Source: Minisyncoccia bacterium | GTDB lineage: Bacteria; Patescibacteriota; Minisyncoccia; 2-02-FULL-40-12; IGHO2-01-FULL-4-A | Direction of reading: 5' to 3' | DNA: 64,000 nucleotides | Assembly: GCA_050015375.1 (NCBI GenBank) | Contig: JBEKBN010000006.1 | Span: 454-64,453, forward strand | Shown: one piece after another, positions 1-64,000 of the stretch | Layout of the letters: each line of letters starts with the position of its first letter | How positions within the stretch are numbered: the first letter of the stretch is position 1 | The notes under the pieces: generated by a model | Database searches by the model: none | The model's input: only the letters and a program-made list of their open reading frames with translations | Told to the model about the DNA's origin: nothing | Translations under genes and position numbers: made by a program

Positions 1-208
1 GGTCAAGGTCATTGCGCCGGCCGGAGTCAGTTTCTCGGTTGAGAAGAACGTCATCAAAGTCACGGGCATAGACAAGGAAGCCGTCGGCCATGTGGCCGCC
101 GAGATCCGGGCAGCCAAACCGACCGAACCCTACAAAGGCACGGGCATTAAATACAAAGATGAGGTCGTGATCAGAAAAGCCGGAAAGAAAGCGGTTACGG
201 GAGCATAA
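1..208 (+). CDS. rplF: 50S ribosomal protein L6, C-terminal part (partial, runs off window start)
   Basis: Frame-2 translation [61 protein letters not shown] ends at TAA 206-208. It sits directly upstream of rplR and rpsE. Confidence 0.85.
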
Positions 209-292
209 TGGCAAAAATTTTTCCCGATTTCGTTTCACGAAATCGAGGATCCTCGATTTTTCAAAGAAAAATCGGGACAATTTTCAAAAAAA

Positions 293-649
293 ATGAAACG
301 GGATAAAAATCAAAAAAGGACGAGTCGGCATAAAAGAGTGAGAGCCAAGATCTTTGGGACAAAAAATGTTCCCAGGGTTTCCGTGTTCAAAAGCAATAAA
401 AATATCTTCGTTCAATTTATTGACGACGAAAAAGGAAGGACCCTTTTGAGCGGCAAAGGGACAGTTGTTTCAAAGGACGCCGCCCAAAAAACAAAAACAG
501 AAAGATCGGCGGCCATTGGTGAGACATTGGCCAAAGAAGCCGTGAAAGCGGGAATCAAAAAGATCGTTTTTGACCGCGGCGGCTTCAAATATCAAGGTCG
601 GATAAAAGCTTTAGCCGACGGATTAAGAAAAGGCGGACTTCAGTTTTAA
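293..649 (+). CDS. rplR: 50S ribosomal protein L18
   Basis: 118-aa basic protein with L18 signatures (RVSVFKSNKNIFVQ...GFKYQGRIKALADG). Canonical position between L6 and S5. Confidence 0.9.
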   Translation: MKRDKNQKRTSRHKRVRAKIFGTKNVPRVSVFKSNKNIFVQFIDDEKGRTLLSGKGTVVSKDAAQKTKTERSAAIGETLAKEAVKAGIKKIVFDRGGFKYQGRIKALADGLRKGGLQF

Positions 650-653
650 TTTT

Positions 654-1214
654 ATGGATAATATCACACCACAACCCCAGACCCAACACAGAAATAGTTT
701 CGGCGGAAATCGCGGCGGATTTGGCGACCGCGGACCAAGACGCGACAATCGCCCGCCTCGGGAAAAATCCGAATTCGAGACGGCGGTTCTTGATATTGCC
801 CGCGTAACCCGCGTTACCAAAGGCGGTAAACGATTCAGTTTTCGGGCGACGGTGGCGCTTGGCGACGGCAAAGGCCGAGTTGGCGTCGGCGTAGCCCAGG
901 GCATCGATGTCGCCCAGTCAATGGCCAAGGCGTCTCATCAGGCCAAAAAGAACATGATCACGGTCAACATCGTCAAAGAGACCATTTCCCATGAAATAAC
1001 CTGCAAATACAACAGCGCCGTGGTCATGCTCAAACCGGCCCGTCTGGGAAATGGCGTCAAAGCCGGCGGTCCGGTCAGGGTCATTGCCAAACTTGCCGGC
1101 ATCGCCAACATCACCGCCAAATTAATTGAACGAACCGGCAACAAGATCAATATTGCCCGGGCGACGATCGAGGCCCTAAAAAATTTAAAAATCAAAAATC
1201 AAAATGCAAAATGA
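654..1214 (+). CDS. rpsE: 30S ribosomal protein S5, with a roughly 40-aa Gly/Arg-rich N-terminal extension
   Basis: Core VTKGGKRFSFRATVALGDGKGRVGVG...MLKPARLGNGVKAGGPVR is typical S5. The N-terminus carries GGNRGGFGDRGPRRDNRPPRE. Confidence 0.9.
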   Translation: MDNITPQPQTQHRNSFGGNRGGFGDRGPRRDNRPPREKSEFETAVLDIARVTRVTKGGKRFSFRATVALGDGKGRVGVGVAQGIDVAQSMAKASHQAKKNMITVNIVKETISHEITCKYNSAVVMLKPARLGNGVKAGGPVRVIAKLAGIANITAKLIERTGNKINIARATIEALKNLKIKNQNAK

Positions 1215-1237
1215 CAATGTAAAATTCAAATTCTAAT

Positions 1238-1699
1238 ATGCAAATTCATGATCTAAAGCCAACAATTAAATCGAAAAGCAGAAAAAGAGTCGGACGCGGA
1301 GGCAAGCGGGGAACTTTTTCCGGCCGTGGTTCGAAAGGCCAGAAATCGCGGGCCGGTCATCGGATCCGTCCCGGTTTTCGGGGTGGCGACAATCCGGCTT
1401 GGAAACTTTTCCCGAAACAACGCGGCGCCAGCAAAAAAGTCGGGATCAAACACGCTTTATTCCAAACCCGGAGCGTCAAACCGGCAATCTTGAATTTGGA
1501 TGTTTTGAGTGAGAATTTTAAAGACGGCGATAAAATAACCGCCAGAATTTTAGTCAAAAAAGGTTTGGTCAAGACCGCCAAAAAAGGCGTGAAGATCTTG
1601 GGCGGCGGAGTTATCAATAAAAAATTATCTTTTTCTCGCATTACCATTTCCGAACCGGCTCGGGAAAAAATATTGAAAGCCGGCGGAACGGTAGAATAA
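1238..1699 (+). CDS. rplO: 50S ribosomal protein L15
   Basis: MQIHDLKP...KRVGRGGKRGTFSGRGSKGQKSRAG is the L15 N-terminal signature. It follows rpsE directly; there is no L30 gene between them. Confidence 0.9.
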   Translation: MQIHDLKPTIKSKSRKRVGRGGKRGTFSGRGSKGQKSRAGHRIRPGFRGGDNPAWKLFPKQRGASKKVGIKHALFQTRSVKPAILNLDVLSENFKDGDKITARILVKKGLVKTAKKGVKILGGGVINKKLSFSRITISEPAREKILKAGGTVE

Positions 1700-1700
1700 T

Positions 1701-2960
1701 ATGAACCGAATCTGGAAAGTTTTCAAGATAAAAGACCTTCGCAACAAGATATTTTTCATCTTGGCGCTTTTAGTCGTCTTCCGGGTGGCGGCGGCGATCC
1801 CGATCCCGGGCGTAGACGCCGTGGCTTTGAGGAATTTTTTCCAAAACAACCAGCTTTTCGGTTTGATCTCGAGTTTCACCGGCGGCGGTTTGAATAATTT
1901 TTCGGTGGTCATGCTCGGCCTCGGTCCTTACATCACCGCATCGATCATCATGCAATTATTGACCATGATCTTTCCGTCACTGGAGCAAATGTACAAATAT
2001 GAGGGCGAAGCCGGCCGCCAGAAATTCAATCAATACTCCCGCATTTTGACTGTGCCTTTGGCGATCGTTCAAGGTTACGCTTTCATCACTCTTTTTGCCC
2101 GCCAAGGCATCATCGGCAATTTGTCCCTGACCGCCTGGGCAAGTTCGCTCATCACTATTGCCGCCGGCTCGGTGTTTTTGATGTGGCTTGGCGAACTCAT
2201 CACCGAAAAAAATATTGGCAATGGCGTTTCACTTTTGATCTTTGCCGGCATTGTCGCCCGTTTCCCGACCGAACTTGGCCAAGCGCTGGCCACCCGGACC
2301 TCGGGCGATATCATCACCGGTATTGTTTTCATTTTGATCGCCTTGGTGGTCATTGCCGGTGTCGTTTATCTGACCGAAGCTCAGCGAAATATTCCCATCA
2401 ATTACGCTCGGCGGGTCCGCGGTTCGCGGGTCTATGGCGGCGTCTCGACCTATCTGCCGATGCGGGTCAATAACGCCGGCGTCATGCCGATAATCTTCGC
2501 TTTGTCTTTGCTTTTGTTTCCAAGTATGATCGCCACTTTTTTCAGCGCATCAAGAATCGCTTTCATCGCCTCGGCCGCCAAAGCCGTGGCGGCGTTCATC
2601 CAAAACCAAACCATCTATGCCGTTCTGTATTTCATTCTGGTCGTGGCTTTCACGTATTTTTACACGGCCGTTACTTTTGACCCGAAATCAATTTCCGAAA
2701 ATGTCCAAAAACAAGGCGGCTATGTTCCGGGCATCCGGCCGGGCGAGCAGACCGCTCAATTTCTGACCCATCTTTTGAATAGAGTTACTTTGGTCGGCGC
2801 GGTTTTTCTGGGGCTCATTGCCATTCTTCCTCAAATCGTTCGTGGCGTCACCGGTGTGACGGCCTTCACCGTTGGCGGCACTTCGGTGCTGATCGTAGTG
2901 TCGGTTGTTCTTGAAGTCATCAAGGCATTGGATGCTCAATTATCCATGTATGAGTACTAG
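1701..2960 (+). CDS. secY: preprotein translocase subunit SecY
   Basis: 419-aa polytopic membrane protein with SecY motifs (GLGPYITASIIMQLL, GGVSTYLPMRVN). Canonical position after rplO. Confidence 0.92.
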   Translation: MNRIWKVFKIKDLRNKIFFILALLVVFRVAAAIPIPGVDAVALRNFFQNNQLFGLISSFTGGGLNNFSVVMLGLGPYITASIIMQLLTMIFPSLEQMYKYEGEAGRQKFNQYSRILTVPLAIVQGYAFITLFARQGIIGNLSLTAWASSLITIAAGSVFLMWLGELITEKNIGNGVSLLIFAGIVARFPTELGQALATRTSGDIITGIVFILIALVVIAGVVYLTEAQRNIPINYARRVRGSRVYGGVSTYLPMRVNNAGVMPIIFALSLLLFPSMIATFFSASRIAFIASAAKAVAAFIQNQTIYAVLYFILVVAFTYFYTAVTFDPKSISENVQKQGGYVPGIRPGEQTAQFLTHLLNRVTLVGAVFLGLIAILPQIVRGVTGVTAFTVGGTSVLIVVSVVLEVIKALDAQLSMYEY

Positions 2961-2981
2961 CTTCTAGTTAAGGGGGAGGAT

Positions 2982-3269
2982 ATGGGCAGTGTTGCGGTTT
3001 TAGCGAAAATAGCGGTAGAAATCGAGCAAACGATAAAAAGCAAAGAGTCGTTTGAACAAATTTTCGGACCTGTTTTGGGAAGCGAGGAGATGATCGTCGT
3101 TGTTGGTCGGCAGGGATTGTTTGGAAGCGAACAGCTTACAAATGAAGAGATTGCTTGCGAACTCGGTCCGGGAAGACAGAGCACGGAAGTAATTCGTATT
3201 TATTTTGGTGCTCTTGAGAAAATCAAAGCGCATATGGCGTCAACTGGGCGAGTGAGGTTGTTAGAATAA
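2982..3269 (+). CDS. small protein with a sigma-70 region-4-like helix-turn-helix
   Basis: Strong SD AGGGGGAGG precedes the ATG. The C-terminus LTNEEIACELGPGRQSTEVIRIYFGALEKIK resembles the sigma-70 region 4 HTH. The location between secY and adk is unusual. Confidence 0.45.
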   Translation: MGSVAVLAKIAVEIEQTIKSKESFEQIFGPVLGSEEMIVVVGRQGLFGSEQLTNEEIACELGPGRQSTEVIRIYFGALEKIKAHMASTGRVRLLE

Positions 3270-3360
3270 ACTGTTCTTTATCGGCGGTTCCACGGAGCCG
3301 CTTTTTCTTTTTCTCCGGGATTGGAAAAGGAAACGGCGAAATGGTATGATTTAGGCAAAT

Positions 3361-4029
3361 ATGACGAAGAAACTGGTGATTTTAATTGCCCCGCCCGGAG
3401 CCGGCAAAGGAACTCAAGCCAATCTGTTGGCCAAAAAATTTGGCTTATTTCATCTTGAAACCGCGAAAATAATAGAGGACAAATTCAAAAATGCCATACC
3501 CGAAGATCCAGTGATAAAAGCGGCTAAAGAAAAATGGCTGGACGGTGGTTTGGTCGAGCCCAAGGTCGTTGCCCAATGGTTTTTGGAAAAGATCACTAAA
3601 TTGGCCGACGAAAATAACAGCGTTATTTTGTCAGGTTCTCCCCGGACTTTGTATGAAGCCAAATTTGATATGCCGATATTAAGCCGGTTGTTCGGCAAAG
3701 AAAATATTAAAATATTCCATATCAAATTAAGCGAAACAGAATCGATAAAGAGAAATTCTGGCCGAAGAATATGCAAAGCCCATCGCCACCCAATACCGAA
3801 TTTTCCGGAATATAAAGGTCTTACCATGTGCCCCGAAGATGGCTCTGAGCTGATGAGACGCGAACTTGATAAACCTGAAGTGATCAGACAGCGTTATCTG
3901 GTCTATCTTGAAGAAACCGCGCCGATACTAAACTATTTTCACGAAAATAATTATCCGGTAACGGAGATCAACGGCGAACAACCGATAGAGAAAGTTTTTG
4001 AAGATATTCGGAAAAACTTCAATGATTAA
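3361..4029 (+). CDS. adk: adenylate kinase
   Basis: P-loop IAPPGAGKGTQA and a Cys/His lid (CKAHRH...CPEDG). Canonical secY-adk-map order. Confidence 0.9.
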   Translation: MTKKLVILIAPPGAGKGTQANLLAKKFGLFHLETAKIIEDKFKNAIPEDPVIKAAKEKWLDGGLVEPKVVAQWFLEKITKLADENNSVILSGSPRTLYEAKFDMPILSRLFGKENIKIFHIKLSETESIKRNSGRRICKAHRHPIPNFPEYKGLTMCPEDGSELMRRELDKPEVIRQRYLVYLEETAPILNYFHENNYPVTEINGEQPIEKVFEDIRKNFND

Positions 4030-4792
4030 TATCAAGTCCCCGGATGAAATTGAAATAATGGCCGAAGGCGGGAAAATCTTGGCCGAGATTTTGCAAAAAT
4101 TATCTGCCGCCGTCAAACCCGGCATCGCTACAATTGAACTTGATAAGCTCGCTCGCGAGCTTTGCTTGTCATATAAAGTCAAACCGGCGTTTTTGGGTTA
4201 CAATGATTTTCCGGCGGCGCTTTGCGTTTCGGTGAATGAGGAAGTTGTCCATGGCGTGCCCTCGGAACGGTCACTTAAGGAGGGCGACATTGTCGGACTT
4301 GATATGGGCGTTATCAATGGCGGTTTCAATACCGACAGCGCCATCACCGTGCCGGTTCTCGGAAATTTAAAATATGAAGATTGGGCGAAAAAAGATCCGA
4401 AACACGCGAAATTAATTGAGGTCACAAAACACGCACTCAATGCCGGAATAAAAAAAGCCGTTGTCGGCAATCGTATCGGCGCAATCGGTCATGAGATCCA
4501 AAAAATTGCCGAAAAGGAAAACTTTGGCGTTGTCCGAGATCTCTCCGGCCACGGCATTGGCCGGGTTTTGCACGAAGAACCGGATGTGCCTAATTTCGGC
4601 AAAACCAGCGACGGCCCTGAGCTCGCCGAGGGAATGGTCATCGCCATTGAGCCGATGATCACCACTGGTGACTGGAAAATTAAACTTGCCTCCGACCACC
4701 AGGCCTACGTCACCCAAGACGGCTCATTCTCGGCCCATTTCGAGCACACCGTGGCGGTTACTTGTAATGGTCCATGGGTATTGACAGAATAG
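4022..4792 (+). CDS. map: methionine aminopeptidase type I
   Basis: MINIKSPDEIEIM...HGIGRVLHEEP...IEPMITTG aligns with bacterial MAP. I chose the ATG at 4022; the ORF track extends to a TTG at 3998. The gene overlaps the adk stop. Confidence 0.85.
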   Translation: MINIKSPDEIEIMAEGGKILAEILQKLSAAVKPGIATIELDKLARELCLSYKVKPAFLGYNDFPAALCVSVNEEVVHGVPSERSLKEGDIVGLDMGVINGGFNTDSAITVPVLGNLKYEDWAKKDPKHAKLIEVTKHALNAGIKKAVVGNRIGAIGHEIQKIAEKENFGVVRDLSGHGIGRVLHEEPDVPNFGKTSDGPELAEGMVIAIEPMITTGDWKIKLASDHQAYVTQDGSFSAHFEHTVAVTCNGPWVLTE

Positions 4793-4872
4793 CCCAAAAA
4801 GAGTAGAAATAAAATTGTTGAAAGGGCTCACTCTCGAGCTAAAACAAGCTTTTTAACAAAGGAGAACTGACT

Positions 4873-5742
4873 ATGACTGATAATCTAGTCGGGGCGGTGC
4901 CGGATGACAATCTTGGCATCGTGGAAGATGTAGCTCGCCGTTTGCGGAAGGAGAAAGGTTTTCCAGAACGGATCAAGTTATTCTTGGCTGGAAAACTTCA
5001 GCCAGCAGAAGGTGTTAAGATCATCCCGCGTCCTTTTGCCAAACTTGATCGGATGCTCTCGCGCCGTTTCGGCGAGAGGATTTATGTGAATCCTTATCCG
5101 AAAGAATTCACGCCGGAATTTCTGGCCAATGCTGTGAAATACAATATGCGGCCGGTATTTTGGCCAGGCAAAGATATGATCCCGGACCTCCGGCTGAAAA
5201 AGTGGATTATGCCGAATGCCTGGTTTTACAACCAAGTGTTTGCCGGTAAAATCAAATCCCATGGCGATTTATCGCCAACGAAACTCCAACGCGGTTGGTA
5301 TCTCGCCGATTTCACGATTGGCGCGGACTACACCGACGGCACCCAGGTCTTTATTGACGACCCGTTCGCGCCGATAATCGCGAAACTGCGGGAGCAGAAG
5401 CTCGTTGGCAAATATGACAACACGCCGGTAGGTTCACGCTTCTCAATCGCCCGGAACGAATGGCAAGATTGCGTTTTAGCTCACATTGCCTCCGCTCTAA
5501 ATGTTACCCGATCTCAAATCCGTCTGGAGCGGGCGATTGAATTTAATGCGATTGGAAATCTCTATGATCCTAATCGTGGGAAATTCAAGATGTGGGAATG
5601 GTTTGCCGATCATTTCGGGGGCTCCGGCCGGCTTGTCGGCGGTAGCCGTGGCGTTGGCGGGCTCGCGGGTGTCTGCTGCGTTTGGTTCTGCGATTGGAAC
5701 GATGACATCGCCGCTCGTCCTCTGGTGAGTTTCGTTTCCTAG
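4873..5742 (+). CDS. hypothetical protein with a GC-rich Gly-rich C-terminal tail
   Basis: 289-aa ORF with strong SD AAAGGAGAA. No motif recognised. The last roughly 45 codons are markedly GC-rich. Confidence 0.5.
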   Translation: MTDNLVGAVPDDNLGIVEDVARRLRKEKGFPERIKLFLAGKLQPAEGVKIIPRPFAKLDRMLSRRFGERIYVNPYPKEFTPEFLANAVKYNMRPVFWPGKDMIPDLRLKKWIMPNAWFYNQVFAGKIKSHGDLSPTKLQRGWYLADFTIGADYTDGTQVFIDDPFAPIIAKLREQKLVGKYDNTPVGSRFSIARNEWQDCVLAHIASALNVTRSQIRLERAIEFNAIGNLYDPNRGKFKMWEWFADHFGGSGRLVGGSRGVGGLAGVCCVWFCDWNDDIAARPLVSFVS

Positions 5743-5778
5743 TCCCTTGGACTCTTGGTCCCTTGACCCTTGATGCCC

Positions 5779-5816
5779 CGAGGGCGTTCGCTTTGCGAAC
5801 GCCCTCGTTTTATTTT
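5779..5816 (+). terminator. Rho-independent terminator
   Basis: Perfect stem CGAGGGCGTTCGC / GCGAACGCCCTCG with loop TTTG, followed by TTTTATTTT. Confidence 0.75.
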
Positions 5817-5848
5817 GAATTTATCAGTTTTCTGATATAATAATTATT

Positions 5849-6574
5849 ATGTATTTATCCGTCATTATTCCCGCCTACAACGAAGAAAAAAGGATCGGCA
5901 AGACGCTTTTGGCGGTGGATGAATATCTATCGGGACAAAAATACGATTCTGAGATTATCGTGGTGGATAATAATTCAAAGGACAAAACGGCCGATATTGT
6001 CAATAATTTAAAATTTAAAATTTATAATTTAAAATTAATTTCCCAGCCAATTCAAGGCAAAGGCAATGCCGTAGCCAAAGGAATGCTTGAAGCATGGGGC
6101 GATTATCGGGTTTTCATGGATGCCGACAATTCCACCTCCATAGATCATATTGAAAAAATGTGGCCGTTCATTTCGACCGGTTACGATGTTGTCATAGGAT
6201 CGCTCGCGGTCAAAGGCGCAAAGATTCTCCAAGGCGGAGCCGAACCGTGGTGGCGAGTGCTTTTGGGGAAACTCGGCAACAAATGGATCCAGATCTTCGC
6301 GGTCTGGGGAATAAACGATACCCAAAGAGGTTTCAAAATGTTCACGGCCAGAGCGACGGAAAAAATATTTCCGAAATTGACAATATTTGGCTGGGGATTT
6401 GATGTCGAAGTTTTGGCTTTAGCAAAAAAATACGGATACAAAATAAAAGAAATTCCGATAATCTGGGATAACGACCCAAATTCAACGGTGAATTTCTGGG
6501 CCTATCCACAAGTTTTAATGCAAACCGTAAAAGTCAGATGGAATCTATTGATCGGGAAGTATAATAGCCATTAG
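5849..6574 (+). CDS. family 2 glycosyltransferase (dolichyl/polyprenyl-phosphate sugar transferase-like)
   Basis: N-terminus SVIIPAYNEEKRIGKTL...IVVDNNSKDKT...DADNS carries GT2 DxD-type motifs. Confidence 0.8.
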   Translation: MYLSVIIPAYNEEKRIGKTLLAVDEYLSGQKYDSEIIVVDNNSKDKTADIVNNLKFKIYNLKLISQPIQGKGNAVAKGMLEAWGDYRVFMDADNSTSIDHIEKMWPFISTGYDVVIGSLAVKGAKILQGGAEPWWRVLLGKLGNKWIQIFAVWGINDTQRGFKMFTARATEKIFPKLTIFGWGFDVEVLALAKKYGYKIKEIPIIWDNDPNSTVNFWAYPQVLMQTVKVRWNLLIGKYNSH

Positions 6575-6638
6575 TTATTAGCCATTAGTTTTTAGAAAAA
6601 TCCTAAGTTCTAATGGTTAAGTCCTAATTACTAACTTG
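6568..6638. repeat. tract of ten heptanucleotide units (CCATTAG/TTATTAG...CTAATGG/CTAATTA/CTAACTT) filling the GT2-galT intergenic region
   Basis: Strict 7-nt periodicity with TAG/TAA anchors, running from the GT2 stop to the galT TTG start. The same CTAACTTG junction occurs at ftsE. Confidence 0.6.
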
Positions 6639-7646
6639 ATAAACGAATTTAGGCAAGATCTGGTTTCGGGCGAATGGGTGCTTTTCGCGACCGGAAGAGC
6701 GAAGAGGCCGGGCGAACCAACGGCGAACGGCAACGGCATCCGCATCGGCAAAAATTTTGAGGATTGTCCTTTCGATGACCCGGAAGCGAAGGGCAATGAG
6801 GTCTTGATGACCTATAAAAACGCCGACGGCTCGGATTGGTTCGCTAAGATCATCAAAAACAAATTTCCGGCGGTTTCCGAAGGCGAAATGGCGCCCCGCC
6901 AGAAAGTTGGCCCTTTCGAGGTGACCGATGCCAAGGGTTTGCACGAAATTTTGATCTTCAAAGATCATAATAAATCTCCATATCATTTGTCGCCAAAAGA
7001 ATTTTCAGAAATTATCAGGATCTACCGCGACCGTTATTTGACTTTGGCCGGCTACAGCGGCAGCAAATATATTTTGATATTTCACAATCACGGCTTAGCC
7101 GCCGGCGCCAGCATCCCTCATCCCCATTCCCAGATAATCACCATTCCGATCTTGCCACCCGACATCAAGCGGAGCATTTTGGGTTCGGAACGCTTTTACC
7201 GCGAGAACGGAAAACGGGTCTATGACCTGATGCTTGACTGGGAAATGAACGACAAAAAGAGGATCGTGGCTGAAAATGACGATTTTGTGGCATTTTGCCC
7301 GTTCGTTTCCAAAACCCCTTATGAAGTCAGGATATTCGGCAAAGAAAGCCACGCCCATTTTGAAAGAATTCCCGACCCCAAACTTCAGACATTGGGGGAA
7401 ATTATGAGCAAAGTTATGCGGAAGGTCAGCAAGGCCTTGAATGCTCCGGATTTCAATTATTTCATCCACACCGCGCCGACCGACGGCATGAGCCAAGATG
7501 TCCATGATTTTTACGCTTGGCATATTGAAATTTTACCCAAAATGAAAATTGAAGGCGCGTTCGAACTTGGCAGTGGCGTGGAGGTGAATGTAGTTGATCC
7601 CGACGAAGCGGCGAAACTTTTACGCGAAGCTGAAGTTGAAAATTAG
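6636..7646 (+). CDS. galT: galactose-1-phosphate uridylyltransferase (HIT family)
   Basis: TTG start. N-terminus GEWVLFATGRAKRP, a CPF zinc motif and the HIT-like active site PHPHSQI. Confidence 0.8.
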   Translation: MINEFRQDLVSGEWVLFATGRAKRPGEPTANGNGIRIGKNFEDCPFDDPEAKGNEVLMTYKNADGSDWFAKIIKNKFPAVSEGEMAPRQKVGPFEVTDAKGLHEILIFKDHNKSPYHLSPKEFSEIIRIYRDRYLTLAGYSGSKYILIFHNHGLAAGASIPHPHSQIITIPILPPDIKRSILGSERFYRENGKRVYDLMLDWEMNDKKRIVAENDDFVAFCPFVSKTPYEVRIFGKESHAHFERIPDPKLQTLGEIMSKVMRKVSKALNAPDFNYFIHTAPTDGMSQDVHDFYAWHIEILPKMKIEGAFELGSGVEVNVVDPDEAAKLLREAEVEN

Positions 7647-7648
7647 AG

Positions 7649-8260
7649 ATGTCAATATTTACCGCGATCATTAACTGGGCTTTGGCGATCATCGGCGCGA
7701 CTGGATATTTGGGCTTGTTTTTGGCGATGATGTTGGAAAGCGCCGGCGTTCCGATCCCCTCAGAAGTCGTTTTGCCATTCGCCGGTTTTTTGGCGGCTTC
7801 GGGGAAATTCAGTTTGATATTGGTGATCGTAGTGGCCACTACCGCCAACTTGACCGGCGCGCTCATTTTTTTCACTATTGGATATTTTGGCGGCACGAGA
7901 TTTTTACGAAAATATGGACACTTTTTATTTATACGCGAAAAAGAAATTTCGAGAATGGAGCGTTGGCTTGACCGCCACGGCGGCAAGGTCGCTTTTTTCT
8001 CAAGGATGTTGCCCGGCGTCAGGACCTACAGCTCATTGGTGATAGGTTCGGGCAAGTCAAGATTGCGGACGTTTATCGGTTATACGCTTCTGGGCTCGGT
8101 CATCTGGAATTCCATCTGGGCCTATCTCGGATATTACACCGGAAACCGCTGGGAAATATTCGGACCCTACGTCAGAAAATTTGATTATTTAATTCTGGCA
8201 GCGATAATCATTTATATCATTGCTTTTTTTGCCAGACATTTCGGTAGAAAAAATAAATGA
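7649..8260 (+). CDS. DedA/SNARE-associated family membrane protein
   Basis: Multi-TM protein with a DedA-type motif (GLFLAMMLESAGVPIPSEVVLPFAGFLAASG). Confidence 0.75.
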   Translation: MSIFTAIINWALAIIGATGYLGLFLAMMLESAGVPIPSEVVLPFAGFLAASGKFSLILVIVVATTANLTGALIFFTIGYFGGTRFLRKYGHFLFIREKEISRMERWLDRHGGKVAFFSRMLPGVRTYSSLVIGSGKSRLRTFIGYTLLGSVIWNSIWAYLGYYTGNRWEIFGPYVRKFDYLILAAIIIYIIAFFARHFGRKNK

Positions 8261-9015
8261 AGACATTAGTAGCAAACTGGAAAATGAATCCCCAAAAATT
8301 GGCTGAAGCCGAGGAACTTTTTGAATACACCATCGCCGAATCGGCCAAATATCCGAACGTCAAAACGATAATTTGTCCGCCGTTCGTCTTTATTGAGGAA
8401 TTGTCCAAATTTCTACAAACTACAAACTACAAACTACAAACTAGCATCGGTTCCCAAAATATTTTTTGGGAATCCAAAGGAGCATATACCGGTGAGATTT
8501 CCACCGAGATGCTGAAAAATTTCGGCGTTAGCCATGTTTTGGTCGGCCATTCCGACCGGCGATATGTCATCGGCGAAACGGACGAGGAAATTAATAAAAA
8601 AATAAAAGCCGCGCTTTTGACCGATATAACCCCGGTGCTTCTAGTTGGCGAGAGAGAAGGCGAGAACCGCGAAGAAATTTTGAGGAAACAATTATCCGCT
8701 GACCTGGCCGGCGTTTCGGCGCCCCATTTGGGGAAGATCCTTTTTGCCTACGAACCGGTCTGGGCAATAAGCACAAATCCGAATGCAAAACCCGATACGC
8801 CCGAAAACACTTTGAAGGCGATCACATTTATAAATAATCTTCTTGCTATCAGCTATAAACTACCAGCCATAAGCTGTCTCTATGGCGGTTCGGTCAATGA
8901 AAAAAATATCGTTGATTTTCTCAAACATCCGGAAATCTCCGGCGCCGTCGTCGGCGGAGCCAGTTTGCGAAAAGAAGAATTTGGAAAAATGTTAAACTTA
9001 GTTTCAACAATTTAA
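8257..9015 (+). CDS. tpiA: triosephosphate isomerase
   Basis: ANWKMNP...VGHSDRRYVIGETDEEI...GGAS motifs. Overlaps the dedA stop (ATGA). Contains an in-frame heptamer-repeat insertion. Confidence 0.9.
   Translation: MKTLVANWKMNPQKLAEAEELFEYTIAESAKYPNVKTIICPPFVFIEELSKFLQTTNYKLQTSIGSQNIFWESKGAYTGEISTEMLKNFGVSHVLVGHSDRRYVIGETDEEINKKIKAALLTDITPVLLVGEREGENREEILRKQLSADLAGVSAPHLGKILFAYEPVWAISTNPNAKPDTPENTLKAITFINNLLAISYKLPAISCLYGGSVNEKNIVDFLKHPEISGAVVGGASLRKEEFGKMLNLVSTI
8413..8447. repeat. (CTACAAA)x4 heptamer tract inside tpiA, in frame, encoding LQTTNYKLQT
   Basis: Four perfect CTACAAA units plus a degenerate fifth (CTAGCAT). They map to a loop that is shorter in B. subtilis TPI. Confidence 0.7.
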
Positions 9016-9078
9016 TCCAATTTTATCATATAGATATATTTCCACGATCGTGGGAATAGGTCTATATCCAAATTTCAA

Positions 9079-10248
9079 ATGATTCGTTACATTTCCGAAT
9101 TGAATAGAGAACAGTTGAACGGCAAAAAAGTTTTATTGCGGGTTGATTTTAATGTGGCGCTATCGCAACTTCCGGCTGTCAACAACCAGCCGCCGACTTT
9201 CAAAATTGCCGAGGGTTTCAGGATAAAGTCGCACAAAGAAACAATTGATTATCTGACCGGCAATGACGCGAAAGTGATGCTGGTGGCGCACATTTCGCAG
9301 ATAAACAGTTTTTTGCCGATCGTGGAAAATATCGGAGAAATTCTCGGCCAGACGCTGACCCTAGTGCCGTTGGAGCATATTTCAGATTCTGGAAAACTTT
9401 TTAGTGCCAGTTCAGTTCTTTTACTGGACAATATCCGCCAAGATTCGGGCGAAGAAAAGAATAGCGACGAATTGGCGAATAAACTGGTTCAGGGCTTTGA
9501 CTTGTATGTCAACGACGCTTTTTCGGTCAGTCATCGCAAGCACGCTTCGGTGTCGGCGGTGGCCGGAAAACTCCCGGCTTATGGCGGATTGCTGATAAAA
9601 AAAGAGATCGAGGGATTATCAAAAGCGCTCAACGCGCCGGTTCAAGGGAAAACCGTGATTTTGGGTGGCGCCAAAATCGCCACTAAGTTGCCGGTCATTG
9701 AGAATTTTTTGGACAAAGCGGAGAAAATACTAGTCGGCGGAGCGATTGCCAACAATTTTTTCAAGGCAAATGGAATTAATGTCGGCGCGTCCTTGGTTGA
9801 CGATGGCACTTTGAGTATAAAAAACCTGGATATGAATAAAATTGTTTTGCCGGTTGACGCGTTGGTTTCCGACGATAGAACCGGAAATGGTAATGTCAGA
9901 TTTGTTGACCTGAAAAAACCCGACATCGCGGCTCAAGAATCGATACTCGACATCGGCAAAGAAAGTATAGCTAACTTCACTGAGATCATCGGCCTTTCAA
10001 AAATGGTGGTTTGGAATGGACCGATGGGTTTGAACGAGGTTGAACGATTTAAAAACGGAACCAACGCTGTGGGCGTTGCGGTTTCAAAAGTCGGCTATTC
10101 TGTCATTGGCGGCGGCGACACGGTGGCGGCGCTTTCTGAAGAGATAAGATCAAAATTCACTTTTGTTTCCACCGGCGGGGGAGCAATGCTTGATTTTCTT
10201 GCCGGCAAACCCATGCCCGGACTTGTTGCTTTGGGCTATCAGGAGTAA
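9079..10248 (+). CDS. pgk: phosphoglycerate kinase
   Basis: LLRVDFNV near the N-terminus and GGGDTVAA / STGGGA near the C-terminus. Confidence 0.9.
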   Translation: MIRYISELNREQLNGKKVLLRVDFNVALSQLPAVNNQPPTFKIAEGFRIKSHKETIDYLTGNDAKVMLVAHISQINSFLPIVENIGEILGQTLTLVPLEHISDSGKLFSASSVLLLDNIRQDSGEEKNSDELANKLVQGFDLYVNDAFSVSHRKHASVSAVAGKLPAYGGLLIKKEIEGLSKALNAPVQGKTVILGGAKIATKLPVIENFLDKAEKILVGGAIANNFFKANGINVGASLVDDGTLSIKNLDMNKIVLPVDALVSDDRTGNGNVRFVDLKKPDIAAQESILDIGKESIANFTEIIGLSKMVVWNGPMGLNEVERFKNGTNAVGVAVSKVGYSVIGGGDTVAALSEEIRSKFTFVSTGGGAMLDFLAGKPMPGLVALGYQE

Positions 10249-10259
10249 GCTGAATTACC

Positions 10260-10694
10260 ATGAAGAAACTCATTATTCATTCTGACGGCGGGTCAAGGGG
10301 AAATCCTGGAGACGCAGCGATCGGCGTGGTCATTGAAGAAATCGGCGGCACGCTCAAGAAACAATACGGCGAATATATCGGCCGGGCGACGAACAACGAA
10401 GCCGAATATCAGGCGGCGATATTCGGTTTAAAAAAATTAAAACAACTTATCGGCAAAGAAGCCATCGAAACGGCGAAAGTCGAGGTCTGGGTGGACAGCG
10501 AACTCTTAGAACGCCAGATCAACGGATTTTTCAAAATTGAAGATACCAATATCCAACCGTTATTTTTGCAATTGTGGAATCTGAGAATTGATTATGGCGA
10601 CATTAAGTTCAAACACGTTCCGCGCGAGCGAAACCGCGAAGCCGATAAGATGGTCAATGCGACACTTGACAAGGAATTAAATAAGCTGATATGA
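10260..10694 (+). CDS. rnhA: ribonuclease HI
   Basis: SDGGSRGNPG...NNEAEYQAAI...VDSELL...HVPRERNREADK are RNase H catalytic motifs. Confidence 0.8.
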   Translation: MKKLIIHSDGGSRGNPGDAAIGVVIEEIGGTLKKQYGEYIGRATNNEAEYQAAIFGLKKLKQLIGKEAIETAKVEVWVDSELLERQINGFFKIEDTNIQPLFLQLWNLRIDYGDIKFKHVPRERNREADKMVNATLDKELNKLI

Positions 10695-10739
10695 TGCGAG
10701 CGGAGTTGGATTGCGAACGTTAAAAAAAAGGAGGACCCC

Positions 10740-10994
10740 ATGAGCATTTCTGACTGGCTTGTGCTTGTCGAAATTGTTGTCTTTGTGTTGACGATCCATT
10801 TTCTTTTGTATCGAAGCAGCAAGGTTTTTAAGTATAGAGGTCGGCTGTTGGATAAGATCCTCAAAATTATTCCCGAGGATCCGGATAGAGCGCTTAGATC
10901 CGTTAAAAAATTAAACTCTACGTCCTATAGTAAAATGGTTTTCGTTTTTTGGAAACCGCTGACCAGTTTTGTGAAAGAAGAAGATTTTGTCTAG
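10740..10994 (+). CDS. small hypothetical membrane protein
   Basis: Strong SD AAGGAGGA 6 nt before the ATG. One predicted TM helix. Confidence 0.45.
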   Translation: MSISDWLVLVEIVVFVLTIHFLLYRSSKVFKYRGRLLDKILKIIPEDPDRALRSVKKLNSTSYSKMVFVFWKPLTSFVKEEDFV

Positions 10995-11102
10995 ATGGCC
11001 ATTGCGCCGTCTTTTTTTATTTCAATGAAAAAATCTTGCCGAAGTTTTTGTTTTATGCTTTCATGGCTTGAGCATCATTAACAATCTTTTATGGGGTAAA
11101 AC

Positions 11103-12254
11103 ATGAAATATCGCGATCCATTGTATGGGGAATGGGAATTACCACCGGTTATTAAAGAATTGGTCCAATCTCGAGCGATGGACAGATACCGGAAGATCAC
11201 CATGTCTTTGTTGCCAAATTCCATGGAACCGCTGGGGACAATTCCAAGCCGATTTCATCATGGAATGGGCGTCTGTTTTTTGGCCCAGGTGGTCGTTGGA
11301 AATAGCATCTCATGGCCCGAAGCAGTTTTCGATCCTTTGGTACTGTTGGTTGCTTCACTGCTTCACGATATCGGCAATCCGTCTTTTCCGCATTTGTCTG
11401 AACCATTTTTAATAGAATTTTGGGGTAAAAATGGTGAAACATTCGCCGCGGACATTATCGCCGGTACGGATATTCCGGAAATTCTCGAGAAATATGATAT
11501 TCCAATCGAAAATGTTCTTGATTTCATTGCCGGAACATTAAGGCCGTATTCAGATGTTCTGAACGGTTCGCTCGATCTCGATAATCTGGACACTCTCCGC
11601 TATGATTATTTCGCGAAATTGGGTGGAATTGACTACGACCCGGTCAAGATCGCCGGAAGTTTCCGGTTTAAAAATAACCGCTGGGTTTTGGATAAAAAAT
11701 GCCAAAGCAATGTTGCCGCATGGAAAATGAATCGGGGAATGGTCTACCGTAAGATTTACAGTTCTCAACATTTGTCTGTGGTTTCAATGGTGCATCGGGC
11801 GCTTGAACTCGCGTTTTTAAAAGGCGAGCTGAACCACGATTTTTTCTTCCTGAATGACGAAGAGGCGGTCAATTTCCTTCGAACCAAATGCAATCCAAAA
11901 ACGGCTAAACTGATGGATATGGCGACGAGATGGCAGTGGTATGATCTGGCTTACGATTATCAGACGACAAATCCCAACCAATGGTTGATTAAAGCATCAA
12001 CTGGCTGGCGAAGCAGGAGGGCCTTGGCTGATGCGATCTGTTTGGACCTGCATTTGTTGCGTGAAAACGTCTGTGTTTATATCGACCGAGGGAGAGACAC
12101 GAGAAGGATCAAAATCCCATTTAGCGACGGGAAAAACCTTGTATTCGATGATGAAGTCGAGATTCCGATTTATCGAATAAAAGTATTTATGGATCCATCC
12201 ATTGGTTACACGAGAAACGATATTAAAGAAATTATTGATGACCTCATCAACTAG
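11103..12254 (+). CDS. HD-domain phosphohydrolase-like protein
   Basis: H...LLHDIGNPSFPH...D pattern typical of the HD superfamily. Confidence 0.6.
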   Translation: MKYRDPLYGEWELPPVIKELVQSRAMDRYRKITMSLLPNSMEPLGTIPSRFHHGMGVCFLAQVVVGNSISWPEAVFDPLVLLVASLLHDIGNPSFPHLSEPFLIEFWGKNGETFAADIIAGTDIPEILEKYDIPIENVLDFIAGTLRPYSDVLNGSLDLDNLDTLRYDYFAKLGGIDYDPVKIAGSFRFKNNRWVLDKKCQSNVAAWKMNRGMVYRKIYSSQHLSVVSMVHRALELAFLKGELNHDFFFLNDEEAVNFLRTKCNPKTAKLMDMATRWQWYDLAYDYQTTNPNQWLIKASTGWRSRRALADAICLDLHLLRENVCVYIDRGRDTRRIKIPFSDGKNLVFDDEVEIPIYRIKVFMDPSIGYTRNDIKEIIDDLIN

Positions 12255-12279
12255 CGGTCTTAAACAGCCGCTTTTTTTA
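12253..12279 (+). terminator. Rho-independent terminator of the HD-domain gene
   Basis: AGCGG-TCTTAAACAG-CCGCT hairpin followed by T7. Confidence 0.6.
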
Positions 12280-12281
12280 TG

Positions 12282-12311
12282 CAAAAAATCCGCTTGAAAG
12301 CGGATTTTTTG
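12282..12311 (-). terminator. Rho-independent terminator for rnpB (minus strand)
   Basis: ATCCGC-TTGAAA-GCGGAT hairpin flanked by A6 and T6. On the minus strand it is followed by a U-run. Confidence 0.55.
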
Positions 12312-12875
12312 ATGTCTTGGCAAATCTGTAAGCCGAATTCTGTTCCCCCACTTTTTGAGTTGCCCCAAAAGTGGGGGAGGCGATCATTTATCTGGTCCCT
12401 CGGTTACCCTCGGGATCTAGCGTCTCTTCCCCCACTTTTTAAGTTGCCCTAAAAGTGGGGGACACGGACTTGCACCGGGCAGGGTTTAGCGCGCATCCAT
12501 GTCGCCATGGAGCGGTCCCGTTCGGGGCCTTTTCACCCGTGATCCGCTTGCGCGGACTCGGAATAGTTTCTGTGCCACTTTCCCTGAATTTTGATAAATA
12601 ACTTTTGTCTTAAGAACAAAAACTATCCATCTTATATTCGGTGGCCATTAGCCACTGCCCTGCTTACGCAATCACCAACTGCTAATCTCTAATCTCAAAT
12701 AAAACCATTGGCGATCTTAGTTAACAATTAATGATTGCGTAAGCGGTGTTCGGACTTTCCTCCCTAAAACATTTTGCTTTCGCAAAATGTTCGGGCGATC
12801 AATTCGCAAAGCGAATTGATTTAGCCCCAAATCCAATAAGAATTCGTAGAGTAATCACCCGATTTACCAGGACTT
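12312..12875 (-). ncRNA. rnpB: RNase P RNA (bacterial type A-like) with an extended helix and twin hairpin insertions
   Basis: Reverse complement carries GGGAGGAAAGUCCGAAC (P4 5'), CAGGGCAG, AGUGGCACAGAAAC, CGCGCAAGCGGAUCACGGGUGAAAAGG, CUAAACCCUGCCCGGUGCAAG and ACAGAAUUCGGCUUACAG (J/P4 3'). These align with E. coli M1 RNA. The 5' and 3' ends are approximate. Confidence 0.8.
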
Positions 12876-12879
12876 TACA

Positions 12880-12908
12880 ATTATACCAGTATTGTGCTAT
12901 CTTTGCAA
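12880..12908 (-). promoter_or_regulatory. sigma-70-like promoter for rnpB (TTGCAA-17 nt-TATAAT on the minus strand)
   Basis: Forward-strand ATTATA at 12880-12885 and TTGCAA at 12903-12908 with a 17-nt spacer. It lies just upstream of the RNase P RNA 5' region. Confidence 0.55.
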
Positions 12909-12947
12909 TGGTTTTTTGAAATTTGAAAAATGTAAGGAGAATTCACT

Positions 12948-13151
12948 ATGGCCACTAGGAAAACAGGAAAAGAAAGAAAGATTAGGGTAACCTTAGACCT
13001 TGGGCAGAAACATTACGAGATGCTTAACGAGTTGGAAAAGATGACAGAGGGATGCAAAGCAGACGTAGTACGAAGGGCCCTGAAAGATTATTTCATGAAA
13101 TTAGCAAGTGATAAACCAGATCTGATTTCCAGATTTCACGAGATTCTTTAG
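12948..13151 (+). CDS. ribbon-helix-helix (CopG/Arc/MetJ-like) DNA-binding protein
   Basis: KIRVTLDLGQKHYEMLNELEK...KADVVRRALKDY is an RHH beta-strand plus two helices. SD AAGGAGAA. Confidence 0.6.
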   Translation: MATRKTGKERKIRVTLDLGQKHYEMLNELEKMTEGCKADVVRRALKDYFMKLASDKPDLISRFHEIL

Positions 13152-13167
13152 TGAAACTTAAGAATCC

Positions 13168-13196
13168 GCCCGTCCCCCGCGAGGAGGGCTTTTTTC
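13168..13196 (+). terminator. putative Rho-independent terminator
   Basis: GC-rich bulged hairpin GCCCGTCCCCCGCGAGGAGGGC followed by T6. Confidence 0.5.
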
Positions 13197-13267
13197 TTGC
13201 CATTGAAATTAAATTAACCCCGGTGTATATTGTACTAGCGATATTCACTTGTTCCTTGGAGGAAAAG

Positions 13268-13465
13268 ATGGCGACAGACACAATTGAGGCAACCGAGTGT
13301 ACCTGTCCAAAAACCTGCATTTGCGAGGACCCGCCCTTGACAATTGAGGTTAATGGTAGGTTAGATTTCGTTTTTGAAGGTGGCGCGTATCAGATTGGTG
13401 ATGAGTGCCCAATTCACAATAAATCTCCACAGCCAAATCCCAAGTGTCCGGTTCACGGCGGTTAG
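13268..13465 (+). CDS. small cysteine-rich protein (65 aa; motifs CTCPKTCIC and CPIH...CPVHGG)
   Basis: SD GGAGGAAAAG before the ATG at 13268. Eight Cys/His in CxC and CxxH arrangement. A strong terminator follows. Confidence 0.5.
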   Translation: MATDTIEATECTCPKTCICEDPPLTIEVNGRLDFVFEGGAYQIGDECPIHNKSPQPNPKCPVHGG

Positions 13466-13497
13466 ATGAAAAAGTTTGCTCGTTGAATATGCGCTTT

Positions 13498-13535
13498 GCC
13501 CATCCTATCTTAAAGTGATGGGCTTTTTGTTTTTG
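13498..13535 (+). terminator. Rho-independent terminator
   Basis: GCCCATC-12 nt loop-GATGGGC followed by TTTTTGTTTTTG. Confidence 0.7.
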
Positions 13536-13589
13536 TTGAATTATATGCGGTTTTGGGGTATAGTAAACCCGACCTAAAATGACTAGATC

Positions 13590-14975
13590 ATGAAAAAATC
13601 CGAACTATTTTTCAGCGCGTTGCTTTTGCCGGTGGATTTCCTGATGCTTTTGGTGGCGGGAGTCGCGACCTATTTTTTGCGTACCCGGATACTGAACGCT
13701 TTCCGGCCGGTTTTGTTCGAGTTCAATCTGCCTTTTGAAAAATATTTTCTGTTGGTCGTTTTCGTTTCCCTGATTTTCCTAGCCGCTTACGCCCTCTCCG
13801 GCTTATACAGTTTGCAGAGCACCCGCAAAACCATTGCCGAGTTTTTCCGCGTGGTCATCGCTTCTTCGGCGGCGATAATGGTGGTCATCATTTATATCTT
13901 CTTGAGTCAATCATTGTTCAATTCCAGGTTTTTGGTTCTGGGCGCTTGGTTTTTGGCAATAGTTTTCGTGTCGTTTGGCCGTCTTGTCATGCGGTATCTT
14001 CAAAGATTTTTGGTCTCAAGATATGATTTTGGGATCCACAAGGTTATGGTCATCGGCGATGACGAACTTTCCCAAAAGATCGTTGATGACATCAGAACAA
14101 ATCCCGCCTACGGTTATCGGATCGTTAAGCATTTGGCTAACCCCGAGGTCATTGAAGTTAAATTGGCCATCGGTAATCCGGGAATTGACGAGGTCATTCT
14201 CGCCAACCCGAATTATCCCGCCGACAAAGTTACCGAGATCGTGGATTTTTGTCACGAGAATCATCTGGTTTTTAAATTTGTGCCCAATCTATTTCAAACA
14301 TTGACCGCGAATTTCGCCGTTGACACTTTTTCGGGCGCGCCGTTGATAGAATTAAAACGAACCGCTCTCGATGGCTGGGGAAGGATTATAAAAAGGATAG
14401 TTGATATCTTTGGTTCGGGTATCGGACTTGTGATATTATCACCCTTTTTTCTAATCATCGCTTTCGCCATCAAATGGGAAACCGAAGGACCGGTTTTCGT
14501 TCATCTTGAACGAATCAGCCGGAACAAGCATTTCAAATTATTGAAATTCAGATCAATGATAAAAGATGCCGAGAAATACAAAGACCAGCTCTGGCAATTC
14601 AACGAGCGAAGCGACAGTCCGCTTTTCAAAATGAAAAATGATCCGCGCATCACCGGCGTCGGCAGATTCTTGCGCCGGCTCCGGTTGGATGAATTGCCCC
14701 AGCTTTATAATGTCTGGACAGGTGATATTTCGCTCGTCGGCCCGCGACCGCATCAGCCGGACGAAATCGAAAAATATCAGAAGCATCACCGACGGCTTCT
14801 GGCCATCAAAGCCGGCGTAACCGGCATGGCCCAGATATCGGGCAGTTCCGATCTGCCGTTCGAAAAAGAAGTTGCCATTGACACGCTCTACATCGAGAAC
14901 TGGTCTTTCGGGCAGGATGTTAAAATCCTGATCCTGACAATCCTCAAACTCTTCCGAGACAAATCGGCGGTTTGA
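13590..14975 (+). CDS. polyprenyl-phosphate glycosyl-1-phosphate transferase (WbaP/bacterial sugar transferase family)
   Basis: N-terminal TM helices plus the C-terminal sugar-transferase domain (IKRIVDIFGSGIGL...KFRSM...DELPQLYNVWTGDISLVGPRP). Confidence 0.85.
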   Translation: MKKSELFFSALLLPVDFLMLLVAGVATYFLRTRILNAFRPVLFEFNLPFEKYFLLVVFVSLIFLAAYALSGLYSLQSTRKTIAEFFRVVIASSAAIMVVIIYIFLSQSLFNSRFLVLGAWFLAIVFVSFGRLVMRYLQRFLVSRYDFGIHKVMVIGDDELSQKIVDDIRTNPAYGYRIVKHLANPEVIEVKLAIGNPGIDEVILANPNYPADKVTEIVDFCHENHLVFKFVPNLFQTLTANFAVDTFSGAPLIELKRTALDGWGRIIKRIVDIFGSGIGLVILSPFFLIIAFAIKWETEGPVFVHLERISRNKHFKLLKFRSMIKDAEKYKDQLWQFNERSDSPLFKMKNDPRITGVGRFLRRLRLDELPQLYNVWTGDISLVGPRPHQPDEIEKYQKHHRRLLAIKAGVTGMAQISGSSDLPFEKEVAIDTLYIENWSFGQDVKILILTILKLFRDKSAV

Positions 14976-15036
14976 CAATGGTTTCGGGTAGTAGTAACCT
15001 CTAACTAGCAATTTCACATTTTGGGAGGGGAAAGCC

Positions 15037-15546
15037 ATGGCATGGGCAACTGTCAAATCGGTCATTAAGGGTGTTTTTCTTATGTTGTTCTTTGTCGCAA
15101 CCTTGAGCTTAGCAATATTATCGGTATGTTTGTTTGTTTTGAATCCGAAACCGGCCCTGTTTTTTAATGTCGAAATTCCTGCCGGAGAGGTTTACTTGAA
15201 CGATCCAACAATACCCGGTTTCAAAGCTGATATGGCGCTTCAGAACTTTATGAAAATGAATCCCAATTCTGCGCCAATAACTTCGATTTATGGAAAGAAC
15301 GAACCTGCCAATCCTGAAGTAATTGTTGACTATTGGCTTCGACGAGACAGCGAATCGTTTTATCATGCCAGCCAGCGATTACCGGTGAAATGGTTATTCG
15401 GATTCATCATTGACCGAGTTGACCGGAATGGCCAAGTGATCATCGCCTATCCCAAACGCGATCCCGAACTTTGTATTCTTTTCCCGGGGTTGTTTCTGAT
15501 CTGTCTGGTATGCTGGATACCTATATTATTTTATAACTATCTTTGA
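15037..15546 (+). CDS. hypothetical membrane protein
   Basis: SD GGGAGGG. N- and C-terminal TM helices. No recognised domain. Confidence 0.5.
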   Translation: MAWATVKSVIKGVFLMLFFVATLSLAILSVCLFVLNPKPALFFNVEIPAGEVYLNDPTIPGFKADMALQNFMKMNPNSAPITSIYGKNEPANPEVIVDYWLRRDSESFYHASQRLPVKWLFGFIIDRVDRNGQVIIAYPKRDPELCILFPGLFLICLVCWIPILFYNYL

Positions 15547-15551
15547 TTTAA

Positions 15552-15588
15552 AAAATACAAACCGCTACGATCAAACGCGGTTTTTTTA
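15552..15588. terminator. bidirectional Rho-independent terminator between convergent genes
   Basis: AAACCGC-loop-GCGGTTT hairpin flanked by an A-run and a T-run. Confidence 0.7.
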
Positions 15589-15591
15589 TTG

Positions 15592-16833
15592 TTATTCGTA
15601 TCGCAGCGCCTCGATCGGGCTTTTCCTTGCCGCTGTCCGGGCGGGGATGATGCCGAAGGCGAAACCGATGGCCGTTGAAACCGTCACCCCCAAGATCGCG
15701 CCGGTGTAAGAAAAAATGAACGGGAAATTGATGCCCAGAAAATTATTAACAATGAAAACGGTCGCAATATTGAAAAGCGTTCCCAAGATTATACCCACCA
15801 AACCGCCGGTGAAGGTCAGCATCACCGCCTCGATCAAAAATTGAAGAAGAATGTCGTTGTTAGTAGCGCCGACGGCTTTCCGAAGGCCGATCTCTCGCGT
15901 CCGTTCGGTCACTGAGACGAACATGATGTTCATGATGCCGACTCCGCCGACGATAAGTGAAATAGCGGCGATGGACGACAAAAGCAAAGTCAAAACGGTG
16001 GTAATCGTGCCGATAGTGTTGACCAGATCAGCTTGGGTTTGGATGTAGAAATCATCTTTAACCGGGTCGGTGATGTTGTGGTCGGCCCGAAGCACGGCCG
16101 TGGCGTCGGAGATGACATTACTGATGGTGTCGGTCGAACTGGCCTGGATCATGACCCGCTGGAAATAATTGATGCCCAAAATATATTCCTGGGCCGTGGA
16201 ATATGGCGTCAAAATGGCCTCGTCAAAATTTATAATGGATGACGAACCCTTGGGCGCGACGACACCGATGATTCGCAATGACTTGTCCTTTATTTTTATT
16301 TTCTCGCCGATGGGACTTGACAGGCCAAATAATTTTTGGGCGACGGTTTGACCGATAACGGCTACAGCATTTTTGTCGGCGACATCTTCCGCCGTGAACA
16401 TCGCTCCCTCGCCGATACTGATATTAAAAAGGGCGGCCATATTTTCATCACCGCCAAGAAGCGTTGCGCTGTAAACCTCCGGGCCGTAGCTGGCGACGCC
16501 GGGGCCGGTAACCATAGCTTCAACCATGACGGCATCGGGAACATTGCTGGTTTTTTTCAAAGCGTCGATATCCCTTTGTTTTATCGAATCGGTCAGCAAA
16601 CTTCCGGCAAAACCGGACGGGCCGCTGGGCTGGCGGCCGGGCAGAATGTAAATATTGTTCGGACCCAAGCCCTGGATCTGGCCGACGATAAGTTGCTGGG
16701 CGCTTTGGCCGATGGACATTACTAAAATTATCGAAGTGATGCCGATGACAATACCCAAAATCGTCAACGCCGAACGCGACTTGTGGCTTGAAAGCCCGAT
16801 GAAAGACATTTTGACGGTATCTCTTAGTTGCAT
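15592..16833 (-). CDS. ABC transporter permease, MacB/FtsX-type
   Basis: 413 aa with an N-terminal TM, a large periplasmic domain and a C-terminal FtsX-like 3-TM bundle. Sits in an operon with an ATPase and an HlyD adaptor. Confidence 0.85.
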   Translation of the reverse strand: MQLRDTVKMSFIGLSSHKSRSALTILGIVIGITSIILVMSIGQSAQQLIVGQIQGLGPNNIYILPGRQPSGPSGFAGSLLTDSIKQRDIDALKKTSNVPDAVMVEAMVTGPGVASYGPEVYSATLLGGDENMAALFNISIGEGAMFTAEDVADKNAVAVIGQTVAQKLFGLSSPIGEKIKIKDKSLRIIGVVAPKGSSSIINFDEAILTPYSTAQEYILGINYFQRVMIQASSTDTISNVISDATAVLRADHNITDPVKDDFYIQTQADLVNTIGTITTVLTLLLSSIAAISLIVGGVGIMNIMFVSVTERTREIGLRKAVGATNNDILLQFLIEAVMLTFTGGLVGIILGTLFNIATVFIVNNFLGINFPFIFSYTGAILGVTVSTAIGFAFGIIPARTAARKSPIEALRYE

Positions 16834-16856
16834 AATTATATTTTACGGGTCAAAGA

Positions 16857-17579
16857 TTATTTCACAAATCCGTCTTTGGAAATTATTCTTCTCTCGGTGT
16901 TTATTTCTTCTCTTTGGATGGTGCCGTCATGGATATGGATGATACGCTCGGCGCAGCCGGCGACATAAGATTCGTGAGTCACCAAAACTATGGTGTGGCC
17001 ATCGTTGTGCAATTTTTCAAAAAATTCCAGAATAACTTCGCCGGATCTTGAATCTAAACTTCCCGTCGGCTCGTCGGCGAAAATAACTTTCGGATTATTG
17101 ACCAAAGCCCGAGCGATGGCCACCCGCTGTTTCTGACCGCCGGATAATTTCGTGACTTGGAAGTCCTCGCGATCATGAAGGCCGACCAGGTCCACCAGTT
17201 TTTTGGCAATCCGAGTTCTTTCCGGCTCATCAATTCCTCCGTAGACGAGCGGAAGTTTCACGTTTTCCATGACCGATAATTTCGGCATCAAGTTGAACGA
17301 CTGAAAAACGAAGCCGATTTTTTTGTTCCTGACATCGGCCAATTCATTGTCGGAGAATTTGCTCAATTCCTTGCCGTCGAGATAATATTGGCCGCCCGAC
17401 GGCCGGTCAAGGCAACCTAAAACCTGGAGCAAAGTGGATTTGCCCGAGCCGGACGGTCCGACAATGGCCACGAATTCCCCGGAGTTTATCGTCAGGTTGG
17501 CTTTGACTATGCCGGGAGTGGCTTGGCCGTCGTCATAATATATTTTTTCGAGATTTTTGGTTTCAATTAGGATTGACAT
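16857..17579 (-). CDS. ABC transporter ATP-binding protein (MacB/LolD-like)
   Basis: Walker A GPSGSGKST, signature LSGGQKQRVAIARAL, and Walker B IFADEPT. Confidence 0.9.
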   Translation of the reverse strand: MSILIETKNLEKIYYDDGQATPGIVKANLTINSGEFVAIVGPSGSGKSTLLQVLGCLDRPSGGQYYLDGKELSKFSDNELADVRNKKIGFVFQSFNLMPKLSVMENVKLPLVYGGIDEPERTRIAKKLVDLVGLHDREDFQVTKLSGGQKQRVAIARALVNNPKVIFADEPTGSLDSRSGEVILEFFEKLHNDGHTIVLVTHESYVAGCAERIIHIHDGTIQREEINTERRIISKDGFVK

Positions 17580-19174
17580 CAGTCGGTTATTATTTTGTCG
17601 CCTTCCCGAACACCGCTAAGGATCTCCACTTTGCCATCGGAACCGTAAAGGCCGGTCTGGATCTGGACTTGAGTTGAGTGGACGCCGTCCGCCGAAAGCA
17701 ATTGGACATATTTATTCCCATTTTCACGGATGATCGTTCTTTGGGGCAAAAACAAAACATTTTGGCGGTTGTCGTTCGAGATATCAAGATTGGCGGTCAT
17801 GCCGGGTTTGATCCGGTCGTCGTTTTGGCTGAGAGTGAAAATAGTTTTGTATGTCGGCACGCCCTCGATAACCGATTCTGAAGGATAGATCTGAGAAACG
17901 ACAGCGTTCCAAGTCACATCCGGACCGTAGGCGTCGAGGGTAACCGTTGCCGGGTCGCCGACTTTGATCTTTGAAACATCAGCTTCTGGAACATTGGATT
18001 CGATCTGGTATTTGTTCATGCCGATGACAGAAACAACCGTGGCCTCGGGAGCAACAATCTCGCCGACCTGGAGATCGAAAGTAGCAATAGTGCCGGCAAT
18101 GGGCGAGCGCAAAGTATTCTTGTCGAGCTGGCTTTGGATCTGAGCCTGACTGGCTTGGGCCTGTGTCAAAGCCGCTTTGGCAATGTCGATGTCATATTGG
18201 GTCGGCGGAGCGATCTTCAAAGCCAGTTGCGACTCCAAGCTGGCGACATTATTTTGAGCGGTGATGATGGCTTGGCCTTGATCGGTAACAGCGGTGATTT
18301 GGGCTAGGACACCGGCTTTGGCCGAAACAATGACCGCTTTGTCAGCATCGGTTGCCGTGATGCCGTTTAAGCCAGTGTAGATATCATCGAGCGCGGTTTG
18401 GGTCAGGACCAAAACATTTTTTACATCCTTGATAAGCTGATTGCCATCCACCAGTGACGGATTAGTTTCATAACCGGAAATTTCAGCCACTAGCCCGCTT
18501 TGCAATACCAAGAATGCCGATGAGTTGTAGTTTCCCAAATTAGGTTTGTCATAAATAGCGAACAGAGCGTCGGCTTTATCGCCAATGATCTTTTGAAATT
18601 GGTCAAAATCAATGTTGGGATATTTTTGGGCGGAGTCGGAAACGGAAACCATTGCATTTATTGCCGTGTTCAAAGCTGTTTTTGCCACTGCCAGCGAGTC
18701 CTTGGTCAAGGTGTCGTTAAGAATGTTTTTAGCGCTGTCCAAACTTGTCTGCAAAACACTGACATCTTCCGGCCGCGGACCCTGGAGAAGCTGATCGTAT
18801 TTGGCCTGTGCCGACTGGACATTGGCCGTGGCGCCAAGAAGCTGGGCTTCCAGGTCGGACGAATCCAATTTGGCGAGAACTTGGCCGGCAGTGACTTTGT
18901 CGCCGACGGCGCCGGAGATGCTGACGACCTTTCCGCTGTGGTCGAACGACAAATTGACCTGGTCATTGGCGGAAATTTGGCCGGTCTCAGAAATAACCTG
19001 CTCAATATTTCCCTTTTGAACAGCGACGGTTTTCAGCGTTGACGGTTTAGCCCGGAACAAAAAAGCTCCGCCGGCCAAGACCAAAACGATAATTCCCGCC
19101 CAAACATATGTCCGGGGGCGTTTGAAAAAGGTCGGCTTCATAATCGGTTGATTTTCATCCATAATGTTATCCAT
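17579..19174 (-). CDS. HlyD-family periplasmic adaptor subunit (MacA-like)
   Basis: N-terminal TM, a long coiled-coil, and beta-barrel/MP domains. I placed the start at MDNIMDENQ (19174) rather than the track's 19207, which reads into the IR element. Confidence 0.75.
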   Translation of the reverse strand: MDNIMDENQPIMKPTFFKRPRTYVWAGIIVLVLAGGAFLFRAKPSTLKTVAVQKGNIEQVISETGQISANDQVNLSFDHSGKVVSISGAVGDKVTAGQVLAKLDSSDLEAQLLGATANVQSAQAKYDQLLQGPRPEDVSVLQTSLDSAKNILNDTLTKDSLAVAKTALNTAINAMVSVSDSAQKYPNIDFDQFQKIIGDKADALFAIYDKPNLGNYNSSAFLVLQSGLVAEISGYETNPSLVDGNQLIKDVKNVLVLTQTALDDIYTGLNGITATDADKAVIVSAKAGVLAQITAVTDQGQAIITAQNNVASLESQLALKIAPPTQYDIDIAKAALTQAQASQAQIQSQLDKNTLRSPIAGTIATFDLQVGEIVAPEATVVSVIGMNKYQIESNVPEADVSKIKVGDPATVTLDAYGPDVTWNAVVSQIYPSESVIEGVPTYKTIFTLSQNDDRIKPGMTANLDISNDNRQNVLFLPQRTIIRENGNKYVQLLSADGVHSTQVQIQTGLYGSDGKVEILSGVREGDKIITD

Positions 19175-19286
19175 CCCGTTAGAAGTCACTGTTGCACAGT
19201 TAATCACATAAGTTATAAAACCTGCTACAGAATGACTTTATAATTGATTCCAATTCGCGAACCCGTTAGGGTGACTTCTAACGGGA
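19174..19286. repeat. 113-bp inverted-repeat element (TCCCGTTAGAAGTCAC ... GTGACTTCTAACGGGA) abutting the macA start codon; copy A of three
   Basis: 16-bp perfect terminal IRs. The element ends exactly at the ATG of the downstream minus-strand gene. Related copies are at 52085-52197 and 58608-58685. Confidence 0.75.
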
Positions 19287-19334
19287 TCCATGATTTTGTC
19301 GTAATTCAGTAATTTTATTATAAATTATAAGAAA

Positions 19335-19766
19335 TTATCGGTCAATATTTTCGGTGATTTTTTTATTAAGAGCGGCGAACTGGGTCAGCTCGTCATCAGT
19401 TAGCGCGTCGAAAAGTTTCATCATTTTCCGCAATCCTTGTTCTTTGAACTCGTTGAACATCTTTTTCGCTTTTTCAGATAATGACAAGGCAATGACTCGG
19501 CGGTCATCGGGAGCGCCTTTGCGGATCAAATACCCGTTGTCCACTAGGCCGTCTATCAATTGTGTCGCCGCGCTACTGGAAATGTGGAGCGTTTCAGCAA
19601 TGGTCTTTACATTCGTGGAATTATTTTTAGCCACGAAAAGCAGCACAAAACCTTGAGACGGGGTAATACCCAGCTCATTTTTAGCGGTATAGCCCACCAT
19701 CAGCTTATGCTTCATGGCATGCAAATTTTGCAGGAGGTCTTCAATGATATTTTTACGATTTATCAT
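19335..19766 (-). CDS. MarR-family transcriptional regulator
   Basis: Winged-helix region GITPSQGFVLLFVAKNNSTNVKTIAETLHISSSAATQLIDGLVDNGYLIR. Confidence 0.85.
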   Translation of the reverse strand: MINRKNIIEDLLQNLHAMKHKLMVGYTAKNELGITPSQGFVLLFVAKNNSTNVKTIAETLHISSSAATQLIDGLVDNGYLIRKGAPDDRRVIALSLSEKAKKMFNEFKEQGLRKMMKLFDALTDDELTQFAALNKKITENIDR

Positions 19767-19891
19767 GAATAAACGGTTAAATTATTGAGATACTTAATAT
19801 ATTAGTACCTTACATATCCGCAGTCAATAAGCCGACAAAATATGGCCGATAAATTCTTGCTATTAATTGCTTTGATTGTTATCTTGTTAGG

Positions 19892-20983
19892 GTGAAAATC
19901 GCATTGGTTCAGGACTATCTTGTCGAATACGGCGGGGCCGAGAGGGTTCTTCAGGCGCTTTGCGAAATTTTTCCGGAGGCGCCGATCTACACTTTACTTT
20001 ATGATGAGAAAGCCAGCGGCCGGGTTTTTCGCGACCGCGAGATCCACACCTCCTTTATCCAAAAGATTCCTTTCGCCCGGCGACACCACCGATTATTCGC
20101 GGCTTTGATGCCTTTGGCCATCGAACAATTCGATCTGTCGGAATTTGATTTTGTTTTATCGAACTCGGCTTCCTTCGGCAAGGGCGTCATCACCAAACCC
20201 AAAACCACCCACATCAACTACTGCATGACCCCGACAAGATTTCTTTGGGACGACAGTCATCGTTTTATTGATGAGTTCAAATTGCCTTGGCTGATCAGAA
20301 AAATGACACCAGCCGTCATCGCTTATCTTCGGATCTGGGACAAAGAGGCCGCCTTGCGGGTGGACGAATTCGTCGCTATTTCCAACCATGTAAAAACCCG
20401 GATCGCCAAATATTATCAGCGCGACGCGAAAGTCATCACTCCGCCGATAGATGTCAGCAAATATCATATAAGCCCCGAAGTTGACGAATATTTTTTAATG
20501 GTCGGCCGCTTAGTTGCCTACAAACGCTTTGACCTGGCGATCCAGGTTTTCAACGCCATCGGCAAACCATTGAAGATCGTCGGCGATGGGCCGGAGCGAT
20601 ATCGGCTTGAAAAAATGGCCAAAAAAAATATCGAATTTCTCGGTCTTGTCTCCGATGATAAATTGCCCGGACTCTACAGCCGCGCTCAAGCGGTGATTTT
20701 CCCCCAGGAAGAGGATTTCGGTTTGGTGCCGCTGGAAGCGATGGCTTCGGGCCGGCCGGTCATCGCGTATCGCGCCGGCGGGGCGCTGGAAACGGTCATT
20801 GATGGCCGGACTGGAATATTTTTTGACGAGCAAACGGAAATCTCGATGGCTTTGGCCATCAGCAGATATTACGAAACCAAATTCAATCCCAACGTTATCC
20901 GGGCCCACGCTTTGGATTTCGACAAATCCATCTTCAAGGAGAAAATTCTCAAATTGCTTGCCCCCACACTCAATCGCGATTGA
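19892..20983 (+). CDS. family 4 (group 1) glycosyltransferase
   Basis: GTG start. GT-B fold with C-terminal motif FPQEEDFGLVPLEAMASGRPVIAYRAGG. The stop codon is supplied by a palindromic element. Confidence 0.85.
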   Translation: MKIALVQDYLVEYGGAERVLQALCEIFPEAPIYTLLYDEKASGRVFRDREIHTSFIQKIPFARRHHRLFAALMPLAIEQFDLSEFDFVLSNSASFGKGVITKPKTTHINYCMTPTRFLWDDSHRFIDEFKLPWLIRKMTPAVIAYLRIWDKEAALRVDEFVAISNHVKTRIAKYYQRDAKVITPPIDVSKYHISPEVDEYFLMVGRLVAYKRFDLAIQVFNAIGKPLKIVGDGPERYRLEKMAKKNIEFLGLVSDDKLPGLYSRAQAVIFPQEEDFGLVPLEAMASGRPVIAYRAGGALETVIDGRTGIFFDEQTEISMALAISRYYETKFNPNVIRAHALDFDKSIFKEKILKLLAPTLNRD

Positions 20984-20992
20984 GTGTGGGGG
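20961..20992. repeat. palindromic element CCCCCACACTCA-ATCGCGAT-TGAGTGTGGGGG (copy 1 of 5) at the GT4 gene 3' end
   Basis: Perfect 12-bp arms. The TGA of the right arm serves as the gene's stop codon. Family copies are at 25056, 55616, 58240 and 60021. Confidence 0.75.
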
Positions 20993-21048
20993 TTGATATG
21001 GGGATAAGCTCTTTTTTTCGCCCATCGTTTTGATGATATAATTAAAGC

Positions 21049-23559
21049 ATGCCTCCATCGCGGAATATTCTTGAGGCATTATTTGACATTCGACCGATAA
21101 CCAGATCGGGGTCTCTTGATTTTGAAAAAATCGGCAAGGTCAAAGGCCGCATTAACCTCAAGAAGAAAAAAATTGTTGAGATCGAGACAGTTTCGATCGT
21201 TAAAAAACCGCCATTAAAAAAAACATTGAGCCGCGAGGGTATTTCCAGAGAATTCGAAAGAACAATTGCCGAACCGGTGAATGTGGCCGTAGAGTTGGCC
21301 AGATTCGGCGGCAAGCTTCACGATTACGTCCGAAAAGAAAGACCGGTTGAGATCGAACCGCAGCCGGAGGAAAAGATCGTCGTCGAGAGTCGGGATCTGG
21401 AGAATTTCTGGAAAAGGGAAGACCTATTCGAACAAAGCGAAGCTGAGAGAGAAATTGAAACAGAAGCAGAACCCAAGATCGAACCCGAGATCGCTCTCGC
21501 CGTCGCCGAAAGTTACCACAGCCCAGCCGAAAGAGAGATCGAAGCCGTCCTGGATCTTTATAGAAGAAATAAAATTTCTGTCGTTTCATCGCCAAAGCCG
21601 GAAGAGGAAACTTTTCATCAAAAAAAACCGAAAACGATTCGCTACGCGATGATAGCCCTGGGATTTTTAGTGCTTTTGGGCGCGTCTTTCGCTTATCGGG
21701 GCGGAGAAGATCTGAAGAACAATGTCATGGTCAATGGCGGCAAAGCCGTCGCCAATTTGGAACAAGCCAAGGCGAATCTGGCTAATTTTAATTTTGCCAA
21801 CGCCGCCGACAATTTCGCTTCGGCCTATGACGATTTCGGCAGCGCTTCCGACAATCTCAACAGCATGGGCGCGTCGTTCTTGTCGAATTTCAGCGATCTG
21901 CCCGGACTCTCGAAGGTCAAATCAGCGAACAATTTGGTTTTGGCCGGCCAGCACATTTCCAAAGCCGGCGAGAACTTGGCTTTGGCGTTCAGCACTTTGT
22001 CGAAAACGAATTTTTTGGGCAACAACCCGCTTTCAAAATTGGTTTCCGAATTCAAACAAGTTTTGGTCAACGCCAACGCCAACATCACCGATGCTCAAAA
22101 TTTGGTCGCCGATATTGACGCCTCGGCCCTGCCGACCGACAAACAGCAGTTGTTCATTGATTTCAAAGCAAAAATTCCGGAATTTCAGCAATACATCGGC
22201 AATGCCATTGATTACTCCGATTTCCTGTCGGGCGTCATCGGGGGCGCGGGCAAGACCGAGAAAAAATATCTGATGCTTCTCCAAAACACCAGCGAGCTTC
22301 GGGCGACCGGCGGTTTTCCCGGTTCATATGCCCTGGTAACTTTTGAGAACGGTTCACTGAAAAGCGTCAGTGTTGACGATGTCTATAATATTGACGGCCA
22401 GTTAAAAGTTAATATCATTCCGCCGATCCCGCTTCAGGCGATAACGCCCAACTGGGGCATGCGGGACGCCAATTGGTTCGCTGATTTTCCGGCTTCGGCC
22501 AAAAAAGTGGAGGAATTTTACAAAATGGACACAGCCGGCGCCACCGGCACCGCCGGCGACGACGTTGATGGTGTGTTCTCCATTACGCCCCAGGTCATCG
22601 GCCAAATTCTGGATGTCATCGGCGGACTCGATATGCCCGCGTACGGAATAAAATTGGATTCAAAAAATTTCATCACCCAGATCCAGAGTCAGGTCGAATA
22701 CGGCGCCAACCGCTCCCAGCCCAAAACCATCGTCAAAGACCTTCAGCCGCTGTTATTCGCTAAACTTGCCGCCCAGGATTCCTCGAAGTGGGCCGACATT
22801 TTTAAAATTTTGGTTCAAGCCGTCGGCCAAAAACAAATTCTGGCGTATTTTAACGATGCCAAATTGGAGAACATGGCTCTTCAGAACGGTCTGGGCGGGG
22901 AGGTCAGAACAACGGCTGATGATTATTTGCAAATTGTTTTTTCGAATGTCAAAGGTTCAAAAACAGACGCCGTCATTGATAATAAATTTGATCTCAAGAC
23001 CGATTTGACGGGTGGCACGATAGCGAACACATTGACCATCACCCGGACCCACAACGGCGGCGACAGCCAGTATGGATTTTACAACAAGGTCAGTCCGACA
23101 TATGTCCGTGTCTACGCGCCGTTGGGCTCGGTTCTGGGAAGCGTGACTGGCGATTCCATCACCGATTATCGTCCTTTGATCGGCTACGCGGATTACAATT
23201 TTAAAACCGACCCGAATCTGGGCGCGGTTGAAGATACCACCATTCACCCGTTCAAAGGCGTGGATGTTTTTCAGGAATCGGGTAAAACGGTTTTTGGTTT
23301 TTGGCTGGTCTTGGATCCGAAACAAACCAAATCGGTCACTGTCAGCTACGTCTCGCCGGTTCCCGTGAATACCGGCGGTTATAGCTTGCTTTGGCAAAAA
23401 CAATCAGGCACCGGTAGTGACCCGATATCATTTCAACTGACCTTGCCCGAGGGCGAAAAGATCGCGAGCGCGTCCGACAATTCAACGATTGCCGGAAACA
23501 AATTGAATATAAATTCCGACCTCTCGGTTGACAGGGAAATAAATCTGCAAATCAAATAG
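21049..23559 (+). CDS. large membrane-anchored protein (DUF4012-like) with an acidic EPEIE-repeat N-terminal region
   Basis: 836 aa with a cytoplasmic E/P-rich repeat region, one TM (IALGFLVLLGASF) and a large extracytoplasmic domain containing the ELRATGGFPGSY motif. The family assignment is tentative. Confidence 0.6.
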   Translation: MPPSRNILEALFDIRPITRSGSLDFEKIGKVKGRINLKKKKIVEIETVSIVKKPPLKKTLSREGISREFERTIAEPVNVAVELARFGGKLHDYVRKERPVEIEPQPEEKIVVESRDLENFWKREDLFEQSEAEREIETEAEPKIEPEIALAVAESYHSPAEREIEAVLDLYRRNKISVVSSPKPEEETFHQKKPKTIRYAMIALGFLVLLGASFAYRGGEDLKNNVMVNGGKAVANLEQAKANLANFNFANAADNFASAYDDFGSASDNLNSMGASFLSNFSDLPGLSKVKSANNLVLAGQHISKAGENLALAFSTLSKTNFLGNNPLSKLVSEFKQVLVNANANITDAQNLVADIDASALPTDKQQLFIDFKAKIPEFQQYIGNAIDYSDFLSGVIGGAGKTEKKYLMLLQNTSELRATGGFPGSYALVTFENGSLKSVSVDDVYNIDGQLKVNIIPPIPLQAITPNWGMRDANWFADFPASAKKVEEFYKMDTAGATGTAGDDVDGVFSITPQVIGQILDVIGGLDMPAYGIKLDSKNFITQIQSQVEYGANRSQPKTIVKDLQPLLFAKLAAQDSSKWADIFKILVQAVGQKQILAYFNDAKLENMALQNGLGGEVRTTADDYLQIVFSNVKGSKTDAVIDNKFDLKTDLTGGTIANTLTITRTHNGGDSQYGFYNKVSPTYVRVYAPLGSVLGSVTGDSITDYRPLIGYADYNFKTDPNLGAVEDTTIHPFKGVDVFQESGKTVFGFWLVLDPKQTKSVTVSYVSPVPVNTGGYSLLWQKQSGTGSDPISFQLTLPEGEKIASASDNSTIAGNKLNINSDLSVDREINLQIK

Positions 23560-23577
23560 GCGACCCTCGGTATTTTA

Positions 23578-23603
23578 GGCGGATCTGGCAACCGCTTTTT
23601 TTA
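23578..23603 (+). terminator. putative Rho-independent terminator
   Basis: GGCGG-ATCTGGCAA-CCGC followed by T8. Confidence 0.5.
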
Positions 23604-23630
23604 TCGTTCTTATCGTGGTAGTTTTATCTC

Positions 23631-25460
23631 ATGCAAAACATCCGCAATTTTTGTATAATTGCTCACATAGACCATGGCAAAAGCACCTTAGCCGACCGGC
23701 TTTTAGAATTGACGGGCACAATTGAAAAGCGCAAAATGCACGAACAATTTCTGGACCAGATGGAATTGGAGCGTGAAAGAGGGATTACCATAAAACTCCA
23801 ACCCGTCCGCATGCAATACGGCGAATATATTTTGAATTTAATAGATACGCCGGGCCATGTGGATTTCACCTACGAAGTTTCTCGTTCGCTGGCGGCGGTG
23901 GAGGGTGCGATTTTACTTGTGGATGCCGCCAAAGGCGTTCAAGCCCAGACACTGGCCAATTTGCATTTGGCGCAAAGACAGAATTTGGTCATTATTCCGG
24001 TCATCAACAAAATTGATCTACCCAATGCCAGAGTGGCCGAAGCCGAAGAAGAAATTTCCAATTTGCTTGCCGTTGAACCGGACGAAATTATCAAGATTTC
24101 CGCCAAGACCGGTGAAGGCGTGGAGAAAGTTCTTGAAGCGGTTGTCGAAAAAATTCCCCCGCCATCTACTCACTACTCACTACCAACTACCAACTATCCT
24201 CGCGCCCTGATTTTTGATTCCGCTTTTGACGCTTACAAAGGCGTTGTCGCTTATGTCAGGATTTTTGACGGCAACTTCCGGGCCGGAGACAAAATTAAAC
24301 TTTTCGCTTCCAAAGCCGAAGCCGAGATAATCGAAGTTGGTCAGTTTAAACCCGCCTTGAGCAAAACCGATTCTATCGGCGAAGGTGAGATCGGCTATAT
24401 CGCCACCGGTTTGAAAAATCCCGGCGATGTCCGCGTTGGTGATACGGTTTTCTCTACAAACTATAAACCACAAACTACAAACTTTTCACCCCTTCCCGGC
24501 TACAAAGAACCGATGCCGGTGGTTTTCGCCAGTTTTTTTCCGGAAAAAGGGGAAGATTATGATCTGCTGAAAGACGCGCTGGGAAAACTGAAATTGACCG
24601 ATGCCTCGCTGACTTATGAACCGGAATCTTCACCAGCCCTCGGCCGGGGTTTTCGCCTTGGCTTTCTGGGTATGCTCCACACCGAGATCATCAGTGAGCG
24701 GTTGCGCCGGGAATTCAAATTGTCGCTGATAATTTCCTCGCCGTCGGTGGAATATCACATTTTGAAAAAGAACGGCCAAGAAATTCCCATCCGTTCGGCA
24801 TCAGAGATGCCCAATCCGAGTTATATTGATAAAATTTTCGAACCGACGGTTGTGCTGGAATTGTTGAGCCCATCTGAATATCTCGGTTCATTGATGAAAC
24901 TTCTTTCCGAAATGCGAAGCTCTTATCTAGCCACTGATTATTTGACCAAGGAAATCGTGATTTTAAAATACAAAGTCCCGCTGACTGAAATTGTGACCGA
25001 TTTTTATGACAAACTGAAAAGCGTCAGTTCCGGTTACGCTTCGATGAGTTATTCACCCCCACACTCATTAGATGAGTGTGGGGGCAAGCAGGATGGCTAT
25101 GAGGAATCTGATCTGGTTCGGCTGGATATTTTGGTGGCCGGGGATTTGGTTGAACCGTTTTCGAGAATGGTTCCGAGATCGCGCGTTCATGACGAAGGCA
25201 AGAGAATTGTCGAGAAGTTGAAGAAAATAATTCCGCGGCAATGGTTCGCGGTGGCGATCCAAGCGGCCATCGGCGGGAAAATAATCGCTCGGGAAACCAT
25301 CAGCGCTTTGCGAAAAGATGTTACCGGTTATCTCTACGGCGGGGATATTACCCGCAAGAAAAAATTATTGGAGAAGCAAAAGAGGGGGAAGGCGAGGATG
25401 AAAGAGGAAGGCAAGGTGAATATTCCGCAGAATGTGTTTCTGGAGATGCTGAAAAAGTAG
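23631..25460 (+). CDS. lepA: elongation factor 4 (LepA)
   Basis: IRNFCIIAHIDHGKSTLADRLL...DTPGHVDF and a C-terminus matching E. coli LepA. Contains three in-frame repeat insertions. Confidence 0.92.
   Translation: MQNIRNFCIIAHIDHGKSTLADRLLELTGTIEKRKMHEQFLDQMELERERGITIKLQPVRMQYGEYILNLIDTPGHVDFTYEVSRSLAAVEGAILLVDAAKGVQAQTLANLHLAQRQNLVIIPVINKIDLPNARVAEAEEEISNLLAVEPDEIIKISAKTGEGVEKVLEAVVEKIPPPSTHYSLPTTNYPRALIFDSAFDAYKGVVAYVRIFDGNFRAGDKIKLFASKAEAEIIEVGQFKPALSKTDSIGEGEIGYIATGLKNPGDVRVGDTVFSTNYKPQTTNFSPLPGYKEPMPVVFASFFPEKGEDYDLLKDALGKLKLTDASLTYEPESSPALGRGFRLGFLGMLHTEIISERLRREFKLSLIISSPSVEYHILKKNGQEIPIRSASEMPNPSYIDKIFEPTVVLELLSPSEYLGSLMKLLSEMRSSYLATDYLTKEIVILKYKVPLTEIVTDFYDKLKSVSSGYASMSYSPPHSLDECGGKQDGYEESDLVRLDILVAGDLVEPFSRMVPRSRVHDEGKRIVEKLKKIIPRQWFAVAIQAAIGGKIIARETISALRKDVTGYLYGGDITRKKKLLEKQKRGKARMKEEGKVNIPQNVFLEMLKK
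24166..24200. repeat. heptamer tract (CTACTCA x2, CTACCAA x2, CTATCCT) in frame inside lepA, encoding STHYSLPTTNYP
   Basis: Five 7-nt units with a CTA anchor. Absent from E. coli LepA at the equivalent PAPQGDPDAPLQ position. Confidence 0.65.
24454..24488. repeat. heptamer tract (CTACAAA/CTATAAA/CCACAAA/CTACAAA) in frame inside lepA, encoding TNYKPQTTNF
   Basis: Same unit as the tpiA tract. About 7 extra residues relative to E. coli LepA. Confidence 0.65.
25056..25084. repeat. palindromic element CCCCCACACTCA-TTAGA-TGAGTGTGGGGG (copy 2) inserted in frame in lepA, encoding SPPHSLDECGG
   Basis: Perfect 12-bp arms with a 5-nt loop. Adds about 11 residues relative to E. coli LepA between GYAS and SDLV. 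Confidence 0.75.
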
Positions 25461-25645
25461 CGAGCCCCTCACTTCCCGACCTGGGCTCACCGGATTACTT
25501 TCCGGGGACTTCGCATCGCCCAGCGAGCGATTTGCTCATCCGGTTGTCGGTTGCCGTCGCTGACTTGATCACAAGTCAGACCGTGCCGACGGCACCGACA
25601 ACGGCCCCTGAAAGCAATCCAGTTCGCAGAAAGTGAGGGGCTCGC
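25460..25645. repeat. GC-rich 186-bp element bounded by a perfect 14-bp inverted repeat (GCGAGCCCCTCACT / AGTGAGGGGCTCGC); candidate structured RNA or MITE
   Basis: Starts at the lepA stop codon. The interior has nested hairpins (CTGACTTG-ATCA-CAAGTCAG, GTGCCGACGGCAC). GC content is far above the local average. Confidence 0.5.
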
Positions 25646-25696
25646 TTCTGCTTTACATTCCGCCAATTCTTGCAGGTATTGCATAAATATGTGATT

Positions 25697-25725
25697 CGTG
25701 GTAGTATATGGAAATCGCAATGAAA
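25697..25725 (+). promoter_or_regulatory. sigma-70-like promoter (TTGCAT-17 nt-TGgTAGTAT)
   Basis: Consensus-like -35, 17-nt spacer and extended -10, located 64 nt upstream of the 25789 ORF. Confidence 0.5.
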
Positions 25726-25788
25726 GCATTCGGTTTTGAGCAATAAATGAGCCGAAAAGCTCTTTGAAAAAAGGAAGGAGAAACTCAG

Positions 25789-26322
25789 ATGGTAACATTT
25801 ATTGTCTTGGCCGTAGTTGGTGTTATGGTAGGCGTTGCTTCTCAAAAGGGCTGTGGCCGAGGAGAAAAGGTTTTATTTGGGTTTGTGGGGCTGGTGTTTG
25901 GTTTGCTACTGGCAGTGGTTACCGCTCTTAAGATTGGGGCGTTATTGCCAAATTATCACGAGACCCAAGTCATCGAAAAAACTGAGCTTGTGGCGTTAAA
26001 TAACGGAACAACTATTGAGGGAAGATTTTTTCTCGGGTCCGGCCAAATCGATTCTCAGCCTGCTTACTTTTTCTACTACAAGGTTGCTAATGGTGGAATA
26101 AAACTTGGAACCTTGTCAGCAGAAGGTGTCACAATATTTGAGGAAAAGCGAAGTGATGCCTATATGGAAAAATCGAGCGAAGAGGATTATCCTAAAATAA
26201 CCGGAATTTGGGGATATCTCACATTTCCTGGCGTAACACGTAAGTGGGAGTGCGTAAACTTTCATATCCCAGAAGGCAGTATCCAGAGAAGTTTCGACTT
26301 GGATTTGAAGAACATGAGGTGA
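25789..26322 (+). CDS. hypothetical membrane protein
   Basis: SD AAGGAAGGAG. Two N-terminal TM helices followed by a soluble domain. No known motif. Confidence 0.5.
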   Translation: MVTFIVLAVVGVMVGVASQKGCGRGEKVLFGFVGLVFGLLLAVVTALKIGALLPNYHETQVIEKTELVALNNGTTIEGRFFLGSGQIDSQPAYFFYYKVANGGIKLGTLSAEGVTIFEEKRSDAYMEKSSEEDYPKITGIWGYLTFPGVTRKWECVNFHIPEGSIQRSFDLDLKNMR

Positions 26323-26477
26323 TGTCCAACTCGGCCATCTCAAAAACCCAGCCCGGCGGGAAACCGTCAGGCTTTTTTGTTGCTGGAGTTGACGCTGTGA
26401 TGGTTGTAGTATACGATAAACGGAGTTCCTGTTGGTAGCTAACGATTTCCATTGACCCTTTTGAAAGGAGAAGCACC

Positions 26478-27107
26478 TTGAAATATCAACTGGCAATGTT
26501 TGATTTGGATGGCGTTTTGATGGAAACGAGAGATGTGGCCTATCGGGCGTGCGTCGAGATATTTGAGACATACGGCGTTCCGCCGCCTCCTCGGAATGTT
26601 TTTTTCGCGGAAGTGGACGGCGATTACATGGAGTTCTATTGGAAATACGGAATTCCCAGAACCGCCTCAAAAAAAGATCTAAACGCCATTTTCAATCGCC
26701 GATATCGGGAAGAAAAAGACAAAATTCAGGCGCGGAATGGAACCAGGTCCATGCTTTCACTTTGCCGGCTCAAAAACATGAAGACGGCTATTGTCAGCGG
26801 TTCAACTAGGTATATCTGCGATCTTTTCGCTTCGTCGGAACAATTGGATCATCAATTTGATTTCATTGCCGCCAATGCCGCCAAAGCGATCGCGATACAA
26901 GCCGTAATGGGGAAATTCAAGATTGAACCCCGTCACGCGTTTTTCGTGGATGATGCGGTCAGCGGGATCAAGGCGGCGAAATCGTGCGGAGTCTTTTCCG
27001 TCGGTATCTTCGGCGGTTTCAGCGAACGCGAAGCCATTGCCAACGCAAAGCCAAGTCTGATGATCAACGAGATGGGCGAACTCTGGCAACTCATCCGAAA
27101 GCCATAA
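26478..27107 (+). CDS. HAD-superfamily hydrolase
   Basis: Motif I FDLDGVL at the N-terminus and a C-terminal DD motif (FFVDDAVSG). Confidence 0.75.
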   Translation: MKYQLAMFDLDGVLMETRDVAYRACVEIFETYGVPPPPRNVFFAEVDGDYMEFYWKYGIPRTASKKDLNAIFNRRYREEKDKIQARNGTRSMLSLCRLKNMKTAIVSGSTRYICDLFASSEQLDHQFDFIAANAAKAIAIQAVMGKFKIEPRHAFFVDDAVSGIKAAKSCGVFSVGIFGGFSEREAIANAKPSLMINEMGELWQLIRKP

Positions 27108-27206
27108 GGTTTTGAAAACCACAAGCTCGGTTCAACCCGGGCTTTTTTGTTGCAAAAAAATCCCCCGCAAAGCGAGGGAAGTGACTGGCGATTTTGATTC
27201 GGGAAA

Positions 27207-27419
27207 TTATTGTATGCCATGGATTCGGCGGAAATGGGCGCGGTGGCTGGCTTTGCGGCGGTTGTCTCTTTCTTTTCGCCGTTGAGTCCGAGTGCGCGAT
27301 GAAGGGATTGGGCTCAGCTGGCCTTTTGTTTTTTTCAGGCCCAAGTCGGCATCATCCATATCAATGTCACCCCTTTTTCCTAAACCGAAGACTTCAATAC
27401 CTGGAAACATCGTGTTCAT
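27207..27419 (-). CDS. small hypothetical protein with an acidic N-terminus and an Arg/Lys-rich tail (70 aa)
   Basis: Strong SD AAAAAGGAGAAAT on the minus strand immediately before the ATG. A minus-strand hairpin plus U-run terminator lies downstream at about 27160-27195. Confidence 0.4.
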   Translation of the reverse strand: MNTMFPGIEVFGLGKRGDIDMDDADLGLKKTKGQLSPIPSSRTRTQRRKERDNRRKASHRAHFRRIHGIQ

Positions 27420-27448
27420 GATTTCTCCTTTTTGTGCTCGTTGAACCG

Positions 27449-27799
27449 CTAATCGCCCAAATCAATATGATGGCGTAATTTGGGCTCTGGTAAACCCAAT
27501 CTTCGGAAAATGGGCGGAACTCGTAATTGGATCTCGGTAATTTCTAAAGTTAGATCATCGTCAAAATAGTTCTCGCTGTCCAAATCTGTATTCCAGTGCA
27601 ATTCCTTTACTTCAACTCCGAAGCCAACCGACACACCACTCATAAAAATATCTCGGAAAATGACACCACCATTCTCAAGACCATCCAATTCTTCTCTGAC
27701 AGCATCAATTAATTCAACGGTTGTCTGAGGCAATTTGGAGTTGTCGATCTCGTCATTTTCAACACCAATCCACAGAACCCATCTCGCATATGTACCCAT
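27449..27799 (-). CDS. hypothetical acidic protein (116 aa)
   Basis: RBS GAGGAAAAACC before the ATG. In tandem with the 70-aa gene and divergent from the P-loop gene. Confidence 0.45.
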   Translation of the reverse strand: MGTYARWVLWIGVENDEIDNSKLPQTTVELIDAVREELDGLENGGVIFRDIFMSGVSVGFGVEVKELHWNTDLDSENYFDDDLTLEITEIQLRVPPIFRRLGLPEPKLRHHIDLGD

Positions 27800-27887
27800 G
27801 GTTTTTCCTCTTCAAGTAAGTTAAGGAACTCTTGACACATTGTATGCCATGAATTACCATATGTCAAGCACACATAGGAGGCGTGAA

Positions 27888-28820
27888 ATGCAAAAGGAAG
27901 TGGAATCTTTGACAATTAAACCGTCAGATATTGATCTATCGGTGGGTTTAGAAGGTACTTTTGGAAGTTCTGATTATGACGAAGTTGCGGAAGAGCTGGT
28001 TGAACTTGCCCAATTGCAGGGTAGTTGGAATGATTTCAGTGGAGCCAAAATACCCGAGTTTTCTCTTACCTCTCTTTATCTGGACAATGCGTTGGGGGAA
28101 AAATTTGTCATAGACAACCAAGATGGAACTTACTCATTCACTTGTGACTTCATTCGCGATTGTTACAATAAAGTCATGGAAAATAAATTTGACCGTCTAC
28201 AAAAGGAATTTCTGGATGAATTGAGTAAAACCACTCGTCTCATAACGACTTCAAAACAACCATTTGTTTTGGCTCTTATCGGCATTCCGGGTTCCGGCCG
28301 AACTACGATCGGCAGATATCTTGCTCCAAAATTGCATGCCAAATTGATTCAGGCAAATTCGGCTCGAAAAATTTTAAAAGATGCGAATTTGCCTTGGGGC
28401 GACAATGTCAGGGAGATTCTTCGGAGGGTGGGGAAAGTTGTCCTTTCCGAAGGATACAACCTTATTTTGGATGGCAACGCTCTTGAAGAAAAGGACCGGA
28501 AAAATATTGCCGAAATGGCGGGATTAAAATCCGGCGTCAAAGTTTTCTATATCCGAGTCAGAATTGGTCTGGAGAATGCCTGCCAGCGAGAGAAAGAGAA
28601 GTACAACAATCCGAAATGGATTTCGTCATTCGATGATTTTCGGGTCAGCGACGATACCGAAAAAATGGTCCAAAACGTGCGAGACAGATTTCCCGTCGAG
28701 CAAGCTCTAAAATCCGGAGACATTCCGAACTTGATCGGCGAAGTTGACAACGACGACTCGCTGGATCGGACCTACCGCCAGCTGGATGTTCTTATTTGCA
28801 AGATGAGAAATTTACGCTAG
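27888..28820 (+). CDS. P-loop NTPase/kinase-like protein (zeta-toxin/AAA_33-like) with an atypical Walker A GIPGSGRTT
   Basis: SD AGGAGG before the ATG at 27888. LALIGIPGSGRTTIGRYLA is a P-loop with Arg in place of the usual Lys. An acidic N-terminal domain of about 130 aa precedes it. Confidence 0.55.
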   Translation: MQKEVESLTIKPSDIDLSVGLEGTFGSSDYDEVAEELVELAQLQGSWNDFSGAKIPEFSLTSLYLDNALGEKFVIDNQDGTYSFTCDFIRDCYNKVMENKFDRLQKEFLDELSKTTRLITTSKQPFVLALIGIPGSGRTTIGRYLAPKLHAKLIQANSARKILKDANLPWGDNVREILRRVGKVVLSEGYNLILDGNALEEKDRKNIAEMAGLKSGVKVFYIRVRIGLENACQREKEKYNNPKWISSFDDFRVSDDTEKMVQNVRDRFPVEQALKSGDIPNLIGEVDNDDSLDRTYRQLDVLICKMRNLR

Positions 28821-28828
28821 ATGGCATC

Positions 28829-28859
28829 AGCCGAACGCTCCCGCGTCTCGGCTTTTTTC
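28829..28859 (+). terminator. Rho-independent terminator
   Basis: AGCCGAACGC-TCCC-GCGTCTCGGCT followed by T6. Confidence 0.65.
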
Positions 28860-28922
28860 TTGCAAAAATCAGCTGGCTGTGGTAAAAAAGCATATCTTTT
28901 ACAATCAGAAAAGGAGGCCGAA

Positions 28923-29399
28923 ATGGCTGAGAAAAAACGAATCGCGGAAAACATCGTGATTCCCGAGAATATTAAGTTGAGTCAGATGTGCAAAATTGAG
29001 CCGAAAAACGTGAAACTTACTGGCGTCAAAATGCCTGAAGGTGTTGCCTACTTGATTAGGGTCGGAAGGAACTCGAGATTTAATAATTATATCAATTTGG
29101 AACTGCACATCATCTCAAAAGGAAAAGTAAAAACCATTCGCATTTTAGGAATGCTTACAGTCCAGCAGTTGCCTCAAAATGTTCTCGTGCCCTTCCGATT
29201 GCTTTGCGATTTTAAGAACAGCTCATTCAGGAGCGACATGATGTCGATCGCCGCCTTTGCCATAGCCCGGACCGCCAAAATCGAATTTTGCAAACTGAAA
29301 GAACCGATTGCCTACGAAACCGAATATTACTGCAAGTTCTCGGTCGGGAGTTTCAGCTGGGCGTCTCGGATCGGTCCGTCGTATTTCCTGGAAAGATAA
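28923..29399 (+). CDS. hypothetical protein (158 aa)
   Basis: SD AAAAGGAGG before the ATG at 28923. The track's 28821 start overlaps the terminator. No recognised domain. Confidence 0.5.
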   Translation: MAEKKRIAENIVIPENIKLSQMCKIEPKNVKLTGVKMPEGVAYLIRVGRNSRFNNYINLELHIISKGKVKTIRILGMLTVQQLPQNVLVPFRLLCDFKNSSFRSDMMSIAAFAIARTAKIEFCKLKEPIAYETEYYCKFSVGSFSWASRIGPSYFLER

Positions 29400-29401
29400 C
29401 A

Positions 29402-29422
29402 GCCCCCAACGGGGCTTTTTGA
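29402..29422 (+). terminator. Rho-independent terminator
   Basis: AGCCCC-CAAC-GGGGCT followed by T5. Confidence 0.65.
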
Positions 29423-29638
29423 TTGGTGGCCTAAAATGGGCTATAATAATGAGTCAGCGAAGGAGTGGGATAAGCAAAAACATGATAGAGGAAGCTATTG
29501 TTAAAATGGCAACGGTGATGGCGATGATTCGAATGGTTTTTTTGGACATGGCGGTGAATAGCGAGTAACCAATAGCAAATAGGGAACGACCGACAGTTCA
29601 ATATTATAATATTTTGAAAACTTCGGCAATATTTTAAC

Positions 29639-30022
29639 ATGTTGAAAACTATTTTCCAATCCAAGTGGTTCACACCGGTTCTTCTGGTTTTACTTGTTGT
29701 CATCGGCGTGGGGGTATATAAAATTTTACCGACGGTCATTATTGCCCGGAAAGAAATTTCCACTCTCAACCAAAAGATCGCCGATGCCGAAAATTCCATC
29801 GCCCAACTCGAGCAAAACAAAGATTTAGCTAACACCGAATCGTATCTTGAACGCGAAGCCCGGGCGAAATTGAATTACAAAAAACCGGACGAGAAGGTTG
29901 TGTATATTTATCAAAATCAATATAATGGCGTGGCATCATCAAGCCAGCCGAGCCCGACCCCCTCAACCACGCCGAAAACCGACATCTGGGACAGGATTTT
30001 GGACTGGTTTAAAAAGGAATAA
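29639..30022 (+). CDS. septum formation initiator family protein (FtsB/DivIC-like)
   Basis: N-terminal TM, a coiled-coil, and YLEREARAKLNYKKPDEKVVYI matching the FtsB/DivIC C-terminal motif. Confidence 0.6.
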   Translation: MLKTIFQSKWFTPVLLVLLVVIGVGVYKILPTVIIARKEISTLNQKIADAENSIAQLEQNKDLANTESYLEREARAKLNYKKPDEKVVYIYQNQYNGVASSSQPSPTPSTTPKTDIWDRILDWFKKE

Positions 30023-30038
30023 AAAAATATTTAGAATT

Positions 30039-30109
30039 GCGGGATTAGTACAGTGGCAGTACAATTGCTTCCCAAGCAATGGACGCGAGTTCGATTCTCG
30101 TATCCCGCT
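30039..30109 (+). tRNA. tRNA-Gly (anticodon CCC)
   Basis: Acceptor GCGGGAT/ATCCCGC, D-arm GTACAGTGGCAGTAC, anticodon loop TTCCCAA, T-loop TTCGATT. CCA is not encoded. Confidence 0.85.
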
Positions 30110-30269
30110 CAAAAATCAAAAAATTTTTTGATTTTTGAGCGGGTAAGCGAGCAAATTTATTGCTCGCGTCAAGATGAGAACGCCGGAGCGATGTTTCGCG
30201 AGTGATTGGCGAGCGAAACCGCGAGGCGGTGGCTAGACCGAGCCGCCGGAAGGCGGCGAGAGTCGAAGC

Positions 30270-30292
30270 CGATTCTCGTATCCCGCTCAAAA
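30270..30292 (+). repeat. 23-nt direct repeat of the tRNA-Gly 3' end (CGATTCTCGTATCCCGCTCAAAA), an att-like remnant
   Basis: Identical to 30092-30114. The two copies flank a 155-bp hairpin-rich segment. Confidence 0.6.
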
Positions 30293-30300
30293 TTGACAAC

Positions 30301-30373
30301 GCCGCCTTAGCTCAGTTGGTAGAGCAGCACTTTCGTAAAGTGAAGGTCCCCAGTTCGACTCTGGGAGGCGGCT
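30301..30373 (+). tRNA. tRNA-Thr (anticodon CGT)
   Basis: Acceptor GCCGCCT/AGGCGGC, D-arm TAGCTCAGTTGGTAGAGC, anticodon loop TTCGTAA, T-arm CCCAG-TTCGACT-CTGGG. Confidence 0.8.
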
Positions 30374-30432
30374 CACAGTTTTCAATCAAGTTAAACGGTT
30401 CCGTTGCAGGTTCTTTTACAAGGAGGCGACAA

Positions 30433-30987
30433 ATGTGCGAGCGGATAAAACTTAACATTCACGAAAAGGTCGAATTGATCCGGGCCTTTTTCGAAAAGAT
30501 CGAATTGCTTCCAGTAAGAATCGTACCGGGTTCTCTTCCGGCTCAATGTAAGAATATGATCGTTGATTCCGGCTCCGAAAAAGATGTTTGTTTTAATAGC
30601 CTTTTCCTGGCCAATATTTTGATCAAAACATGGAAAAAAATTGGTCGCACAGAAACCATTAATTTAGGCCTGATCGAGCGGATTTTTTGTGATAATTTGA
30701 TGCGAGACCAAATGGGCGGAAAGTCTCCGGATCTGCTGGAAAGGTTTATTTTTTCTGATCCGAGAGAACCTGAAAGGTATAGTCGGCAATTGATTCTGGC
30801 TTTGTTTATGTTAGTTCGGAATCATTTTATCGAGATTAACGGATGCGGTAACATTAGCCGTGGTTCAAGTCCTTTTTTAGAAGCTTATGCGATATGCCTG
30901 ACGCCTCAATGTCCGCCTGACAAACTTTGGCAAGTGGACATGATGGCCGAAGAAATCGCCCGCGCTACAAGACAGGAATTATCCTAA
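30433..30987 (+). CDS. hypothetical protein (184 aa)
   Basis: SD AAGGAGG before the ATG at 30433. The track's 30202 start would run through tRNA-Thr. Confidence 0.5.
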   Translation: MCERIKLNIHEKVELIRAFFEKIELLPVRIVPGSLPAQCKNMIVDSGSEKDVCFNSLFLANILIKTWKKIGRTETINLGLIERIFCDNLMRDQMGGKSPDLLERFIFSDPREPERYSRQLILALFMLVRNHFIEINGCGNISRGSSPFLEAYAICLTPQCPPDKLWQVDMMAEEIARATRQELS

Positions 30988-31048
30988 TAAAACCAGCCAT
31001 CCCCTGCGAGATGGCTTTTTTGTTGAAATATTGATGATGACTGGTAAG

Positions 31049-31342
31049 TCAGTTCTTTATCTTCTCGATGATCTTGTTGGTTTCGAGGATCTTCGGCTGG
31101 GCCAATCGGTAAAAAACCGTGAGCCCCTGCCGGCGGGGAGCGATAATATTAGCGTGGCGCAGGAGCGACAAATGCTGGGACACATTGGCTTTCCGCAAAT
31201 TCAAACCCTTGATCAGATCGGCGACTGCCGTCTCGCCTTTTTTTAAGATATCCAAAATCTCCAGCCGTATCGGGTTGGCCAGGATCTTGTAGAGTTCGGC
31301 TTTTTGCTCGTATTTCTTTTTGTCTTCTTTCGAAACAGTCAT
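31049..31342 (-). CDS. ArsR/SmtB-family transcriptional regulator
   Basis: LANPIRLEILDILKKGETAVADLIKGLNLRKANVSQHLSLLRHANII is an ArsR HTH. Confidence 0.8.
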   Translation of the reverse strand: MTVSKEDKKKYEQKAELYKILANPIRLEILDILKKGETAVADLIKGLNLRKANVSQHLSLLRHANIIAPRRQGLTVFYRLAQPKILETNKIIEKIKN

Positions 31343-31473
31343 AATATCGGATTATTGAATGTATTTCTGAAGATCGTCTGAATACTATCTATACTATACG
31401 AAAGGTTGGTGATTTTGGTGCAACGGTTGACCGGTGATTTTTTGCTGTCGGTATAAATTACGGGGGTCTCGTC

Positions 31474-31517
31474 ATAACATGTAGATATTGACCATATGGT
31501 CAATATCTACATGTTAT
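31474..31517. promoter_or_regulatory. 44-bp perfect palindrome (ATAACATGTAGATATTGACCAT|ATGGTCAATATCTACATGTTAT), putative operator
   Basis: Perfect dyad 30 bp upstream of the PaaX-like gene, in a divergent region shared with arsR. A near-copy is at 32111-32138. Confidence 0.6.
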
Positions 31518-31546
31518 TGTTTTATAGTTTCTGTTATTATGTATTC

Positions 31547-32113
31547 ATGAAGGCGATAAGAAGAGGAACCCTAGCTTTTAAAATTTTAAAAGGCATTGGT
31601 CTAACGGGTTTGTTTTTAATAAGCATGTCGAACCCGCGTTTTGGGGTTCAGTTATTGACGGGATTTAAAGAATATAACAAAAGGGAGAAACAAAAATTCA
31701 GAGAATCGTTATATTATTTGAAAAAAAGAGGATTGGTAAAAATCATAGAAAACAGTAGCGGCGGCTTTACGGCCAAATTGTCAAAGACCGGAGAAAAAAT
31801 GTTGGAATCTATCGACATTGATTGTCTTGAATTGAAAAATAAGGAATTTGATGGAAAATGGCGCGTGGTTATCTTTGATGTTCCGGTCAGATTGAATATT
31901 AAAAGACACGCTTTTACGGAACGACTGAAAACTCTGGGTTTTATCATGGTTCAAAGAAGTGTATGGATTTGTCCGTTTAGGTGCAGAAAAGAACTGGCGA
32001 TGTTAACCCAATTTTACGAAATTGAGAAATACGTCACATATTTAGAAACATCTTTTGTGGATAACGAAGAAGCGTGGAAAAAAGAGTTTTCACTAATCAA
32101 ACTGGTGGCTTAG
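31547..32113 (+). CDS. PaaX-like regulator: N-terminal winged helix plus a C-terminal Cas2-fold domain
   Basis: SLYYLKKRGLVKIIE (wHTH), then GKWRVVIFDVPVRLNIKRHAFTERLKTLGFIMVQRSVWICPF, which resembles the Cas2/PaaX_C motif (YDV..KRR...L...G.R.Q.SV). Confidence 0.5.
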   Translation: MKAIRRGTLAFKILKGIGLTGLFLISMSNPRFGVQLLTGFKEYNKREKQKFRESLYYLKKRGLVKIIENSSGGFTAKLSKTGEKMLESIDIDCLELKNKEFDGKWRVVIFDVPVRLNIKRHAFTERLKTLGFIMVQRSVWICPFRCRKELAMLTQFYEIEKYVTYLETSFVDNEEAWKKEFSLIKLVA

Positions 32114-32138
32114 ATATTCACCATATGGTCAATATCTA
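32111..32138. promoter_or_regulatory. imperfect 28-bp palindrome (TAGATATTCACCAT|ATGGTCAATATCTA), second copy of the operator-like dyad
   Basis: One central mismatch relative to the 31474 dyad. Overlaps the stop codon of the PaaX-like gene. Confidence 0.5.
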
Positions 32139-32217
32139 CACTTGGGGGTGTTGATATTGTGAGCGGATGACATAACCATGTTTCTATAAAAAGAAACACG
32201 GTTTTATTTTCCACAAG

Positions 32218-32246
32218 TTGACGGTGAAATCCATGAACATTATAAT
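32218..32246 (+). promoter_or_regulatory. sigma-70-like promoter (TTGACG-17 nt-TATAAT) upstream of the tasA-like gene
   Basis: Near-consensus -35/-10 about 80 nt upstream of 32327. Confidence 0.5.
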
Positions 32247-32326
32247 TTCGATATAACTAAACAATTTCCGTCGGAGGCGACTTTGACTTAAAGTAAAAGC
32301 CGAGAAAAACGGGAATTTTTCACGAA

Positions 32327-33637
32327 GTGAAAAAAATAATTTTGAGTTTGGCAGTTATCGGCGCGGTTTCGGTCGGCGTCATCGGAGGGACACGCTCTTT
32401 TTTCAGCAATGTCGAAACCTCGACCGGCAATTCTTTCACCGCCGGCGGAATTGATCTGAAGGTCGGGAATGTTAGTTATTACAACGGCGTCGCTTCGGCC
32501 AGCAGTTCCTGGTCGGCCAAGGATTTGGCGGCGGGAGATTTATTTTTTAATTTTTCTAATTTAATGCCCGGCGATATCGGTGAAAATTTAGTTGACCTGA
32601 ATGTCAAAGGCAATGACGCCTATGCTTGCATGACTGTTGCCATTACCGGAACTTCCAAAAACGGCCAGACCGGCGACAACGCAGGCGAATTGCAAAATGA
32701 ATTACATTTCACTTTTTGGGCCGATAACGGCGACAATGTTCTTGAAAGCGATGAAGTGGGCAAAATTTTTGTGGATAATGAAACTCTGGCGCAAATTGCC
32801 AGCAGTCAGGCGAAGATCATCTTAGCTGATTCGACAAAAAATGTTTGGAATACTGCCATGGTTGCCGGTTCGATGACCAGCGGCCAGACATACCACATCG
32901 GCAAAGTATTTTGTTACGGATCGTTGACCCAAGCCCTGGCCGCGCCCGGCATAAACGATCCGACTAAAGTCAGCGGATTTAATTGTAACGGGACATCGGT
33001 GAGTGATGCTTCCCAAACCGACGGTGTTTTGGGAGATATCAGTTTCACGGCGATCCAGTCGAAGAACAACGGTTCCTTCCGATGCAATCCCGTGGCGACA
33101 GTGACGCCGACCCCGACCCCGATTGCAATCTGGAATGATAATTTCGGAATTGGAGATGATAGCAATATAGTTGACAGCTGGGCCAAAACAAATGGTAACA
33201 CCGCCAGTGTCAGCGCTTATGGTACCTATGCCAAAAAGCCAACCACGGGTGATAATTCGGAAAGCCCCGACAATGGGCGGTTTGCACTTATTGCCGGCAA
33301 AGAATGGATTTGCCATCAGGTTGACGCGACGGGCTTGATGGATTTAACTCTTAGTTATTATTGGCGGGGAGATATTGACGCCGGCGTTTTAGATAATGGA
33401 GTAGTTGAATATCTTATTAACGGCGCCTGTGATTCATTAACTGGCTGGACAACTTTGGCAAATCATCAGCTTATCAAAGATGATTCTGGTAAAACCTCTT
33501 GGAGTGCGCTCCAGACCTTGAACTTGCCGGGCGACTTAAATAATACCCAATTTTTGATTCGCTTTCGCAGCAACTCTTCATCTCAAACGAAAAGCTTTCG
33601 AATTGATAACGTGAGCATGACCGGAATTCCAAATTAA
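32327..33637 (+). CDS. TasA/camelysin-like secreted protein with a SipW-cognate signal peptide
   Basis: N-terminus MKKIILSLAVIGAVSVGVIGGTRSFFSNVETSTGNSFTAGGIDL is the TIGR04088-type SipW-cognate signal. SipW is encoded immediately downstream. Confidence 0.7.
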   Translation: MKKIILSLAVIGAVSVGVIGGTRSFFSNVETSTGNSFTAGGIDLKVGNVSYYNGVASASSSWSAKDLAAGDLFFNFSNLMPGDIGENLVDLNVKGNDAYACMTVAITGTSKNGQTGDNAGELQNELHFTFWADNGDNVLESDEVGKIFVDNETLAQIASSQAKIILADSTKNVWNTAMVAGSMTSGQTYHIGKVFCYGSLTQALAAPGINDPTKVSGFNCNGTSVSDASQTDGVLGDISFTAIQSKNNGSFRCNPVATVTPTPTPIAIWNDNFGIGDDSNIVDSWAKTNGNTASVSAYGTYAKKPTTGDNSESPDNGRFALIAGKEWICHQVDATGLMDLTLSYYWRGDIDAGVLDNGVVEYLINGACDSLTGWTTLANHQLIKDDSGKTSWSALQTLNLPGDLNNTQFLIRFRSNSSSQTKSFRIDNVSMTGIPN

Positions 33638-33666
33638 TTCACGGGTTAACTGATTTACCGGTTCAA

Positions 33667-34536
33667 ATGAAAATAATTTTCAGGATTCTTTATTATTTGT
33701 TTTTCACGGCGGTTATTGTCGTTGTTTTGGCGTTGCTGGTGTCATTATTTCCGATTTTCGGGGGATTGAAGTTTTTCATTGTTCGATCGGGCTCGATGGC
33801 ACCGGCGATCAAAACCGGAAGCGTAGTGATGGTCAAACCCGAAGCCGATTACAAAATCGGGGATATAATATCGTTCAGTTTGGATGAAAAAAATGAAATA
33901 CCCACGACTCACCGCATCAAGGAAATAAAAATCAAAAACGGAATTCAGAAATTTATCACTCAAGGCGACGCCAACAACGCGCCGGACATGGTTGAAATTG
34001 AAAAAGAAAATATTATCGGCAAAGTGATTCTGACCGTTCCTTTAGCCGGATATTTGGTTGCAGTCGCTCAAAAACCGAGCGGTTATCTGGCGCTGATATT
34101 GATTCCGGCGTTCGTGATAATCGGCGACGAAATCTCGAAGATCATCAGGGAAACGAGAAAAAAACGTCAAGAGAAAAGCCAATCAAGCAACAAATCAATC
34201 CCATTCTATATTTTTTGTTTGGGTCTGGGACTTGCCGAGCTTTTACTCCCATCAATTCGCGCAAATTCGTTTTTCACGGCGACTGAAACCGGTGGGTTGA
34301 TGATAGTTGCCGGTTCGTGGTCACACGCCAAGACATCGGGCATCGCTATCGTGGCTCAAGAACCGACTTCTGATTCCGAGATTGACGTTCAAATCGCGAG
34401 TGGCGCTTCGGGAATCGAGTCAAATAAGGATGAACTAGCCCCAGAGCCGGCGGCGCCTCCGGCGCCGCCGGCCCCCGAAATCCCGCCGGCCGAAACCACC
34501 GTGGCGAGTCCTTCCGCCGAAATCATTCATGATTAA
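33667..34536 (+). CDS. sipW: signal peptidase I, SipW/archaeal type (S26B), with a Pro/Ala-rich C-terminal extension
   Basis: FIVRSGSMAPAIKTGSVVMV (SGSMxP), catalytic His in PTTHRI, and a second TM. The C-terminus is PEPAAPPAPPAPEIPPAE. Confidence 0.8.
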   Translation: MKIIFRILYYLFFTAVIVVVLALLVSLFPIFGGLKFFIVRSGSMAPAIKTGSVVMVKPEADYKIGDIISFSLDEKNEIPTTHRIKEIKIKNGIQKFITQGDANNAPDMVEIEKENIIGKVILTVPLAGYLVAVAQKPSGYLALILIPAFVIIGDEISKIIRETRKKRQEKSQSSNKSIPFYIFCLGLGLAELLLPSIRANSFFTATETGGLMIVAGSWSHAKTSGIAIVAQEPTSDSEIDVQIASGASGIESNKDELAPEPAAPPAPPAPEIPPAETTVASPSAEIIHD

Positions 34537-35410
34537 AACAAAAGTAAAACCAATTTTGACGGCAATTATTCTGTTTTTCGTTTTTTCGACCATTTTTTTG
34601 TCCGTCGTCAGTGTTCAAGCCGCCGATTTTCAGGTTACCTTCCAAAATCATCCGCTTTTCAAAAACGCCAATTTCATTCCCGGCGATTCGATCACTCGTT
34701 GGATCAAGGTCGTCAACAACAGCGGCCAAAATCAAACCGTCTTGATAAAAAGCGACAATGCCAGCGACCCCAATCACATGGACGGCGCAATGAATCTGAC
34801 CATCAAACAAGGGACCGCCACGCTTTATCAGAATTCTTTCGCTGATTTTTTGAGCGGGGACTTGATCGCTCTTTCTGAACTTGATAGCGGAAAAAGCGCT
34901 CAATATAATCTGACGGTTACATTCGATTTGTCCGCTGATGATCTTTATCAAAACAAGACGCTTGGTTTTAATATTCTTGTCGGTTTTGAACCGACCGGCT
35001 ACGAACAAAGCGATACCGGCACAACTTTTCTAACTGACAATCCCGATAATAAAGTCGAGGTTGTAACAATGACGCCGACGCCTTCGATAATTTCGTCGTC
35101 GCCGACGCCGACTCCGTCGGCGTCGGCGACCCCATCTCCCCGGCTAAAACCCAGCGTGAGTCCAATTTTACTTCGATCATCGCCAGCGCCCGTAATCGTT
35201 CACAATATTTCTTCCGCTACCACGTTATCCGCCAATTCACTTGCAACCCCGAACCTCCCGCCGTCTCTGACGACCGCCAATCCCGTCCGCCAACCCCAAC
35301 TCGCCCTCATTCTCGGCGTTTCCCCGACCCGCTGGCTGATCTATATTTTCATTTCCCTATTTGTCGGTATCGTTTCTTATGTAATTTCAAAAAAGTGGTT
35401 TAAAAATTAA
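34529..35410 (+). CDS. secreted surface protein with a Pro/Thr/Ser linker and a C-terminal TM anchor
   Basis: Signal peptide, a beta-rich domain, a PTPS-rich linker and the C-terminal anchor IYIFISLFVGIVSYVISKKWFKN. The anchor-coding segment is duplicated at 36193-36262. Confidence 0.5.
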   Translation: MIKTKVKPILTAIILFFVFSTIFLSVVSVQAADFQVTFQNHPLFKNANFIPGDSITRWIKVVNNSGQNQTVLIKSDNASDPNHMDGAMNLTIKQGTATLYQNSFADFLSGDLIALSELDSGKSAQYNLTVTFDLSADDLYQNKTLGFNILVGFEPTGYEQSDTGTTFLTDNPDNKVEVVTMTPTPSIISSSPTPTPSASATPSPRLKPSVSPILLRSSPAPVIVHNISSATTLSANSLATPNLPPSLTTANPVRQPQLALILGVSPTRWLIYIFISLFVGIVSYVISKKWFKN

Positions 35411-35411
35411 A
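35343..35411 (+). repeat. direct repeat copy 1 (about 70 bp, C-terminal anchor-coding segment)
   Basis: About 92% identical to 36193-36262. Together they bracket the PEP-CTERM gene cassette. Confidence 0.7.
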
Positions 35412-35517
35412 GATCGGAAACGGCGCGCGGATTTGCTTTATTATTTATCCTATGCTAGAGTGTTCGTAAGCTCATTAAGTTTGGCATCGAACCTTCACAC
35501 GAGGAGAGGAGAAGTTT

Positions 35518-36135
35518 ATGAAAAGAATGACCGTTTTGGGTTTGTTTCTGGTGGTTTTCCTGACCGTGTTTGCCGTATCGGTGAACGCCGAGACATTGGC
35601 ATTTAACGGCTATCCGTGGGGACTGAACGACGGTTCCTTCTATGTTGGAGACGCCGCCGGCACGCTGGGGACGAATAATATTGTAATGTGGTGCGTGGAT
35701 CCACTTCACGAAATCACGTTGAGTCCCTGGGATGTTACTGTCGTGTCTCTGGCAAATCCAATCGGACTAAACGGATTGCCCTTGACTGTGGCCGACTACG
35801 AGGCAATGTTTCTCCTCGGTCAGCAGTTCACGAATACAAACCAAACGATAGATGTGGCGCTACAGCACGAGATCTGGTCGTTCGCTAACCCGTCGGCATA
35901 TCCTCTTACGGTAGCCGAGCAAGGGCAGAAAAACGACGCCATAGCAGCGATCGGCGGTTATAACTTTTTGGGCGCTGACGTTCTTGTTCCCCAGGGAGAT
36001 CCTAGCGGGTGGACAGGGCAGGTTTTCGAGACCGGCACCGCGACTATGGTCCCTGAGCCCGCGTTCATCTTACTGTTAGGCCTGGGCCTAATGGGTGTCG
36101 TTCTGGCGGCCGGAGGAAGAAAACAGAAAAACTAA
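35518..36135 (+). CDS. secreted protein with a C-terminal PEP-CTERM sorting signal
   Basis: SD GAGGAGAGGAG. Signal peptide. The C-terminus VPEPAFILLLGLGLMGVVLAAGGRKQKN is a canonical PEP motif plus TM plus basic tail. No exosortase gene is in the window. Confidence 0.65.
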   Translation: MKRMTVLGLFLVVFLTVFAVSVNAETLAFNGYPWGLNDGSFYVGDAAGTLGTNNIVMWCVDPLHEITLSPWDVTVVSLANPIGLNGLPLTVADYEAMFLLGQQFTNTNQTIDVALQHEIWSFANPSAYPLTVAEQGQKNDAIAAIGGYNFLGADVLVPQGDPSGWTGQVFETGTATMVPEPAFILLLGLGLMGVVLAAGGRKQKN

Positions 36136-36192
36136 CCACCTTTTCGTATACGGTGGCCATTCCTTGAAGGAACGGCCACCGATTTTTTTTAT

Positions 36193-36262
36193 TATATTTT
36201 TAATTTCCCTGTTTGTCGGTATCGTTTCTTATATAATTTCAAAAAAGTGGTTTAAGGATTAA
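36193..36262 (+). repeat. direct repeat copy 2 (orphan anchor-coding remnant, LFLISLFVGIVSYIISKKWFKD*)
   Basis: Noncoding copy of the 35343-35411 segment that still reads as an in-frame anchor peptide. Confidence 0.7.
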
Positions 36263-36412
36263 ATTGTCAGCAGTGGATAACCTATTGCATTGTTTCGGTA
36301 TCTGATATATAAGGTAGATAGTCACGTTTTTTTCAACTTTCTTAAATCGTCTCACCGGATGGCGCCGACTCCGAACTCTTGTTAGCCGCCAGCACTGCCC
36401 GATGGACCTGTT

Positions 36413-39400
36413 TTGTTTATGAAAATAAACAAACTTGGGGGGGGGCTTAAGTGGTCGATTTTCGCAACTCTTTTAGCAACCGCTCTAGTAGGCGGATTTT
36501 TTGTACACAATGCCAAGGCGACTGTTAGCACCTGTTCTGATATCACCCTTGGTGTGACTCAAATCACTGCTATCCAAACCTATGCCACCGCTGACAATAC
36601 TTTTGCCGACGGCTGGAAATGGGTTTTCAATGTTACCGTTCCGACTTGCCAAACACTTCTTCAAATGAGATTCGGTGACTGGGTTGGAACCGCTGGCACC
36701 ATTCCAGCCGCGACAAATATTCAATTTTATTCTAATCAATCTACAAATGCAGCCGATGAGGCGCACGCAATAATTATCAGTGCCGCTAATACATATAGTG
36801 GTTTGATGATCCTTTCTGGTGCTGATCTTGATGGGTCAACACCCGGCACCCAGATCCAAATAACAGTTGAAGCGAGAGTTCCAATTGATTCAGCTGGTGG
36901 TTCTTACTCGACAAGTTATGGCATACAATCGAATCCTGCACCGACCGTTCTATTCGTTCTCCCTATCGGTAACATCAATGTTGCTAATGGCACCGCTCTT
37001 GATGCTGTAGGTTTGCCGGCTAATGCTACCGTAGGTTTGAGCAACGGAAACACTCAATTAATGGCAGTCGTTTGGGATGGTGGTACGCCAACTTATGACG
37101 GCACAACAGCTGGCACCTATGCTTTTACAGGTGCATTGACTTTACCTGCTGGTGTTACTAATCCGGACGGCAAAACAGCCAACGTAAACGTAATTGTGGA
37201 ACCAATACCTACCCACACCATTACCTCCTCTGTTGTAGGCGCATCTGTCTTTGGTCCGAAACACGGCACGATTTCTCCTCTCGGTGCAACGACCGTGAAT
37301 GATGGCGACAGCCAGACCTACACGATTACGCCCGATACCGGCTACCAGATTCTTGAGCTTAAAGTGGACGGTGTTTCCACAACGCCGGCCGACAGTTATA
37401 CTTTCACCAATGTCACAACTGACCATACCATTGCCGTGAGCTTTGCCCCGATTACTTATACCTTAACCTATTCCGCCGGAGCCCATGGTTCCATTGTTGG
37501 AACTTCGCCCCAGGCAGTAAATTACGGCGCTGATGGAACAGCCGTGACTGCGACGCCAGCCGAGGGTTATCATTTCGTAGGTTGGAGCGATCAGTCAACA
37601 ACTAATCCGAGAACCGACAACGATGTAACCGGCAATATTGATGTCACTGCCAGTTTTGCAGTTAACCAATATACAATTACTTTTGGTTCAAATGGTGGCT
37701 CAGCCGTAGCTTCCATAACTCAGGATTATGGCTCACCGGTTACTCCACCAGACGATCCAACTCGAGCAGGTTATACCTTCGCCGGTTGGGTTCCAACAGT
37801 TCCGGCAACGATGCCATTAGGCGGAGCGAGTTTAGTTGCCCAGTGGACTGCTGTTGTTGCACCAATCACCCACACTCAAAAGGATCTGACGACTTGGGTT
37901 CCGATTCAGGGTGGAATAACTGCCGATGTAACAATTTCAACAGTAAATAATAAATTCCACGCAGACGGAGTTCCAACTGGATATACTTTGGTGTATTACC
38001 CTAATGTTGGAACTTATGATACCTACACTGGAGAAGTTTATCCTGTAGAGGGCACTAATATGGATCTTCCAATGTCAGATGATTTGAATCGCGGTAAAGA
38101 AGATTACTGCAATAATGGATTTAATCCACACGCAATTCACTGTGATGGCGCTAAGTTGTGGCTTGTTCCAACCGAAGACATATCAACAACAATTAATTCT
38201 GATGGAAGCCAGACATTGGTTGGAGATTGGAATACGATCGCTCCGAATATTTTGTTCGAGACAAATCTGATAACTTATCAAGCAACTCCGATCACTCACA
38301 CCCAAAAGGATCTGAACACCTGGGCTCCACTTCCAAATGGAATAACTGCCGATGTTACATATGACCTGACCGGAGATACTTTCCAAGCGACCGGAGTTCC
38401 ACCTGGATATACTTTGGTGTATTATCCTAAACCCGCAACTTGGACCGGATTGGTCTATTCCGTCATTGGTAATAGCATGACCCTTCCAATGCCAGGTGAT
38501 TTGAATGGTAGTCCATCATCAGATTACTGTACCGTTAGAAATAGTGAGGGGAATTTGGAAAATCCGCATGAAATAATTTGCCAAGGAGCCGCGTTGTGGC
38601 TTGTTCCAACGGGTGAATTAACAGATAACCACGATGGGACTTATACAATTAATTGGGGCACTGCTTCTGATATTTTGTTCGAGACAGACCTGATAAATTA
38701 CACAGCTCCGACTTCTACCCCAAGCGCTAATCTTATTCTCACCGCTCCAGATGCCACAACTATTAATCAATCTGCTTTAGTTCCTGAAACGAGCAACGGA
38801 ATACCCACTGGCGGAAACTCAACAGTTGATACTGCCATCAATGGCCTTAGCCCGATTGCGGTGAGGTTGCAGAATACCGGCGATGCCGCTTCTGCTAATG
38901 TTCGCATCAGCCCGATTGGCGACGCTTCTGGGCACATTCAGTTATGGGCAAAAGATACTTTAGGTAATTGGTATGACATCAATGTTACTGGCTGGGGGCC
39001 AGCCGAAGGTTTTCCAGTGCCAGCCCCATACGATGCCACTACTAATGTCTATGCGATTTCCGACGAAGTAGGATCTTATGACATGATAGCTAATTTGATT
39101 TTGGTAAGTAATTCATCACTCGTTGCGCACACAAAGGGAATAATTACCGTTGCCCCTGCCCCGACCCTTTTGTTTGATACCGGCATCACTGATGGTTCCA
39201 CTATCTTACCGGGTACACTTGCAACTCAGTTCACGATTACAACTACGGGTGTCCCGGGTACGATGCACACGCTTGGGTTAACGGGCACCACAGCAACTCC
39301 AGCTCTTGCAGATGGCAATTATGACTTTAAGCTTGTGGCAACCTCAGACGTGCAAGCCGCTTTGACTTCTTATTTTGGAGCTAAGGCAGGATGGACTTCG

Positions 39401-40051
39401 GATATGCAAATGCAAACTCAAATCAATTCTGAAATTGCTGGCAGCTCGCCATTCTTCAAACTAAACGCTGCCAGCGGCGCCTATTCCTTAGTGGATAATT
39501 TCAAACAAACACTTGGCTTGCCAGATACATCCCTGACTATTGATGATGATTATCCAACCGGCACATACGTCTATACCGGCACACTTACTGGAACAAACAG
39601 CGCGACCCTGCCGGTTACTGTAACATTGGTAGTTGAAGGACCAACTCCGCCACCAACTCCTTCTGTAACACAATTGAAAATTATTACTAATCCGCAAACT
39701 ATTCTGGTAGATACCGCTTCAGGTGTGATTAGAGTGGAATCAGAGGACGCGTTAGGGAATCCATTAAAAGTTTCAGTTGCGACAGAAGTAGATTTCACCT
39801 CCAGTCCTGGAACAGGTTTGTTTTCTTCGGCAAATTATGAAAGTAAAACGTGTAATGACGATTGGTTAAGCACGCAAAGTTTAACCATAGAGAAAGGAAC
39901 TGCACATATAAGTTTCTGTTACAAAGACAACGTGGCGGGAACGCCGACACTAACAGCTTCTTCTGATGACTTGACTCCTGGTACTCAAGTAATTACAATA
40001 ACCTCAACTGATACCAGCTCAACTGACACTAGCGACACCACGCAACAATAA
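36413..40051 (+). CDS. giant repeat-rich cell-surface protein (Listeria-Bacteroides/flg_new-type repeats, Ig-like domains)
   Basis: 1212 aa with a signal peptide, repeated modules (ITHTQKDL...GVPTGYTLVYYP twice) and GYTFAGW-type repeats. A G9 tract sits in the signal-peptide coding region. Confidence 0.75.
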   Translation: MFMKINKLGGGLKWSIFATLLATALVGGFFVHNAKATVSTCSDITLGVTQITAIQTYATADNTFADGWKWVFNVTVPTCQTLLQMRFGDWVGTAGTIPAATNIQFYSNQSTNAADEAHAIIISAANTYSGLMILSGADLDGSTPGTQIQITVEARVPIDSAGGSYSTSYGIQSNPAPTVLFVLPIGNINVANGTALDAVGLPANATVGLSNGNTQLMAVVWDGGTPTYDGTTAGTYAFTGALTLPAGVTNPDGKTANVNVIVEPIPTHTITSSVVGASVFGPKHGTISPLGATTVNDGDSQTYTITPDTGYQILELKVDGVSTTPADSYTFTNVTTDHTIAVSFAPITYTLTYSAGAHGSIVGTSPQAVNYGADGTAVTATPAEGYHFVGWSDQSTTNPRTDNDVTGNIDVTASFAVNQYTITFGSNGGSAVASITQDYGSPVTPPDDPTRAGYTFAGWVPTVPATMPLGGASLVAQWTAVVAPITHTQKDLTTWVPIQGGITADVTISTVNNKFHADGVPTGYTLVYYPNVGTYDTYTGEVYPVEGTNMDLPMSDDLNRGKEDYCNNGFNPHAIHCDGAKLWLVPTEDISTTINSDGSQTLVGDWNTIAPNILFETNLITYQATPITHTQKDLNTWAPLPNGITADVTYDLTGDTFQATGVPPGYTLVYYPKPATWTGLVYSVIGNSMTLPMPGDLNGSPSSDYCTVRNSEGNLENPHEIICQGAALWLVPTGELTDNHDGTYTINWGTASDILFETDLINYTAPTSTPSANLILTAPDATTINQSALVPETSNGIPTGGNSTVDTAINGLSPIAVRLQNTGDAASANVRISPIGDASGHIQLWAKDTLGNWYDINVTGWGPAEGFPVPAPYDATTNVYAISDEVGSYDMIANLILVSNSSLVAHTKGIITVAPAPTLLFDTGITDGSTILPGTLATQFTITTTGVPGTMHTLGLTGTTATPALADGNYDFKLVATSDVQAALTSYFGAKAGWTSDMQMQTQINSEIAGSSPFFKLNAASGAYSLVDNFKQTLGLPDTSLTIDDDYPTGTYVYTGTLTGTNSATLPVTVTLVVEGPTPPPTPSVTQLKIITNPQTILVDTASGVIRVESEDALGNPLKVSVATEVDFTSSPGTGLFSSANYESKTCNDDWLSTQSLTIEKGTAHISFCYKDNVAGTPTLTASSDDLTPGTQVITITSTDTSSTDTSDTTQQ
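36437..36445 (+). repeat. homopolymeric G9 tract within codons 9-11 of the giant surface protein gene
   Basis: AAACTTGGGGGGGGGCTTAAG. The only G/C homopolymer of 8 nt or more that I found in the window. Confidence 0.8.
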
Positions 40052-40065
40052 ACAACTAAAACCCT

Positions 40066-40749
40066 ATGAAAAAAAATATATTGATAATTTTAGTGTATGG
40101 ATTGCTGGCGGTGTCGCTGTTTGTGTTTGGTAATCGGGTGTTTGCGGACCAAGTCACCGGAACTCTGACAACAGGAATTAGCGGCAATAACGGCCAAACA
40201 ATGAATGGCGTGGTCATTGCTCCGCCGATACCTAGCCCATTGCCCGGAACCTATCCCTTAACACAGGATAACGTGGCCCTAAAAGTTGGTTTGTCTTCCG
40301 CCGGTTCGATGAGTATTCGCTATGCTACAGATGGGTCTGTACTGACATGCGCTAACGGGAATCTATACAATGCTAATGCTCTGATTCCGGTGAGTGTCAC
40401 AACGACAATTGAGGCAATCTCGTGTTATCCAAATGGAATTTCATCTGCGGTCGCTGGTTTCACTTATACAATTAATCCGGCGACTCCGACTCCAACGCCT
40501 ACCACATCTACTGGTGGCGGCGGGGGAGGCGGGGGCTCATATTATTCCTTTACCCCGACCCCAACTCCGAGTCCAGGTGTGGCCATAGTGGGCGATATAA
40601 ACGGTAATGGTAAGGTGGATATTAGTGACTTCGATATGTTGATGAACAATTGGGGGAAAACCGGAACTGGAATCCAAGGCGATTTGGACCACAACGGCGT
40701 TGTTGATATATTGGATTTTAATTTATTGATGGCTAACTGGAGTAAATAA
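40066..40749 (+). CDS. dockerin-domain secreted protein
   Basis: C-terminus GDINGNGKVDISDFDMLMNNWGK...GDLDHNGVVDILDFNLLMANWSK is two canonical dockerin type I Ca-binding repeats. Also carries a signal peptide and a Gly8 linker. Confidence 0.7.
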   Translation: MKKNILIILVYGLLAVSLFVFGNRVFADQVTGTLTTGISGNNGQTMNGVVIAPPIPSPLPGTYPLTQDNVALKVGLSSAGSMSIRYATDGSVLTCANGNLYNANALIPVSVTTTIEAISCYPNGISSAVAGFTYTINPATPTPTPTTSTGGGGGGGGSYYSFTPTPTPSPGVAIVGDINGNGKVDISDFDMLMNNWGKTGTGIQGDLDHNGVVDILDFNLLMANWSK

Positions 40750-40768
40750 TTACGACAAAATCACAAAC

Positions 40769-41518
40769 ATGAAAAAAATATTGTTCAGTTCAATACTGGT
40801 CACTGGATTCGCGGTTTTTTTTGTCGGAAATGCTCTGGCCGATTCATCAATATCGTTGTCGCCGGTTAGTATTTCTCCGAAAGCGGGAAGCACGGTCAAT
40901 GTTACCGTGACGGTCAATCCAAATAGCGTCAGTAATTCAACCGTAAAGCTTGTACTTAATTATCCCGCCGATCTTCTGCAAGCAACAGGATTCACTTTTG
41001 CCGGTAACTGGATGCCGTTGACTCAAACCGGTTACGATTCCATCGATAACACAGGAGGTACCCTGATTAAAACTGGCGGTTATCCGGGCGGATTCTCGAC
41101 AACCACGACCCTTGGCACGGTAACATTCAAAGCGAAGAGAACCGGCACCGGCGCAATCAGTATCGGAAGCGGTTCAATGGTTCTGGATTTAAGCAGTAAA
41201 AATGTTTTGACCGATATTTCTTCAACTGTGACAATTTCAATTCCGACTTTAACAGCGCCGACTCCGAAACCGTCAACAATTGTAGGCAATATTCCGGCAG
41301 TTTCGCCGGTAACTGGCGTCACTGAATCGGCGACGCCGAGCCCCATTGTCGCCGCCAATGCATTGCCAGCCAATGGCCAGCAATACGGCACTATCGCCAC
41401 GGCCCTCGGAATTCATAACGGCACGTGGTGGATTTGGCTAGTAGTTCTCTTGGTCATCATCTATCTCATCTATCGGATATTCAGGAAAAGATCCGGCCCG
41501 AGCCAGCCGACTCAATAA
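40769..41518 (+). CDS. cohesin-like domain protein with a C-terminal TM anchor
   Basis: Signal peptide and a beta-sandwich region (VKLVLNYPADLLQATGFTFAGNW...GTVTFKAKRTGTGAISIG) resembling cohesin. C-terminal anchor WWIWLVVLLVIIYLIYRIFRKR. Confidence 0.5.
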   Translation: MKKILFSSILVTGFAVFFVGNALADSSISLSPVSISPKAGSTVNVTVTVNPNSVSNSTVKLVLNYPADLLQATGFTFAGNWMPLTQTGYDSIDNTGGTLIKTGGYPGGFSTTTTLGTVTFKAKRTGTGAISIGSGSMVLDLSSKNVLTDISSTVTISIPTLTAPTPKPSTIVGNIPAVSPVTGVTESATPSPIVAANALPANGQQYGTIATALGIHNGTWWIWLVVLLVIIYLIYRIFRKRSGPSQPTQ

Positions 41519-41569
41519 GTTTCGGAGACAGTAAGCAACTCGCCTGCCCGAAGGGGTAGGAGGTGGATA

Positions 41570-41597
41570 TTGACAACAAAAACCAGCTTGATATAAT
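41570..41597 (+). promoter_or_regulatory. strong sigma-70 promoter (TTGACA-16 nt-TGaTATAAT) upstream of the panA-like gene
   Basis: Consensus -35 and an extended -10, about 110 nt upstream of 41707. Confidence 0.6.
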
Positions 41598-41706
41598 GGA
41601 GGTACTAAACGTGAAAAGCATCCTAGATGGGTGCTTTTCGGTCTATGGTGCATAACTTCATAGAGTTTGCCTGTTAAAACTGTCATAATTAATATAAAAA
41701 GAACTT

Positions 41707-42243
41707 ATGAAAATACCGCTACCAAAACTCAAGGCGATTATTAGGTATTTTGGTACCCATACTGATCCCAAATTTCTCGGCAAGGTTAAATTAATGAAAC
41801 TTTTCTACTTTCTTGATTTCATGCATGTCAAAAAATTTGGTGCACCCATAACATATGACTGTTATATCAACTTAGAACATGGTCCAATACCGTCAGCTAT
41901 TAAAAATCTAGTTGACTCGGCCGCAGATGATATTGATAATTCCGTCCTCGCTGACGCAATCAGGATTGAAAGACCGCAAAGTACCGATATGTACAGAGTG
42001 GTGCCTCTTAGGGAATTCAATAAAGCTGATGAAAATTATTTCTCTGAAACCGAGCTCGAAACATTAAAAAAAGTATGCGCAAGGTTTAGCGACAAAAATA
42101 CGAAATTCATTGAAGATGAATCTCACAAAGAAGCTCCGTGGAAAGAAACCAAGTTTTTGGATGTAATACCCTACGAACTCGCCACTAAGGACAAAGATTG
42201 TTTAATATCCGAAGAAGAAATAAAACTACTTCTTTCTATCTGA
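41707..42243 (+). CDS. Panacea-domain (DUF4065, SocA/PanA-like) antitoxin
   Basis: KVKLMKLFYFLDFMHVKKFGAPITYDCYINLEHGPIPS and ESHKEAPWKETKFLDVIPYELA match the DUF4065/Panacea consensus (KLQKLLYF..., SHxExPW). Confidence 0.75.
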   Translation: MKIPLPKLKAIIRYFGTHTDPKFLGKVKLMKLFYFLDFMHVKKFGAPITYDCYINLEHGPIPSAIKNLVDSAADDIDNSVLADAIRIERPQSTDMYRVVPLREFNKADENYFSETELETLKKVCARFSDKNTKFIEDESHKEAPWKETKFLDVIPYELATKDKDCLISEEEIKLLLSI

Positions 42244-42244
42244 A

Positions 42245-42655
42245 GTGCTTAACCTAATAAAATTTGGGGATGTTTTTGTTTATAAAGGTACTGAATGGGT
42301 TTTCTTGGCAAAAACCGAAGAACTCCTTTTCGCAGCCCAAATACTGGATAAAGAGCAAACGGCTCAAATAGATTTATTATTTAATAAGCTAGCCTCAAAG
42401 GGCAGCAAGATTGCCGACCAGATAAAAGATAAACCTCTTTATTGTTATGTTGTCCTCGAGACAGAAAAATTTAAAAGAAGAGCAGCTCATTTCAAAACAG
42501 CCATCAGCGGCAAAAGCGCAAATGATAATGAGCCTTTTTTTGATAAAATACTGGATCCTTTGATAAAAAGCGATTTGGTTAATATTAAAAAACAAATTAT
42601 AAATGGTCCGTTTAGCAAATTACTTAAGGATATAGTAAGGGATATTGATATTTAA
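42245..42655 (+). CDS. candidate PanT-type toxin of unknown family (136 aa), translationally coupled to panA
   Basis: GTG start 1 nt after the panA stop. No recognisable domain. Classified by its position in a two-gene module. Confidence 0.4.
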   Translation: MLNLIKFGDVFVYKGTEWVFLAKTEELLFAAQILDKEQTAQIDLLFNKLASKGSKIADQIKDKPLYCYVVLETEKFKRRAAHFKTAISGKSANDNEPFFDKILDPLIKSDLVNIKKQIINGPFSKLLKDIVRDIDI

Positions 42656-42667
42656 AATGAAACTACT

Positions 42668-43213
42668 ATGAACATACCGACGAAAATATTTTTTACAAAA
42701 GGGGTGGGAGCGCACAAAGACCGGCTGGCTTCTTTTGAGATGGCTTTGAGGAATGCCGGCATTGAAAAATGCAATCTGGTTTATGTCTCAAGTATTTTTC
42801 CTCCCCGGTGCAAGATCGTTACAAAAGAAGAAGGTATGAAATCGCTGGAGGCGGGCCAGATAACTTTTTGCGTCATGGCAAGGAATGAAACCAACGAACC
42901 CAACAGATTGATCTCTTCGGCGATCGGAGTCGCCGTGCCAAGAGACAATAGCACTTACGGTTATTTGTCGGAGCATCATAGTTTTGGAGAGAAAGCGGAA
43001 ATAGCCGGCGAATACGCGGAAGACCTGGCCGCCACCATGCTTGCCACCACTCTTGGAATAGAATTTGATCCGGCCACGGCCTGGGAAGAAAGAGAACAAA
43101 TTTACAAAGCAAGCGGGTACATATTTAAGACATCAAATTTTTGCCAGACGGCCGAAGGAAACAAAAACGGATTATGGACAACAGTCATCGCCGTCGCGGT
43201 AATGCTGGAATAA
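42668..43213 (+). CDS. pdaD: pyruvoyl-dependent arginine decarboxylase
   Basis: [37 protein letters not shown] matches the PdaD family, including the Ser-Ser self-cleavage site. Confidence 0.8.
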
Positions 43214-43265
43214 AACAGACCCTCCCTTTGGCATAATTGTATCAAAATGATACTATTGTGGTCAG

Positions 43266-44390
43266 ATGAAGTATAGAAATCATGAAACTGAAGTTGTTTT
43301 GTTTTTCGCCGTTTTTTTGATGGGAATTTTGGTTTTTGCGGTCGGGGCGGAAAATGCCAGGGCGAGCTATCACTTTGCCAATTATCGGGGACAACCGCCG
43401 ATCCATATTTACGGCGGGACGAGTAAAACACCCAAAGGCATGACACCGGCACAAATCAAAAAAATCTACAATTTGCCGGCAAGCGGGGGCTCGGGCACGA
43501 TCGCTATTGTCGGCGCGTACGATGACGCGACGATCGAGGCCGATCTGGCTGGTTTCGATAAACAATTCAATCTCGTGTCTTGCACGACTAAAAACGGCTG
43601 TTTTGAAAAACATAAAATGAGCTCGGCAATTTCGGCCAACAGCGGCTGGGCGTTGGAGACGACGCTTGACGTGGAATGGTCGCATGCCATTGCGCCGAAC
43701 GCCAAAATACTTCTCGTCGAAGCGACGACGCCAAGTGGAGCCAATCTTCTGAAGGCCATTGATTACGCAACGGGCCGAGCCGACGCAGTGGCAATTTCAA
43801 TGAGTTGGGGCGGAGCTGAATTTCCGGAAGAAACCACATTAGATAGTCATTTCGTCAGCAAATCAGGCGCCGTCTTTTTTGCATCCTCGGGCGATAACGG
43901 CTGGGGCGCGTCTTGGCCGGCATCGAGTCCGAATGTCATCGGCGTCGGCGGGACGACCGTTGTCATGAGCTCGAACGGAACTTTTCAAAAAGAAACTGCC
44001 TGGAGCGGCAGTGGCGGCGGTGTCAGCAAATACGAAAAACAACCCGGCTTTCAGGCGGATTATTCAATAACCAAAAGCAACGGCATGCGGGCGATCCCTG
44101 ATGTCGCTTATGATGCCGATCCGGCTTCGGGTTTCCCGATCTATCGTCTTGGCATTTGGCGAACGGTTGGGGGAACTTCCGCCGGCGCGCCTCAATGGGC
44201 AGGTATCGCCGCTTTGAACCACTCGGTTTCAAACAGCAAGATTTATCAGGACAAAGCGGCCGACAATTTCGCATCATATTTTCGCGACATCGTCAGCGGC
44301 GCGAACGGCGATTGTAAATATTATTGTCAAGCCCGAAAACATTACGACTACATCACCGGCCTGGGCAGTCCTCAGACATCATCATTCTGA
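43266..44390 (+). CDS. secreted subtilase/sedolisin-like serine peptidase (S8/S53 clan)
   Basis: Signal/TM region, then SSGDNGW and GGTSAGAPQWAGIAAL (catalytic Ser motif). The subfamily is not resolved. Confidence 0.65.
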   Translation: MKYRNHETEVVLFFAVFLMGILVFAVGAENARASYHFANYRGQPPIHIYGGTSKTPKGMTPAQIKKIYNLPASGGSGTIAIVGAYDDATIEADLAGFDKQFNLVSCTTKNGCFEKHKMSSAISANSGWALETTLDVEWSHAIAPNAKILLVEATTPSGANLLKAIDYATGRADAVAISMSWGGAEFPEETTLDSHFVSKSGAVFFASSGDNGWGASWPASSPNVIGVGGTTVVMSSNGTFQKETAWSGSGGGVSKYEKQPGFQADYSITKSNGMRAIPDVAYDADPASGFPIYRLGIWRTVGGTSAGAPQWAGIAALNHSVSNSKIYQDKAADNFASYFRDIVSGANGDCKYYCQARKHYDYITGLGSPQTSSF

Positions 44391-44431
44391 TCTTATTTGA
44401 GCCGCAGGGGATTTCAGTGTATTCTTAAACC

Positions 44432-44758
44432 GTGAAATACTCACCACAAAAAATCGGATTTTTTCAGGCGATCGGGGTCGTTTTGTATATTTGTCTTTTC
44501 GCGACGGCAGTTCAGATCGTCCAAAACTGGAGACCGAGTTTTTTCATGCAATCCGGACCGGCCAGCGGAATTATAATTTTTCTTTTGGTTTTCGTGGTTT
44601 CGGCCACGATTTGCGGGGCGATGTTTCTGGGTTATCCGGCGGTTCTGTTGTTTGAAGGCAAAAAATCCGAAGCCGTCAAAACGGTGCTTTGGTCAATTCT
44701 CTGGCTGGTCATCTTTGCTATCGTCATCGGCTCGGCTTTTCTTCTTTTGGTTTATTGA
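44432..44758 (+). CDS. hypothetical membrane protein
   Basis: Three predicted TM helices. No motif. Confidence 0.45.
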   Translation: MKYSPQKIGFFQAIGVVLYICLFATAVQIVQNWRPSFFMQSGPASGIIIFLLVFVVSATICGAMFLGYPAVLLFEGKKSEAVKTVLWSILWLVIFAIVIGSAFLLLVY

Positions 44759-44818
44759 CCGCTGGCAATTTTTCAAGCAGTTTTTTCTTCATTGACGCCA
44801 ATGATTTTTTGAGATATT

Positions 44819-45520
44819 GTGTTTTTGCGTTCTTTTAATAATCCATATCATTTTGAAAGGCGGTGGCAAGTGGAGCCAGGTGCGGTATTGACGGGCCATG
44901 CGGCCGTTCGGATCAGTGGTAGATTAAGTTTAACCGCTCAGGTAGTGAGAGTTTTGCTGGATTCAGGTTTGTTTGTCTTATTATCCGAGGACAAAAATAA
45001 GAATTGTGTTCGCAAGCTGATCTACTCTGAGATTGATGATTTGTGTTTCGTTGTCATTCAGAATTGTGTCAACGGGAATATAGTGACAATTCATGAAGCC
45101 GAACATTGCGCAGAAATTTCAACCGAGGCGATGGCGCAAGCAAAAGAACTGGTCGGGAACATAGAAATCGGGACATACTTTAATCCCGTTTTGATCCAAA
45201 ACGACCAGAAAATCAGGTTTGGAATATATTATCTGGATTCAGCTGCCAACCAAACACGAGTATTGAACATCAAAGTTACCGCGAATAAGTATCTCGGGAT
45301 TCTTGATCCTTTGGAAGCAAACGCGGAACTGGAGGATGAACTTTGCGAGATGATAAAGCGATCACTTCGTCCAAAAGATATAATTATGTCGGCATTTTTT
45401 AAAATCACTGAAAAAGATAAAGCCAGATACTTCCCAGTTAAAAACCTCCTTATCCACCTGGACTCTTTGCGAAGAAGGTCTTTGCGAAAAAAATCCTTGA
45501 CCAAAACCGCCTCTACCTAA
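44819..45520 (+). CDS. hypothetical protein
   Basis: 233-aa ORF. No motif recognised. The start is uncertain. Confidence 0.4.
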   Translation: MFLRSFNNPYHFERRWQVEPGAVLTGHAAVRISGRLSLTAQVVRVLLDSGLFVLLSEDKNKNCVRKLIYSEIDDLCFVVIQNCVNGNIVTIHEAEHCAEISTEAMAQAKELVGNIEIGTYFNPVLIQNDQKIRFGIYYLDSAANQTRVLNIKVTANKYLGILDPLEANAELEDELCEMIKRSLRPKDIIMSAFFKITEKDKARYFPVKNLLIHLDSLRRRSLRKKSLTKTAST

Positions 45521-45635
45521 GTCGGACAACATCCGGCTTTTATGTTTGACATTGTGGATAACTTCTGGTATGATGGGTAAATCAGAGTTGTTCTTTGCCA
45601 TCACGATATTTACCTAAACCTGAAAAGGAGAATCC

Positions 45636-46037
45636 GTGGAAAAAAAGAATGAATTAATTCGGTCTGCTGCTTATTTGATGATCTGCCCGACATGTCTAGT
45701 TCATGGCTGGTTCATCTCCGCTGACGGGAAAAAAAGTCGCGGATTTGCTTCAAAGGAATCCGCCAAAATCGAGCTCGAAAGAGGTTTTTCGGCCGGCGTT
45801 TATTCACTGGAGGAGAGGCAACATCTGAAGGTCGAGATTGAGTCATGTTCATTGGCTGATCTCGAGATTGAAGTTGGGTATTTCAACCATGTGCTCGATG
45901 TCTCCGAGAATTCAAGCGTGGATCTATCAGTTTTCACGCGCATACTCGCCGCCTTGTCAAACGAAGAGGTGAATCCGGCGATTTATACCGACAAAGAACT
46001 CGCCAGTTTGCCGACCGGCAGTAAGTATGCCATGTGA
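45636..46037 (+). CDS. hypothetical protein
   Basis: GTG start with SD AAAAGGAGAA. N-terminal CPTC motif. Confidence 0.45.
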   Translation: MEKKNELIRSAAYLMICPTCLVHGWFISADGKKSRGFASKESAKIELERGFSAGVYSLEERQHLKVEIESCSLADLEIEVGYFNHVLDVSENSSVDLSVFTRILAALSNEEVNPAIYTDKELASLPTGSKYAM

Positions 46038-46048
46038 AAGGAGCCGGT

Positions 46049-46264
46049 ATGAAAGATATCCTTGAATTTTATGTCGCGGTTATCTTGGTATTTTTTGCGA
46101 TTATTTTTTCGGACGATATCGCTGGTATGATTATGTATTCATTTCAGCCGTCGCGTCCGAGAATTGTCGTGAATGATCTGAAGAAGGAATTGAAAACCAT
46201 TCCATTCCTCGTACTTCCGCTATACCTTTCCAGACGCAAATCGCGCCACATCCCGCCAGAGTAA
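46049..46264 (+). CDS. small hypothetical membrane protein (71 aa)
   Basis: SD AAAGGAG before the ATG at 46049. One TM helix and a basic C-terminus. Confidence 0.4.
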   Translation: MKDILEFYVAVILVFFAIIFSDDIAGMIMYSFQPSRPRIVVNDLKKELKTIPFLVLPLYLSRRKSRHIPPE

Positions 46265-46392
46265 TCGGCGGGATTTTTTCTTTTCTTTTTTTCCAATTTT
46301 GATATAATAAAATCAATGCAAGAACTGCGAGAAATGATCGAAGAAATGCAGTTGAAAGTCCCTGTTCACCCCTCACCCAGAAAGCTAAAATT

Positions 46393-46647
46393 ATGTTCTG
46401 CGTTTATTTAATTAAAAGTTTAAAAGATGGCTCGATCTATATCGGATACACGCCTAATTTAAAAAGGAGGTTAGCAGAACATAATTCAAATCAAAGTGTG
46501 TATACAAAAAATAAAGGACCATACGAACCGATTTATTGCGAGTTTTACAAATCGAAACAGGATGCAATAAATCGAGAACAAAATTTGAAAAGATTTGCGC
46601 AAGCATATTCGCAGTTGAAAAAAAGAATTACTTTTTCTCTGGAGTAG
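46393..46647 (+). CDS. GIY-YIG nuclease-domain protein (UPF0213/Slx1-like)
   Basis: VYLIKSLKDGSIYIGYTPNLKRRLAEHN...REQNLKR is the GIY-YIG motif set. Confidence 0.7.
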   Translation: MFCVYLIKSLKDGSIYIGYTPNLKRRLAEHNSNQSVYTKNKGPYEPIYCEFYKSKQDAINREQNLKRFAQAYSQLKKRITFSLE

Positions 46648-46683
46648 CTTTCTGGGTGAGGGGCAAGTCCGGGAGTTTAACAT

Positions 46684-47758
46684 ATGACTACTTTGCGTGA
46701 AGAATTGAATAGTATGCAAGATAAGTGCCGTGCCGTGCGGCACCGTCTTTGACCTAGGCGAATCGCGAGAAAAAATCAAGCAAATTGAAACCGAAATGCA
46801 AGCGCCCGGTTTTTGGAATAACAACGAAAAAGCCGGTAAAGCGTCAAAAGAATTAAATGATCTAAAAACCGAAGTCGAATTCTGGGAAACAACGATGCTG
46901 GAACTGGACGAATTCGGAAAGATGTCCGACGAGGAAATTCAGAAAAAAGAAATCGAAATCCGAGCTTTCAAAAAGAATTTCGACAAAGAATACATAAAAA
47001 TATTTTTGTCAGGAAAATACGACAAAGGCAATGCCCTTTTGTATGTCTATTCCGGCGCCGGCGGCGTGGACGCCCAGGATTGGGCTTCAATGCTTTTGCG
47101 GATGTATCAGAAATACGCCGAGCGCGAGGGTTATGGCTGGACGCTTTTGCAACAGTCCTTTGGCGAGCAGAACGGCACCAAAAGCGCCGTCGCCGAGATC
47201 ACCGGCCGCTGGGCTTACGGAAAATTGCGGGGCGAGGCCGGTGTTCATCGTTTGGTCAGGATTTCACCCTTCTCGGCCAAGTCGTTGCGCCACACATCGT
47301 TCGCTCTCGTGGACGTGCTTCCCGAGATTGAAGATGTTAAAATTAATATTGACCCGAAAGATCTGCGAATTGATACTTTTCGGTCATCGGGACCGGGCGG
47401 ACAGAATGTCAACAAACTGGAAACGGCCGTCAGGATCACCCATATTCCGACGAATCTGACCGTTGCCGTCCAATCGGAGCGTTCTCAAGCCCAGAACAAA
47501 GCCAAAGCCATGACGCTCTTGCAATCCCGTCTGGCGCAATTGATGGAAGAGAAAAAAATTCAGGAAATTTCCGAGCTTCGGCTTGACACCAAAGACAGCG
47601 CCATTGAATGGGGTAGTCAGATCCGTTCCTATGTCATTCATCCTTACAAGATGGTCAAAGACCACCGGACCGAGGTTGAGACGACGCAGGTTGACAAGGT
47701 TCTGGAAGGGGAGTTGGATGAATTCATAGAAAAAGAGTTGGTGGTTGGTAGGTCGTAG
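46684..47758 (+). CDS. prfB: peptide chain release factor 2, with a programmed +1 frameshift: join(46684..46749,46751..47758)
   Basis: Frame 0 reads MTTLREELNSMQDKCRAVRHRL then CTT TGA C (46747-46753). The +1 frame continues DLGESREKIKQ...SGPGGQNVNK...GSQIRSYV. Confidence 0.88.
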
Positions 47759-47780
47759 TTTGTAGATTGGAACGCCAAAA

Positions 47781-47816
47781 CTACTTACTACTCACTACTT
47801 ACTACAAACTAACTTG
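47781..47816. repeat. heptamer tract (CTACTTA/CTACTCA/CTACTTA/CTACAAA/CTAACTT) abutting the ftsE TTG start
   Basis: Five 7-nt CTA-anchored units ending CTAACTTG, the same junction as at the galT TTG start. Confidence 0.6.
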
Positions 47817-48497
47817 ATCGAGTTTAAAAATCTGACAAAAATTTACGAACCAAATATCGTGGTTCTGGACAACATCAACCTTGAAATTAAAAAAGGCGAG
47901 TTTGTTTCTTTGGTCGGACTTTCCGGCGCCGGCAAATCCACGATGATGAAAATGCTGACCAAAGAAGAAAAACCGACCAAAGGCAAAGTTCTAATAGACA
48001 AAATCGATGTTGATTCGATCGAGGGTAAAGAAATTCCATATTTCCGGCGGACCATCGGCACGGTTTATCAGGATTATAAATTATTAACCGCCAAAACCGC
48101 CTACGAAAATGTCGCCTTCGCCATGGAAGTTTCCGATGCCACCAAAGACGACATCGCCAAAGACGTGCCTCAGATCTTATCTATCGTCGGTTTGGCCGAC
48201 AAGAGCGGAAATTTTCCCAGCCAGTTGTCGGGCGGCGAGAAACAGCGACTGGCCATTGCCCGGGCGCTCATCCACCGGCCGAAAATCCTTCTCGCCGACG
48301 AGCCGACCGGCAATCTGGATTTGGTCAACAGTTTTGATGTGGTAAAATTATTATTGAAGATAAACGAGCTGGGCACGACAGTCATTTTGGCCACCCATGA
48401 CACCAATATCGTCAACACCATCGGCCGGCGGGTGGTCAGCATGGACAAAGGCAAGATCGTCAAAGACCAATTAGAGAACGGAAGATACGTAATATGA
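47814..48497 (+). CDS. ftsE: cell division ATP-binding protein FtsE
   Basis: TTG start. Walker A GLSGAGKST, LSGGEKQRLAIARAL and ILLADEPTGNLD. An ftsX-like gene follows immediately. Confidence 0.88.
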   Translation: MIEFKNLTKIYEPNIVVLDNINLEIKKGEFVSLVGLSGAGKSTMMKMLTKEEKPTKGKVLIDKIDVDSIEGKEIPYFRRTIGTVYQDYKLLTAKTAYENVAFAMEVSDATKDDIAKDVPQILSIVGLADKSGNFPSQLSGGEKQRLAIARALIHRPKILLADEPTGNLDLVNSFDVVKLLLKINELGTTVILATHDTNIVNTIGRRVVSMDKGKIVKDQLENGRYVI

Positions 48498-49402
48498 TCC
48501 AAACATTCAAAAACGTTATTGGTCGCGGGTGGACGAATTTCAAGCGCAACAGATATCTTAGCTTGGCCGCCACCGGCGTGATGTCGCTTTCTTTGATATT
48601 GTTTTTGGGTCTTTTGTCTTTGCAATATGTTTCTACCGAATCCATCGCTTCTCTTGAAAACAAAGTTGATGTCAGCGTCTATTTCAAAACCGACGCTCCC
48701 GAAGACCAGATCCTCGGGGTCAAATCCGACCTCTTGGCTCAAGCCGATGTTCTGAGCGTGAATTATGTTTCCCGCGACCAGGCCTTGGCGGATTTCAAAG
48801 CCCGGCATTCCCAAGACGCCATGATCGAAGAGTCGCTGTCGCTTCTGGACGACAATCCGCTGGGCGCATCTCTGGATGTCAAAGCCAAAGAATTTTCCCA
48901 ATACGCTTCCATTGCTGATTTTTTGAATAACGATAAATACAAAAGCATCATTGAACAAGTCAACTTTGAAGAGAACAAAGGCGTCATTGACAGCATCGCC
49001 AACATTTCCAACTCCATCCGAAATTGGGGTTTGACGGCGACATTTTTGCTGGCGCTGATCGCGGTTCTGGTGACATTCAACACCGTCCGGCTGACGATCT
49101 TCAATCAAAAGCAAGAGATCGAGATCATGCGCTTGGTCGGCGCTTCCAACTGGCACATCCGCGGGCCATATCTGATGGAAGGCGGATTTTACGGACTTTT
49201 CGCGGCCATAATTTCGCTGGTCATCTTCTACCCGATCGTCTATTTGGTTTCGGGCAAGGTTTCCAACTTCGTCGAGCAGGTCAATCTCATCCAATATTTC
49301 ACCGACGGCGCCCTTGAGGTCGTTCTTCTGACCGTTTTTCTGGGCGTCGCCCTCGGCGTCATCTCCAGCTTCATCGCCATCAGGAAACATCTCAAGGTAT
49401 AA
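48494..49402 (+). CDS. ftsX: cell division permease-like protein FtsX
   Basis: N-terminal TM, a periplasmic domain and a C-terminal 3-TM FtsX bundle. Overlaps the ftsE stop. Confidence 0.8.
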   Translation: MIQTFKNVIGRGWTNFKRNRYLSLAATGVMSLSLILFLGLLSLQYVSTESIASLENKVDVSVYFKTDAPEDQILGVKSDLLAQADVLSVNYVSRDQALADFKARHSQDAMIEESLSLLDDNPLGASLDVKAKEFSQYASIADFLNNDKYKSIIEQVNFEENKGVIDSIANISNSIRNWGLTATFLLALIAVLVTFNTVRLTIFNQKQEIEIMRLVGASNWHIRGPYLMEGGFYGLFAAIISLVIFYPIVYLVSGKVSNFVEQVNLIQYFTDGALEVVLLTVFLGVALGVISSFIAIRKHLKV

Positions 49403-49443
49403 AAAGAGCTCCATAATTTGGAGCCCCCGATAACAAGTGAAAT

Positions 49444-49830
49444 TTATTTGAAGAACAAAGTGAAATTGCCGATTATATGGCTGATTTTAGAACGGTTGAT
49501 TTTTTTCAATCCTCCGTCAATGATGTTAATTTCAACTTGGGTCGTTCCATCCGCAATTACGCTGCCAATATCTCGAATCATCACTTGGCCATCGTGGCCA
49601 ACCGCAAACCCACCCGGGATATTGCACTCTGTTTTTTGCAGACGCGTGACAGTGTGATGGAAACGAAGAGCGGTCCAGCACCGATTGCCCCTGCCCTCGG
49701 CAAAGTCGAAACACAAATAACCCCCGTCATCTAGTCGGATGCCGGAAACAGTTGATGAACCGTCTGGTCCATCAATTACATCGCCTACCCGAATTTCACT
49801 TGCGCGCACAACTTCACATTTTTTGATCAT
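49444..49830 (-). CDS. hypothetical protein (128 aa)
   Basis: Last ORF of the minus-strand ABC operon. No motif. The plus-strand alternative is shorter and less plausible. Confidence 0.35.
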   Translation of the reverse strand: MIKKCEVVRASEIRVGDVIDGPDGSSTVSGIRLDDGGYLCFDFAEGRGNRCWTALRFHHTVTRLQKTECNIPGGFAVGHDGQVMIRDIGSVIADGTTQVEINIIDGGLKKINRSKISHIIGNFTLFFK

Positions 49831-49927
49831 TTCGCTCTCCTTTTCGGTTGTGACGGGACTTATTATTGTATATCAATATTATCGAATGTTGTCAATTCCT
49901 GATGGATAGCAGGGGAATATTCAGATG

Positions 49928-50674
49928 TTAAATCTGAATCTTGGAGAAGAGATAACTGCCTAGCGCCAGAAAGATGATGACGATGACCGTGAGAACGATG
50001 AGGTCTGTGGAAAGGCCGAAATTGGAAACTTGACCCGAAAGCGTCGTCCGGATGCCGTCAATGCCGTAACTTAACGGATTGAACTTGGCGATGTCGGTCA
50101 GAACGGACGGTGCGCCATTGAGAGGGAACAAAGCGCCCGACAGAAAGAACAACGGCATGACCAGGAAGTTGATGATAAGTTGAAACCCTTGCATATCGTC
50201 GAGGATAGAAGCGATAGCCGTGCCCAAGGCCGTGAAAAGCAAAGCGATAAGCAAACCGAACAGAAGCGCCAGAAGAACCAGATGAAATGCCGGAACATGC
50301 AGACCAATGAACAAAGAAATGATAAAAATGAGAACTCCTTGCATCAAAGCCACCGTCGCTCCACCCAGCGTTCGGCCGATCATTATCTCAAAACGCGAAA
50401 CTGGCGCCACCAACGTCTCTTTCAGAAAACCGAATTGTTTGTCCCAAATGATCTCAATGCCTGAGAAAACCGAAGTGAATAAAATTCCCATGGCGATGAT
50501 GCCCGGCGCCAAGAATTGGATATAATTACCACCTCCGGCTTTGGCAAAAACCGGCCCGAAGCCATAGCCCAAAGCCACCAAAAACAAGATCGGCTGGCCT
50601 AAAGAGCCGACGATTCTCGCTTTTGACCGCAGATATCTTTTTATTTGTCTCAACCAGAGAATGTAGATTACCAT
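49928..50674 (-). CDS. ABC-2 type transporter permease
   Basis: Six TM helices with the ABC-2 pattern. Adjacent to a DrrA-like ATPase. Confidence 0.75.
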   Translation of the reverse strand: MVIYILWLRQIKRYLRSKARIVGSLGQPILFLVALGYGFGPVFAKAGGGNYIQFLAPGIIAMGILFTSVFSGIEIIWDKQFGFLKETLVAPVSRFEIMIGRTLGGATVALMQGVLIFIISLFIGLHVPAFHLVLLALLFGLLIALLFTALGTAIASILDDMQGFQLIINFLVMPLFFLSGALFPLNGAPSVLTDIAKFNPLSYGIDGIRTTLSGQVSNFGLSTDLIVLTVIVIIFLALGSYLFSKIQI

Positions 50675-50730
50675 AAAAATTAAAATTTATTATCGGCGTC
50701 GCGCGAAGCGCGACGCCGATGCCAATTTTT

Positions 50731-51534
50731 TTATCGCCTCCGCCACAGACGCCCGCGCATCCGCATGTGATCCGCTGCGCCGGCTTCTTCATCGCGGATG
50801 CCATGACCCGTCAGATCAATGAAAGCGTCTTCGAGCAAGGTCTTTCCGGTCTTGGCTTTCAGTTCCTCGGCCGTTCCCTGGGCGACTATTTTTCCGTTAT
50901 CAATGACAGCCATGAGTGTCGCGTTACGGTCTGCCTCTTCCATGTAATGGGTTGTGAAAAAAACCGTCACGCCTTCTTCCTTGTTCAGATCCTTGATATA
51001 GGTCCAGATGTGATTGCGGGTTTGAGGGTCAAGGCCCTGGGTCGGCTCGTCCAAGAACAGGACTTTCGGATGATGCAAAAGCGCCCGGCCGATCTCAAGC
51101 CGGCGTTTCATGCCGCCAGAATATTTTTTGACCTGGTCGTTCCTTCTTTCCCAAAGTTCCAGCAATTTCAATAGCTGTTCAATGCGCGTTCTGCGGGTGG
51201 CTCTGGGAATGCCGTATAAAACTCCGTGAAGGTCCATATTCTCCCTTGCCGTGAGCTCGTCATCCAAACTTTGGTCTTGAAAACAGATACCAAAAGAATT
51301 TCTGACATCATTTTGCTGGCTGACCGGATCTTTGCCGTTGATGCGGATATAACCCGAAGTCGGGTGGAGAAGTGTCGTTAACATCTTGATGGTCGTGGTC
51401 TTGCCGGCGCCGTTGGGACCCAAAAAAGCAAAAACCTCGCCGTGTTTGACGTTGAACGTAATGTTATTAACGGCGGTGAAATCCTTGAATTTCTTGGTTA
51501 GATTTTTGACTTCAATGATCTGTTCGATTTCCAT
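50731..51534 (-). CDS. ABC transporter ATP-binding protein (DrrA-like)
   Basis: Walker A GPNGAGKTTTIKML, signature YSGGMKRRLEIGRAL, Walker B LFLDEPTQGLD. Confidence 0.88.
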   Translation of the reverse strand: MEIEQIIEVKNLTKKFKDFTAVNNITFNVKHGEVFAFLGPNGAGKTTTIKMLTTLLHPTSGYIRINGKDPVSQQNDVRNSFGICFQDQSLDDELTARENMDLHGVLYGIPRATRRTRIEQLLKLLELWERRNDQVKKYSGGMKRRLEIGRALLHHPKVLFLDEPTQGLDPQTRNHIWTYIKDLNKEEGVTVFFTTHYMEEADRNATLMAVIDNGKIVAQGTAEELKAKTGKTLLEDAFIDLTGHGIRDEEAGAADHMRMRGRLWRRR

Positions 51535-51569
51535 GTGTGAATATTACCTAAAACATCATGAGGTAAAAA

Positions 51570-52085
51570 TTAAGAATCCTTCGAGATCAAGCTGGCCGTG
51601 AAATATCCGACGATGATCCCGATAAGCGCGCCGCCGAGAATATCAGAAGGATAATGGACGCCGGCCATGACTCTGGCGACGCCCATCACGATACTGCCAA
51701 CAAAGAACGCCGTTCCCCAGCGTTTGTTGTAATAAAATATTATCATTGAAAGCGCGAAGAAGAAACTGGCGTGGCCGGAGGGAAAAGAATTGCCGCTCTC
51801 GGAGACGAGCTGGTGAACCTGATAAATAGCGAATGGCCGGGGATGATGGTAAAAATATCGGATGACCGTGGTCAAAATCCCGCGGGAAATGAAAACCGAA
51901 ATAATTCCGGCCCAAAAAACTTTCCAGCGAGTCGCCAAGAAAGGTTTCAACCATAAAAAGACCAAAAATAAAATTCCCAAAAGATACGCCCAGTAGATGG
52001 CGAAAAAAACCGTGAGCCAACTCAAAAAACCCGGCGAGCCGACGAGATCGTTCAAAGCAAAAAATATTTTTGTATCCAGATTCAT
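51570..52085 (-). CDS. PAP2-family phosphatase (undecaprenyl-diphosphatase-like)
   Basis: PAP2 motifs PSGHASFFFAL and GVHYPSDILGGALIG. I placed the start at MNLDTKIFF (52085), not the track's 52118, which reads into the IR element. Confidence 0.75.
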   Translation of the reverse strand: MNLDTKIFFALNDLVGSPGFLSWLTVFFAIYWAYLLGILFLVFLWLKPFLATRWKVFWAGIISVFISRGILTTVIRYFYHHPRPFAIYQVHQLVSESGNSFPSGHASFFFALSMIIFYYNKRWGTAFFVGSIVMGVARVMAGVHYPSDILGGALIGIIVGYFTASLISKDS

Positions 52086-52197
52086 CCCGTTAGAAGTCAC
52101 TGTTTCACAGCTAATCACCTAATTTATACAACTAACGACAGCTGACTTAATTAAAGTATCTATGGTTGCAAACCCGCTAGGGTGACTTCTAACGGGA
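52085..52197. repeat. 113-bp inverted-repeat element, copy B (TCCCGTTAGAAGTCAC ... GTGACTTCTAACGGGA), abutting the PAP2 start codon
   Basis: Same length and terminal 16-bp IRs as copy A. About 40 bp at each end are conserved and the centre is divergent. Confidence 0.75.
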
Positions 52198-52207
52198 TTC
52201 ATTTTAT

Positions 52208-52663
52208 TTAACGGTTTTCGGCCTTGCTGGCGTAATAGTTCTCGATCAAGCCGGTGATGATTATCGCCAGAATTATCACGCCGACCACGAGCATGAAAAT
52301 ATCAAAAGTGTCGGGAAAAGCATAAACGCATAGGCGATTCAACGTCGTGCAGTTAAGCAAAAGTCCGATCTCATCGGCGAACAAACCGATGCCGGCGCCG
52401 ATAAAAATACTGGCCACCTCCAGCGGTCGTTTGTCCCGGCTAAGCACGCCCAGCACTCCACCGACGGAAAGAAAAAGCATACCGTAGAAAAAATGGTGGA
52501 TATGAAAGCCGTGAATATATATCACGCGGGTGACATACAAGGAATATAACCTTGCTCCAACAAAAAAGATCAAGAACGAAACCAGGATAACATTCAAAAG
52601 CCGTTTTTTTTCGTCCTTAAAATTGAAGATCCATCTGAAGGACCTGATGACCAAATTGGACAT
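52208..52663 (-). CDS. hypothetical membrane protein
   Basis: Four TM helices. No motif. Confidence 0.45.
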   Translation of the reverse strand: MSNLVIRSFRWIFNFKDEKKRLLNVILVSFLIFFVGARLYSLYVTRVIYIHGFHIHHFFYGMLFLSVGGVLGVLSRDKRPLEVASIFIGAGIGLFADEIGLLLNCTTLNRLCVYAFPDTFDIFMLVVGVIILAIIITGLIENYYASKAENR

Positions 52664-52701
52664 TTCTCAATTTTACGACAAAAAATGATTCTGCGCCAGT
52701 A

Positions 52702-52965
52702 TTAATTTTTCTTGTTGACCCAATTCCAAACGGCGGCGAACAACCAGCCCACGATATACCAGGCCACGAAAGCCATGATCATCAATCCCACGAACCGCAG
52801 AATGGTCACGCCTTTGATTACGAAAGGATTGGCCAAATAATGCATCCTAAAAACCAGATCCAAGCCCCATTTTCCCAAACCGATCAAAACCACGATCGTC
52901 CACAAAAAATGAACAATGACCCCGAAAACTCCCAACGCAAGACCAGTTTTATTTTGATTTAACAT
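52702..52965 (-). CDS. small hypothetical membrane protein
   Basis: Two or three TM helices. 87 aa. Confidence 0.4.
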   Translation of the reverse strand: MLNQNKTGLALGVFGVIVHFLWTIVVLIGLGKWGLDLVFRMHYLANPFVIKGVTILRFVGLMIMAFVAWYIVGWLFAAVWNWVNKKN

Positions 52966-52996
52966 TTAACACCCCCTTTCTATATATTTATTCTGC

Positions 52997-53067
52997 TGCG
53001 GGGCCTGGACTCGAACCAGGATCTTCAGATTCAGAGTCTGACGAGACTACCAATTGCTCAACCCCGC
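52997..53067 (-). tRNA. tRNA-Gln (anticodon CTG)
   Basis: Reverse complement has acceptor GCGGGGT/GCCCCGC, anticodon stem TCAGA/TCTGA with loop CTCTGAA, and T-arm CCTGG-TTCGAGT-CCAGG. Confidence 0.8.
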
Positions 53068-53166
53068 AATATTTGCATTATGCCTTAAAATTATTATTTT
53101 TTCAAATAAAATACCCCATGTTGTGCGTGTTAAGCGACAACATGGGGTCGTCTTTTTTCGGGCGTT

Positions 53167-55140
53167 TTATGTTGTTGGAGATTCCGACTTCAGAGCCGGA
53201 ACCTGTTTGGAGAACATTCCCGTCAAGGTAGCAGCCAAGCCGTCAAGAGAACCGCCACCGCCAGCCACAAGGATCTCGGGTACGATCTTGATGCCCTTGT
53301 CGGCCAAAACAGTGGCAATGTTGACAAGCATCGTGCCGGTCTGGCCGATAGCTTCATTTTGAGCCCTGAAGCCCTCGGCCTTGGCCACGCCCTGAGCTTT
53401 AATAACAGCGGCTTGGGCAAGACCAGTTTGTTCGACATACTTGGCCTCGCCTCGCCCTTCCTGTTCCCGAGCGTCGGCATTGTTTTTCTTGATGTCAATA
53501 CCAACCGCGGACTTAGCCAGGTCCTTTTGCATGTCAGCCTTGCCCGTTGCCTGTTCGGTCTCAATTCGCTGGTCCTGGGCGGTTCTTTGCATCTTGAATG
53601 TTGCCACCTGCTGATTGGCGATCTCCCGCTCAGTCAGAACTTTTACCAGTTCTTCGGGAAGCATGACATTCTGAATGTAGACGCCCTTTGTTTCAACCAT
53701 GTACACCTCAAGTTGCCTTGAGATGTGATCAGTTGCTTCCTCCTGAACTTTCTGCCTTGTCTCGATGAAAGTGACGGCTGGCATTCCGCCGAGTTTGTCT
53801 CGGAAGAGATTACCCACGGCTGCCTGAAGAACCTCGTTGACGAGATTCAGCATACTCCCAACCATGGAAATCACATAGGGTGCTTTTGTATCCGGGACAT
53901 GGATCAAAACCTGGAGATCAATGGTGAACACAAACCCCTCACAGCTCTTGGCCACAATAGGACTGAGCTTTTCGTCAAGTTTGTGGGCACCAGTAACACC
54001 TTCCGACCAGTCAAGCTTGAGAATGGCCGTGGGAACTACCTCGGCCTGGTAGATTCGCGGGTTAATGGGATACTTGCCGGTACGAAGCGGCTCTTCCCAA
54101 ATTCCGCGATGGCCGGGCTTGACCAGCGAGCCAAACTTGAATTCGGTGCCAGAAGTGTCTTCGGTGGGCAGGCCGACGTATGCCTTAATCACCGCCACCT
54201 GACCTTGTTCCACGACGAGCATAGGAACTTTCTCGACGCGAACAAGGAACGGGTTGAGGTTGTAGGCGCCATAGAGCAGTGGATCATGCTGGAGTCCGAT
54301 TTTGCCGCCTTTATCCAGGAAGGTCTGGAAATCCTGGTAGCTATTATGCGCGACATTCTTGCTACCAAGGATCGTCTCAATTAATTTGGCGTTTGTCGCG
54401 CCGCTTGATTCGAGCCCTTTGACATCATTGAACCCATCGAGACGACTGGCAATGTCACCTTCCGAGAGTGATTCTCCTTCAAGGGCAATGACAACACCGA
54501 CCATGTCAATGACATGTCCACCTTCCGTGGCTTTTGGTTCAATCCGAGTCACATCGAGACAGTCCACGTTGTCTTTCAGTTGATCCCATGCCTTGAAGGT
54601 GAGTTCTCCGTCCTTTGCAAGACGCCGAAGCTCTTCAGAAACTGGGACGCCGAAAACTTGCAGTTTGGTAATGACCAAAAAGGCCACAGGATGGATCGGA
54701 GCCAGAGTTCCCGGAGAAAGCACTGGCCGCTGGACACCCTTCTGGCCATCTTTAGTGATGAAGATGTCCAGGTCCGTGAAATTACCGAATTCAGATTTGT
54801 AAACCGCGGACTTGACACCCATTGGCGTTGGCTTGCCAACCTGGGCGATCACCACACCGATCTGACCGGCCGGAACTTGAACCCAAGGATGTTTGGTTAC
54901 AGCGTATAGAAAACAAAGCTTGAATCGGAGACCAGGCATCAACAATTCAGCCTGATATCCTGCCTCTTTGTGAAAAGCGATCGGATTGTCACCAGGCAGT
55001 TTTTTGCCGAAACGTTTTCTCACCAATCCGACCTGCGTGGGTCCGATTGAGTAGATTGAGCAGAAAACGACTAGAAGCACAACAAGTCCAAGAAAGGCTA
55101 AAAGCCCTCCAAGAACGAAAGCATCGAGATTAGGTGCCAT
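53167..55140 (-). CDS. flotillin-family (SPFH/band 7) membrane protein
   Basis: N-terminal TM, an SPFH domain and a long Ala/Glu-rich coiled-coil (flotillin EA repeats). 657 aa. Confidence 0.8.
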   Translation of the reverse strand: MAPNLDAFVLGGLLAFLGLVVLLVVFCSIYSIGPTQVGLVRKRFGKKLPGDNPIAFHKEAGYQAELLMPGLRFKLCFLYAVTKHPWVQVPAGQIGVVIAQVGKPTPMGVKSAVYKSEFGNFTDLDIFITKDGQKGVQRPVLSPGTLAPIHPVAFLVITKLQVFGVPVSEELRRLAKDGELTFKAWDQLKDNVDCLDVTRIEPKATEGGHVIDMVGVVIALEGESLSEGDIASRLDGFNDVKGLESSGATNAKLIETILGSKNVAHNSYQDFQTFLDKGGKIGLQHDPLLYGAYNLNPFLVRVEKVPMLVVEQGQVAVIKAYVGLPTEDTSGTEFKFGSLVKPGHRGIWEEPLRTGKYPINPRIYQAEVVPTAILKLDWSEGVTGAHKLDEKLSPIVAKSCEGFVFTIDLQVLIHVPDTKAPYVISMVGSMLNLVNEVLQAAVGNLFRDKLGGMPAVTFIETRQKVQEEATDHISRQLEVYMVETKGVYIQNVMLPEELVKVLTEREIANQQVATFKMQRTAQDQRIETEQATGKADMQKDLAKSAVGIDIKKNNADAREQEGRGEAKYVEQTGLAQAAVIKAQGVAKAEGFRAQNEAIGQTGTMLVNIATVLADKGIKIVPEILVAGGGGSLDGLAATLTGMFSKQVPALKSESPTT

Positions 55141-55256
55141 AATTTTACCTCCTTTTACGTGTTTTTAAACATCAAAAAACACTAGTTAGACCATCCAACC
55201 AGTGTTCATTTATAATATACCAATAAGGTAAAGGATGTCAATAGCCACTAACTTTC

Positions 55257-56543
55257 ATGACCGTTTCTGATATAATTAAACAAATGGAGGAAAAAGAAAA
55301 TGAATTGAAATTCCCCAACGGGTTTTTGTGGGGGACGGCCACGTCAAGCTATCAGATAGAAGGTGGAATAAATAATTGCGACTGGGCCCAAGCGAATCGC
55401 GGTCCCTCGACAAGTTCAGGACATCAGATTCCTGATGCTGGGCGCGCTTGCGATAGTTACAATAAATACGAGGAGGATTTTGATATTGCCAAATCGCTTG
55501 GCCAGAACGCCCACCGTTTCTCTATAGAATGGGCGCGGATCGAGCCGGAAGAGGGAAAATTCGACGAGAAAGAAATCGAGCATTATAAAAAAGTGCTGGA
55601 CGCCTTGCGAACTCGCCCCCACACTCAAGATTTGAGTGTGGGGGGAACGGGATTGGAACCATTCGTGACCCTTTGGCATTTCACGCTTCCGGTTTGGTTC
55701 GCGAAAATGGGCGGTTTCGAAAATCCGAAATCACCGGAAATATTTTCCCGATATTGCGAATTTGTCGTTGGCAAAATGGGGGATAGAGTTCACCCTGTTA
55801 AATCCGGCGAAGCCGGTGCCGCGGAGCGGCAATTTAACAGGGTAAAATTCTGGGTAACTATAAACGAACCGATGGTTTATGCCTCGAATGGTTACCGAAA
55901 AGGTCAATGGCCGCCGTTTGAAAAAAATATTTTCAGGTTCATGAAGGTTATCAAAAATCTAATCATGTCGCACAATCTAGCATATGACAAAATCAAGAAC
56001 ATTGATCCTTCGGCTCAGATCGGCATCGCTAAAAATAATATAAATTTTGAGGCAAATTGGAACCCAATCAATCGCCTCTTGTCAAGCTTTCTGAATTTTT
56101 TCTGGAATCGCAGATTTTTGAATAAAATTTCACAGGATTTCATCGGTTTGAATTATTATTTCCACAAAAAGTTCGGGGATAGGGCGAAGTATCCGAAATC
56201 CGACATGGGTTGGGATATTTATCCGAAAGGAATTTATAATTTGCTGATGGAACTGAAAAAATATGGTAAACCGGTTTACATCACCGAAAACGGATTGGCG
56301 GACAAAGAAGACAAACAACGCGCCGATTTCATCCGTGAACATTTGAAATGGGTTTCGAGAGCGATCCGGGATGGCTCTGACTGCCGCGGATATTTTTATT
56401 GGTCGCTTCTGGATAATTTTGAGTGGGCGGAGGGTTACAAACAAAAATTCGGTTTGGTGGAAATTAATTTTGAAACAATGGAAAGAAAGATCAGGAATTC
56501 AGCGTGGGAATTTGCAAAAATTTGTAAAAATAACGAAATATGA
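55257..56543 (+). CDS. glycoside hydrolase family 1 (beta-glucosidase-like) carrying two in-frame palindromic insertions
   Basis: FLWGTATSSYQIEGG, TINEP (acid/base) and ITENGLA (nucleophile). Carries insertions RTRPHTQDLSVGG and HPVKSGEAGAAERQFNRV relative to canonical GH1. Confidence 0.88.
   Translation: MTVSDIIKQMEEKENELKFPNGFLWGTATSSYQIEGGINNCDWAQANRGPSTSSGHQIPDAGRACDSYNKYEEDFDIAKSLGQNAHRFSIEWARIEPEEGKFDEKEIEHYKKVLDALRTRPHTQDLSVGGTGLEPFVTLWHFTLPVWFAKMGGFENPKSPEIFSRYCEFVVGKMGDRVHPVKSGEAGAAERQFNRVKFWVTINEPMVYASNGYRKGQWPPFEKNIFRFMKVIKNLIMSHNLAYDKIKNIDPSAQIGIAKNNINFEANWNPINRLLSSFLNFFWNRRFLNKISQDFIGLNYYFHKKFGDRAKYPKSDMGWDIYPKGIYNLLMELKKYGKPVYITENGLADKEDKQRADFIREHLKWVSRAIRDGSDCRGYFYWSLLDNFEWAEGYKQKFGLVEINFETMERKIRNSAWEFAKICKNNEI
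55616..55644. repeat. palindromic element CCCCCACACTCA-AGATT-TGAGTGTGGGGG (copy 3), in frame in GH1
   Basis: Perfect 12-bp arms. Encodes RPHTQDLSVGG, inserted before the conserved GxEPFVTLxHxxLP block. Confidence 0.75.
55793..55842. repeat. second, distinct GC-rich palindromic insertion (CCCTGTTAAAT-28 nt-ATTTAACAGGG), in frame in GH1
   Basis: 11-bp perfect arms. The loop itself holds two hairpins (CCGGC-GAA-GCCGG and GCCGC-GGA-GCGGC). Encodes about 16 extra residues between GDRV and KFWVTINEP. Confidence 0.65.
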
Positions 56544-57427
56544 TCTGGATCCTTCTGGCAATTCTGTCCCAATTCATCTCCGCCGGCGTTTACATGGCCG
56601 ACAAGTATCTTGTTGGACCCAAAGCCATCGGCCGGCCGGTGGTTTACGCCATCTATGTCTGCTTGCTTTCGGGTTTCGTTTTGGTTTTATTGCCTTTTGG
56701 CGTGGTTTTGCCGCTGACCTGGCCGCTAATTGCGCTTTGTCTGGGGATCACGGTTGCTTTCACGACTTCCCTATTATTTCTTTATTCCGCTCTTAAAACT
56801 TCTGATGTTTCGGATGTGGCGCCGGTCATGGGCGCGATCTCGGCCGTGGCCACATTGGCTTTCGGACTGTATTTTTTGGATTCAATGCTGCCCAGATTAT
56901 TTTTCATCGGCTTTCCGCTTTTGATATTCGGGACTTTTCTGATGTCGCGTTTTCGGTTTAATAAGAAATCCTCCTTTTATGTTATCGCCGCCGGAATTCT
57001 TTTCGGACTTTCATCGATTTTAATAAAAATATTGTTCGGAGAAACCTCATTTCTTAACGCGTTTTTCTGGTCGCGGATGACGAATGTTTTCGGCGCGATA
57101 ATTTTACTTTTGTGGCCGGCGAATTTCAAAGCCGTGTTCAGCAATGTCAAAAGTTCGACCGGCGGAACGAAAATTTTGGTCGTCGGCAACAAAACGCTGG
57201 CCGGTATCGCCTATCTCTTATCGCTGGTGGCAATAAAACTCGGCAATGTTACCGTCGTCAACTCATTGGCCGGTTTTGAATTCGTTTTTATTTTGCTTCT
57301 GGCTTTTATTTTCACTTATAAATTTCCGAAATATTTTCAAGAGGCCGTTCACAACAAAAACGACCGGCTGAAAAAGATCTGGGCTTCGGGTTTGATAATA
57401 ATCGGGTTCGTGATCATGTTCCTATGA
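56540..57427 (+). CDS. hypothetical polytopic membrane protein (about 10 TM)
   Basis: 295 aa and strongly hydrophobic. No motif. Confidence 0.5.
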   Translation: MIWILLAILSQFISAGVYMADKYLVGPKAIGRPVVYAIYVCLLSGFVLVLLPFGVVLPLTWPLIALCLGITVAFTTSLLFLYSALKTSDVSDVAPVMGAISAVATLAFGLYFLDSMLPRLFFIGFPLLIFGTFLMSRFRFNKKSSFYVIAAGILFGLSSILIKILFGETSFLNAFFWSRMTNVFGAIILLLWPANFKAVFSNVKSSTGGTKILVVGNKTLAGIAYLLSLVAIKLGNVTVVNSLAGFEFVFILLLAFIFTYKFPKYFQEAVHNKNDRLKKIWASGLIIIGFVIMFL

Positions 57428-58509
57428 AGAAGCACAAAAAATATTTTTCAATTCCCATTATCCTTTTCTTGATCCTTTTGGTTTTAACCTTGGCTTGGAA
57501 TTTGCTTTCCATCAGGCCGGTTCCCGAAAAAGTAAATTACGGCGTTTCGTTCAGCGTTTTTCATTCCAACGAACTCAATCTGGATTGGAAAAAAACATAT
57601 TTGGCGATCTTAGACGATCTTAAGGTCAGGAACTTGCGGCTTACCGCTCATTGGCCGCTGACCGAGCCGGCCGACGGCAAATACGATTTCTCAGAATTGG
57701 ATTTTCAGATAAACGAAGCCGATAAACGCGGCGCGACCTATATTCTGGCCGTCGGCCGGCGCCTGCCCGGCTGGCCGGAATGCCATGTGCCGGATTGGGT
57801 TATGAATCAAGAATCACAAATCACGAATCAAGGTGAAAAAACTGATTTTGAGAACCAAAAGTTATTGGAATATATTCAGACGACCGTTGAGCGTTACAAA
57901 AATTCCCCCGGTCTGAAATATTGGCAAGTCGAGAATGAACCGTTCCTAGGATTTTTCGGCCGTTCGAGCTGCCAATTGACCGACGAGAATTTTTTCAAAC
58001 AGGAGATCGCTCTTGTCCATAAACTCGATCCGACCCATCCGGTTCTGGCGACCGACAGCGGCGAGTTCGGCTATTGGTATCAGGCCTACCGCGACGGTGA
58101 TGTTTTCGGCACCTCCTTGTATCTGTATGTTTGGTGGCGGGCGCTTGGCATCGGCCCCTTGCGTTATCCCATCGGGCCGTCGTTTTTCCGAGTGAAGCAA
58201 AATGTGGTTGATTTTATCGGTTGTGTCTTGGGCGATTCACCCTCACACTCAATTTTTGAGTGTGAGGGCAAGCCGACAATTCTCATTGAACTGGAAGCCG
58301 AGCCCTGGCTTTTAACACCGATCGTTGACGCGCCGATGGCGACTCTCCTTGACCGGATGGGGATTGATAAATTCGAAACCATGATCCAAACCGCCAAAGA
58401 AGCCGGTTTTGGCGACCAATATCTCTGGGGCGCCGAGTGGTGGTATTGGATGGAACAAAATGGCCATCCGGAATTTTGGCAGGCGGCGAAGCAACTTTTT
58501 AACCAATAA
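57424..58509 (+). CDS. glycoside hydrolase, clan GH-A (GH5/GH113-like)
   Basis: Signal/TM N-terminus, then YWQVENEPF (acid/base NEP) and LIELEAEPW (nucleophile Glu). The family is not resolved. Confidence 0.55.
   Translation: MKKHKKYFSIPIILFLILLVLTLAWNLLSIRPVPEKVNYGVSFSVFHSNELNLDWKKTYLAILDDLKVRNLRLTAHWPLTEPADGKYDFSELDFQINEADKRGATYILAVGRRLPGWPECHVPDWVMNQESQITNQGEKTDFENQKLLEYIQTTVERYKNSPGLKYWQVENEPFLGFFGRSSCQLTDENFFKQEIALVHKLDPTHPVLATDSGEFGYWYQAYRDGDVFGTSLYLYVWWRALGIGPLRYPIGPSFFRVKQNVVDFIGCVLGDSPSHSIFECEGKPTILIELEAEPWLLTPIVDAPMATLLDRMGIDKFETMIQTAKEAGFGDQYLWGAEWWYWMEQNGHPEFWQAAKQLFNQ
58240..58268. repeat. palindromic element variant CCCTCACACTCA-ATTTT-TGAGTGTGAGGG (copy 4), in frame in the GH-A hydrolase gene
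   Basis: Both arms carry a compensatory change (C to T paired with G to A), so pairing is preserved. Encodes SPSHSIFECEGKP. Confidence 0.75.
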
Positions 58510-58607
58510 TCCGTAATGTATATTAGGGGTCTTTAAACTTGCAAAAACATTTAAATATTTTCCGCTAAAGGTAGATTTGCCCGCGGCGGAAAAAATATAA
58601 ACATGAA

Positions 58608-58685
58608 TCCCGTTAGAGAGCGTGATTTAATTCAACATTTTAGACCGGTTGAATTACACGATTTTAACGGGACTCTCTAACGGGA
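58608..58685. repeat. 78-bp inverted-repeat element, copy C (TCCCGTTAGAGAG ... CTCTCTAACGGGA), abutting the htrA ATG
   Basis: 13-bp terminal IRs related to copies A and B, with an internal TTTTAACGGG half-site. Ends ...TCTAACGGG ATG. Confidence 0.7.
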
Positions 58686-59956
58686 TGAATAAAAAAGAAA
58701 TTTCCAGGTTTTTCAGAAGACATTTTATGCTGACCACGATCGTGGCTTGTCTGATCGTCTCGGCACTGGCCGGCGGAATCGTCGGCTATTACAGCGTCGA
58801 GGGCGCGCTTGGCCAGAAACCGGCTTTGCCGAATTTTGTCAAGCAACTGATCAATCCTCAAGCCGGCAATTCAACACCCGCTTTTACCAACGAACAATCT
58901 CAGGTCATCAGCGTCGTCAAAAGCGCCTCACCGGCGGTGGTCAGTATCGTGGCTTCAAAAGATCTGACCACGGTTGAGCAGAACGGCTACAATCCGTTCC
59001 AGGATTTTTGCAGCGATCCGTTCTTCAAACAATTTTTCGGCGACCAGTGCGATTCGGCAACGCCGGCGCCGAAATCCACGACCCAGAAACAACAAGTCGC
59101 GGCCGGCACCGGATTTTTGATAACTTCCGACGGTTTGATCCTGACCAACAAGCATGTCGTTGACATTTCGGGCGCCGATTTCACGGCCATCACCAGCGAC
59201 GGCAAAAGTTATCCGGCCAAGATCTTGGCCACCGATCCGGTTTTGGATGTGGCCTTGGTCAAAATTTCCGGGACTAATTTCCCAACCTTGCCTTTGGCCG
59301 ATTCGAGCCAAATTCAGATCGGTCAGACGGTCATCGCCATCGGCAACGCTTTGGGCCAATTCTCGAACACGGTTTCAAAAGGCGTAATTTCCGGCCTTTC
59401 CCGTTCGATTACCGCCGGAGACAATGCCGGTTCTTCGGAAACGCTAAACTCCGTTATCCAAACCGATGCCGCCATCAACCCGGGTAATTCCGGCGGACCG
59501 CTTTTGGATCTGAGCGGCAATGTCATTGGCATCAACACCGCCATTGCCCAAGGCGCCCAAAATATCGGTTTTGCCATTCCTATCAATCAAGCCAAAAAGG
59601 ATATCGGCCAGGTTAAAACCAGTGGCAAGATCAGCACCGCATACCTTGGCATTCGCTACATCGCCATTGACGACACGGTCAAACAGGAAAATAATCTGAC
59701 GGTGAATTACGGCGCGCTGGTAGTCAGAGGCGACACTCAGGATCAGGTGGCGGTCATGCCCGGCTCGCCGGCCGATATCGCCGGCATCAAAGAGAACGAC
59801 ATTATTCTCGAGGTTAACGGAACCAAAATAGACCAGAACAACGACCTGGCGACATTGCTTCAAAAATACAATGTCGGCCAAACGATCCAGCTGAAAGTTT
59901 TAAGCCAAGGAAAAGAAAAAACCGTTTCGGTGAAACTGGTGGAGAGACCTCAATGA
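58685..59956 (+). CDS. htrA: HtrA/DegP-family serine protease with a PDZ domain
   Basis: Trypsin-like core (TNKHVV...D...GNSGGPLLDLSGNVIGINTA) plus a C-terminal PDZ. I placed the start at the ATG at 58685, not the track's 58649, which is inside the IR element. Confidence 0.85.
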   Translation: MNKKEISRFFRRHFMLTTIVACLIVSALAGGIVGYYSVEGALGQKPALPNFVKQLINPQAGNSTPAFTNEQSQVISVVKSASPAVVSIVASKDLTTVEQNGYNPFQDFCSDPFFKQFFGDQCDSATPAPKSTTQKQQVAAGTGFLITSDGLILTNKHVVDISGADFTAITSDGKSYPAKILATDPVLDVALVKISGTNFPTLPLADSSQIQIGQTVIAIGNALGQFSNTVSKGVISGLSRSITAGDNAGSSETLNSVIQTDAAINPGNSGGPLLDLSGNVIGINTAIAQGAQNIGFAIPINQAKKDIGQVKTSGKISTAYLGIRYIAIDDTVKQENNLTVNYGALVVRGDTQDQVAVMPGSPADIAGIKENDIILEVNGTKIDQNNDLATLLQKYNVGQTIQLKVLSQGKEKTVSVKLVERPQ

Positions 59957-59963
59957 TCCATCG

Positions 59964-60001
59964 AAGAGCGGCCCGCTCGCGAGCGAGCGGGCCGCTCTTC
60001 A
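59964..60001 (+). terminator. GC-rich 17-bp perfect stem-loop after htrA (no U-tract)
   Basis: GAAGAGCGGCCCGCTCG-CGAG-CGAGCGGGCCGCTCTTC. Probably a transcript-end or processing structure. Confidence 0.4.
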
Positions 60002-60020
60002 TAACAGTATGTTGCTTTAA

Positions 60021-60049
60021 CCCCCACACTCATGCATGAGAACGGGGGC
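60021..60049. repeat. degenerate intergenic copy (copy 5) of the CCCCCACACTCA palindromic element
   Basis: CCCCCACACTCATGCATGAGAACGGGGG has a left arm identical to the family and a decayed right arm. Confidence 0.5.
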
Positions 60050-60098
60050 CAACAATTTTTTTGTTGAATAAATACTTTATTTGTTGTAGAAATGGGGA

Positions 60099-60527
60099 AT
60101 GACGGAAGGTGAGAAAAAATATTTACTGGCGCGGCTGGATGACCTGTCGGGATCGCTCGAAAAAAATATTGGCGGCGCCGATCTGAAAAATATTTTGGAA
60201 TCCGAAAAAATGGTCTTGAAAATGAAACTGGATATTTTGTCGTTGCCGGTTTCGGAAAATGTTAACATGGATTTGCTGAAAAAACCTCGAACTTCGAGTA
60301 TCGGATTTATCCACAGGTTGGGAAATAAAAAAAATCGAGAGGAGATCGAAAAAAAGATTTTGGATCTGATCGGCGATAGGTTAGAAGTTGATAGCCAAGA
60401 AATTTACGCTTTCCTTCCCGAAATTAACAAACGAAACGTCCGGAGAGTGCTAAGCCAGCTTGTCGCGTCAGGAAGGATCAGAAGAGCGGTAAAGGGTAAT
60501 TTGGCGTTCATCAGCCGAATTGAATAA
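60099..60527 (+). CDS. hypothetical protein (142 aa)
   Basis: Charged coiled-coil-like protein. No motif. Confidence 0.45.
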   Translation: MTEGEKKYLLARLDDLSGSLEKNIGGADLKNILESEKMVLKMKLDILSLPVSENVNMDLLKKPRTSSIGFIHRLGNKKNREEIEKKILDLIGDRLEVDSQEIYAFLPEINKRNVRRVLSQLVASGRIRRAVKGNLAFISRIE

Positions 60528-61278
60528 AAGTGAGGAAAATCAGTTGTGCCGCCTCGGTTGCCGCCTCTAGGTTTAGAGGCAAAAAACGGGGGCTGGCCGT
60601 CTTCCCGGCCCGGCCGAGAAGATGGCCAGCCGACCCGCCGGCAGACCTTATCCACAGCCATTTGCTTGTGGACGGCGCGCGCGGGTTCTACAATGTATTC
60701 ATAACCGTTTAATTATCCACACTTTCGGGCTTGTATGATGTGTGGCTGATAGCATAAAATAAGGTAACGGTTAGTTTCGATGACGATGGTTGACGCAGGG
60801 AAAGGGTTTTGCTAGTATTGAGTGCGAGCCGCAAACAGACGGAGTTCATTGTTTGTTGACGGATATAAACAAGGAAAATCAATGCTTTTAAGAGATCGGA
60901 AAACTGCTGTCAGAAAGTAACCGTTTTGGTTGTTTTTTGCGTTATGCGGATCAATGTCAGTGCGAACTCTAATTACTAATGGCTATTCTTCGCTCCGACA
61001 TTGGTCTACATGGAATGGACATTGAAAACCGAATATATTGTTGCTCTTGATTGAAATTCTATGTAAGTTTTCTATTGATATTGTTGAGTCTTAAATCGGT
61101 CGAGCAAACGTGTTGGCGATAAGGGTCCGTGGTCGAACCCGGATCCGAAATAGCCAGACATGGTAAATCAAGACTCTAGTTTAAGACAAGGAATTATTTC
61201 TCTATTGTTCCCGGGTCAATTGACAAGGGAGCGATAAAGATATGACCGAATAAAAAAGGTCAAAAAATAAAATTAATT

Positions 61279-64000
61279 ATGAGTATTAACTTATCCAACC
61301 GCGGTTCCTTGAAAAAGGTTCTTCCGGTTGTAGTCATTGCGGCAGCGATGCTGGCAGTGGCGGGGTATGTCTGCTTCTCGGCGATTCAAGCCAGCGCAGC
61401 CACGCCTGCACAATACGGATTAAAGGAAGGCATGACCATCAGCGCGGTCGGTTCCAACGATCCGGATGTCTATATCATCAATGACGCGGGTTACAAGAGA
61501 TTGTTCATCAACCCGATCATTTTCAATATGTATGGTCAGTTGGGTGGATTCGCTGACGTACATTCCGTCTCGGCGGCAGTCCGGGACGCTTTCCCGACAT
61601 CGGGATTGTTCCGAAACTGCGAAGCCAACACCCAAGCAGTTTACGGCCTTGAAGTTACCGGCGAAGACACCGGTGTCCTTCACTGGGTGAATGTTACCGG
61701 CGATCAGGCGGTAGCCCAGGACCCGAACTTCTTCCAGAAAGTTTTCTGCATCAACAACAATGAGTTTAATTGGTACACGAATAATGGAACGAATTTCGGA
61801 GCCAATTATTCCTCAATCAGCCAGATCCCGAATTATTCCAGAACACCGGGAGTAACTCCGACATACACTCCAATTCCCAGCGGCCCGATTTCAGTAAGCT
61901 TAGCTTACGACAATCCGCCGTCTGGCACATTAGTCAAATCACAGGCAGCCGCTGATCTCGCCCATTTCCAATTCACCGGAAATAGCGTGGTCACCAATAT
62001 CCAATTTAACAGAATTGGCATCTCGGCTGACACCGACTTGGCTAATGTCTATCTGTACGATGGCGTGAAGCGTTTGACCGATGCCGCGAGCGTCACAAAT
62101 GGCCAGATCACTTTCAACGACACAAGCCCAACCGGCTTATTCACGGTCAATGGCTCACGGGTCATTTCCGTGCGTTCAGACCTGTCATCGAGCACCGGAG
62201 AAACTGTTGGAATTCAGCTCGTCCGCGTTAATGGCAATGCCGTTAACATTTCGGGCAACTTATTTACTGTTGCCAATGCTACATTGGCTACGGTTGTCCT
62301 TTCCAATGGAACAACTCCGGCCGCGAATGATTCTCTTGATCCGGCGAGCGATGTCGTGGTTTGGCAGGATACTGCCACTATCGGCACCCGTTATGTTTGG
62401 ATGAAGAGCTTGCAGATTCGAGTTATCGGTTCTGTCTATGTCGGCGACCTTCAGAACTTCCGTCTCTTAGTTGACGGCGTTCAACAGGGCCAGGCAATTT
62501 CGCAGTCCGATGCCAACGGTTATGTCGTGTTTGATTTGTCCGGTGCTCCGGTAAAACTTGAAACCGGCGGACGCGTCTTGAAAGTTTTGGCTGATGTCAT
62601 CAATGGCTCCAGCAGGAATTTCACGGCGTCATTGCGTCAAGCTCCAGACATATTCGTAGTTGATAACCAGTATGGTCAGAATGTGTTAGCCACGGTCCTT
62701 ACCGGTTCGTTCCCGGACAGCGCCGGCGAACAGACCATCAGCTCCGGCACTTTGACCTTCACCAGAACGCAAGATTCTCCATCGGGAGATGTAGTTAAAG
62801 GCGCCTCTGGCGTGACCTTGGCCAGGTTTGAATTAAAGGCCAATGGTGAAAAGATGAAAGCCGAAAGCTTACGGGCCAATGTTACTTATGCTCCGTTAGG
62901 AGTTACCGGCGCGAAAGCCGCATTTACCCTTCGTAACGGCGCACTGTTCGTCTATGATGAAGCGGCTGGAGTTTCTACGGCTACCCAGATCGGCAGTACC
63001 GCCGCTCTCTGCGGTTCCGGCAATCACACTTGCTCGGGCTATTCAGCTGCCGCCTCGCTTTCCTACACATCATACAGCCTGGGTTCTTCTTTGATCGTTG
63101 AACCGGGCCATCCGAAGATCATTGAAATTCGTGCTGACGCGTATGATGACGGCGATGCTACCGCGTTAACTTCAACCGATACCCTTGTTGCCAACTTTGC
63201 TATCGGCTCGACCAATGTTCAGAGCTTAACCTCTCTGGCATACACAAATGGTCCTACGGCCGCTAAAGCAGGCAATATATTGACCGTAAAAACCGGTTCA
63301 TTCTCCGTTGCAAAATACACGGGTTATGCCAACCAATCAGCGGTAACGCCGTCAAATGGCGTTAAGATCGGACACTTCACATTAATCGATACATCTACCG
63401 AAGATATCAACGTCAATACGATTACCTTCGATGTTGATCAATCCGGCAATATCGGTGCTACTTCGATTACAGACGCTTATATCAAGGTCTATAATGATAC
63501 CGGCTCTGTGATTTACACTTCGCCTTCTAAGGCCAGCATTTCAGTTTCTGCGTCAAACAGCTATTCGGTAAACTTTGTCATACCGAAGAATAAGACCTAT
63601 CAGGTTGAAGTTTGGGGTAATATCGCCGCCGGCCTTACAGCTACGACTGATTACTTCGACTTGAACTTAGACGCTTCTGGAATAACCACAAGTTCTTCCA
63701 CTACCGCGACGGCCACGCAGGCCACCGGACAGGTTATTACAATCCGGTCAGGTTCGTTGAATACCGCTAATGGTGCGGTTCCAGCAGCTCGATTGATCAA
63801 CGGAGGCCAGAGAGCGAATGTCTATAGCTTCACCATTACGCCGACTTATGACGACTACACGCTTGATGAAGTTTATGTGGATATCGCAAGCGGAACCGTT
63901 GCTTCAAACAGCGGTGCGGTTGCCAACTTGTACTTAACGGACGGTTCAACAACCTTGGGTACGGCCACATTAAACAGTTTGACTGGTTCGGCCTCATTCA
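61279..64000 (+). CDS. giant repeat-rich surface (S-layer/adhesin-like) protein, 5' part (partial, runs off window end)
   Basis: ATG at 61279. Signal peptide VLPVVVIAAAMLAVAGYVCFSAIQASAA, then more than 900 codons of open frame rich in T/S/N/G beta-repeat sequence to the window end. Not listed in the ORF track because it is open-ended. Confidence 0.7.
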   Translation, partial: MSINLSNRGSLKKVLPVVVIAAAMLAVAGYVCFSAIQASAATPAQYGLKEGMTISAVGSNDPDVYIINDAGYKRLFINPIIFNMYGQLGGFADVHSVSAAVRDAFPTSGLFRNCEANTQAVYGLEVTGEDTGVLHWVNVTGDQAVAQDPNFFQKVFCINNNEFNWYTNNGTNFGANYSSISQIPNYSRTPGVTPTYTPIPSGPISVSLAYDNPPSGTLVKSQAAADLAHFQFTGNSVVTNIQFNRIGISADTDLANVYLYDGVKRLTDAASVTNGQITFNDTSPTGLFTVNGSRVISVRSDLSSSTGETVGIQLVRVNGNAVNISGNLFTVANATLATVVLSNGTTPAANDSLDPASDVVVWQDTATIGTRYVWMKSLQIRVIGSVYVGDLQNFRLLVDGVQQGQAISQSDANGYVVFDLSGAPVKLETGGRVLKVLADVINGSSRNFTASLRQAPDIFVVDNQYGQNVLATVLTGSFPDSAGEQTISSGTLTFTRTQDSPSGDVVKGASGVTLARFELKANGEKMKAESLRANVTYAPLGVTGAKAAFTLRNGALFVYDEAAGVSTATQIGSTAALCGSGNHTCSGYSAAASLSYTSYSLGSSLIVEPGHPKIIEIRADAYDDGDATALTSTDTLVANFAIGSTNVQSLTSLAYTNGPTAAKAGNILTVKTGSFSVAKYTGYANQSAVTPSNGVKIGHFTLIDTSTEDINVNTITFDVDQSGNIGATSITDAYIKVYNDTGSVIYTSPSKASISVSASNSYSVNFVIPKNKTYQVEVWGNIAAGLTATTDYFDLNLDASGITTSSSTTATATQATGQVITIRSGSLNTANGAVPAARLINGGQRANVYSFTITPTYDDYTLDEVYVDIASGTVASNSGAVANLYLTDGSTTLGTATLNSLTGSASF

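Follow-up and report, generated by a model that had tools for sequence, protein, structure and literature searches.

The source organism is an uncultured groundwater Minisyncoccia (Patescibacteria/CPR) bacterium near Yanofskybacteria, and the whole stretch of its DNA analysed here (64 kb, hereafter the window) contains an intact lepA gene. Five domains were identified in its product, i.e. GTP_EFTU, GTP_EFTU_D2, EFG_III, EFG_C, and LepA_C (Pfam; 5.6e-42 for LepA_C), and the match to Thermus EF4 spans residues 2-607 (E = 8e-193). Each of the 120 homologues listed matches the LepA query over at least 96% of the query length. Comparison with a strain sharing 97% amino acid identity gave a dN of 0.016, a dS of 0.30, and a dN/dS of ~0.05; judged from these rates, lepA is under strong purifying selection. 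Three repeat-derived inserts are present in the gene, namely two heptamer arrays and one palindrome, as had been proposed in the preliminary description of this DNA, and all three fall in low-confidence coil in the AlphaFold model (residues 183-185, 280-283, and 479-487; pLDDT <50). These inserts and the related arrays found elsewhere in the window are as follows.

8413..8443, plus strand: perfect array (CTACAAA) x4.4 in tpiA, encoding LQTTNYKLQTS.
23631..25460, plus strand: lepA (elongation factor 4), 609 aa, intact, five domains, from domain matches and the Thermus EF4 match.
24166..24200, plus strand: degenerate heptanucleotide array, in frame as LepA residues 179-190, STHYSLPTTNYP, supplanting the ancestral xGDPxxPL linker.
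24454..24485, plus strand: second lepA array, CTACAAA CTATAAA CCACAAA CTACAAA CTTT, residues ~275-285, STNYKPQTTNF.
25056..25084, no strand assigned: third lepA insert, a non-heptamer palindrome, CCCCCACACTCAT-TAG-ATGAGTGTGGGGG, adding 11 aa (SPPHSLDECGG).
47737..47765, minus strand: reverse array, CTACAAA CTACGAC CTACCAA CCACCAA, overlapping the end of a release-factor gene.
47777..47812, plus strand: forward array, CTACTTA CTACTCA CTACTTA CTACAAA, intergenic, before an ABC-ATPase gene predicted to be ftsE.

The first lepA tract consists of 35 bases in five head-to-tail 7-base units (CTACTCA twice, CTACCAA twice, and CTATCCT), exactly as the preliminary description had read them, and the codons at 24165-24200 specify the 12 residues of STHYSLPTTNYP. 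No more than two identical units stand side by side. Tandem Repeats Finder resolved the tract into two overlapping period-7 arrays, one at 24166-24183 (CTACTCA, 2.6 copies, 100%) and the other at 24179-24196 (ACTACCA, 2.6 copies, 100%), and the identity at lag 7 is 0.88, compared with 0.31 or less at all other lags. The tract contains no G and is predicted to be fully unpaired as RNA (fold z = -0.08). It has no hairpin or inverted repeat of the kind that defines non-tandem mobile repeats, and no inverted partner was found near it. An RNA element at this position was ruled out by the absence of a significant fold and of any Rfam match in 23000-26000 at E values up to 1; promoter and terminator scans also detected nothing at the tract.

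The tract occupies the linker between the G-domain and domain II. The corresponding sequences are PPP-KGDPEAPL-K in Thermus, KGDPQKPL in Aquifex, and EGDPEGPL in Escherichia coli, vs PPP-STHYSLPTTNYP-R here, and an 8-residue xGDPxxPL linker is near-universal. The tract had previously been placed at the equivalent position of E. coli LepA, and this siting agrees with our alignment; the E. coli letters quoted for it (PAPQGDPDAPLQ) do not, as PDB chains 3CB4 and 3DEG show PPPEGDPEGPLQ. Nor is the tract a simple insertion, as had been claimed, because the alignment shows the 8 ancestral residues replaced by 12, a net gain of 4 residues and 12 nt. Linkers of ancestral type are retained in some members of the clade (GGDPAKPF in P0062; RGSSDRPF in P0015, P0025, and P0035). 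Alignment of orthologues, named at the outset as a check that might refute a repeat origin, showed that the tract peptide is not conserved: the relative P0004 (84% amino acid identity) lacks the tract, and its 8-residue linker, RINFDSSA, is not repetitive, whereas in P0003 the site is taken by a palindrome of equal length. The closest outgroup carrying a tract is P0002. The second lepA array lies in a domain II loop and adds 4 aa relative to Thermus. The palindrome at 25056-25084, an inverted-repeat (hairpin) element distinct from the heptamer tract, belongs to a dispersed family with further copies at 20961, 55616, and 58240.

Arrays of the same family are found elsewhere in the window. The pattern CTACNNACTACNNA, allowing at most one mismatch, has 14 matches, whereas 0.78 are expected and none of 100 shuffles reached 14; a lag-7 scan detected 8 period-7 tracts vs 0.0 in Markov shuffles, and scans at periods 8-12 detected no tracts. 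Five arrays of the form CTAC[ACT][ACT]A are located at four loci: in tpiA, twice in lepA, and as an inverted pair (47737-47765 and 47777-47812) after the release-factor gene. One unit family therefore occurs at several unlinked loci beyond chance. The tpiA array and the lepA tract, both built of C-T-A-C-[ACT]-[ACT]-A units, belong together, as was first suspected. Compared with the TIM protein of a related locus, L034, the tpiA product carries an insert of 12 residues at the array, and the release-factor gene (46730..47758) takes its final codons and its TAG stop from the plus strand of 47737-47765. Among the 21 units in the five arrays, positions 1-4 and 7 are conserved at 90-100% and positions 5-6 vary, a degenerate unit with a conserved core as in (GGGANTN)n. 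Seven of the eight arrays in the window overlap open reading frames (ORFs). Single CTACNNA units outside the arrays are not enriched in the window; CTACNNA as a genome-wide word, such as an uptake signal or a binding motif, was therefore ruled out.

Chance periodicity or an assembly artefact can be dismissed with near certainty. Only the small size of the tract (35 nt) would favour such a reading; the pattern and lag-7 counts far exceed their expectations, and the tract was recovered at identical length in an independent assembly from a different metagenome (L035, 94% nucleotide identity), which argues that it is not an artefact.

A census of 66 related CPR loci, sampled around lepA and totalling 650 kb, yielded 54 period-7 arrays, compared with 12, 21, 4, and 1 at periods 5, 6, 8, and 9, respectively. 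Of the 54, 43 (80%) lie within long open frames, as do 81% of random segments, and their coding-strand composition is rich in A (43%) and poor in G (10%). Period-7 arrays are thus the dominant short tandem repeat in these loci, and they are not kept out of genes. Among 53 listed LepA loci, which were not de-duplicated, lag-7 identity reaches at least 0.75 in 9 at the first site (including L016, which is not a clean array) and in 14 at the second site, and at both sites all other lags stay below 0.75. Unit pairs with at most one mismatch are more frequent within genomes than between them (26 vs 8%, p < 0.0005), also when the window is left out (25 vs 6.6%, p = 0.0065). Examples of genome-specific units are CCTANAA, found in L034 at both LepA sites, and AATACNN, found in L008 at three sites. 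The rule of one unit per genome is true only in part, as the units at the two LepA sites differ in L036 and in L067; the L036 unit ATTTCCG resembles an ISD-type linker sequence, ATTTCTGAC, present at site 1 of other loci. The same LepA loops are, on these alignments, hot spots for arrays in many lineages, and the units found there are for the most part genome-specific. A literature search on heptamer repeats in CPR/Patescibacteria gave no relevant report.

In L035, the one close strain compared, the tract has the same length as in the window, with one synonymous and no non-synonymous change, so it does not behave as a hypervariable switch; in the second lepA array, unit order differs between the two strains at three positions. 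A contingency locus, in which a slippage-prone tract would turn lepA on and off by frame-shifting, might be envisaged because any one-unit slip of a 7-nt unit, which is not a multiple of three, shifts the frame, and because phase variation by simple sequence repeats (SSRs) is well established in other bacteria. This is nevertheless a very improbable explanation: with at most two identical adjacent units the tract offers no slippable run, its length is the same in L035, all 120 listed homologues match nearly the whole query, and lepA, a conserved translation factor with a low dN/dS, does not belong with surface, restriction-modification, or host-interaction genes. The flanks of the tract are equally invariant in L035 (2 differences in 173 nt), the gene being a mosaic of low- and high-divergence patches. 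Because the low divergence reaches into the flanks, this comparison has no power to show selection, and the proposal of selection on the tract drawn from it was dropped. Searches of metagenome contigs with an exact-flank pattern and a variable gap gave no matches, and a protein-based scan of such contigs returned no same-species strain.

Presence/absence polymorphism without loss of frame exists at orthologous sites. In addition to P0004, which lacks the tract, L033 and L097 carry a 33-nt CTAC array where L095 and L096, at 87% nucleotide identity, keep the ancestral 21 nt. The array allele of L033 and L097 travels as a recombination patch of ~100 nt, and a similar patch is seen at site 2 in L045 vs L046, where L046 has been rewritten at constant length in a background of 94% identity. 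When the window is compared with the L033/L097 alleles, the five core unit positions agree at 20 of 20 sites, synonymous positions included, whereas positions 5-6 match at just 1-2 of 8 (Fisher p = 7e-6 to 7e-5). The idea that the tract passed recently between L033 and the lineage of the window was rejected because flank identity (0.68-0.80) is not above the gene-wide level (0.70). This contrast between an invariant core and free positions 5-6 is not predicted by neutral decay, and it points to core-anchored homogenization or to a constraint acting at the DNA or RNA level.

Such a constraint might be functional: the CTAC..A motif could be a selected cis-element, for example an unstructured, G-less mRNA or single-stranded DNA serving as a platform for a protein with a 7-nt footprint (cold-shock or S1-type), or the longer linker rich in S, T, Y, P, and N could tune EF4. 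Heptamer direct repeats are bound by CspB, one protein per heptamer (reviewed in PMC4679880), and the core identity in genes only ~70% identical in nucleotide sequence, the predicted lack of pairing in the tract, and the lack of non-synonymous changes relative to L035 are all compatible with this idea. We consider it improbable, as close relatives do without the tract (P0004 with its short non-repeat linker, P0003 with its palindrome), unrelated units occupy the same site in other lineages, the invariance relative to L035 includes the flanks, and the family arrays in tpiA and in an intergenic spacer have no common context.

Alternatively, CTACNNA arrays may be copied in trans by an active or templated system (ectopic conversion, template switching, or a sequence-specific enzyme) that overwrites permissive loops, in which case the lepA tract would record a single event of insertion or overwriting by a mobile family and local slippage would not be its source. 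The spread of one unit family over four unlinked loci while lone units are unenriched, and the genome-specific units of other CPR members such as L034 and L008, are as copying in trans would have them, and so are the wholesale swap of 21 nt for 33 nt in L033 and L097 and the constant-length rewriting of site 2 in L046. In addition, a 72-nt nested palindrome present in the lepA gene of L035 is missing from that of the window, indicating that small elements move in lepA. However, the five window arrays have neither conserved flanks nor target-site duplications, the units at the two LepA sites differ within L036 and within L067, the likeness of ATTTCCG to ATTTCTGAC may favour local birth, ordinary homologous recombination of an existing allele accounts for the L033/L097 case, and no candidate enzyme was found. 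Copying in trans is thus rather unlikely.

The window family resembles several known repeat systems. The STRR (short tandemly repeated repetitive) heptanucleotides of cyanobacteria were reportedly described by Mazel et al. in 1990. Like the window family, STRR arrays and the GGGGA(C/T)T arrays of Nostoc (PMC4692102) have a 7-nt unit in short tandem runs, disperse one unit family over many loci, with arrays on either strand and at times in inverted pairs, and have no known function or dispersal mechanism. These arrays are reported to be mostly intergenic, whereas those in the window mostly overlap ORFs and are translated, in a compact CPR genome; the window unit is rich in A, C, and T rather than in G and hence has no G-quadruplex potential. 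The (GGGAATC)n/(GGGANTN)n arrays of Xanthomonas (PMC4692102) conserve core positions 1-4 and 6 (1-4 and 7 in the window), typically have ~4 units, and occupy orthologous sites in related species with differing sequence; they are, however, intergenic and very variable in length between close species, whereas the lepA tract is of fixed length and in frame. The TAACTGA repeats of marine Beggiatoaceae, Cyanobacteria, and Bacteroidetes (PMC4679880) are also a genome-dispersed heptamer family common to distant lineages. Because their forward orientation contains stop codons, they are nearly always confined to sequence outside genes, in most cases a short distance upstream of a start codon (PMC4679880). 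This restriction of placement by stop codons in one orientation is matched by the CTAC array in reverse orientation, which contributes the TAG of the release-factor gene; unlike TAACTGA, CTACNNA is free of stops in all three coding-strand frames and is found inside genes.

The tandem repeats of Borgs (PMC9879509) are similar in that genome-specific, A-rich DNA repeats in ORFs add probably disordered segments, but their unit lengths are all divisible by three, giving perfect amino acid repeats, and their hosts are extracellular proteins, whereas the window arrays sit in conserved housekeeping enzymes. With a 7-nt unit the peptide period is 7 residues per three units, and arrays survive only at net lengths of 3n. 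The setting of the palindrome has its own parallel. The small dispersed repeats (SDR) of Nostoc, hairpin elements of 21-27 nt, may, according to Elhai et al. (2008), lie in frame in conserved genes, and very small repeats of this kind are reportedly associated with heptamer arrays. The lepA gene of the window likewise contains both heptamer arrays and a dispersed palindrome; SDR are defined hairpins rather than tandem arrays, whereas the lepA tract has no hairpin.

The explanation that we favour, and regard as probable, is that the tract is a dispersed heptanucleotide SSR (unit CTAC-N-N-A), of one kind with the cyanobacterial STRR and the GGGAATC arrays of Xanthomonas, that became fixed in frame and is tolerated in a permissive coil; the host lineage would generate period-7 arrays at a high rate. 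Replication or repair slippage together with intra-array conversion would create the arrays and maintain their periodicity, as suggested by neighbouring units with common derived changes (TCA,TCA and CAA,CAA in the window tract; TTAC,TTAC in L019). In the passages of Mrazek 2007 quoted in PMC4692102 and PMC4679880, heptamers form the most frequent class of long SSRs in bacteria and slippage over the polymerase footprint is proposed. Selection would act as a filter only, admitting a stop-free coding-strand orientation, a net length that is a multiple of three, and a site in a surface coil. The encoded peptide would be a by-product of the DNA-level array, an origin supported by the use of CTA for Leu in the tract, the rarest Leu codon in the genome of the window (4% of Leu codons). 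Most probably the tract serves no dedicated function in LepA, and it would not be a phase-variation switch.

Plain local slippage leaves some observations unexplained, namely the common unit family at four unlinked loci in 64 kb with lone units unenriched, and the greater likeness of units within genomes than between them. A further point against it is that the ancestral linker was replaced rather than extended. A one-unit slip shifts the frame, so that turnover at constant length would need conversion-like events, which are hypothetical.

A broader possibility, which we hold to be rather unlikely, is that in this CPR branch (relatives of Yanofskybacteria and Paceibacteria) an active, genome-specific array system repeatedly overwrites permissive surface loops of housekeeping proteins, that the resulting alleles recombine between lineages, and that a trans factor or core-anchored conversion keeps CTAC..A. 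The loops affected under such a reading are those of LepA (four or more), TIM, and the release factor. If true, this would represent an undescribed route to protein-loop diversification by DNA repeats with a unit that is not a multiple of three.

Genes are expected to exclude tandem repeats whose unit length is not divisible by three. In this CPR lineage, 7-nt arrays occur in ORFs at the frequency of random positions, and they turn up repeatedly in the same loops of LepA, a universally conserved translation factor, supplanting a linker that is conserved in E. coli, Thermus, and Aquifex alike. In CPR proteins, peptides of the type LQTTNYK, KLEIGNW, or KSQISNL are signatures of translated heptamer arrays, and because such segments and their flanks move by recombination, they should be masked in marker-gene phylogenomic alignments. 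The lepA loops provide an alignable system, with many lineages, at least two hot-spot loops, and ancestral and array alleles side by side, which may serve to address the origin and dispersal of heptanucleotide families (STRR, GGGAATC, and TAACTGA) and the emergence of new protein segments from repeat dynamics at the DNA level.

The tract (24166-24200) reads CTACTCA CTACTCA CTACCAA CTACCAA CTATCCT, base for base as the preliminary description had given it, and is resolved by Tandem Repeats Finder into two overlapping perfect period-7 arrays. It lies within lepA (23631..25460, forward strand, 609 aa), whose product is elongation factor 4 (EF4, LepA), with five of five Pfam domains, including LepA_C, and a match to Thermus EF4 at E = 8e-193. 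The host is a member of the Patescibacteria (CPR), because the closest named relatives of this LepA are Yanofskybacteria and an identical protein is recorded for Minisyncoccia bacterium. Over the whole gene, comparison with the closest strain, L035 (a locus from a JGI metagenome; 97% protein and 94% DNA identity over 5.6 kb), gave a dS of 0.30 and a dN of 0.016, and the gene is therefore intact and constrained. Codons 24165-24200 specify LepA residues 179-190, STHYSLPTTNYP. The Leu codon used in the tract, CTA, is the rarest Leu codon of this genome (4%), a usage that fits a DNA repeat dictating the peptide rather than the peptide dictating the repeat.

In solved EF4 structures, a conserved motif connects the G domain with domain II, i.e. 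IPPP-KGDPEAPL-KALIFDS in Thermus, KGDPQKPL in Aquifex, and EGDPEGPL-QALIIDS in Escherichia coli. The corresponding linker of the window LepA is IPPP-STHYSLPTTNYP-RALIFDS, with 12 residues versus the 8 expected and the ancestral motif wholly gone. The preliminary description had located this position correctly, but the E. coli peptide it quoted was slightly wrong; its interpretation as a whole is supported, with two corrections. Since ancestral-type linkers are retained by LepA homologues of the same CPR clade (GGDPAKPF in P0062 and RGSSDRPF in P0015, P0025, and P0035), the tract is a derived replacement. In an AlphaFold2 model of LepA (mean pLDDT 73), residues 183-185, 280-283, and 479-487 are coil with pLDDT <50, and all three lepA inserts fall in such low-pLDDT coil.

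The two-unit degenerate pattern CTACNNACTACNNA has 14 matches in the window versus 0.78 expected from shuffles. A lag-7 scan detected eight period-7 tracts in the window, versus none in shuffles, and the lag scan found no tracts of periods 8-12. Five arrays at four loci share the unit C-T-A-C-[ACT]-[ACT]-A (the first five lines below).

Arrays of the CTAC heptamer family and further period-7 tracts in the window
8413-8443: tpiA array, perfect CTACAAA x4.4; adds 12 residues compared with the TIM protein from the related locus L034
24166-24200: lepA array at site 1, the G-domain/domain II linker (the tract)
24454-24485: lepA array at site 2, a domain II loop
47737-47765, reverse strand: array at the end of the release-factor gene; inverted pair with 47777-47812
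47777-47812, forward strand: array in the release-factor/ABC-ATPase spacer; inverted pair with 47737-47765
1176-1218: AAAATCA/AAAATGC units, at the 3' end of ORF 654..1214
5996-6040: AATTTAA units, in a GT2 glycosyltransferase
57800-57833: GAATCAA units, in a glycosyl hydrolase-like ORF

The kinship proposed earlier between the tpiA array and the tract is supported by a common unit, and the two heptamer arrays and one palindrome (25056-25084, adding 11 aa) that had been described as insertions in lepA were all recovered. Among the 21 units, conservation is 90-100% at positions 1-4 and 7, with variation at positions 5-6; lone CTACNNA units are not enriched outside arrays in the window. Seven of the eight period-7 tracts overlap ORFs. 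The forward unit is stop-free in every frame and its reverse complement (TTTGTAG) holds a stop, which accounts for the way the intragenic copies are oriented. The reverse array at 47737-47765 encodes the final release-factor residues (ELVVGRS) and the TAG stop. It lies 11 nt from its forward partner, and the two span the end of this gene and the spacer before an ABC-ATPase gene, by prediction ftsE; an imperfect hairpin could form between them and possibly serves as a terminator. A period-7 or period-14 tract in tpiA (8846-8872, unit CTACCAG/CCATAAA) encodes a second insert, ISYKLPAIS, missing from the L034 TIM protein.

The window also contains a dispersed palindrome family, CCCCCACACTCA-(3-8 nt)-TGAGTGTGGGGG, with 10 arm matches versus 2.85 expected.

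Copies of the palindrome family in the window
20961-20992: overlaps the stop codon of ORF 19892..20983
25056-25084: inside lepA, adding SPPHSLDECGG; identical in L035
55616-55644: inside ORF 55257..56543
58240-58268: inside ORF 57424..58509
37867-37878 and 60021-60032: half-sites

The lepA gene of L035 carries a further 72-nt in-frame insert (L035 4208-4279; 24 aa, SRFVSDEVGGNKSRILDSDKSESG) that is missing from the window between 23976 and 23977. It is a nested palindrome, with an outer stem CCCGATT...AATCGGG around three hairpins, one of which is AATCGAGGATCCTCGATT, and it has the appearance of a miniature element that has recently been mobile. A 54-nt relative at 223-276 of the window has the outer stem and central palindrome in common, and the homologue P0051 (69% identity) carries a peptide resembling that of the insert at the corresponding position in LepA.

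DNA was collected for ~70 related loci. The LepA linker is hypervariable among 120 homologues, and heptamer coding is plain to see in many of them (TTNYKLQTTNCF, IANYRLPVTNSL, KTYNLTPSTLVS, SISDFQFPISDNF, and IPYTLDPKPSSF). The 66 non-redundant CPR loci examined (650 kb) contained 54 period-7 arrays, versus 12, 21, 4, and 1 for periods 5, 6, 8, and 9. In these loci, sampled around lepA and not genome-wide, 43 of the 54 arrays (0.80) lie inside long open frames, versus 0.81 for random 28-nt segments, and their coding strands contain 43% A and 10% G. Among 53 listed loci, lag-7 identity was at least 0.75 at site 1 in 9 (including L016, which is not a clean array) and at site 2 in 14, with redundancy kept; no other lag reached 0.75 at either site. 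Units differ among lineages (CTACNAA, TTACCAN, CCTANAA, ATTTCCG, ACCCTAN, AAATTCG, AAGTTCA, AGCGACA, and AAATCTC) and resemble one another more within genomes than between them: unit pairs with at most one mismatch make up 26% within versus 8% between (permutation p < 0.0005), and 25 versus 6.6% without the window (p = 0.0065). In L036 and L067, the unit at site 1 differs from that at site 2. The sharing of units within genomes, like the exchange of the whole ancestral linker, would suit an active or templated mechanism that spreads the heptamer family, an explanation we consider unlikely.

Within a single clade, LepA proteins measure 587-653 aa, and at least two more loops, including alignment columns 101-168 after VRMxY, carry long lineage-specific inserts, with heptamer-type peptides such as KLEIGNWKLEI, ISNFQFPI, and SQIPNPKSQNPN. 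In P0036 (TSNQ-PASLKLQRGEQPA-TSNQF), P0081 (TNFEF-RPPSGGS-NFEFKP), and P0085, all seen at the protein level, the linker looks like a heptamer-coded peptide broken by a second insert whose flank is duplicated. In Nostoc, small elements insert into heptamer arrays, and these interrupted linkers recall them. A back-translated NYKPQTTN pattern also retrieved heptamer-dense loci of Chitinophagaceae and other Bacteroidota (L020-L029; e.g. L021 2117-12958, L026 9663-9727, and 12 arrays in 20 kb of Niastella caeni). Their units include AAACCAC and AAACTAC, a resemblance to CPR units to which selection by the search pattern contributes, and the arrays are often inverted pairs in intergenic DNA that would form long hairpins.

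The tracts of the window and of two further loci, L033 and L097, have a common 12-codon length and register. At 20 of 20 core sites (CTAC plus the last A in each of four units) the window and L033/L097 agree, synonymous positions included, versus matches at 1-2 of 8 sites for positions 5-6 (Fisher p = 7e-6 to 7e-5). DNA identity between L033 and the window is ~70% across the gene; recent transfer of the tract between the two lineages is excluded, as flanking identity is not elevated. In L019, two neighbouring cores are both altered to TTAC, and in the window neighbouring units carry matching variants (TCA,TCA and CAA,CAA); such paired alterations suggest homogenization within arrays, by slippage or conversion at constant length. 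The core/spacer contrast is equally the pattern expected from DNA- or RNA-level constraint, and core conservation would favour a functional cis-element, a reading we regard as very improbable. The G-less tract is predicted to be fully unpaired, its region shows no folding advantage over shuffles (z = -0.08) and has no Rfam match, and promoter and terminator scans gave nothing at the tract.

In L035, the tract has equal length and one synonymous change (24179 A>T). This invariance is not taken as selection, because the flanks are as invariant (2 differences/173 nt) and the gene is a patch mosaic. Three C/T differences separate the second lepA array of the window from that of L035, with unit order A, A', B, A in the window versus A, A, A, B in L035, which looks like unit reshuffling, and ~22 nt upstream of the array are unusually diverged. 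Exactly where L095 and L096 have the 21-nt ancestral CGCGGAAGCTCCGATAGGCCA (RGSSDRP), L033 and L097, at 87% DNA identity, have a 33-nt (ACTACNA)n array. In the array and the ~40 nt upstream of it, L033 clusters with L097, contrary to the rest of the gene, and thus the array allele moves as a ~100-nt recombination patch. Array-bearing and ancestral linkers are intermingled in an NJ tree. L045 and L046 have 94% identical backbones and quite different site 2 arrays of equal length in a ~90-nt divergent patch. Divergence between close strains is clustered in such patches over array-bearing loops (L045 6770-6860 versus L046; window 24432-24487 versus L035), which take in synonymous sites of the conserved RVGDT codons directly upstream, suggesting patchwise recombination or error-prone repair at arrays.

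A phase-variation switch is not credible, given at most two identical neighbouring units, unchanged length in L035, a housekeeping host gene, and matches that span at least 96% of the query in 120 of 120 listed homologues. The best-supported assignment of the tract is a dispersed heptanucleotide simple sequence repeat (SSR) of the short tandemly repeated repetitive (STRR) type. On this reading, the repeat is fixed in frame within a structurally permissive linker; selection would act as a filter for stop-free orientation, net length 3n, and coil location, and the encoded peptide would be a by-product. The lone lepA tract is probably functionless.

Heptamers are the most abundant long SSR class in bacteria, attributed to a polymerase footprint favouring 7-nt slippage, and the CTAC family has kin in Xanthomonas GGGAATC, Nostoc GGGGAYT, and Beggiatoa TAACTGA (PMC4692102, PMC4679880). 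Unlike these families, the CTAC arrays are translated, lie within conserved housekeeping genes, and occur in a CPR host. Their 7-nt units also differ from the intragenic tandem repeats of Borg elements, all of which have unit lengths divisible by three (PMC9879509). The literature searched, the coverage of which was incomplete, yielded no description of heptamer arrays from CPR genomes. The writing of 7-nt arrays into protein loops across the clade is apparently undescribed, and this clade-wide habit is directly checkable with existing data.

Follow-up and report, generated by a model that had tools for sequence, protein, structure and literature searches.

The lepA gene of a Minisyncoccia bacterium contains a run of 7-base units, and the peptide that it encodes is nearly identical to one encoded in tpiA, an unrelated gene. 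This raises the question of whether one DNA repeat has been copied into both genes, as an earlier note on this DNA had claimed, whether two proteins have converged on the same peptide, or whether the tract came about in another way. The question was addressed in the window (the whole stretch of DNA that was analysed, 64 kb) and in related genomes. The reading that we favour, with a probability of about 0.6, is that the lepA tract is an in-frame heptanucleotide microsatellite in the loop between domains II and III of LepA, inherited and now decaying, which arose or was renewed at the DNA level and whose peptide is a passenger.

Heptanucleotide tracts in lepA and tpiA

The two genes and their tracts are as follows.

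23631..25460, + strand: lepA (EF4) gene, a 609-aa ORF, host of two tracts and of a palindromic insert
24166..24196, + strand: first lepA tract, 31 nt, CTACTCA CTACTCA CTACCAA CTACCAA CTA
24454..24488, + strand: decayed heptanucleotide tract in lepA (second site), CTACAAA CTATAAA CCACAAA CTACAAA CTT(TTCA), by direct sequence reading
8257..9015, + strand: tpiA gene (triosephosphate isomerase), host of two tracts
8413..8443, + strand: tpiA site A, perfect (CTACAAA)x4 + CTA, 31 nt
8842..8877, + strand: tpiA site B, (CTT) GCTATCA GCTATAA ACTACCA GCCATAA GCTGT, decayed, ACTACNN family

The product of ORF 23631..25460 is EF4/LepA: it matched T. thermophilus EF4 5IMQ at 7.9e-193, aligned end to end over its full length with solved EF4, and is 100% identical to the NCBI entry 'translation elongation factor 4 [Minisyncoccia bacterium]'. 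Direct reading and Tandem Repeats Finder (24454-24483, period 7, 4.3 copies, 82% matches, score 46, consensus CTACAAA) bore out the units and the position inside lepA given earlier for 24454-24488, and with at least three head-to-tail 7-base copies the tract falls under the definition of a heptanucleotide simple-sequence repeat (SSR). Codons 24453-24485 read STNYKPQTTNF, or (S)TNYKPQTTNF(S) with the next residue, and the tract corresponds to LepA residues about 275-286, in the domain II-domain III linker. The CTACAAA tract that the note had placed in tpiA was likewise real: Tandem Repeats Finder located it at 8413-8443, as (CTACAAA)x4.4 with 100% matches, inside the triosephosphate isomerase ORF, and its translation is LQTTNYKLQT. 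Site B, translated as LAISYKLPAISC, gave a Tandem Repeats Finder row at period 14 and P=0.01 in the period-7 test. The first lepA tract, in the stretch that joins the G domain to domain II, is translated as STHYSLPTTNY, and its units follow an AABB pattern, A and B differing by two bases that neighbouring units have in common.

Structural tolerance of these sites, which the note had proposed to check for two of the peptides, was supported by AlphaFold models. Both lepA tracts fall in low-confidence interdomain coil linkers: residues 276 to 297, around the 24454 tract, are modelled as coil with pLDDT blocks of 80/66, and the 24166 tract is coil with pLDDT<50 at residues 180-183. In TpiA, the tracts lie in helix-to-strand connections on the non-catalytic side of the TIM barrel: site A covers the end of helix 2, the loop that follows and the beginning of strand 3, and site B the end of helix 6, the next loop and strand 7. 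Alignments of LepA and TpiA to solved structures showed length differences of 3-4 residues at the tract sites. A programmed -1 frameshift at a slippery heptamer was also considered for the 24454 tract and rejected, as its frame (TCT ACA AAC TAT AAA CCA CAA ACT ACA AAC TTT) contains no X XXY YYZ.

The 24454 tract has a period of 7 nucleotides, with no amino-acid periodicity inside it. Its period-7 self-match was 19/26, against 12.8 for random back-translations of its peptide (P=0.006), and period 7 in the 24166 tract reached P<=1e-5 in the same kind of comparison. Between the 24454 tract and tpiA, an identical codon is used at 5/6 shared residues, including the rare ACA and AAC (P=0.03); among the rare codons found in the tracts, CTA makes up 4% of Leu and ACA 17% of Thr. 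The similarity of the two tracts thus exceeds what the shared peptide alone would give, and the claim that this is a DNA-level repeat rather than peptide convergence was upheld by the periodicity, by the synonymous codons and by the allele of a sister strain described below. The codon phase differs between the genes, CTA being a codon in tpiA and xCT ACA being read in lepA. As 7 shares no factor with 3, successive units are read in each of the three frames in turn and give the cyclic peptide LQTTNYK from any phase, so that the near-identical peptides of lepA and tpiA follow automatically. At the two TpiA loops, peptide autocorrelation at lag 7 was 18% and 23.5%, against 3-11% at most other lags, and site B gave 15.8% at lag 6; tripeptides common to both loops of one protein numbered 17 against 7.0 expected, a weak signal as single permutations reach 18.

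In the sister strain L126, the second lepA site reads A CTACAAA CTACAAA CTACAAA CCACAAA CTT, and the 24166 tract is identical except for 1 nt. Unit number is equal at both lepA tracts in this one strain pair (n=2). At the second site, the two tracts have the same length and carry independent point changes: 3/13 tract residues differ, against 17/597 over LepA as a whole (hypergeometric P=0.005), hence an evolution about eight times faster than that of the rest of the protein. Because L126 retains (CTACAAA)3 CCACAAA CTT there, this comparison of sequences shows that the 24454 tract descends from a near-perfect (CTACAAA)4 + CT tract of the common ancestor. Judged on the same two strains, it also shows that the length of the tract has been stable since that ancestor, and that the tract is decaying by substitutions that freely change the peptide. 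An assembly artefact was rejected, as the same tracts are present in L126, an independent JGI sample, and analogous ones turn up in independent assemblies by the dozen.

Other tracts in the window and in related genomes

Period 7 was represented by 7 tracts in the window, against 0.0 in Markov shuffles, with 0-1 tracts for each of the periods 4, 5, 8, 10, 11 and 12; the period-7 excess was also found in the relatives L002-L004. CTACAAACTACAAA with at most 2 mismatches had 9 matches in the window for 0.33 expected, and CTACNNNCTACNNNCTAC with at most 1 mismatch had 11 for 0.01 expected. Units of the ACTACNN family occur at six or more places in the 64 kb (8413, 8842, 24166, 24454, 47737 on the - strand, and 47780). 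Outside lepA and tpiA, the tracts are the following.

47737..47769, - strand: left arm of an intergenic inverted pair, reverse complement CTACAAA CTACGAC CTACCAA CCACCAA
47780..47811, + strand: right arm of the pair, ACTACTT ACTACTC ACTACTT ACTACAA ACTAAC
6005..6036, + strand: AATTTAA x4.6 tract in a GT2 glycosyltransferase, translated NLKFKIYNLKL
1180..1213, + strand: AAAAATC/AAAATGC tract in the C-terminal tail of ribosomal protein S5, KNLKIKNQNAK*
57804..57830, + strand: GAATCAA-family tract in a glycosyl-hydrolase-like ORF, translated MNQESQITNQ

Most tracts of the window are therefore genic (two in tpiA, two in lepA, and those in the GT2, S5 and glycosyl-hydrolase-like genes) and not predominantly intergenic. 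The left arm reaches over the prfA stop codon (gene at 46730..47758), and the right arm lies just upstream of ftsE (47814..48497). A long imperfect hairpin is predicted for this pair in the sense transcript (-29.0 kcal/mol, z -3.8 for the + strand; -20.3, z -3.0 for the - strand). The orthologous spacer in L004 holds an inverted pair of another unit (AGTAATT / AATTACC). No inverted partner arm was found near the single genic tracts in the window. The GT2 tract has the same length as the orthologous segment in L186, an equal-length replacement, and the S5 ortholog of that syntenic genome has no such tail.

A survey of 35 lepA genes gave 21 strong 7-base tracts, grouped at four positions. In Paceibacteria-type relatives, the same LepA and TpiA loops hold 7-base tracts of many different units, and many LepA and TpiA homologues have short, tract-free loops. 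Relatives at 81-83% LepA identity carry different tracts or none in the orthologous loops, the closest one with a different unit at the second site being P0002 (83%). Several of these 'different' units are only 1-2 mutations apart. In L001, the second lepA site reads (TTACAAA TTTCAAA)2, a super-period of 14 bases, and continues in units that are more decayed; TTACAAA and TTTCAAA are themselves 1-2 mutations from CTACAAA. L186 and L188 have perfect CTACAAA tracts at both tpiA sites, that orthologous to the decayed site B being a perfect (AACTACA)x4.7, though TpiA identity is only 63%. A scan of a genome collection retrieved (CTACAAA)n at 120 loci from about 98/185,579 genomes, clustered by genome with up to 7 loci in one. 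It recurs in Patescibacteria, Bacteroidota, cyanobacteria and Parabeggiatoa, often within conserved genes, and (CTACAAA)3 is present in Calothrix, Nostoc and Coleofasciculus. Elsewhere, 42/123 perfect (CTACAAA)n tracts lie inside long sense ORFs, and the tract is found in genes that, from their translations, we take to be those for MurB, PepN, a UvrD-like helicase, MiaB, PheT, ValS and IleS.

Origin of the tracts

In the reading that we favour, tracts would arise and be renewed by slipped-strand mispairing and by short-patch conversion within and between tracts, a short direct-repeat seed (for example the 10-nt CTACAAACTA) possibly growing into a tract. The tract ends are phase-biased, starting with CTAC and ending with CT(A), and a length modulo 7 of 3-4 is favoured, as expected from growth off such a seed. 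In genes, only units without sense-strand stop codons would survive, a restriction that admits CTACAAA and excludes its complement TTTGTAG, and an event would be retained only if it preserved the frame and hit a loop where the structure tolerates it. The same few LepA and TpiA loops would thus be occupied repeatedly across lineages, by drifting units. The encoded peptide would have no function of its own and be a tolerated passenger, and the inverted intergenic pairs may also act as RNA hairpins. We infer local renewal from the 14-base super-period in L001, the AABB units of lepA, the perfect tracts of L186 and L188 and the equal-length replacement in the GT2 gene. Simple slippage does not explain the ACTACNN family at six loci or the genome-clustered (CTACAAA)n, nor does it explain an identical unit across unrelated phyla. 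Slippage does not normally add three units at once to a seed of one, and growth by one unit at a time would shift the reading frame of lepA and tpiA.

Copying over the whole genome is unlikely, but it is the most probable of the alternatives. A tiny mobile element, template switching to another tract in the course of replication or repair, or a putative repeat-writing enzyme would place some 31 nt (four units and three more bases) at many sites, by insertion or by overwriting, and selection would retain only copies that are in frame, free of stops and located in tolerant loops. Such a process would account for the ACTACNN family at its six loci, for the genomes that had several (CTACAAA)n loci in the collection scan, and for the recurrence of a length of about 31 nt for many different units. 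Units also resembled each other more inside a locus or genome than across them: 19.7% of pairs differed by at most one mismatch in the former case and 5.4% in the latter (permutation P=0.0005), but this statistic is driven largely by one locus (L093, Portiera). The absence of the S5 tail tract from syntenic L186 and the differing or missing tracts in relatives at 81-83% LepA identity are also compatible with copying, although several of the differing units are so close that mutation could link them. In L003, lepA contains AATTTCC and, 700 nt away, the reverse complement of that unit, GGAAATT, and these genomes host other tiny elements that insert in frame. Like a mobile mini-element, the tracts occupy in-frame, fold-compatible sites in unrelated genes (the lepA linkers and the tpiA helix-to-strand connections), but the genic tracts are direct repeats only, with neither terminal inverted repeats nor a palindrome. 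Around 125 (CTACAAA)n tracts, no conserved flanks or termini were found beyond the repeat (at most 0.3 bit per position), and a consistent target-site duplication, sought at the tract sites of relatives, was not found. Close relatives yielded no filled/empty pair for any heptamer tract, the window and L126 both being filled, and a metagenome scan for close lepA relatives returned only sequences of at most 70% identity, with no such pair. Finally, as 31 is not a multiple of 3, a plain 31-nt insertion would shift the frame.

The claim that one repeat was copied into unrelated genes therefore held in part: the DNA-level similarity and the units common to several loci are real, and copying itself is a candidate process for which no conserved flanks, consistent duplications or filled/empty pairs were found. 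The sharing of units among loci of one genome still seems to favour some genome-wide process. Old resident tracts renewed locally, as suggested by the second site of L001, appear to fit at least as well as copying. As a separate observation, a possible CGATA duplication flanks the 31-nt tract at the second lepA site of L003, with nothing comparable at other sites. A stronger proposition, which we hold to be speculative and rather improbable, is that a dedicated process common to Patescibacteria, Bacteroidota, cyanobacteria and Beggiatoa-like bacteria would write or copy tracts of about 31 nt (four heptamers and three further bases) genome-wide, drawing on a set of units specific to each genome. 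In ultrasmall bacteria, the permissive loops of housekeeping proteins would then be under constant remodelling by selfish micro-repeats, and the tracts would be landing pads for a second class of elements, palindromic mini-elements of about 30 nt.

There is also a slight chance that the tracts are selected cis-acting elements: they might be bound by a protein that recognises single-stranded nucleic acid with a footprint of 7 bases, or might signal pausing, termination or processing, and would be retained in genes where the signal is needed. The prfA-ftsE pair folds well in sense RNA, hairpin potential is kept in the L004 spacer while the sequence changes, and perfect tracts persist at the same tpiA sites at 63% protein identity; for TAACTGA repeats, MacGregor proposed translational regulation and noted heptamer binding by cold-shock proteins (PMC4679880). 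Nevertheless, the lepA tract is visibly decaying in both the window and L126, the loops of many homologues are short and tract-free, the single genic tracts have no nearby partner arm, units vary widely between genomes, and the binding protein is hypothetical. Selection of the TNYK-QTT peptide at the protein level, with the DNA similarity as a by-product, is hardly credible and, as far as sequence analysis goes, was ruled out by the codon and periodicity tests and the L126 allele: the cyclic LQTTNYK does occur in many unrelated proteins, but it follows from the unit in any phase, the periodicity and codon identity (rare codons included) go beyond what the peptide requires, the tract evolves fast between sister strains, and quite different peptides (e.g., NFQFPIS, KVQSSKF, MTNDELR, GNWKLEI) are found at the same loops in other lineages.

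Relation to known repeats

Long simple-sequence repeats of heptanucleotides, called STRR, were reportedly described in cyanobacteria by Mazel and colleagues in 1990. In our reading the lepA tract is a repeat of this kind, but it is not an STRR in the strict sense, its host belonging to Minisyncoccia (Patescibacteria) and not to the cyanobacteria, and its unit being CTACAAA and not STRR1-3. Other heptamer repeats are GGGAATC/GGGGAYT in Xanthomonas and Nostoc (Rehm et al., 2015; PMC4692102) and TAACTGA in Beggiatoaceae, cyanobacteria and Bacteroidetes (MacGregor, 2015; PMC4679880). PMC4679880 also summarises the work of Mrazek et al. (2007), who reported a general excess of heptamers in bacteria. 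Such an excess of heptamer SSRs, a preferred number of about 4 units and inverted pairs are on record for other bacteria (PMC4692102, PMC4679880). The tracts reported here share with STRR, GGGAATC and TAACTGA repeats their tandem 7-base units in typically about 4 copies, the many loci per genome, the genome-specific units and the occasional hairpin-capable inverted pairs, and a search with (CTACAAA)3 brings up the same phyla (cyanobacteria, Parabeggiatoa, Bacteroidota). However, those repeats are mainly intergenic and reported to be under-represented in coding regions, whereas the tracts of the window are mostly genic and translated, and their host is a member of the Patescibacteria/CPR. In the searchable literature, we found no report of heptamer repeats in Patescibacteria or of a systematic in-frame occupancy of housekeeping-protein loops there, nor the unit CTACAAA or LQTTNYK-type peptides. 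Heptamer repeats as such are known; for translated tracts in the loops of Patescibacteria housekeeping proteins we found no description.

Rickettsia palindromic elements also place repeated DNA in frame in unrelated housekeeping genes, at fold-compatible sites and with a passenger peptide without evident function. Yet these elements are about 100-150 bp long, conserved in sequence, regarded as mobile (MITE-like) and encode one conserved peptide each (Ogata et al., 2000, 2002; summarised in PMC10969869), whereas the lepA tract is a direct tandem repeat of 31-35 nt without inverted termini, for which mobility is only a candidate property. The contingency SSRs of Haemophilus, Neisseria and others are long, perfect and polymorphic, and lie in surface, restriction-modification or LPS genes (PMC11868660, PMC2651432). 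As in these phase-variable loci, the unit is not a multiple of three and lies in a coding region, where a one-unit change would shift the frame. In contrast, the lepA tract is short, with 4 imperfect units in the middle of a translation-factor gene, tpiA encodes a glycolytic enzyme, and the lepA copy number was the same in both strains compared (n=2).

These tracts show that translated 7-base microsatellites and tiny palindromes, and not protein-level evolution, are the source of a noticeable share of the length variation of conserved proteins (LepA, TpiA, S5 and others) in at least one large clade of ultrasmall bacteria. This affects the reading of insertions in CPR proteins and RNAs, the trimming of alignments and phylogenies, and the reading of structure predictions. 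The old problem of heptamer repeats, known from cyanobacteria, Xanthomonas and Beggiatoaceae, is thereby extended to streamlined genomes, in which intergenic space is nearly absent and the repeats are forced into genes. A given loop, followed through hundreds of genomes, offers orthologous, datable sites for measuring the birth, renewal and decay of repeats, and the question of mechanism thus becomes testable by comparative genomics. In cyanobacteria, small dispersed repeats nested in other repeats are said to have been described by Elhai and colleagues in 2008. The likeness, by description only, concerns nested palindromes: in the relatives, palindromic mini-elements of about 30 nt lie inside heptamer tracts, in two different genes and genomes.

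Heptamer tracts in lepA and tpiA

The tract at 24454-24488, first noticed from the sequence alone, was confirmed by direct reading (CTACAAA CTATAAA CCACAAA CTACAAA CTTTTCA) and by Tandem Repeats Finder (period 7, 4.3 copies, 82% matches). Its host ORF, 23631..25460 (609 codons), encodes elongation factor 4/LepA: the product and solved EF4 structures aligned over their full length (E = 7.9e-193 to 5IMQ), and it was 100% identical to the NCBI protein "translation elongation factor 4 [Minisyncoccia bacterium]", which places the window in a Patescibacteria (CPR) genome close to Candidatus Yanofskybacteria. A perfect (CTACAAA)x4.4 tract occupies 8413-8443 of a bona fide triosephosphate isomerase gene (tpiA, 8257..9015). 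The lepA tract belongs to a genome-wide family of tracts with the unit ACTACNN, listed below together with tracts of other units.

Heptamer tracts in the window
8413-8443: tpiA site A, ACTACNN form
8842-8877: tpiA site B, decayed, GCTATCA GCTATAA ACTACCA GCCATAA (P = 0.01)
24166-24196: lepA site 1, CTACTCA x2 + CTACCAA x2
24454-24488: lepA site 2, ACTACNN form
47737-47769 (complement strand) and 47780-47811: inverted pair in the prfA-ftsE spacer, ACTACNN form
Other unit: GT2 glycosyltransferase gene, AATTTAA
Other unit: ribosomal protein S5 gene, C-terminal tail
Other unit: glycosyl-hydrolase-like ORF

Two CTACAAA units with at most 2 mismatches occurred 9 times in the window versus 0.33 expected, and CTAC three times at 7-base spacing (at most 1 mismatch) 11 times versus 0.01. 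Among the periods between 4 and 12, period 7 rose far above Markov shuffles (7 tracts versus 0.0); with the lowest threshold, period 6 gave four tracts, all weak, and the strictest threshold left period 7 only. The earlier note held that lepA and tpiA share a DNA repeat rather than a convergent peptide, and this claim was borne out, as the nucleotide similarity exceeds what the peptide demands. Codons were identical at 5 of the 6 residues common to lepA site 2 and the tpiA tract (P = 0.03), including codons rare in the genome, and the lag-7 self-match of lepA site 2 reached 19 of 26 positions versus 12.8 in random back-translations of its peptide (P = 0.006; P <= 1e-5 for the tpiA tract and lepA site 1). 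The codon phase of the unit differs between the two genes. Since a 7-base repeat cycles through all three frames, it yields the cyclic peptide LQTTNYK in any phase, and the near-identical peptides in lepA and tpiA, also pointed out there, are thus an automatic result of the DNA repeat. CTACAAA is free of stops in every frame while its complement contains TAG, hence the sense orientation of all genic copies.

A sister strain (L126), found through the second member, from another sample, of the 90% protein cluster of LepA, is ~90% identical in DNA over the aligned region. Its lepA site 2 reads A CTACAAA CTACAAA CTACAAA CCACAAA CTT (peptide TTNYKLQTTNF). The tract length is equal in both strains and each carries separate point changes relative to (CTACAAA)4, which indicates that their common ancestor had a nearly perfect tract, of which the copy number was kept and which is now decaying. 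The lepA tract is therefore an inherited, decaying heptanucleotide repeat at the DNA level. The LepA proteins differ at 3 of 13 residues in the tract versus 17 of 597 overall (P = 0.005), suggesting that the tract peptide is under little constraint.

Tract-bearing loops and their relatives

AlphaFold models of LepA and TpiA, built from alignments of relatives, place the tracts in permissive loops, where they are translated. LepA site 1 (residues 179-190) is part of the coil that links the G domain to domain II (pLDDT <50 at 180-183), and site 2 (residues about 275-285) starts the coil joining domains II and III. In TpiA (mean pLDDT 92), both sites are helix-loop-strand links: the end of helix 2, a loop and the start of strand 3 at site A, the end of helix 6, a loop and strand 7 at site B. 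From standard TIM-barrel topology, we take both to lie on the barrel side away from the active site. Compared with solved structures, the length difference at tract sites is only 3-4 residues.

Among 120 LepA and 120 TpiA homologues, mostly of Paceibacteria type, the same loops are hypervariable in length, and many lineages carry other peptides of 7-residue period (e.g. TTNYKLQTTNC, MTNDELRMTNG, ITNYQLPITNYQ, GNWKLEIGN, KVQSSKFKVQ, TRNYKLETRNY). In the two loops of TpiA, the peptide autocorrelation at lag 7 was 18% and 23.5%, compared with 3-11% at most other lags; lag 6 gave 15.8% at site B. In the DNA of relatives, we found tandem heptamers of AATGACG, GGAAATT, AATTTCC and AAAGCTA (five tracts in a single lepA), as well as ATTACCA x5.4, CAAAGTT x4 and CTACCAA/CTACGAA/CTACAAA, the usual length being ~31 nt. 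The 21 strong tracts in 35 lepA genes cluster at four positions, after residues ~62, 178, 275 and 377. The GT2 tract takes the place of an equal-length segment in the ortholog, and the S5 tail tract is missing in a syntenic contig (L186).

Exact (CTACAAA)3 was searched in 185,579 genomes, one per species, and gave at least 120 loci, with at least 37 in Patescibacteria, 34 in Bacteroidota, 7 in one Parabeggiatoa MAG, 5 in Cyanobacteria and 5 in Megasphaera. The heptamer tracts are part of a clade-wide, partly cross-phylum phenomenon. Among the matches listed, several genomes have 2-7 loci each, and with 185,579 genomes searched, chance would come nowhere near such clustering. Of 123 tracts among these matches, 42 fall deep within long sense ORFs. 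Tract ends are phase-biased, starting at CTAC and ending at CT(A), with a length mod 7 of 3-4 favoured. From the translated sequences, we take the tract-bearing genes to include those for MurB, aminopeptidase N, a UvrD-like helicase, MiaB, PheT, ValS and IleS. Conserved flanks were sought around 125 tracts among the matches listed, and none were found. In the reduced insect-endosymbiont genome of Candidatus Portiera aleyrodidarum (L093, 120001-128000), long heptamer tracts built on several related units, the longest of 77 nt, are densely clustered in 2.5 kb; this locus dominates the within-locus unit-sharing statistic.

Origin of the tracts

We favour, with a probability of about 0.6, resident microsatellites that would be born from short direct-repeat seeds and renewed through slippage or short-patch conversion, with reading frame, stop codons and protein structure filtering those that survive. 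In two contigs with 63% TpiA identity (L186 and L188), both tpiA sites are occupied by CTACAAA tracts, of which one is perfect; a neutral, passively inherited 31-nt tract could not stay perfect at this distance, so tracts must be renewed. In a relative with 81% LepA identity (L001), site 2 reads (TTACAAA TTTCAAA)2, then more decayed units; the unit is 1-2 mutations from CTACAAA, and its 14-base super-period is a probable signature of local duplication after mutation.

The main rival, a true copying or mobile process, appears unlikely. The earlier note proposed that the repeat had been copied into unrelated genes; the units are indeed common to the lepA and tpiA loci, among several, and (CTACAAA)n loci cluster by genome, but termini, target duplications and filled/empty pairs are lacking, so that the sharing stands and the copying is the less likely reading. 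Only for the intergenic inverted pairs would selection as cis-elements be plausible. In sense RNA, the prfA-ftsE pair (47737-47811) is predicted to form a long, imperfect hairpin (-29 kcal/mol, z = -3.8), and the corresponding spacer of another contig (L004) has an inverted pair of another unit, AGTAATT / AATTACC; a hairpin role may be conserved with a free choice of unit. A further inverted heptamer pair lies in the spacer after ftsE in that contig (L004 regions 8343-8453 and 9142-9216 for the two spacers).

An excess of heptamer repeats, with ~4 units preferred, inverted pairs and an unknown mechanism, has been described in Xanthomonas and Nostoc (PMC4692102) and in Beggiatoaceae, cyanobacteria and Bacteroidetes (PMC4679880). 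Most of those repeats lie between genes, whereas the lepA and tpiA tracts are genic and translated. Rickettsia palindromic elements are in-frame selfish repeats in housekeeping genes, but they are palindromes of ~150 bp, unlike heptamer tracts (PMC10969869). Our literature search turned up neither heptamer tracts in Patescibacteria nor LQTTNYK-type peptides. The tracts matter less in themselves than as a way into the mechanism.

Palindromic mini-repeats beside the heptamers

A second tiny-repeat family consists of perfect 13+3+13 palindromes, CCCCCACACTCA[A/T]-NNN-[A/T]TGAGTGTGGGGG.

Copies of the palindrome family
25056-25084: in lepA
55616-55644: inside ORF 55257..56543
58240-58268: inside ORF 57424..58509
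20961-20992
60021-60048

In lepA, the palindrome is read in frame as PPHSLDECGG and corresponds to 11 residues that T. thermophilus EF4 lacks (residues 476-487, pLDDT <50); some insertion occurs at this site in 11 of 120 LepA homologues. In the sister strain, the G domain of LepA is enlarged in frame by a 72-nt insertion (KSRFVSDEVGGNKSRILDSDKSESG; L126 4171-4242), made of three small palindromes (CTCCGAC..GTCGGAG, AATCGAGGATCCTCGATT and TCTGATAAATCAGA), for which the window, between 23976 and 23977, is the empty site. At lepA site 1, L001 (10001-11854) has a GC-rich palindromic insert, CCCTCCTTCGCTCCGTCGGAGCTTCGGAAGGGC (peptide LLRSVGASEGQA), in place of the heptamer tract of the window.

In L186 (8001-8831), a ~30-nt palindromic element, CCGCTTCRCYAAAGCTTCAGCGAGGYGAG (peptide AS-KLQRGEQ), is nested in the CTACAAA tract of tpiA site A, alongside a second palindrome. 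The element is missing in the close relative L188 (697-1464) and is also nested in an AGCAACC tract at lepA site 1 of an unrelated contig (L187, 3055-4884). Judging from these sequences, another mini-element seems to use heptamer tracts as landing sites.

Small repeats also lie within a structural RNA gene: the RNase P RNA gene (12313-12810, - strand; 498 nt versus a 367-position model) has a 132-nt insertion with a short heptamer tract, CTAATCT x2.7 (12682-12700), and the gene also holds two copies of a palindrome (12344-12383 and 12423-12462) related to the CCCCCAC...GTGGGGG family. Perfect palindromes with 18-24 nt arms lie beside tRNA-Gly and in intergenic DNA (30104-30143, 31474-31517, 59963-60000); the first overlaps the 3' end of tRNA-Gly (30039-30110), starting in its last bases, and resembles a terminator.

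Follow-up and report, generated by a model that had tools for sequence, protein, structure and literature searches.

The GC-rich palindrome that directly follows lepA in the analysed stretch of DNA (64,000 nucleotides, hereafter the window) belongs to a previously uncatalogued hairpin family, which occurs sporadically at gene ends in Paceibacteria/Yanofskybacteria-like CPR bacteria. We regard it, with about even confidence, as a low-copy, non-autonomous mobile palindromic element of the ERIC/RPE/Correia kind that is co-transcribed as a 3'-UTR hairpin. The CPR (Patescibacteria) represent a large share of bacterial diversity, and their non-coding RNAs and small mobile DNA are hardly known. The element is a defined motif, supported by covariation and absent from Rfam, that always clasps the stop codon of the preceding gene and that has been gained or lost between genomes that are almost identical. 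Should it be mobile, it would show, together with the in-frame 35-nt palindromes described below, that RPE-like selfish palindromes in the reduced genomes of episymbionts remodel the ends of genes and even a housekeeping protein like LepA. If it is a host RNA or a ribozyme, it would represent a new RNA class.

The original prediction described a GC-rich segment of 186 bp with perfect 14-bp terminal inverted repeats directly after lepA (25460-25645), and the repeats, the base composition and the folding (z of about -10 on both strands) all bear this out. The sequence GCGAGCCCCTCACT at 25460-25473 returns as its exact reverse complement at 25632-25645. With one mismatch allowed, the terminal arms extend to 25456-25474 and 25631-25649 (19 nt, 95% complementary), so that the basal stem takes in the A and the G of the lepA stop codon TAG (25458-25460). 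No other occurrence of the 14-mer repeat with up to two mismatches exists in the window (chance expectation: 0.24). The G+C content of the element is 61.8%, compared to 46.3% for the window and 42-49% for the flanking 200-nt windows, and it also exceeds that of the RNase P RNA (48%) and the tRNAs (52-58%) of the window. The MFE is -100.5 kcal/mol for the plus strand (z -9.5) and -115.3 kcal/mol for the minus strand (z -10.6), with none of 200 shuffled sequences folding as well in either case. The parts of this copy are the following:

23631-25460, plus strand: lepA (elongation factor 4), an ORF with the Pfam matches GTP_EFTU (3e-60) and LepA_C (5.6e-42); NCBI product name 'translation elongation factor 4 [Minisyncoccia bacterium]'
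25456-25474, plus strand: 5' arm of the outer stem, perfect over 25460-25473 (GCGAGCCCCTCACT), overlapping the stop codon
25475-25497, plus strand: 5' side of the outer shell, imperfectly paired with 25615-25630 according to folds and alignment
25498-25507, plus strand: 5' strand of P1 (CTTTCCGGGG), where the conserved core begins
25508-25539, plus strand: one-sided junction (ACTTC, P1a hairpin, TCAT), near-invariant across the family members in the alignments
25513-25535, plus strand: P1a hairpin GCA-TCGC-CCA-GCGA-GCGATT-TGC, within the junction
25540-25559, plus strand: 5' strand of the long arm, pairing with 25587-25604 (18 bp, two single-base bulges)
25560-25579, plus strand: apical hairpin CTGACTTG-ATCA-CAAGTCAG, the variable apex in the family
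25580-25586, plus strand: bulge ACCGTGC on the 3' side, conserved
25587-25604, plus strand: 3' strand of the long arm, from the folds
25605-25614, plus strand: 3' strand of P1 (CCCCTGAAAG)
25615-25630, plus strand: 3' side of the outer shell, from the folds
25631-25649, plus strand: 3' arm of the outer stem, perfect over 25632-25645 (AGTGAGGGGCTCGC)

Among the internal hairpins that had been proposed, CTGACTTG-ATCA-CAAGTCAG is indeed the apical hairpin, whereas 'GGTTGTCGGTTGCCGTC' and 'GTGCCGACGGCAC' are not separate hairpins: the former is the 5' strand of a single long arm, and the latter combines the 3' strand of that arm with the conserved bulge. The covariance model matches 25491-25621. 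An outer shell of this form is present in the window copy only; that of L004 differs, and L082 and L091 are without a shell in the alignment. The patches at 55793, 59964 and 60590, formerly thought to be similar, are hairpins as well, but not homologues. BLASTN, a profile HMM and two covariance models detect no further copy within the 64-kb window.

The window is part of a Minisyncoccia/Yanofskybacteria-like Patescibacteria MAG. Metagenome contigs yielded five more members of the family, which brings the known loci to six in total. Of these five, two follow lepA, one follows uvrB and another a bPH-domain gene, and the last is located beside rodA. A scan of the JGI metagenomes for exact matches to a 21-base conserved pattern (241 million records) resulted in 61 matches, four of which are real (L080, which is the same as L004, as well as L082, L091 and L078), and L098 was added by the covariance model (43.8 bits, E = 8e-8). 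There were no homologues in IMG/VR, GenBank phages or PLSDB plasmids, the seven pattern matches in IMG/VR being chance matches in high-GC contigs, and a literature search for reports on ncRNAs or MITEs in CPR bacteria gave nothing relevant. Two rod-like elements after lepA (L100 and L095) have a GCTCGCCC(C)TCAYC end like the outer stem of the window copy. We do not claim homology, since L100 reaches only about 22 bits, which is not above the score of the reverse strands of true members.

All members share a common plan, which consists of a basal stem, then a one-sided junction (about 30 nt), and a variable long arm with a bulge of 7-8 nt. Every copy has long complementary ends and a folding z between -8 and -13. 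The junction follows the consensus ACYUC-GCNUCGCCCAGCGA..GC-UCAU with a small hairpin inside and the bulge the consensus AACCRUGC, which is conserved across the family, and the apex is the least conserved part, differing in length and sequence in every copy. The core is a conserved three-way junction formed by P1, the one-sided stretch of about 30 nt with its small CCA-loop hairpin, and the long arm. No consistent complementarity exists between the conserved unpaired segments that would point to a pseudoknot.

The paired regions change in a compensatory manner. The long-arm helix of the window copy is unlike that of the other members in sequence with its pairing preserved, and the A25-T43 pair of P1a in the window is replaced by C-G in the others. 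A MAFFT alignment of four members has 88.6% of its cells paired, and 11 pairs have changed on both sides, compared to 5.7 +/- 1.4 in shuffles (0 of 500) and 0-3 in slid controls. When L098 is included (alignment fitted to the model), 29 of the 46 pairs show compensatory changes, compared to 10.1 +/- 2.3 in shuffles and 3-8 in slid controls. The core is far better conserved than the adjoining lepA DNA: the identity between copies amounts to 79-94%, and for the final 399 nt of lepA it is 68-72%, with 45-51% at third codon positions. A small ORF within the element (MSRARWARRSP... on the minus strand) and extensions by stop-codon readthrough were considered and rejected, since no common peptide survives the 2-nt indel of the window copy and the use of other frames in L004, although the nucleotides are still conserved.

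The position of the element relative to the upstream gene is constant. In all five complete copies (window, L004, L082, L091 and L098), the basal stem contains the stop codon of the co-oriented upstream gene and, read on the sense strand, the junction always lies in the arm nearer to the gene. The family as a whole occurs next to at least four different genes. The letters at the stop are GTAG (AAG-TAG) before the window and L004 copies, and ATAG or ATAA in L082, L091 and L098. The outer stem of L098 codes for the last five residues of the upstream protein and its stop codon. This copy separates two genes that overlap in relatives and is therefore located inside an operon. The genome of the window also possesses a second palindromic repeat family, 35 nt in length, which lies in frame in ORFs including lepA.

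The element shows an insertion polymorphism, with filled and empty sites, at three orthologous loci, namely the 3' end of lepA, the bPH/divIC junction and the region upstream of rodA. Empty lepA sites occur in L003, the P0002 contig (with a gap of 101 nt), L098, L099, L101 and L102, the bPH/divIC site is filled in L098 and empty in L100 and L101, and the rodA site is filled in L078 and empty in L110 and L111. L098 has no element at lepA, but one 1.2 kb away, so that a lack next to lepA does not mean that the genome has none. The C-termini of LepA from L091, L098, L100 and L101 are 94-98% identical, and the locations of their elements differ.

A MITE, as had been suggested for the palindrome, agrees with the terminal inverted repeats (14-19 nt in the window copy) and with the filled and empty sites at three loci. 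Many copies, a direct target-site duplication and a partner transposase would complete this assignment. The 64-kb window holds a single copy, as does each contig seen, and in the whole L004 contig (48.6 kb) the exact pattern matches once. L078 and L091, both from the same metagenome sample, differ in 2 of 59 core bases (read by hand) and are located at two different loci. The flanks give no convincing direct target-site duplication, and a duplication of TA is only partly supported: both sides have TA in L004 and L098 only, on the right the window has TT whereas L082 and L091 have CA, and the left TA is confounded because it belongs to the stop codon. Among 25 window ORFs scanned, there is no transposase and no RAYT; the sole nuclease is of the GIY-YIG type, and the repeat flanking it shares only 8-10 nt with the element. 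The accessory RNA of a retron or DGR, a bridge RNA and an omega RNA were rejected, since the neighbouring ORFs that were scanned or called encode no reverse transcriptase, recombinase, TnpB or IscB.

As a mobile palindrome, the element would land at, or carry along, a TA(G/A) stop codon, which might be a 'safe' site in a gene-dense genome. Transcription together with the upstream gene would produce a very stable double-stranded stem in the 3' UTR or between cistrons. By analogy with ERIC and Correia, this stem may well act as a 3'-end protector, as an RNase III substrate or as both, and the conserved unpaired module could be the recognition site for a putative protein that moves or processes the element. 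Transcripts containing Correia elements are cleaved by RNase III, ERIC elements at the 3' ends of Yersinia genes change transcript levels via RNase E, a MITE of Coxiella is mostly located in 3' UTRs, and RPEs are inserted in frame (PMC10969869). REPs are found mostly downstream of ORFs and sometimes inside genes, and are plausibly RNA elements (PMC3733652). A bolder version, which we consider unlikely, is that of a new mobile structured RNA/DNA element, whose junction is a self-cleaving or self-processing ribozyme or the handle of a hairpin-specific recombinase, and which colonises stop codons and regenerates the stop from its own first bases. This would be an undescribed 'safe-harbour' insertion strategy in the ultra-compact genomes of CPR bacteria.

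A close parallel is provided by the ERIC/IRU of enterobacteria, which are imperfect palindromes of 127 bp. Like these, the present element is non-coding, has the form of an imperfect palindrome (about 130-190 bp) and lies in transcribed DNA between genes or at their 3' ends. It likewise occurs at some orthologous sites and is missing at others, exceeds its surroundings in sequence conservation and, by analogy, can be expected to form an RNA hairpin on the host mRNA. However, the sequences are not similar, the present host belongs to the CPR, the copy number is apparently 1-2 per genome instead of tens to hundreds, and ERIC possesses neither the one-sided three-way-junction module nor a basal stem overlapping the stop codon. 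The Rickettsia palindromic elements (RPE) and the Correia/NEMIS MITEs are likewise selfish palindromic inserts in reduced genomes that are able to supply coding sequence, as does the outer stem of L098, and the 35-nt palindrome in frame in lepA is a further likeness to RPE. The long perfect stems of Correia elements are natural substrates of RNase III (PMC10969869). In contrast to the present family at ORF ends, RPEs are located inside ORFs in many copies, and Correia elements have 26-bp terminal inverted repeats with a TA duplication and more than 100 copies. The RAYT-mobilised REP/REPIN are also GC-rich palindromes that are found mostly downstream of ORFs, and GTAG precedes the window and L004 copies; but REPs are short (20-40 bp, compared to 130-190 bp here), of high copy number, and have an unpaired GTAG tag and a RAYT (PMC3733652). 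The GTAG of the present element is the Lys codon plus stop codon and is base-paired, and no RAYT is seen in the window.

There is also a likeness to the attC sites of integrons. These are located directly after a co-oriented ORF, often over its stop codon, are conserved in structure and not in sequence, keep their extrahelical bases while the terminal structure varies, and are recognised as a folded single strand. The present family resembles them in its position after a co-oriented ORF, the overlap with the stop codon, the precedence of structure over sequence and the variable apex. Nevertheless, attC was rejected, since RYYYAAC/GTTRRRY core sites are absent. In addition, the element is longer than attC (57-141 nt), it follows core housekeeping genes such as lepA and uvrB and not cassettes, and no integrase was seen.

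Besides a mobile palindrome, it is possible, although we are doubtful about it, that the plus strand is an RNA that serves the host. It could act within the 3' UTR or between cistrons, or could be a small RNA derived from the 3' UTR and released through cleavage within the long basal stem. Its junction would bind a protein or catalyse a reaction, and with about one copy per genome, it would have shifted from one gene end to another in the course of time. Small self-cleaving ribozymes combine a sporadic distribution in many contexts with a highly conserved junction, and the family resembles them in both respects. Its conserved unpaired motifs and covarying helices, found even in the AT-rich, compositionally adapted L098, fit a host-selected functional RNA and speak against the mobile reading. 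The sense orientation and the stop-codon overlap, constant in the five complete copies, and the single copy in each contig point in the same direction, and since the L098 copy lies within an operon, transcription of its plus strand is guaranteed if the operon is expressed. However, the locations differ among the very close relatives L091, L098, L100 and L101, near-identical cores occur at two loci in one sample, and the identity of the core is far above that of the adjacent conserved gene. Moreover, the unpaired regions of the plus strand are C-rich, which is unusual in the loops of functional RNAs, no ribozyme or RNA family in Rfam matches, and a hammerhead-like junction on the minus strand fails at invariant positions. 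It appears improbable to us that the minus strand carries a small-RNA gene of its own that converges with lepA. The MFE of this strand is slightly better in all five copies (-115/-100, -139/-133, -74/-72, -88/-87 and -71/-61 kcal/mol, minus/plus), but the z-scores are equal on both strands and the difference is thus compositional. Its unpaired regions are rich in G and A (GGAUGAGC, GCGAAGU, GCAUGGU), as in many RNA motifs. The C-A at P1 column 13/162 on the plus strand of L082 and L098 becomes G-U on the minus strand, whereas a plus-strand U-G in P2, conserved in three members, becomes an A-C mismatch. Counted by hand on the folds, about 7 plus-strand G-U pairs stand against about 6-7 A-C oppositions (G-U on the minus strand); an automated count gave 6 versus 11, with the arms partly misaligned. 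Neither these counts nor the MFE and the z-scores decide between the strands. On the minus strand of the window, the stem is followed by a U-run, but this is simply the antisense of Lys codons and is not found in L082, L091 and L098. As a minus-strand gene, the L078 element would be located upstream of and co-directional with rodA, and the L098 copy would be antisense within an operon. A promoter search found none on either strand, and the minus-strand upstream flanks share no motif.

It is highly improbable that the element has no sequence-specific function and is just a terminator of unusual size (intrinsic or bidirectional) or a palindrome grown by templated copying from arm to arm. The location at gene ends would be in line with this, other GC-rich hairpins without U-tracts lie right after ORFs in the window (for example 59963-60000), and the outer stems vary and run into the coding flank, which quasi-palindrome correction could bring about. 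Against it stand the 30-nt unpaired module and the 7-8-nt bulge, conserved in four gene contexts, both being kept even in hosts with saturated third positions in lepA. An intrinsic terminator in particular was rejected, since L004, L082, L091 and L098 lack a U-tract 3' of the stem (the window plus strand has only TTCTGCTTTAC) and the L098 copy is located between two co-transcribed genes; the plus-strand terminator scan of the window reported none. We give hardly any credence to a 6S-like or other housekeeping RNA (6S, SRP, tmRNA, 5S) that Rfam missed in CPR bacteria. The length of about 130-190 nt and the rod with a closing stem are like those of 6S or 4.5S RNA, and CPR RNAs are often divergent, the RNase P RNA of the window having 498 nt compared to a model of 367 positions. 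6S RNA binds the sigma70-RNA polymerase holoenzyme and serves as the template of pRNA, and a large central bubble that is unpaired on both strands mimics the open promoter between its closing and its terminal stem. The junction of about 30 nt faces 0 nt on the other arm in every member (folds and alignment), so this is not a two-sided open-promoter-like bubble. Furthermore, the apex is not conserved, the element shows neither conserved synteny nor universal presence (the nearest relatives lack it at the syntenic position), and the 21-base pattern has only four distinct matches in 241 million metagenome records. The suggestion of a 6S-like RNA is thus not supported.

The searches with Rfam 15, performed at gathering and permissive thresholds with the window and nine related loci, agree with this. 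The window-wide scan at gathering thresholds detected only the RNase P RNA and three tRNAs, and the region 25300-25850 (551 nt) gave no match above E = 0.77 and none overlapping the element. Neither 6S, SRP, tmRNA nor 5S RNA matched this region at E <= 10 or was detected in other members, and the elements of L078, L082, L091, L095 and L100 gave nothing. The original prediction of an unassigned structured RNA without a match to SRP RNA or tmRNA is thereby supported, as no Rfam family matches even at E <= 10 and the structure shows compensatory changes at five related loci. The apex of bacterial SRP domain IV carries a GNRA tetraloop, and symmetric and asymmetric loops with an AGCAGCC-type sequence. 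SRP (4.5S) RNA was rejected on account of the variable apex, the absence of such a GNRA/AGCAGCC-type domain and the lack of a model match, and tmRNA and 5S RNA on account of their unfitting architecture and the lack of a model match.

Resemblances to known ribozymes were followed up by hand. The invariant core of type III hammerheads, set around a three-way junction, is C3-U4-G5-A6-N7-G8-A9, G12-A13-A14 and H17. The minus-strand junction (CGGAUGA...GAAGU) has G at position 4 and at position 17 and was rejected, the junction of L004 has GAGG in place of GAAG on this strand, which breaks the 'GAA', and Rfam gives no hammerhead match in the window region. A resemblance to J4/2 of HDV-like ribozymes (GGCGAAGU) was likewise rejected, as invariant positions and topology do not fit. 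On the practical side, two of the fetched contigs (L002 and L078) end within the element.

The 186-bp segment directly 3' of lepA is a real feature and no chance palindrome. As originally predicted, it is bounded by a 14-nt perfect inverted repeat (GCGAGCCCCTCACT at 25460-25473, exact reverse complement at 25632-25645), and if one mismatch is allowed, the arms reach 25456-25474 and 25631-25649, so that the stem begins within the lepA stop codon.

23631-25460, + strand: lepA, stop codon TAG at 25458-25460
25460-25645: the element
25789-26322: ORF for a 177-aa predicted membrane protein without Pfam match, between the element and a HAD hydrolase gene

The G+C content of the element (61.8%) is indeed higher than that of the window (46.3%) and also exceeds the values of the RNase P RNA (48%) and the tRNAs (52-58%) in the window. 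Relative to dinucleotide shuffles, both the + strand (-100.5 kcal/mol, z = -9.5) and the - strand (-115.3 kcal/mol, z = -10.6) fold very stably. The predicted fold is a single long rod without independent hairpins. Of the internal hairpins proposed earlier, CTGACTTG-ATCA-CAAGTCAG is present as the apex and is the sole one, while the other two are strands of the long arm.

The element proved to be unassigned, as had been suspected. From an Rfam covariance scan of the whole window, only the RNase P RNA and three tRNAs emerged; at permissive thresholds, 25300-25850 gave nothing but noise, all of it outside the element, and the related loci gave no match. Readings as 6S, SRP, tmRNA, 5S, hammerhead, HDV-like, attC, retron or peptide-coding sequence were each examined and rejected.

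Scanning JGI metagenome contigs with 21 bases from the block common to the window and contig L004 resulted in 61 matches, 57 of which are chance matches in high-GC coding DNA and four of which are real (L004 itself as L080, L091, L082, L078). A covariance model built on four members then identified L098 (43.8 bits, E = 8e-8), a compositionally different copy with 48% G+C. The members, with the stop codon of the upstream gene, are:

Window copy: after lepA, TAG
L004 (= L080): after lepA, TAG
L091: after lepA, TAG
L082: after a uvrB-like gene (called by eye on the C-terminal sequence), TAG; rpsT downstream
L098, 4513-4655: between a bPH-domain gene (TAA) and divIC
L078: only the 5' half, as the contig stops there; a divergent rodA starts 55 nt away

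IMG/VR, GenBank phages and PLSDB plasmids yielded no members, and BLASTN, a profile HMM and two covariance models detected no second copy within the window. The window element adds a new, member-defining copy to a family of structured elements that is not yet catalogued.

Other long rod-like elements also follow lepA in relatives (L095 3410-3640, L100 3297-3500, L011 2825-2880, also L005, L007 and L009), none of them with an Rfam match. Those of L095, L100 and L011 start with GCTCGCCC(C)TCAYC, resembling the outer stem GCGAGCCCCTCAC of the window copy, but with the family model the L100 rod scores no more than about 22 bits, too little to claim a relationship.

Described on the strand of the upstream gene, the order of parts is the same in every member. 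The stem P1 (family consensus CYUUYYGGGG / CCCCWGAARG) is followed by the junction ACYUC, the small hairpin P1a (GCN-UCGC-CCA-GCGA-..-NGC), UCAU, the long arm with its own bulges and an apex that is variable and 4 to about 50 nt long; on the 3' side, just under the apical helix, a conserved AACCRUGC bulge precedes the return strands. When four members are aligned with MAFFT without fitting, 88.6% of the cells pair, and both sides change at 11 pairs, compared with 5.7 +/- 1.4 in shuffles (0 of 500 equalling this number) and 0-3 with slid partners. With L098 added, in an alignment fitted to the model, compensatory changes occur at 29 of 46 pairs (shuffles 10.1 +/- 2.3, slid 3-8). The large unpaired module is one-sided, with nothing opposite across the helix, and has few variable positions among members. 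This one-sidedness and the missing Rfam match led us to reject the original suggestion of a 6S-like or housekeeping RNA.

The basal stem spans the stop codon of the co-oriented upstream ORF in each of the five complete copies, and on the sense strand it is always the gene-proximal arm that carries the junction. The stop codon even occupies identical element alignment columns (3-5) in L082, L091 and L098. TAG accounts for only 11 of the 49 stops in the window; however, since lepA in this clade often ends with TAG even without an element, independent weight comes from uvrB and the bPH gene only. The two genes separated by the copy in L098 have a few bases of overlap in L100 and L101. The upstream protein of L098 takes its final five residues (LRASP) and its stop from the outer stem, in place of the tails ...QPPNV* or ...PPPPQY* of the relatives. 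A DNA insertion thus took place at this site, and the element is tolerated inside an operon.

The LepA of the window matches a 'Minisyncoccia bacterium' MAG protein at 100% identity, its relatives are Yanofskybacteria/Paceibacteria, and the same sequence is also present on two other assemblies (L001, L002). On the contig with the nearest LepA (P0002, 83% identity), the gap between lepA and the HAD hydrolase gene is only 101 nt, and in L003 (81%) 38 nt, while L004 (76%, Hainich groundwater) carries the homologous element directly after the stop. Because the closest relative's contig runs from lepA straight to the HAD gene, the element and ORF 25789-26322 are extra DNA here.

Close relatives have empty sites at three loci, namely lepA (L003, P0002, L098, L099, L101, L102), bPH/divIC (L100, L101) and rodA (L110, L111; the L078 homology ends at ...CAGATTT). 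The LepA C-termini of L100, L098 and L101 share 94-98% identity with that of L091; the element follows lepA in L091, lies 1.2 kb further on in L098 and is not found nearby in L101, and L100 possesses a different rod-like element despite its similar LepA C-terminus. L078 and L091 come from one sample and sit at different loci, yet by reading their cores show 2 differences in 59 positions. Outside the apex, the copies share 79-94% identity in the core, compared with 68-72% over the last 399 nt of lepA (third positions 45-51%). The contigs L002 and L078 terminate within the element.

The best-supported reading is a low-copy, non-autonomous mobile palindromic element, whose mechanism we infer. The occurrence of empty and filled sites agrees with the MITE proposed originally; the copy number, however, looks low, unlike that of a classical MITE, there is no clear direct target duplication (TA/TA in L004 and L098 only) and no transposase among the ORFs scanned. 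Since a putative sequence-specific partner or activity is implied by the one-sided junction and the bulge, both conserved, the element may instead be a host-selected 3'-UTR RNA or a new ribozyme. As a mobile element, it would occupy the stop codons of ORFs and form a very stable stem in the 3' UTR or between the cistrons of the host mRNA. Functionally, the nearest analogues are ERIC, which alters transcript levels via RNase E when located at 3' ends, Correia elements, whose TIR stems are cleaved by RNase III, the Coxiella QMITE2, mostly located in 3' UTRs, and RPE, which insert in frame (PMC10969869). REPs are likewise located downstream of ORFs (PMC3733652). The novelty concerns the family, whereas the kind, bacterial palindromic intergenic elements or structured 3'-UTR motifs, is already known.

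Transcription of the + strand together with the upstream gene is the simplest assumption, because the sense orientation is constant and one copy lies within an operon. Counted by hand, the folds contain about 7 G-U pairs on the + strand, while A-C oppositions, which would be G-U on the - strand, number about 6-7; an automated count gave 6 and 11, with arms partly misaligned. The MFE is always lower on the - strand, but the z-scores are equal and the difference is therefore compositional. The + strand loops are C-rich, and a search of both strands revealed no promoter-like site.

Palindromic insertions are a feature of this genome, as seen from a 35-nt repeat family and a repeat-flanked GIY-YIG ORF, and this supports the mobile reading. 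The 35-nt family, CCCC(C/T)CACACTCA-N4-5-TGAGTGTG(G/A)GGG, has at least five copies in the window and behaves like Rickettsia RPEs:

20961-20992, 25053-25087, 55613-55647, 58237-58271, 60021-60048: copies of the 35-nt family
46369-46663: unit with GIY-YIG nuclease ORF 46393-46647 (84 aa; PF01541, 8.6e-17)

Three copies lie inside ORFs. The one in lepA encodes an 11-residue in-frame insertion (in ...SPPHSLDECGGKQ...) that is absent from all six aligned LepA homologues, and the final codons and stop of ORF 19892-20983 lie within another. The GIY-YIG ORF sits exactly between perfect 19-nt inverted repeats (CCCCTCACCCAGAAAGCTA), and between an apparent duplicated prfB 5' end (MQELREMIEEMQLK... vs MTTLREELNSMQDK...) and prfB, which starts at about 46685 and has a CTTTGAC frameshift site. 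Its flanking repeat has CCCCTCAC in common with the outer stem of the element and GCTTTCTGGG with the family P1. The arrangement could represent a small homing or mobile unit.

The patches at 55793, 59964 and 60590, once described as similar, are hairpins but unrelated to the element: an 11-bp inverted repeat (55790-55845) within ORF 55257-56543, an 18-bp perfect GC hairpin without U-tract (59963-60000) just 3' of ORF 58649-59956, and an intergenic GC-rich hairpin (60580-60630). The RNase P RNA (12313-12810, - strand; 498 nt against a 367-position model) contains tandem 40-nt hairpin units at 12339-12378 and 12423-12462 (CCCCCACTTTTT..AAAAGTGGGGG), apparently palindromic insertions. A unit of about 120 bp with 17-nt perfect terminal inverted repeats (ATCCCGTTAGAAGTCAC) occurs at 19169-19291 and 52080-52202 (84-91% identical), each time at the 5' end of a minus-strand gene. 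Repeats of the low-complexity ACTACAAACT type were seen within ORFs at 8412-8442, 47780-47810 and, in lepA, at 24165-24195 and 24453-24483, the latter two coinciding with lineage-specific insertions compared with homologues (..STHYSLPTTN.., ..TNYKPQTTN..). Finally, near-identical 30-nt perfect palindromes (TAGATATTGACCATATGGTCAATATCTACA; 31474-31517 and 32111-32140) flank a PaaX-like regulator gene (31496-32113) and are probably operator sites.
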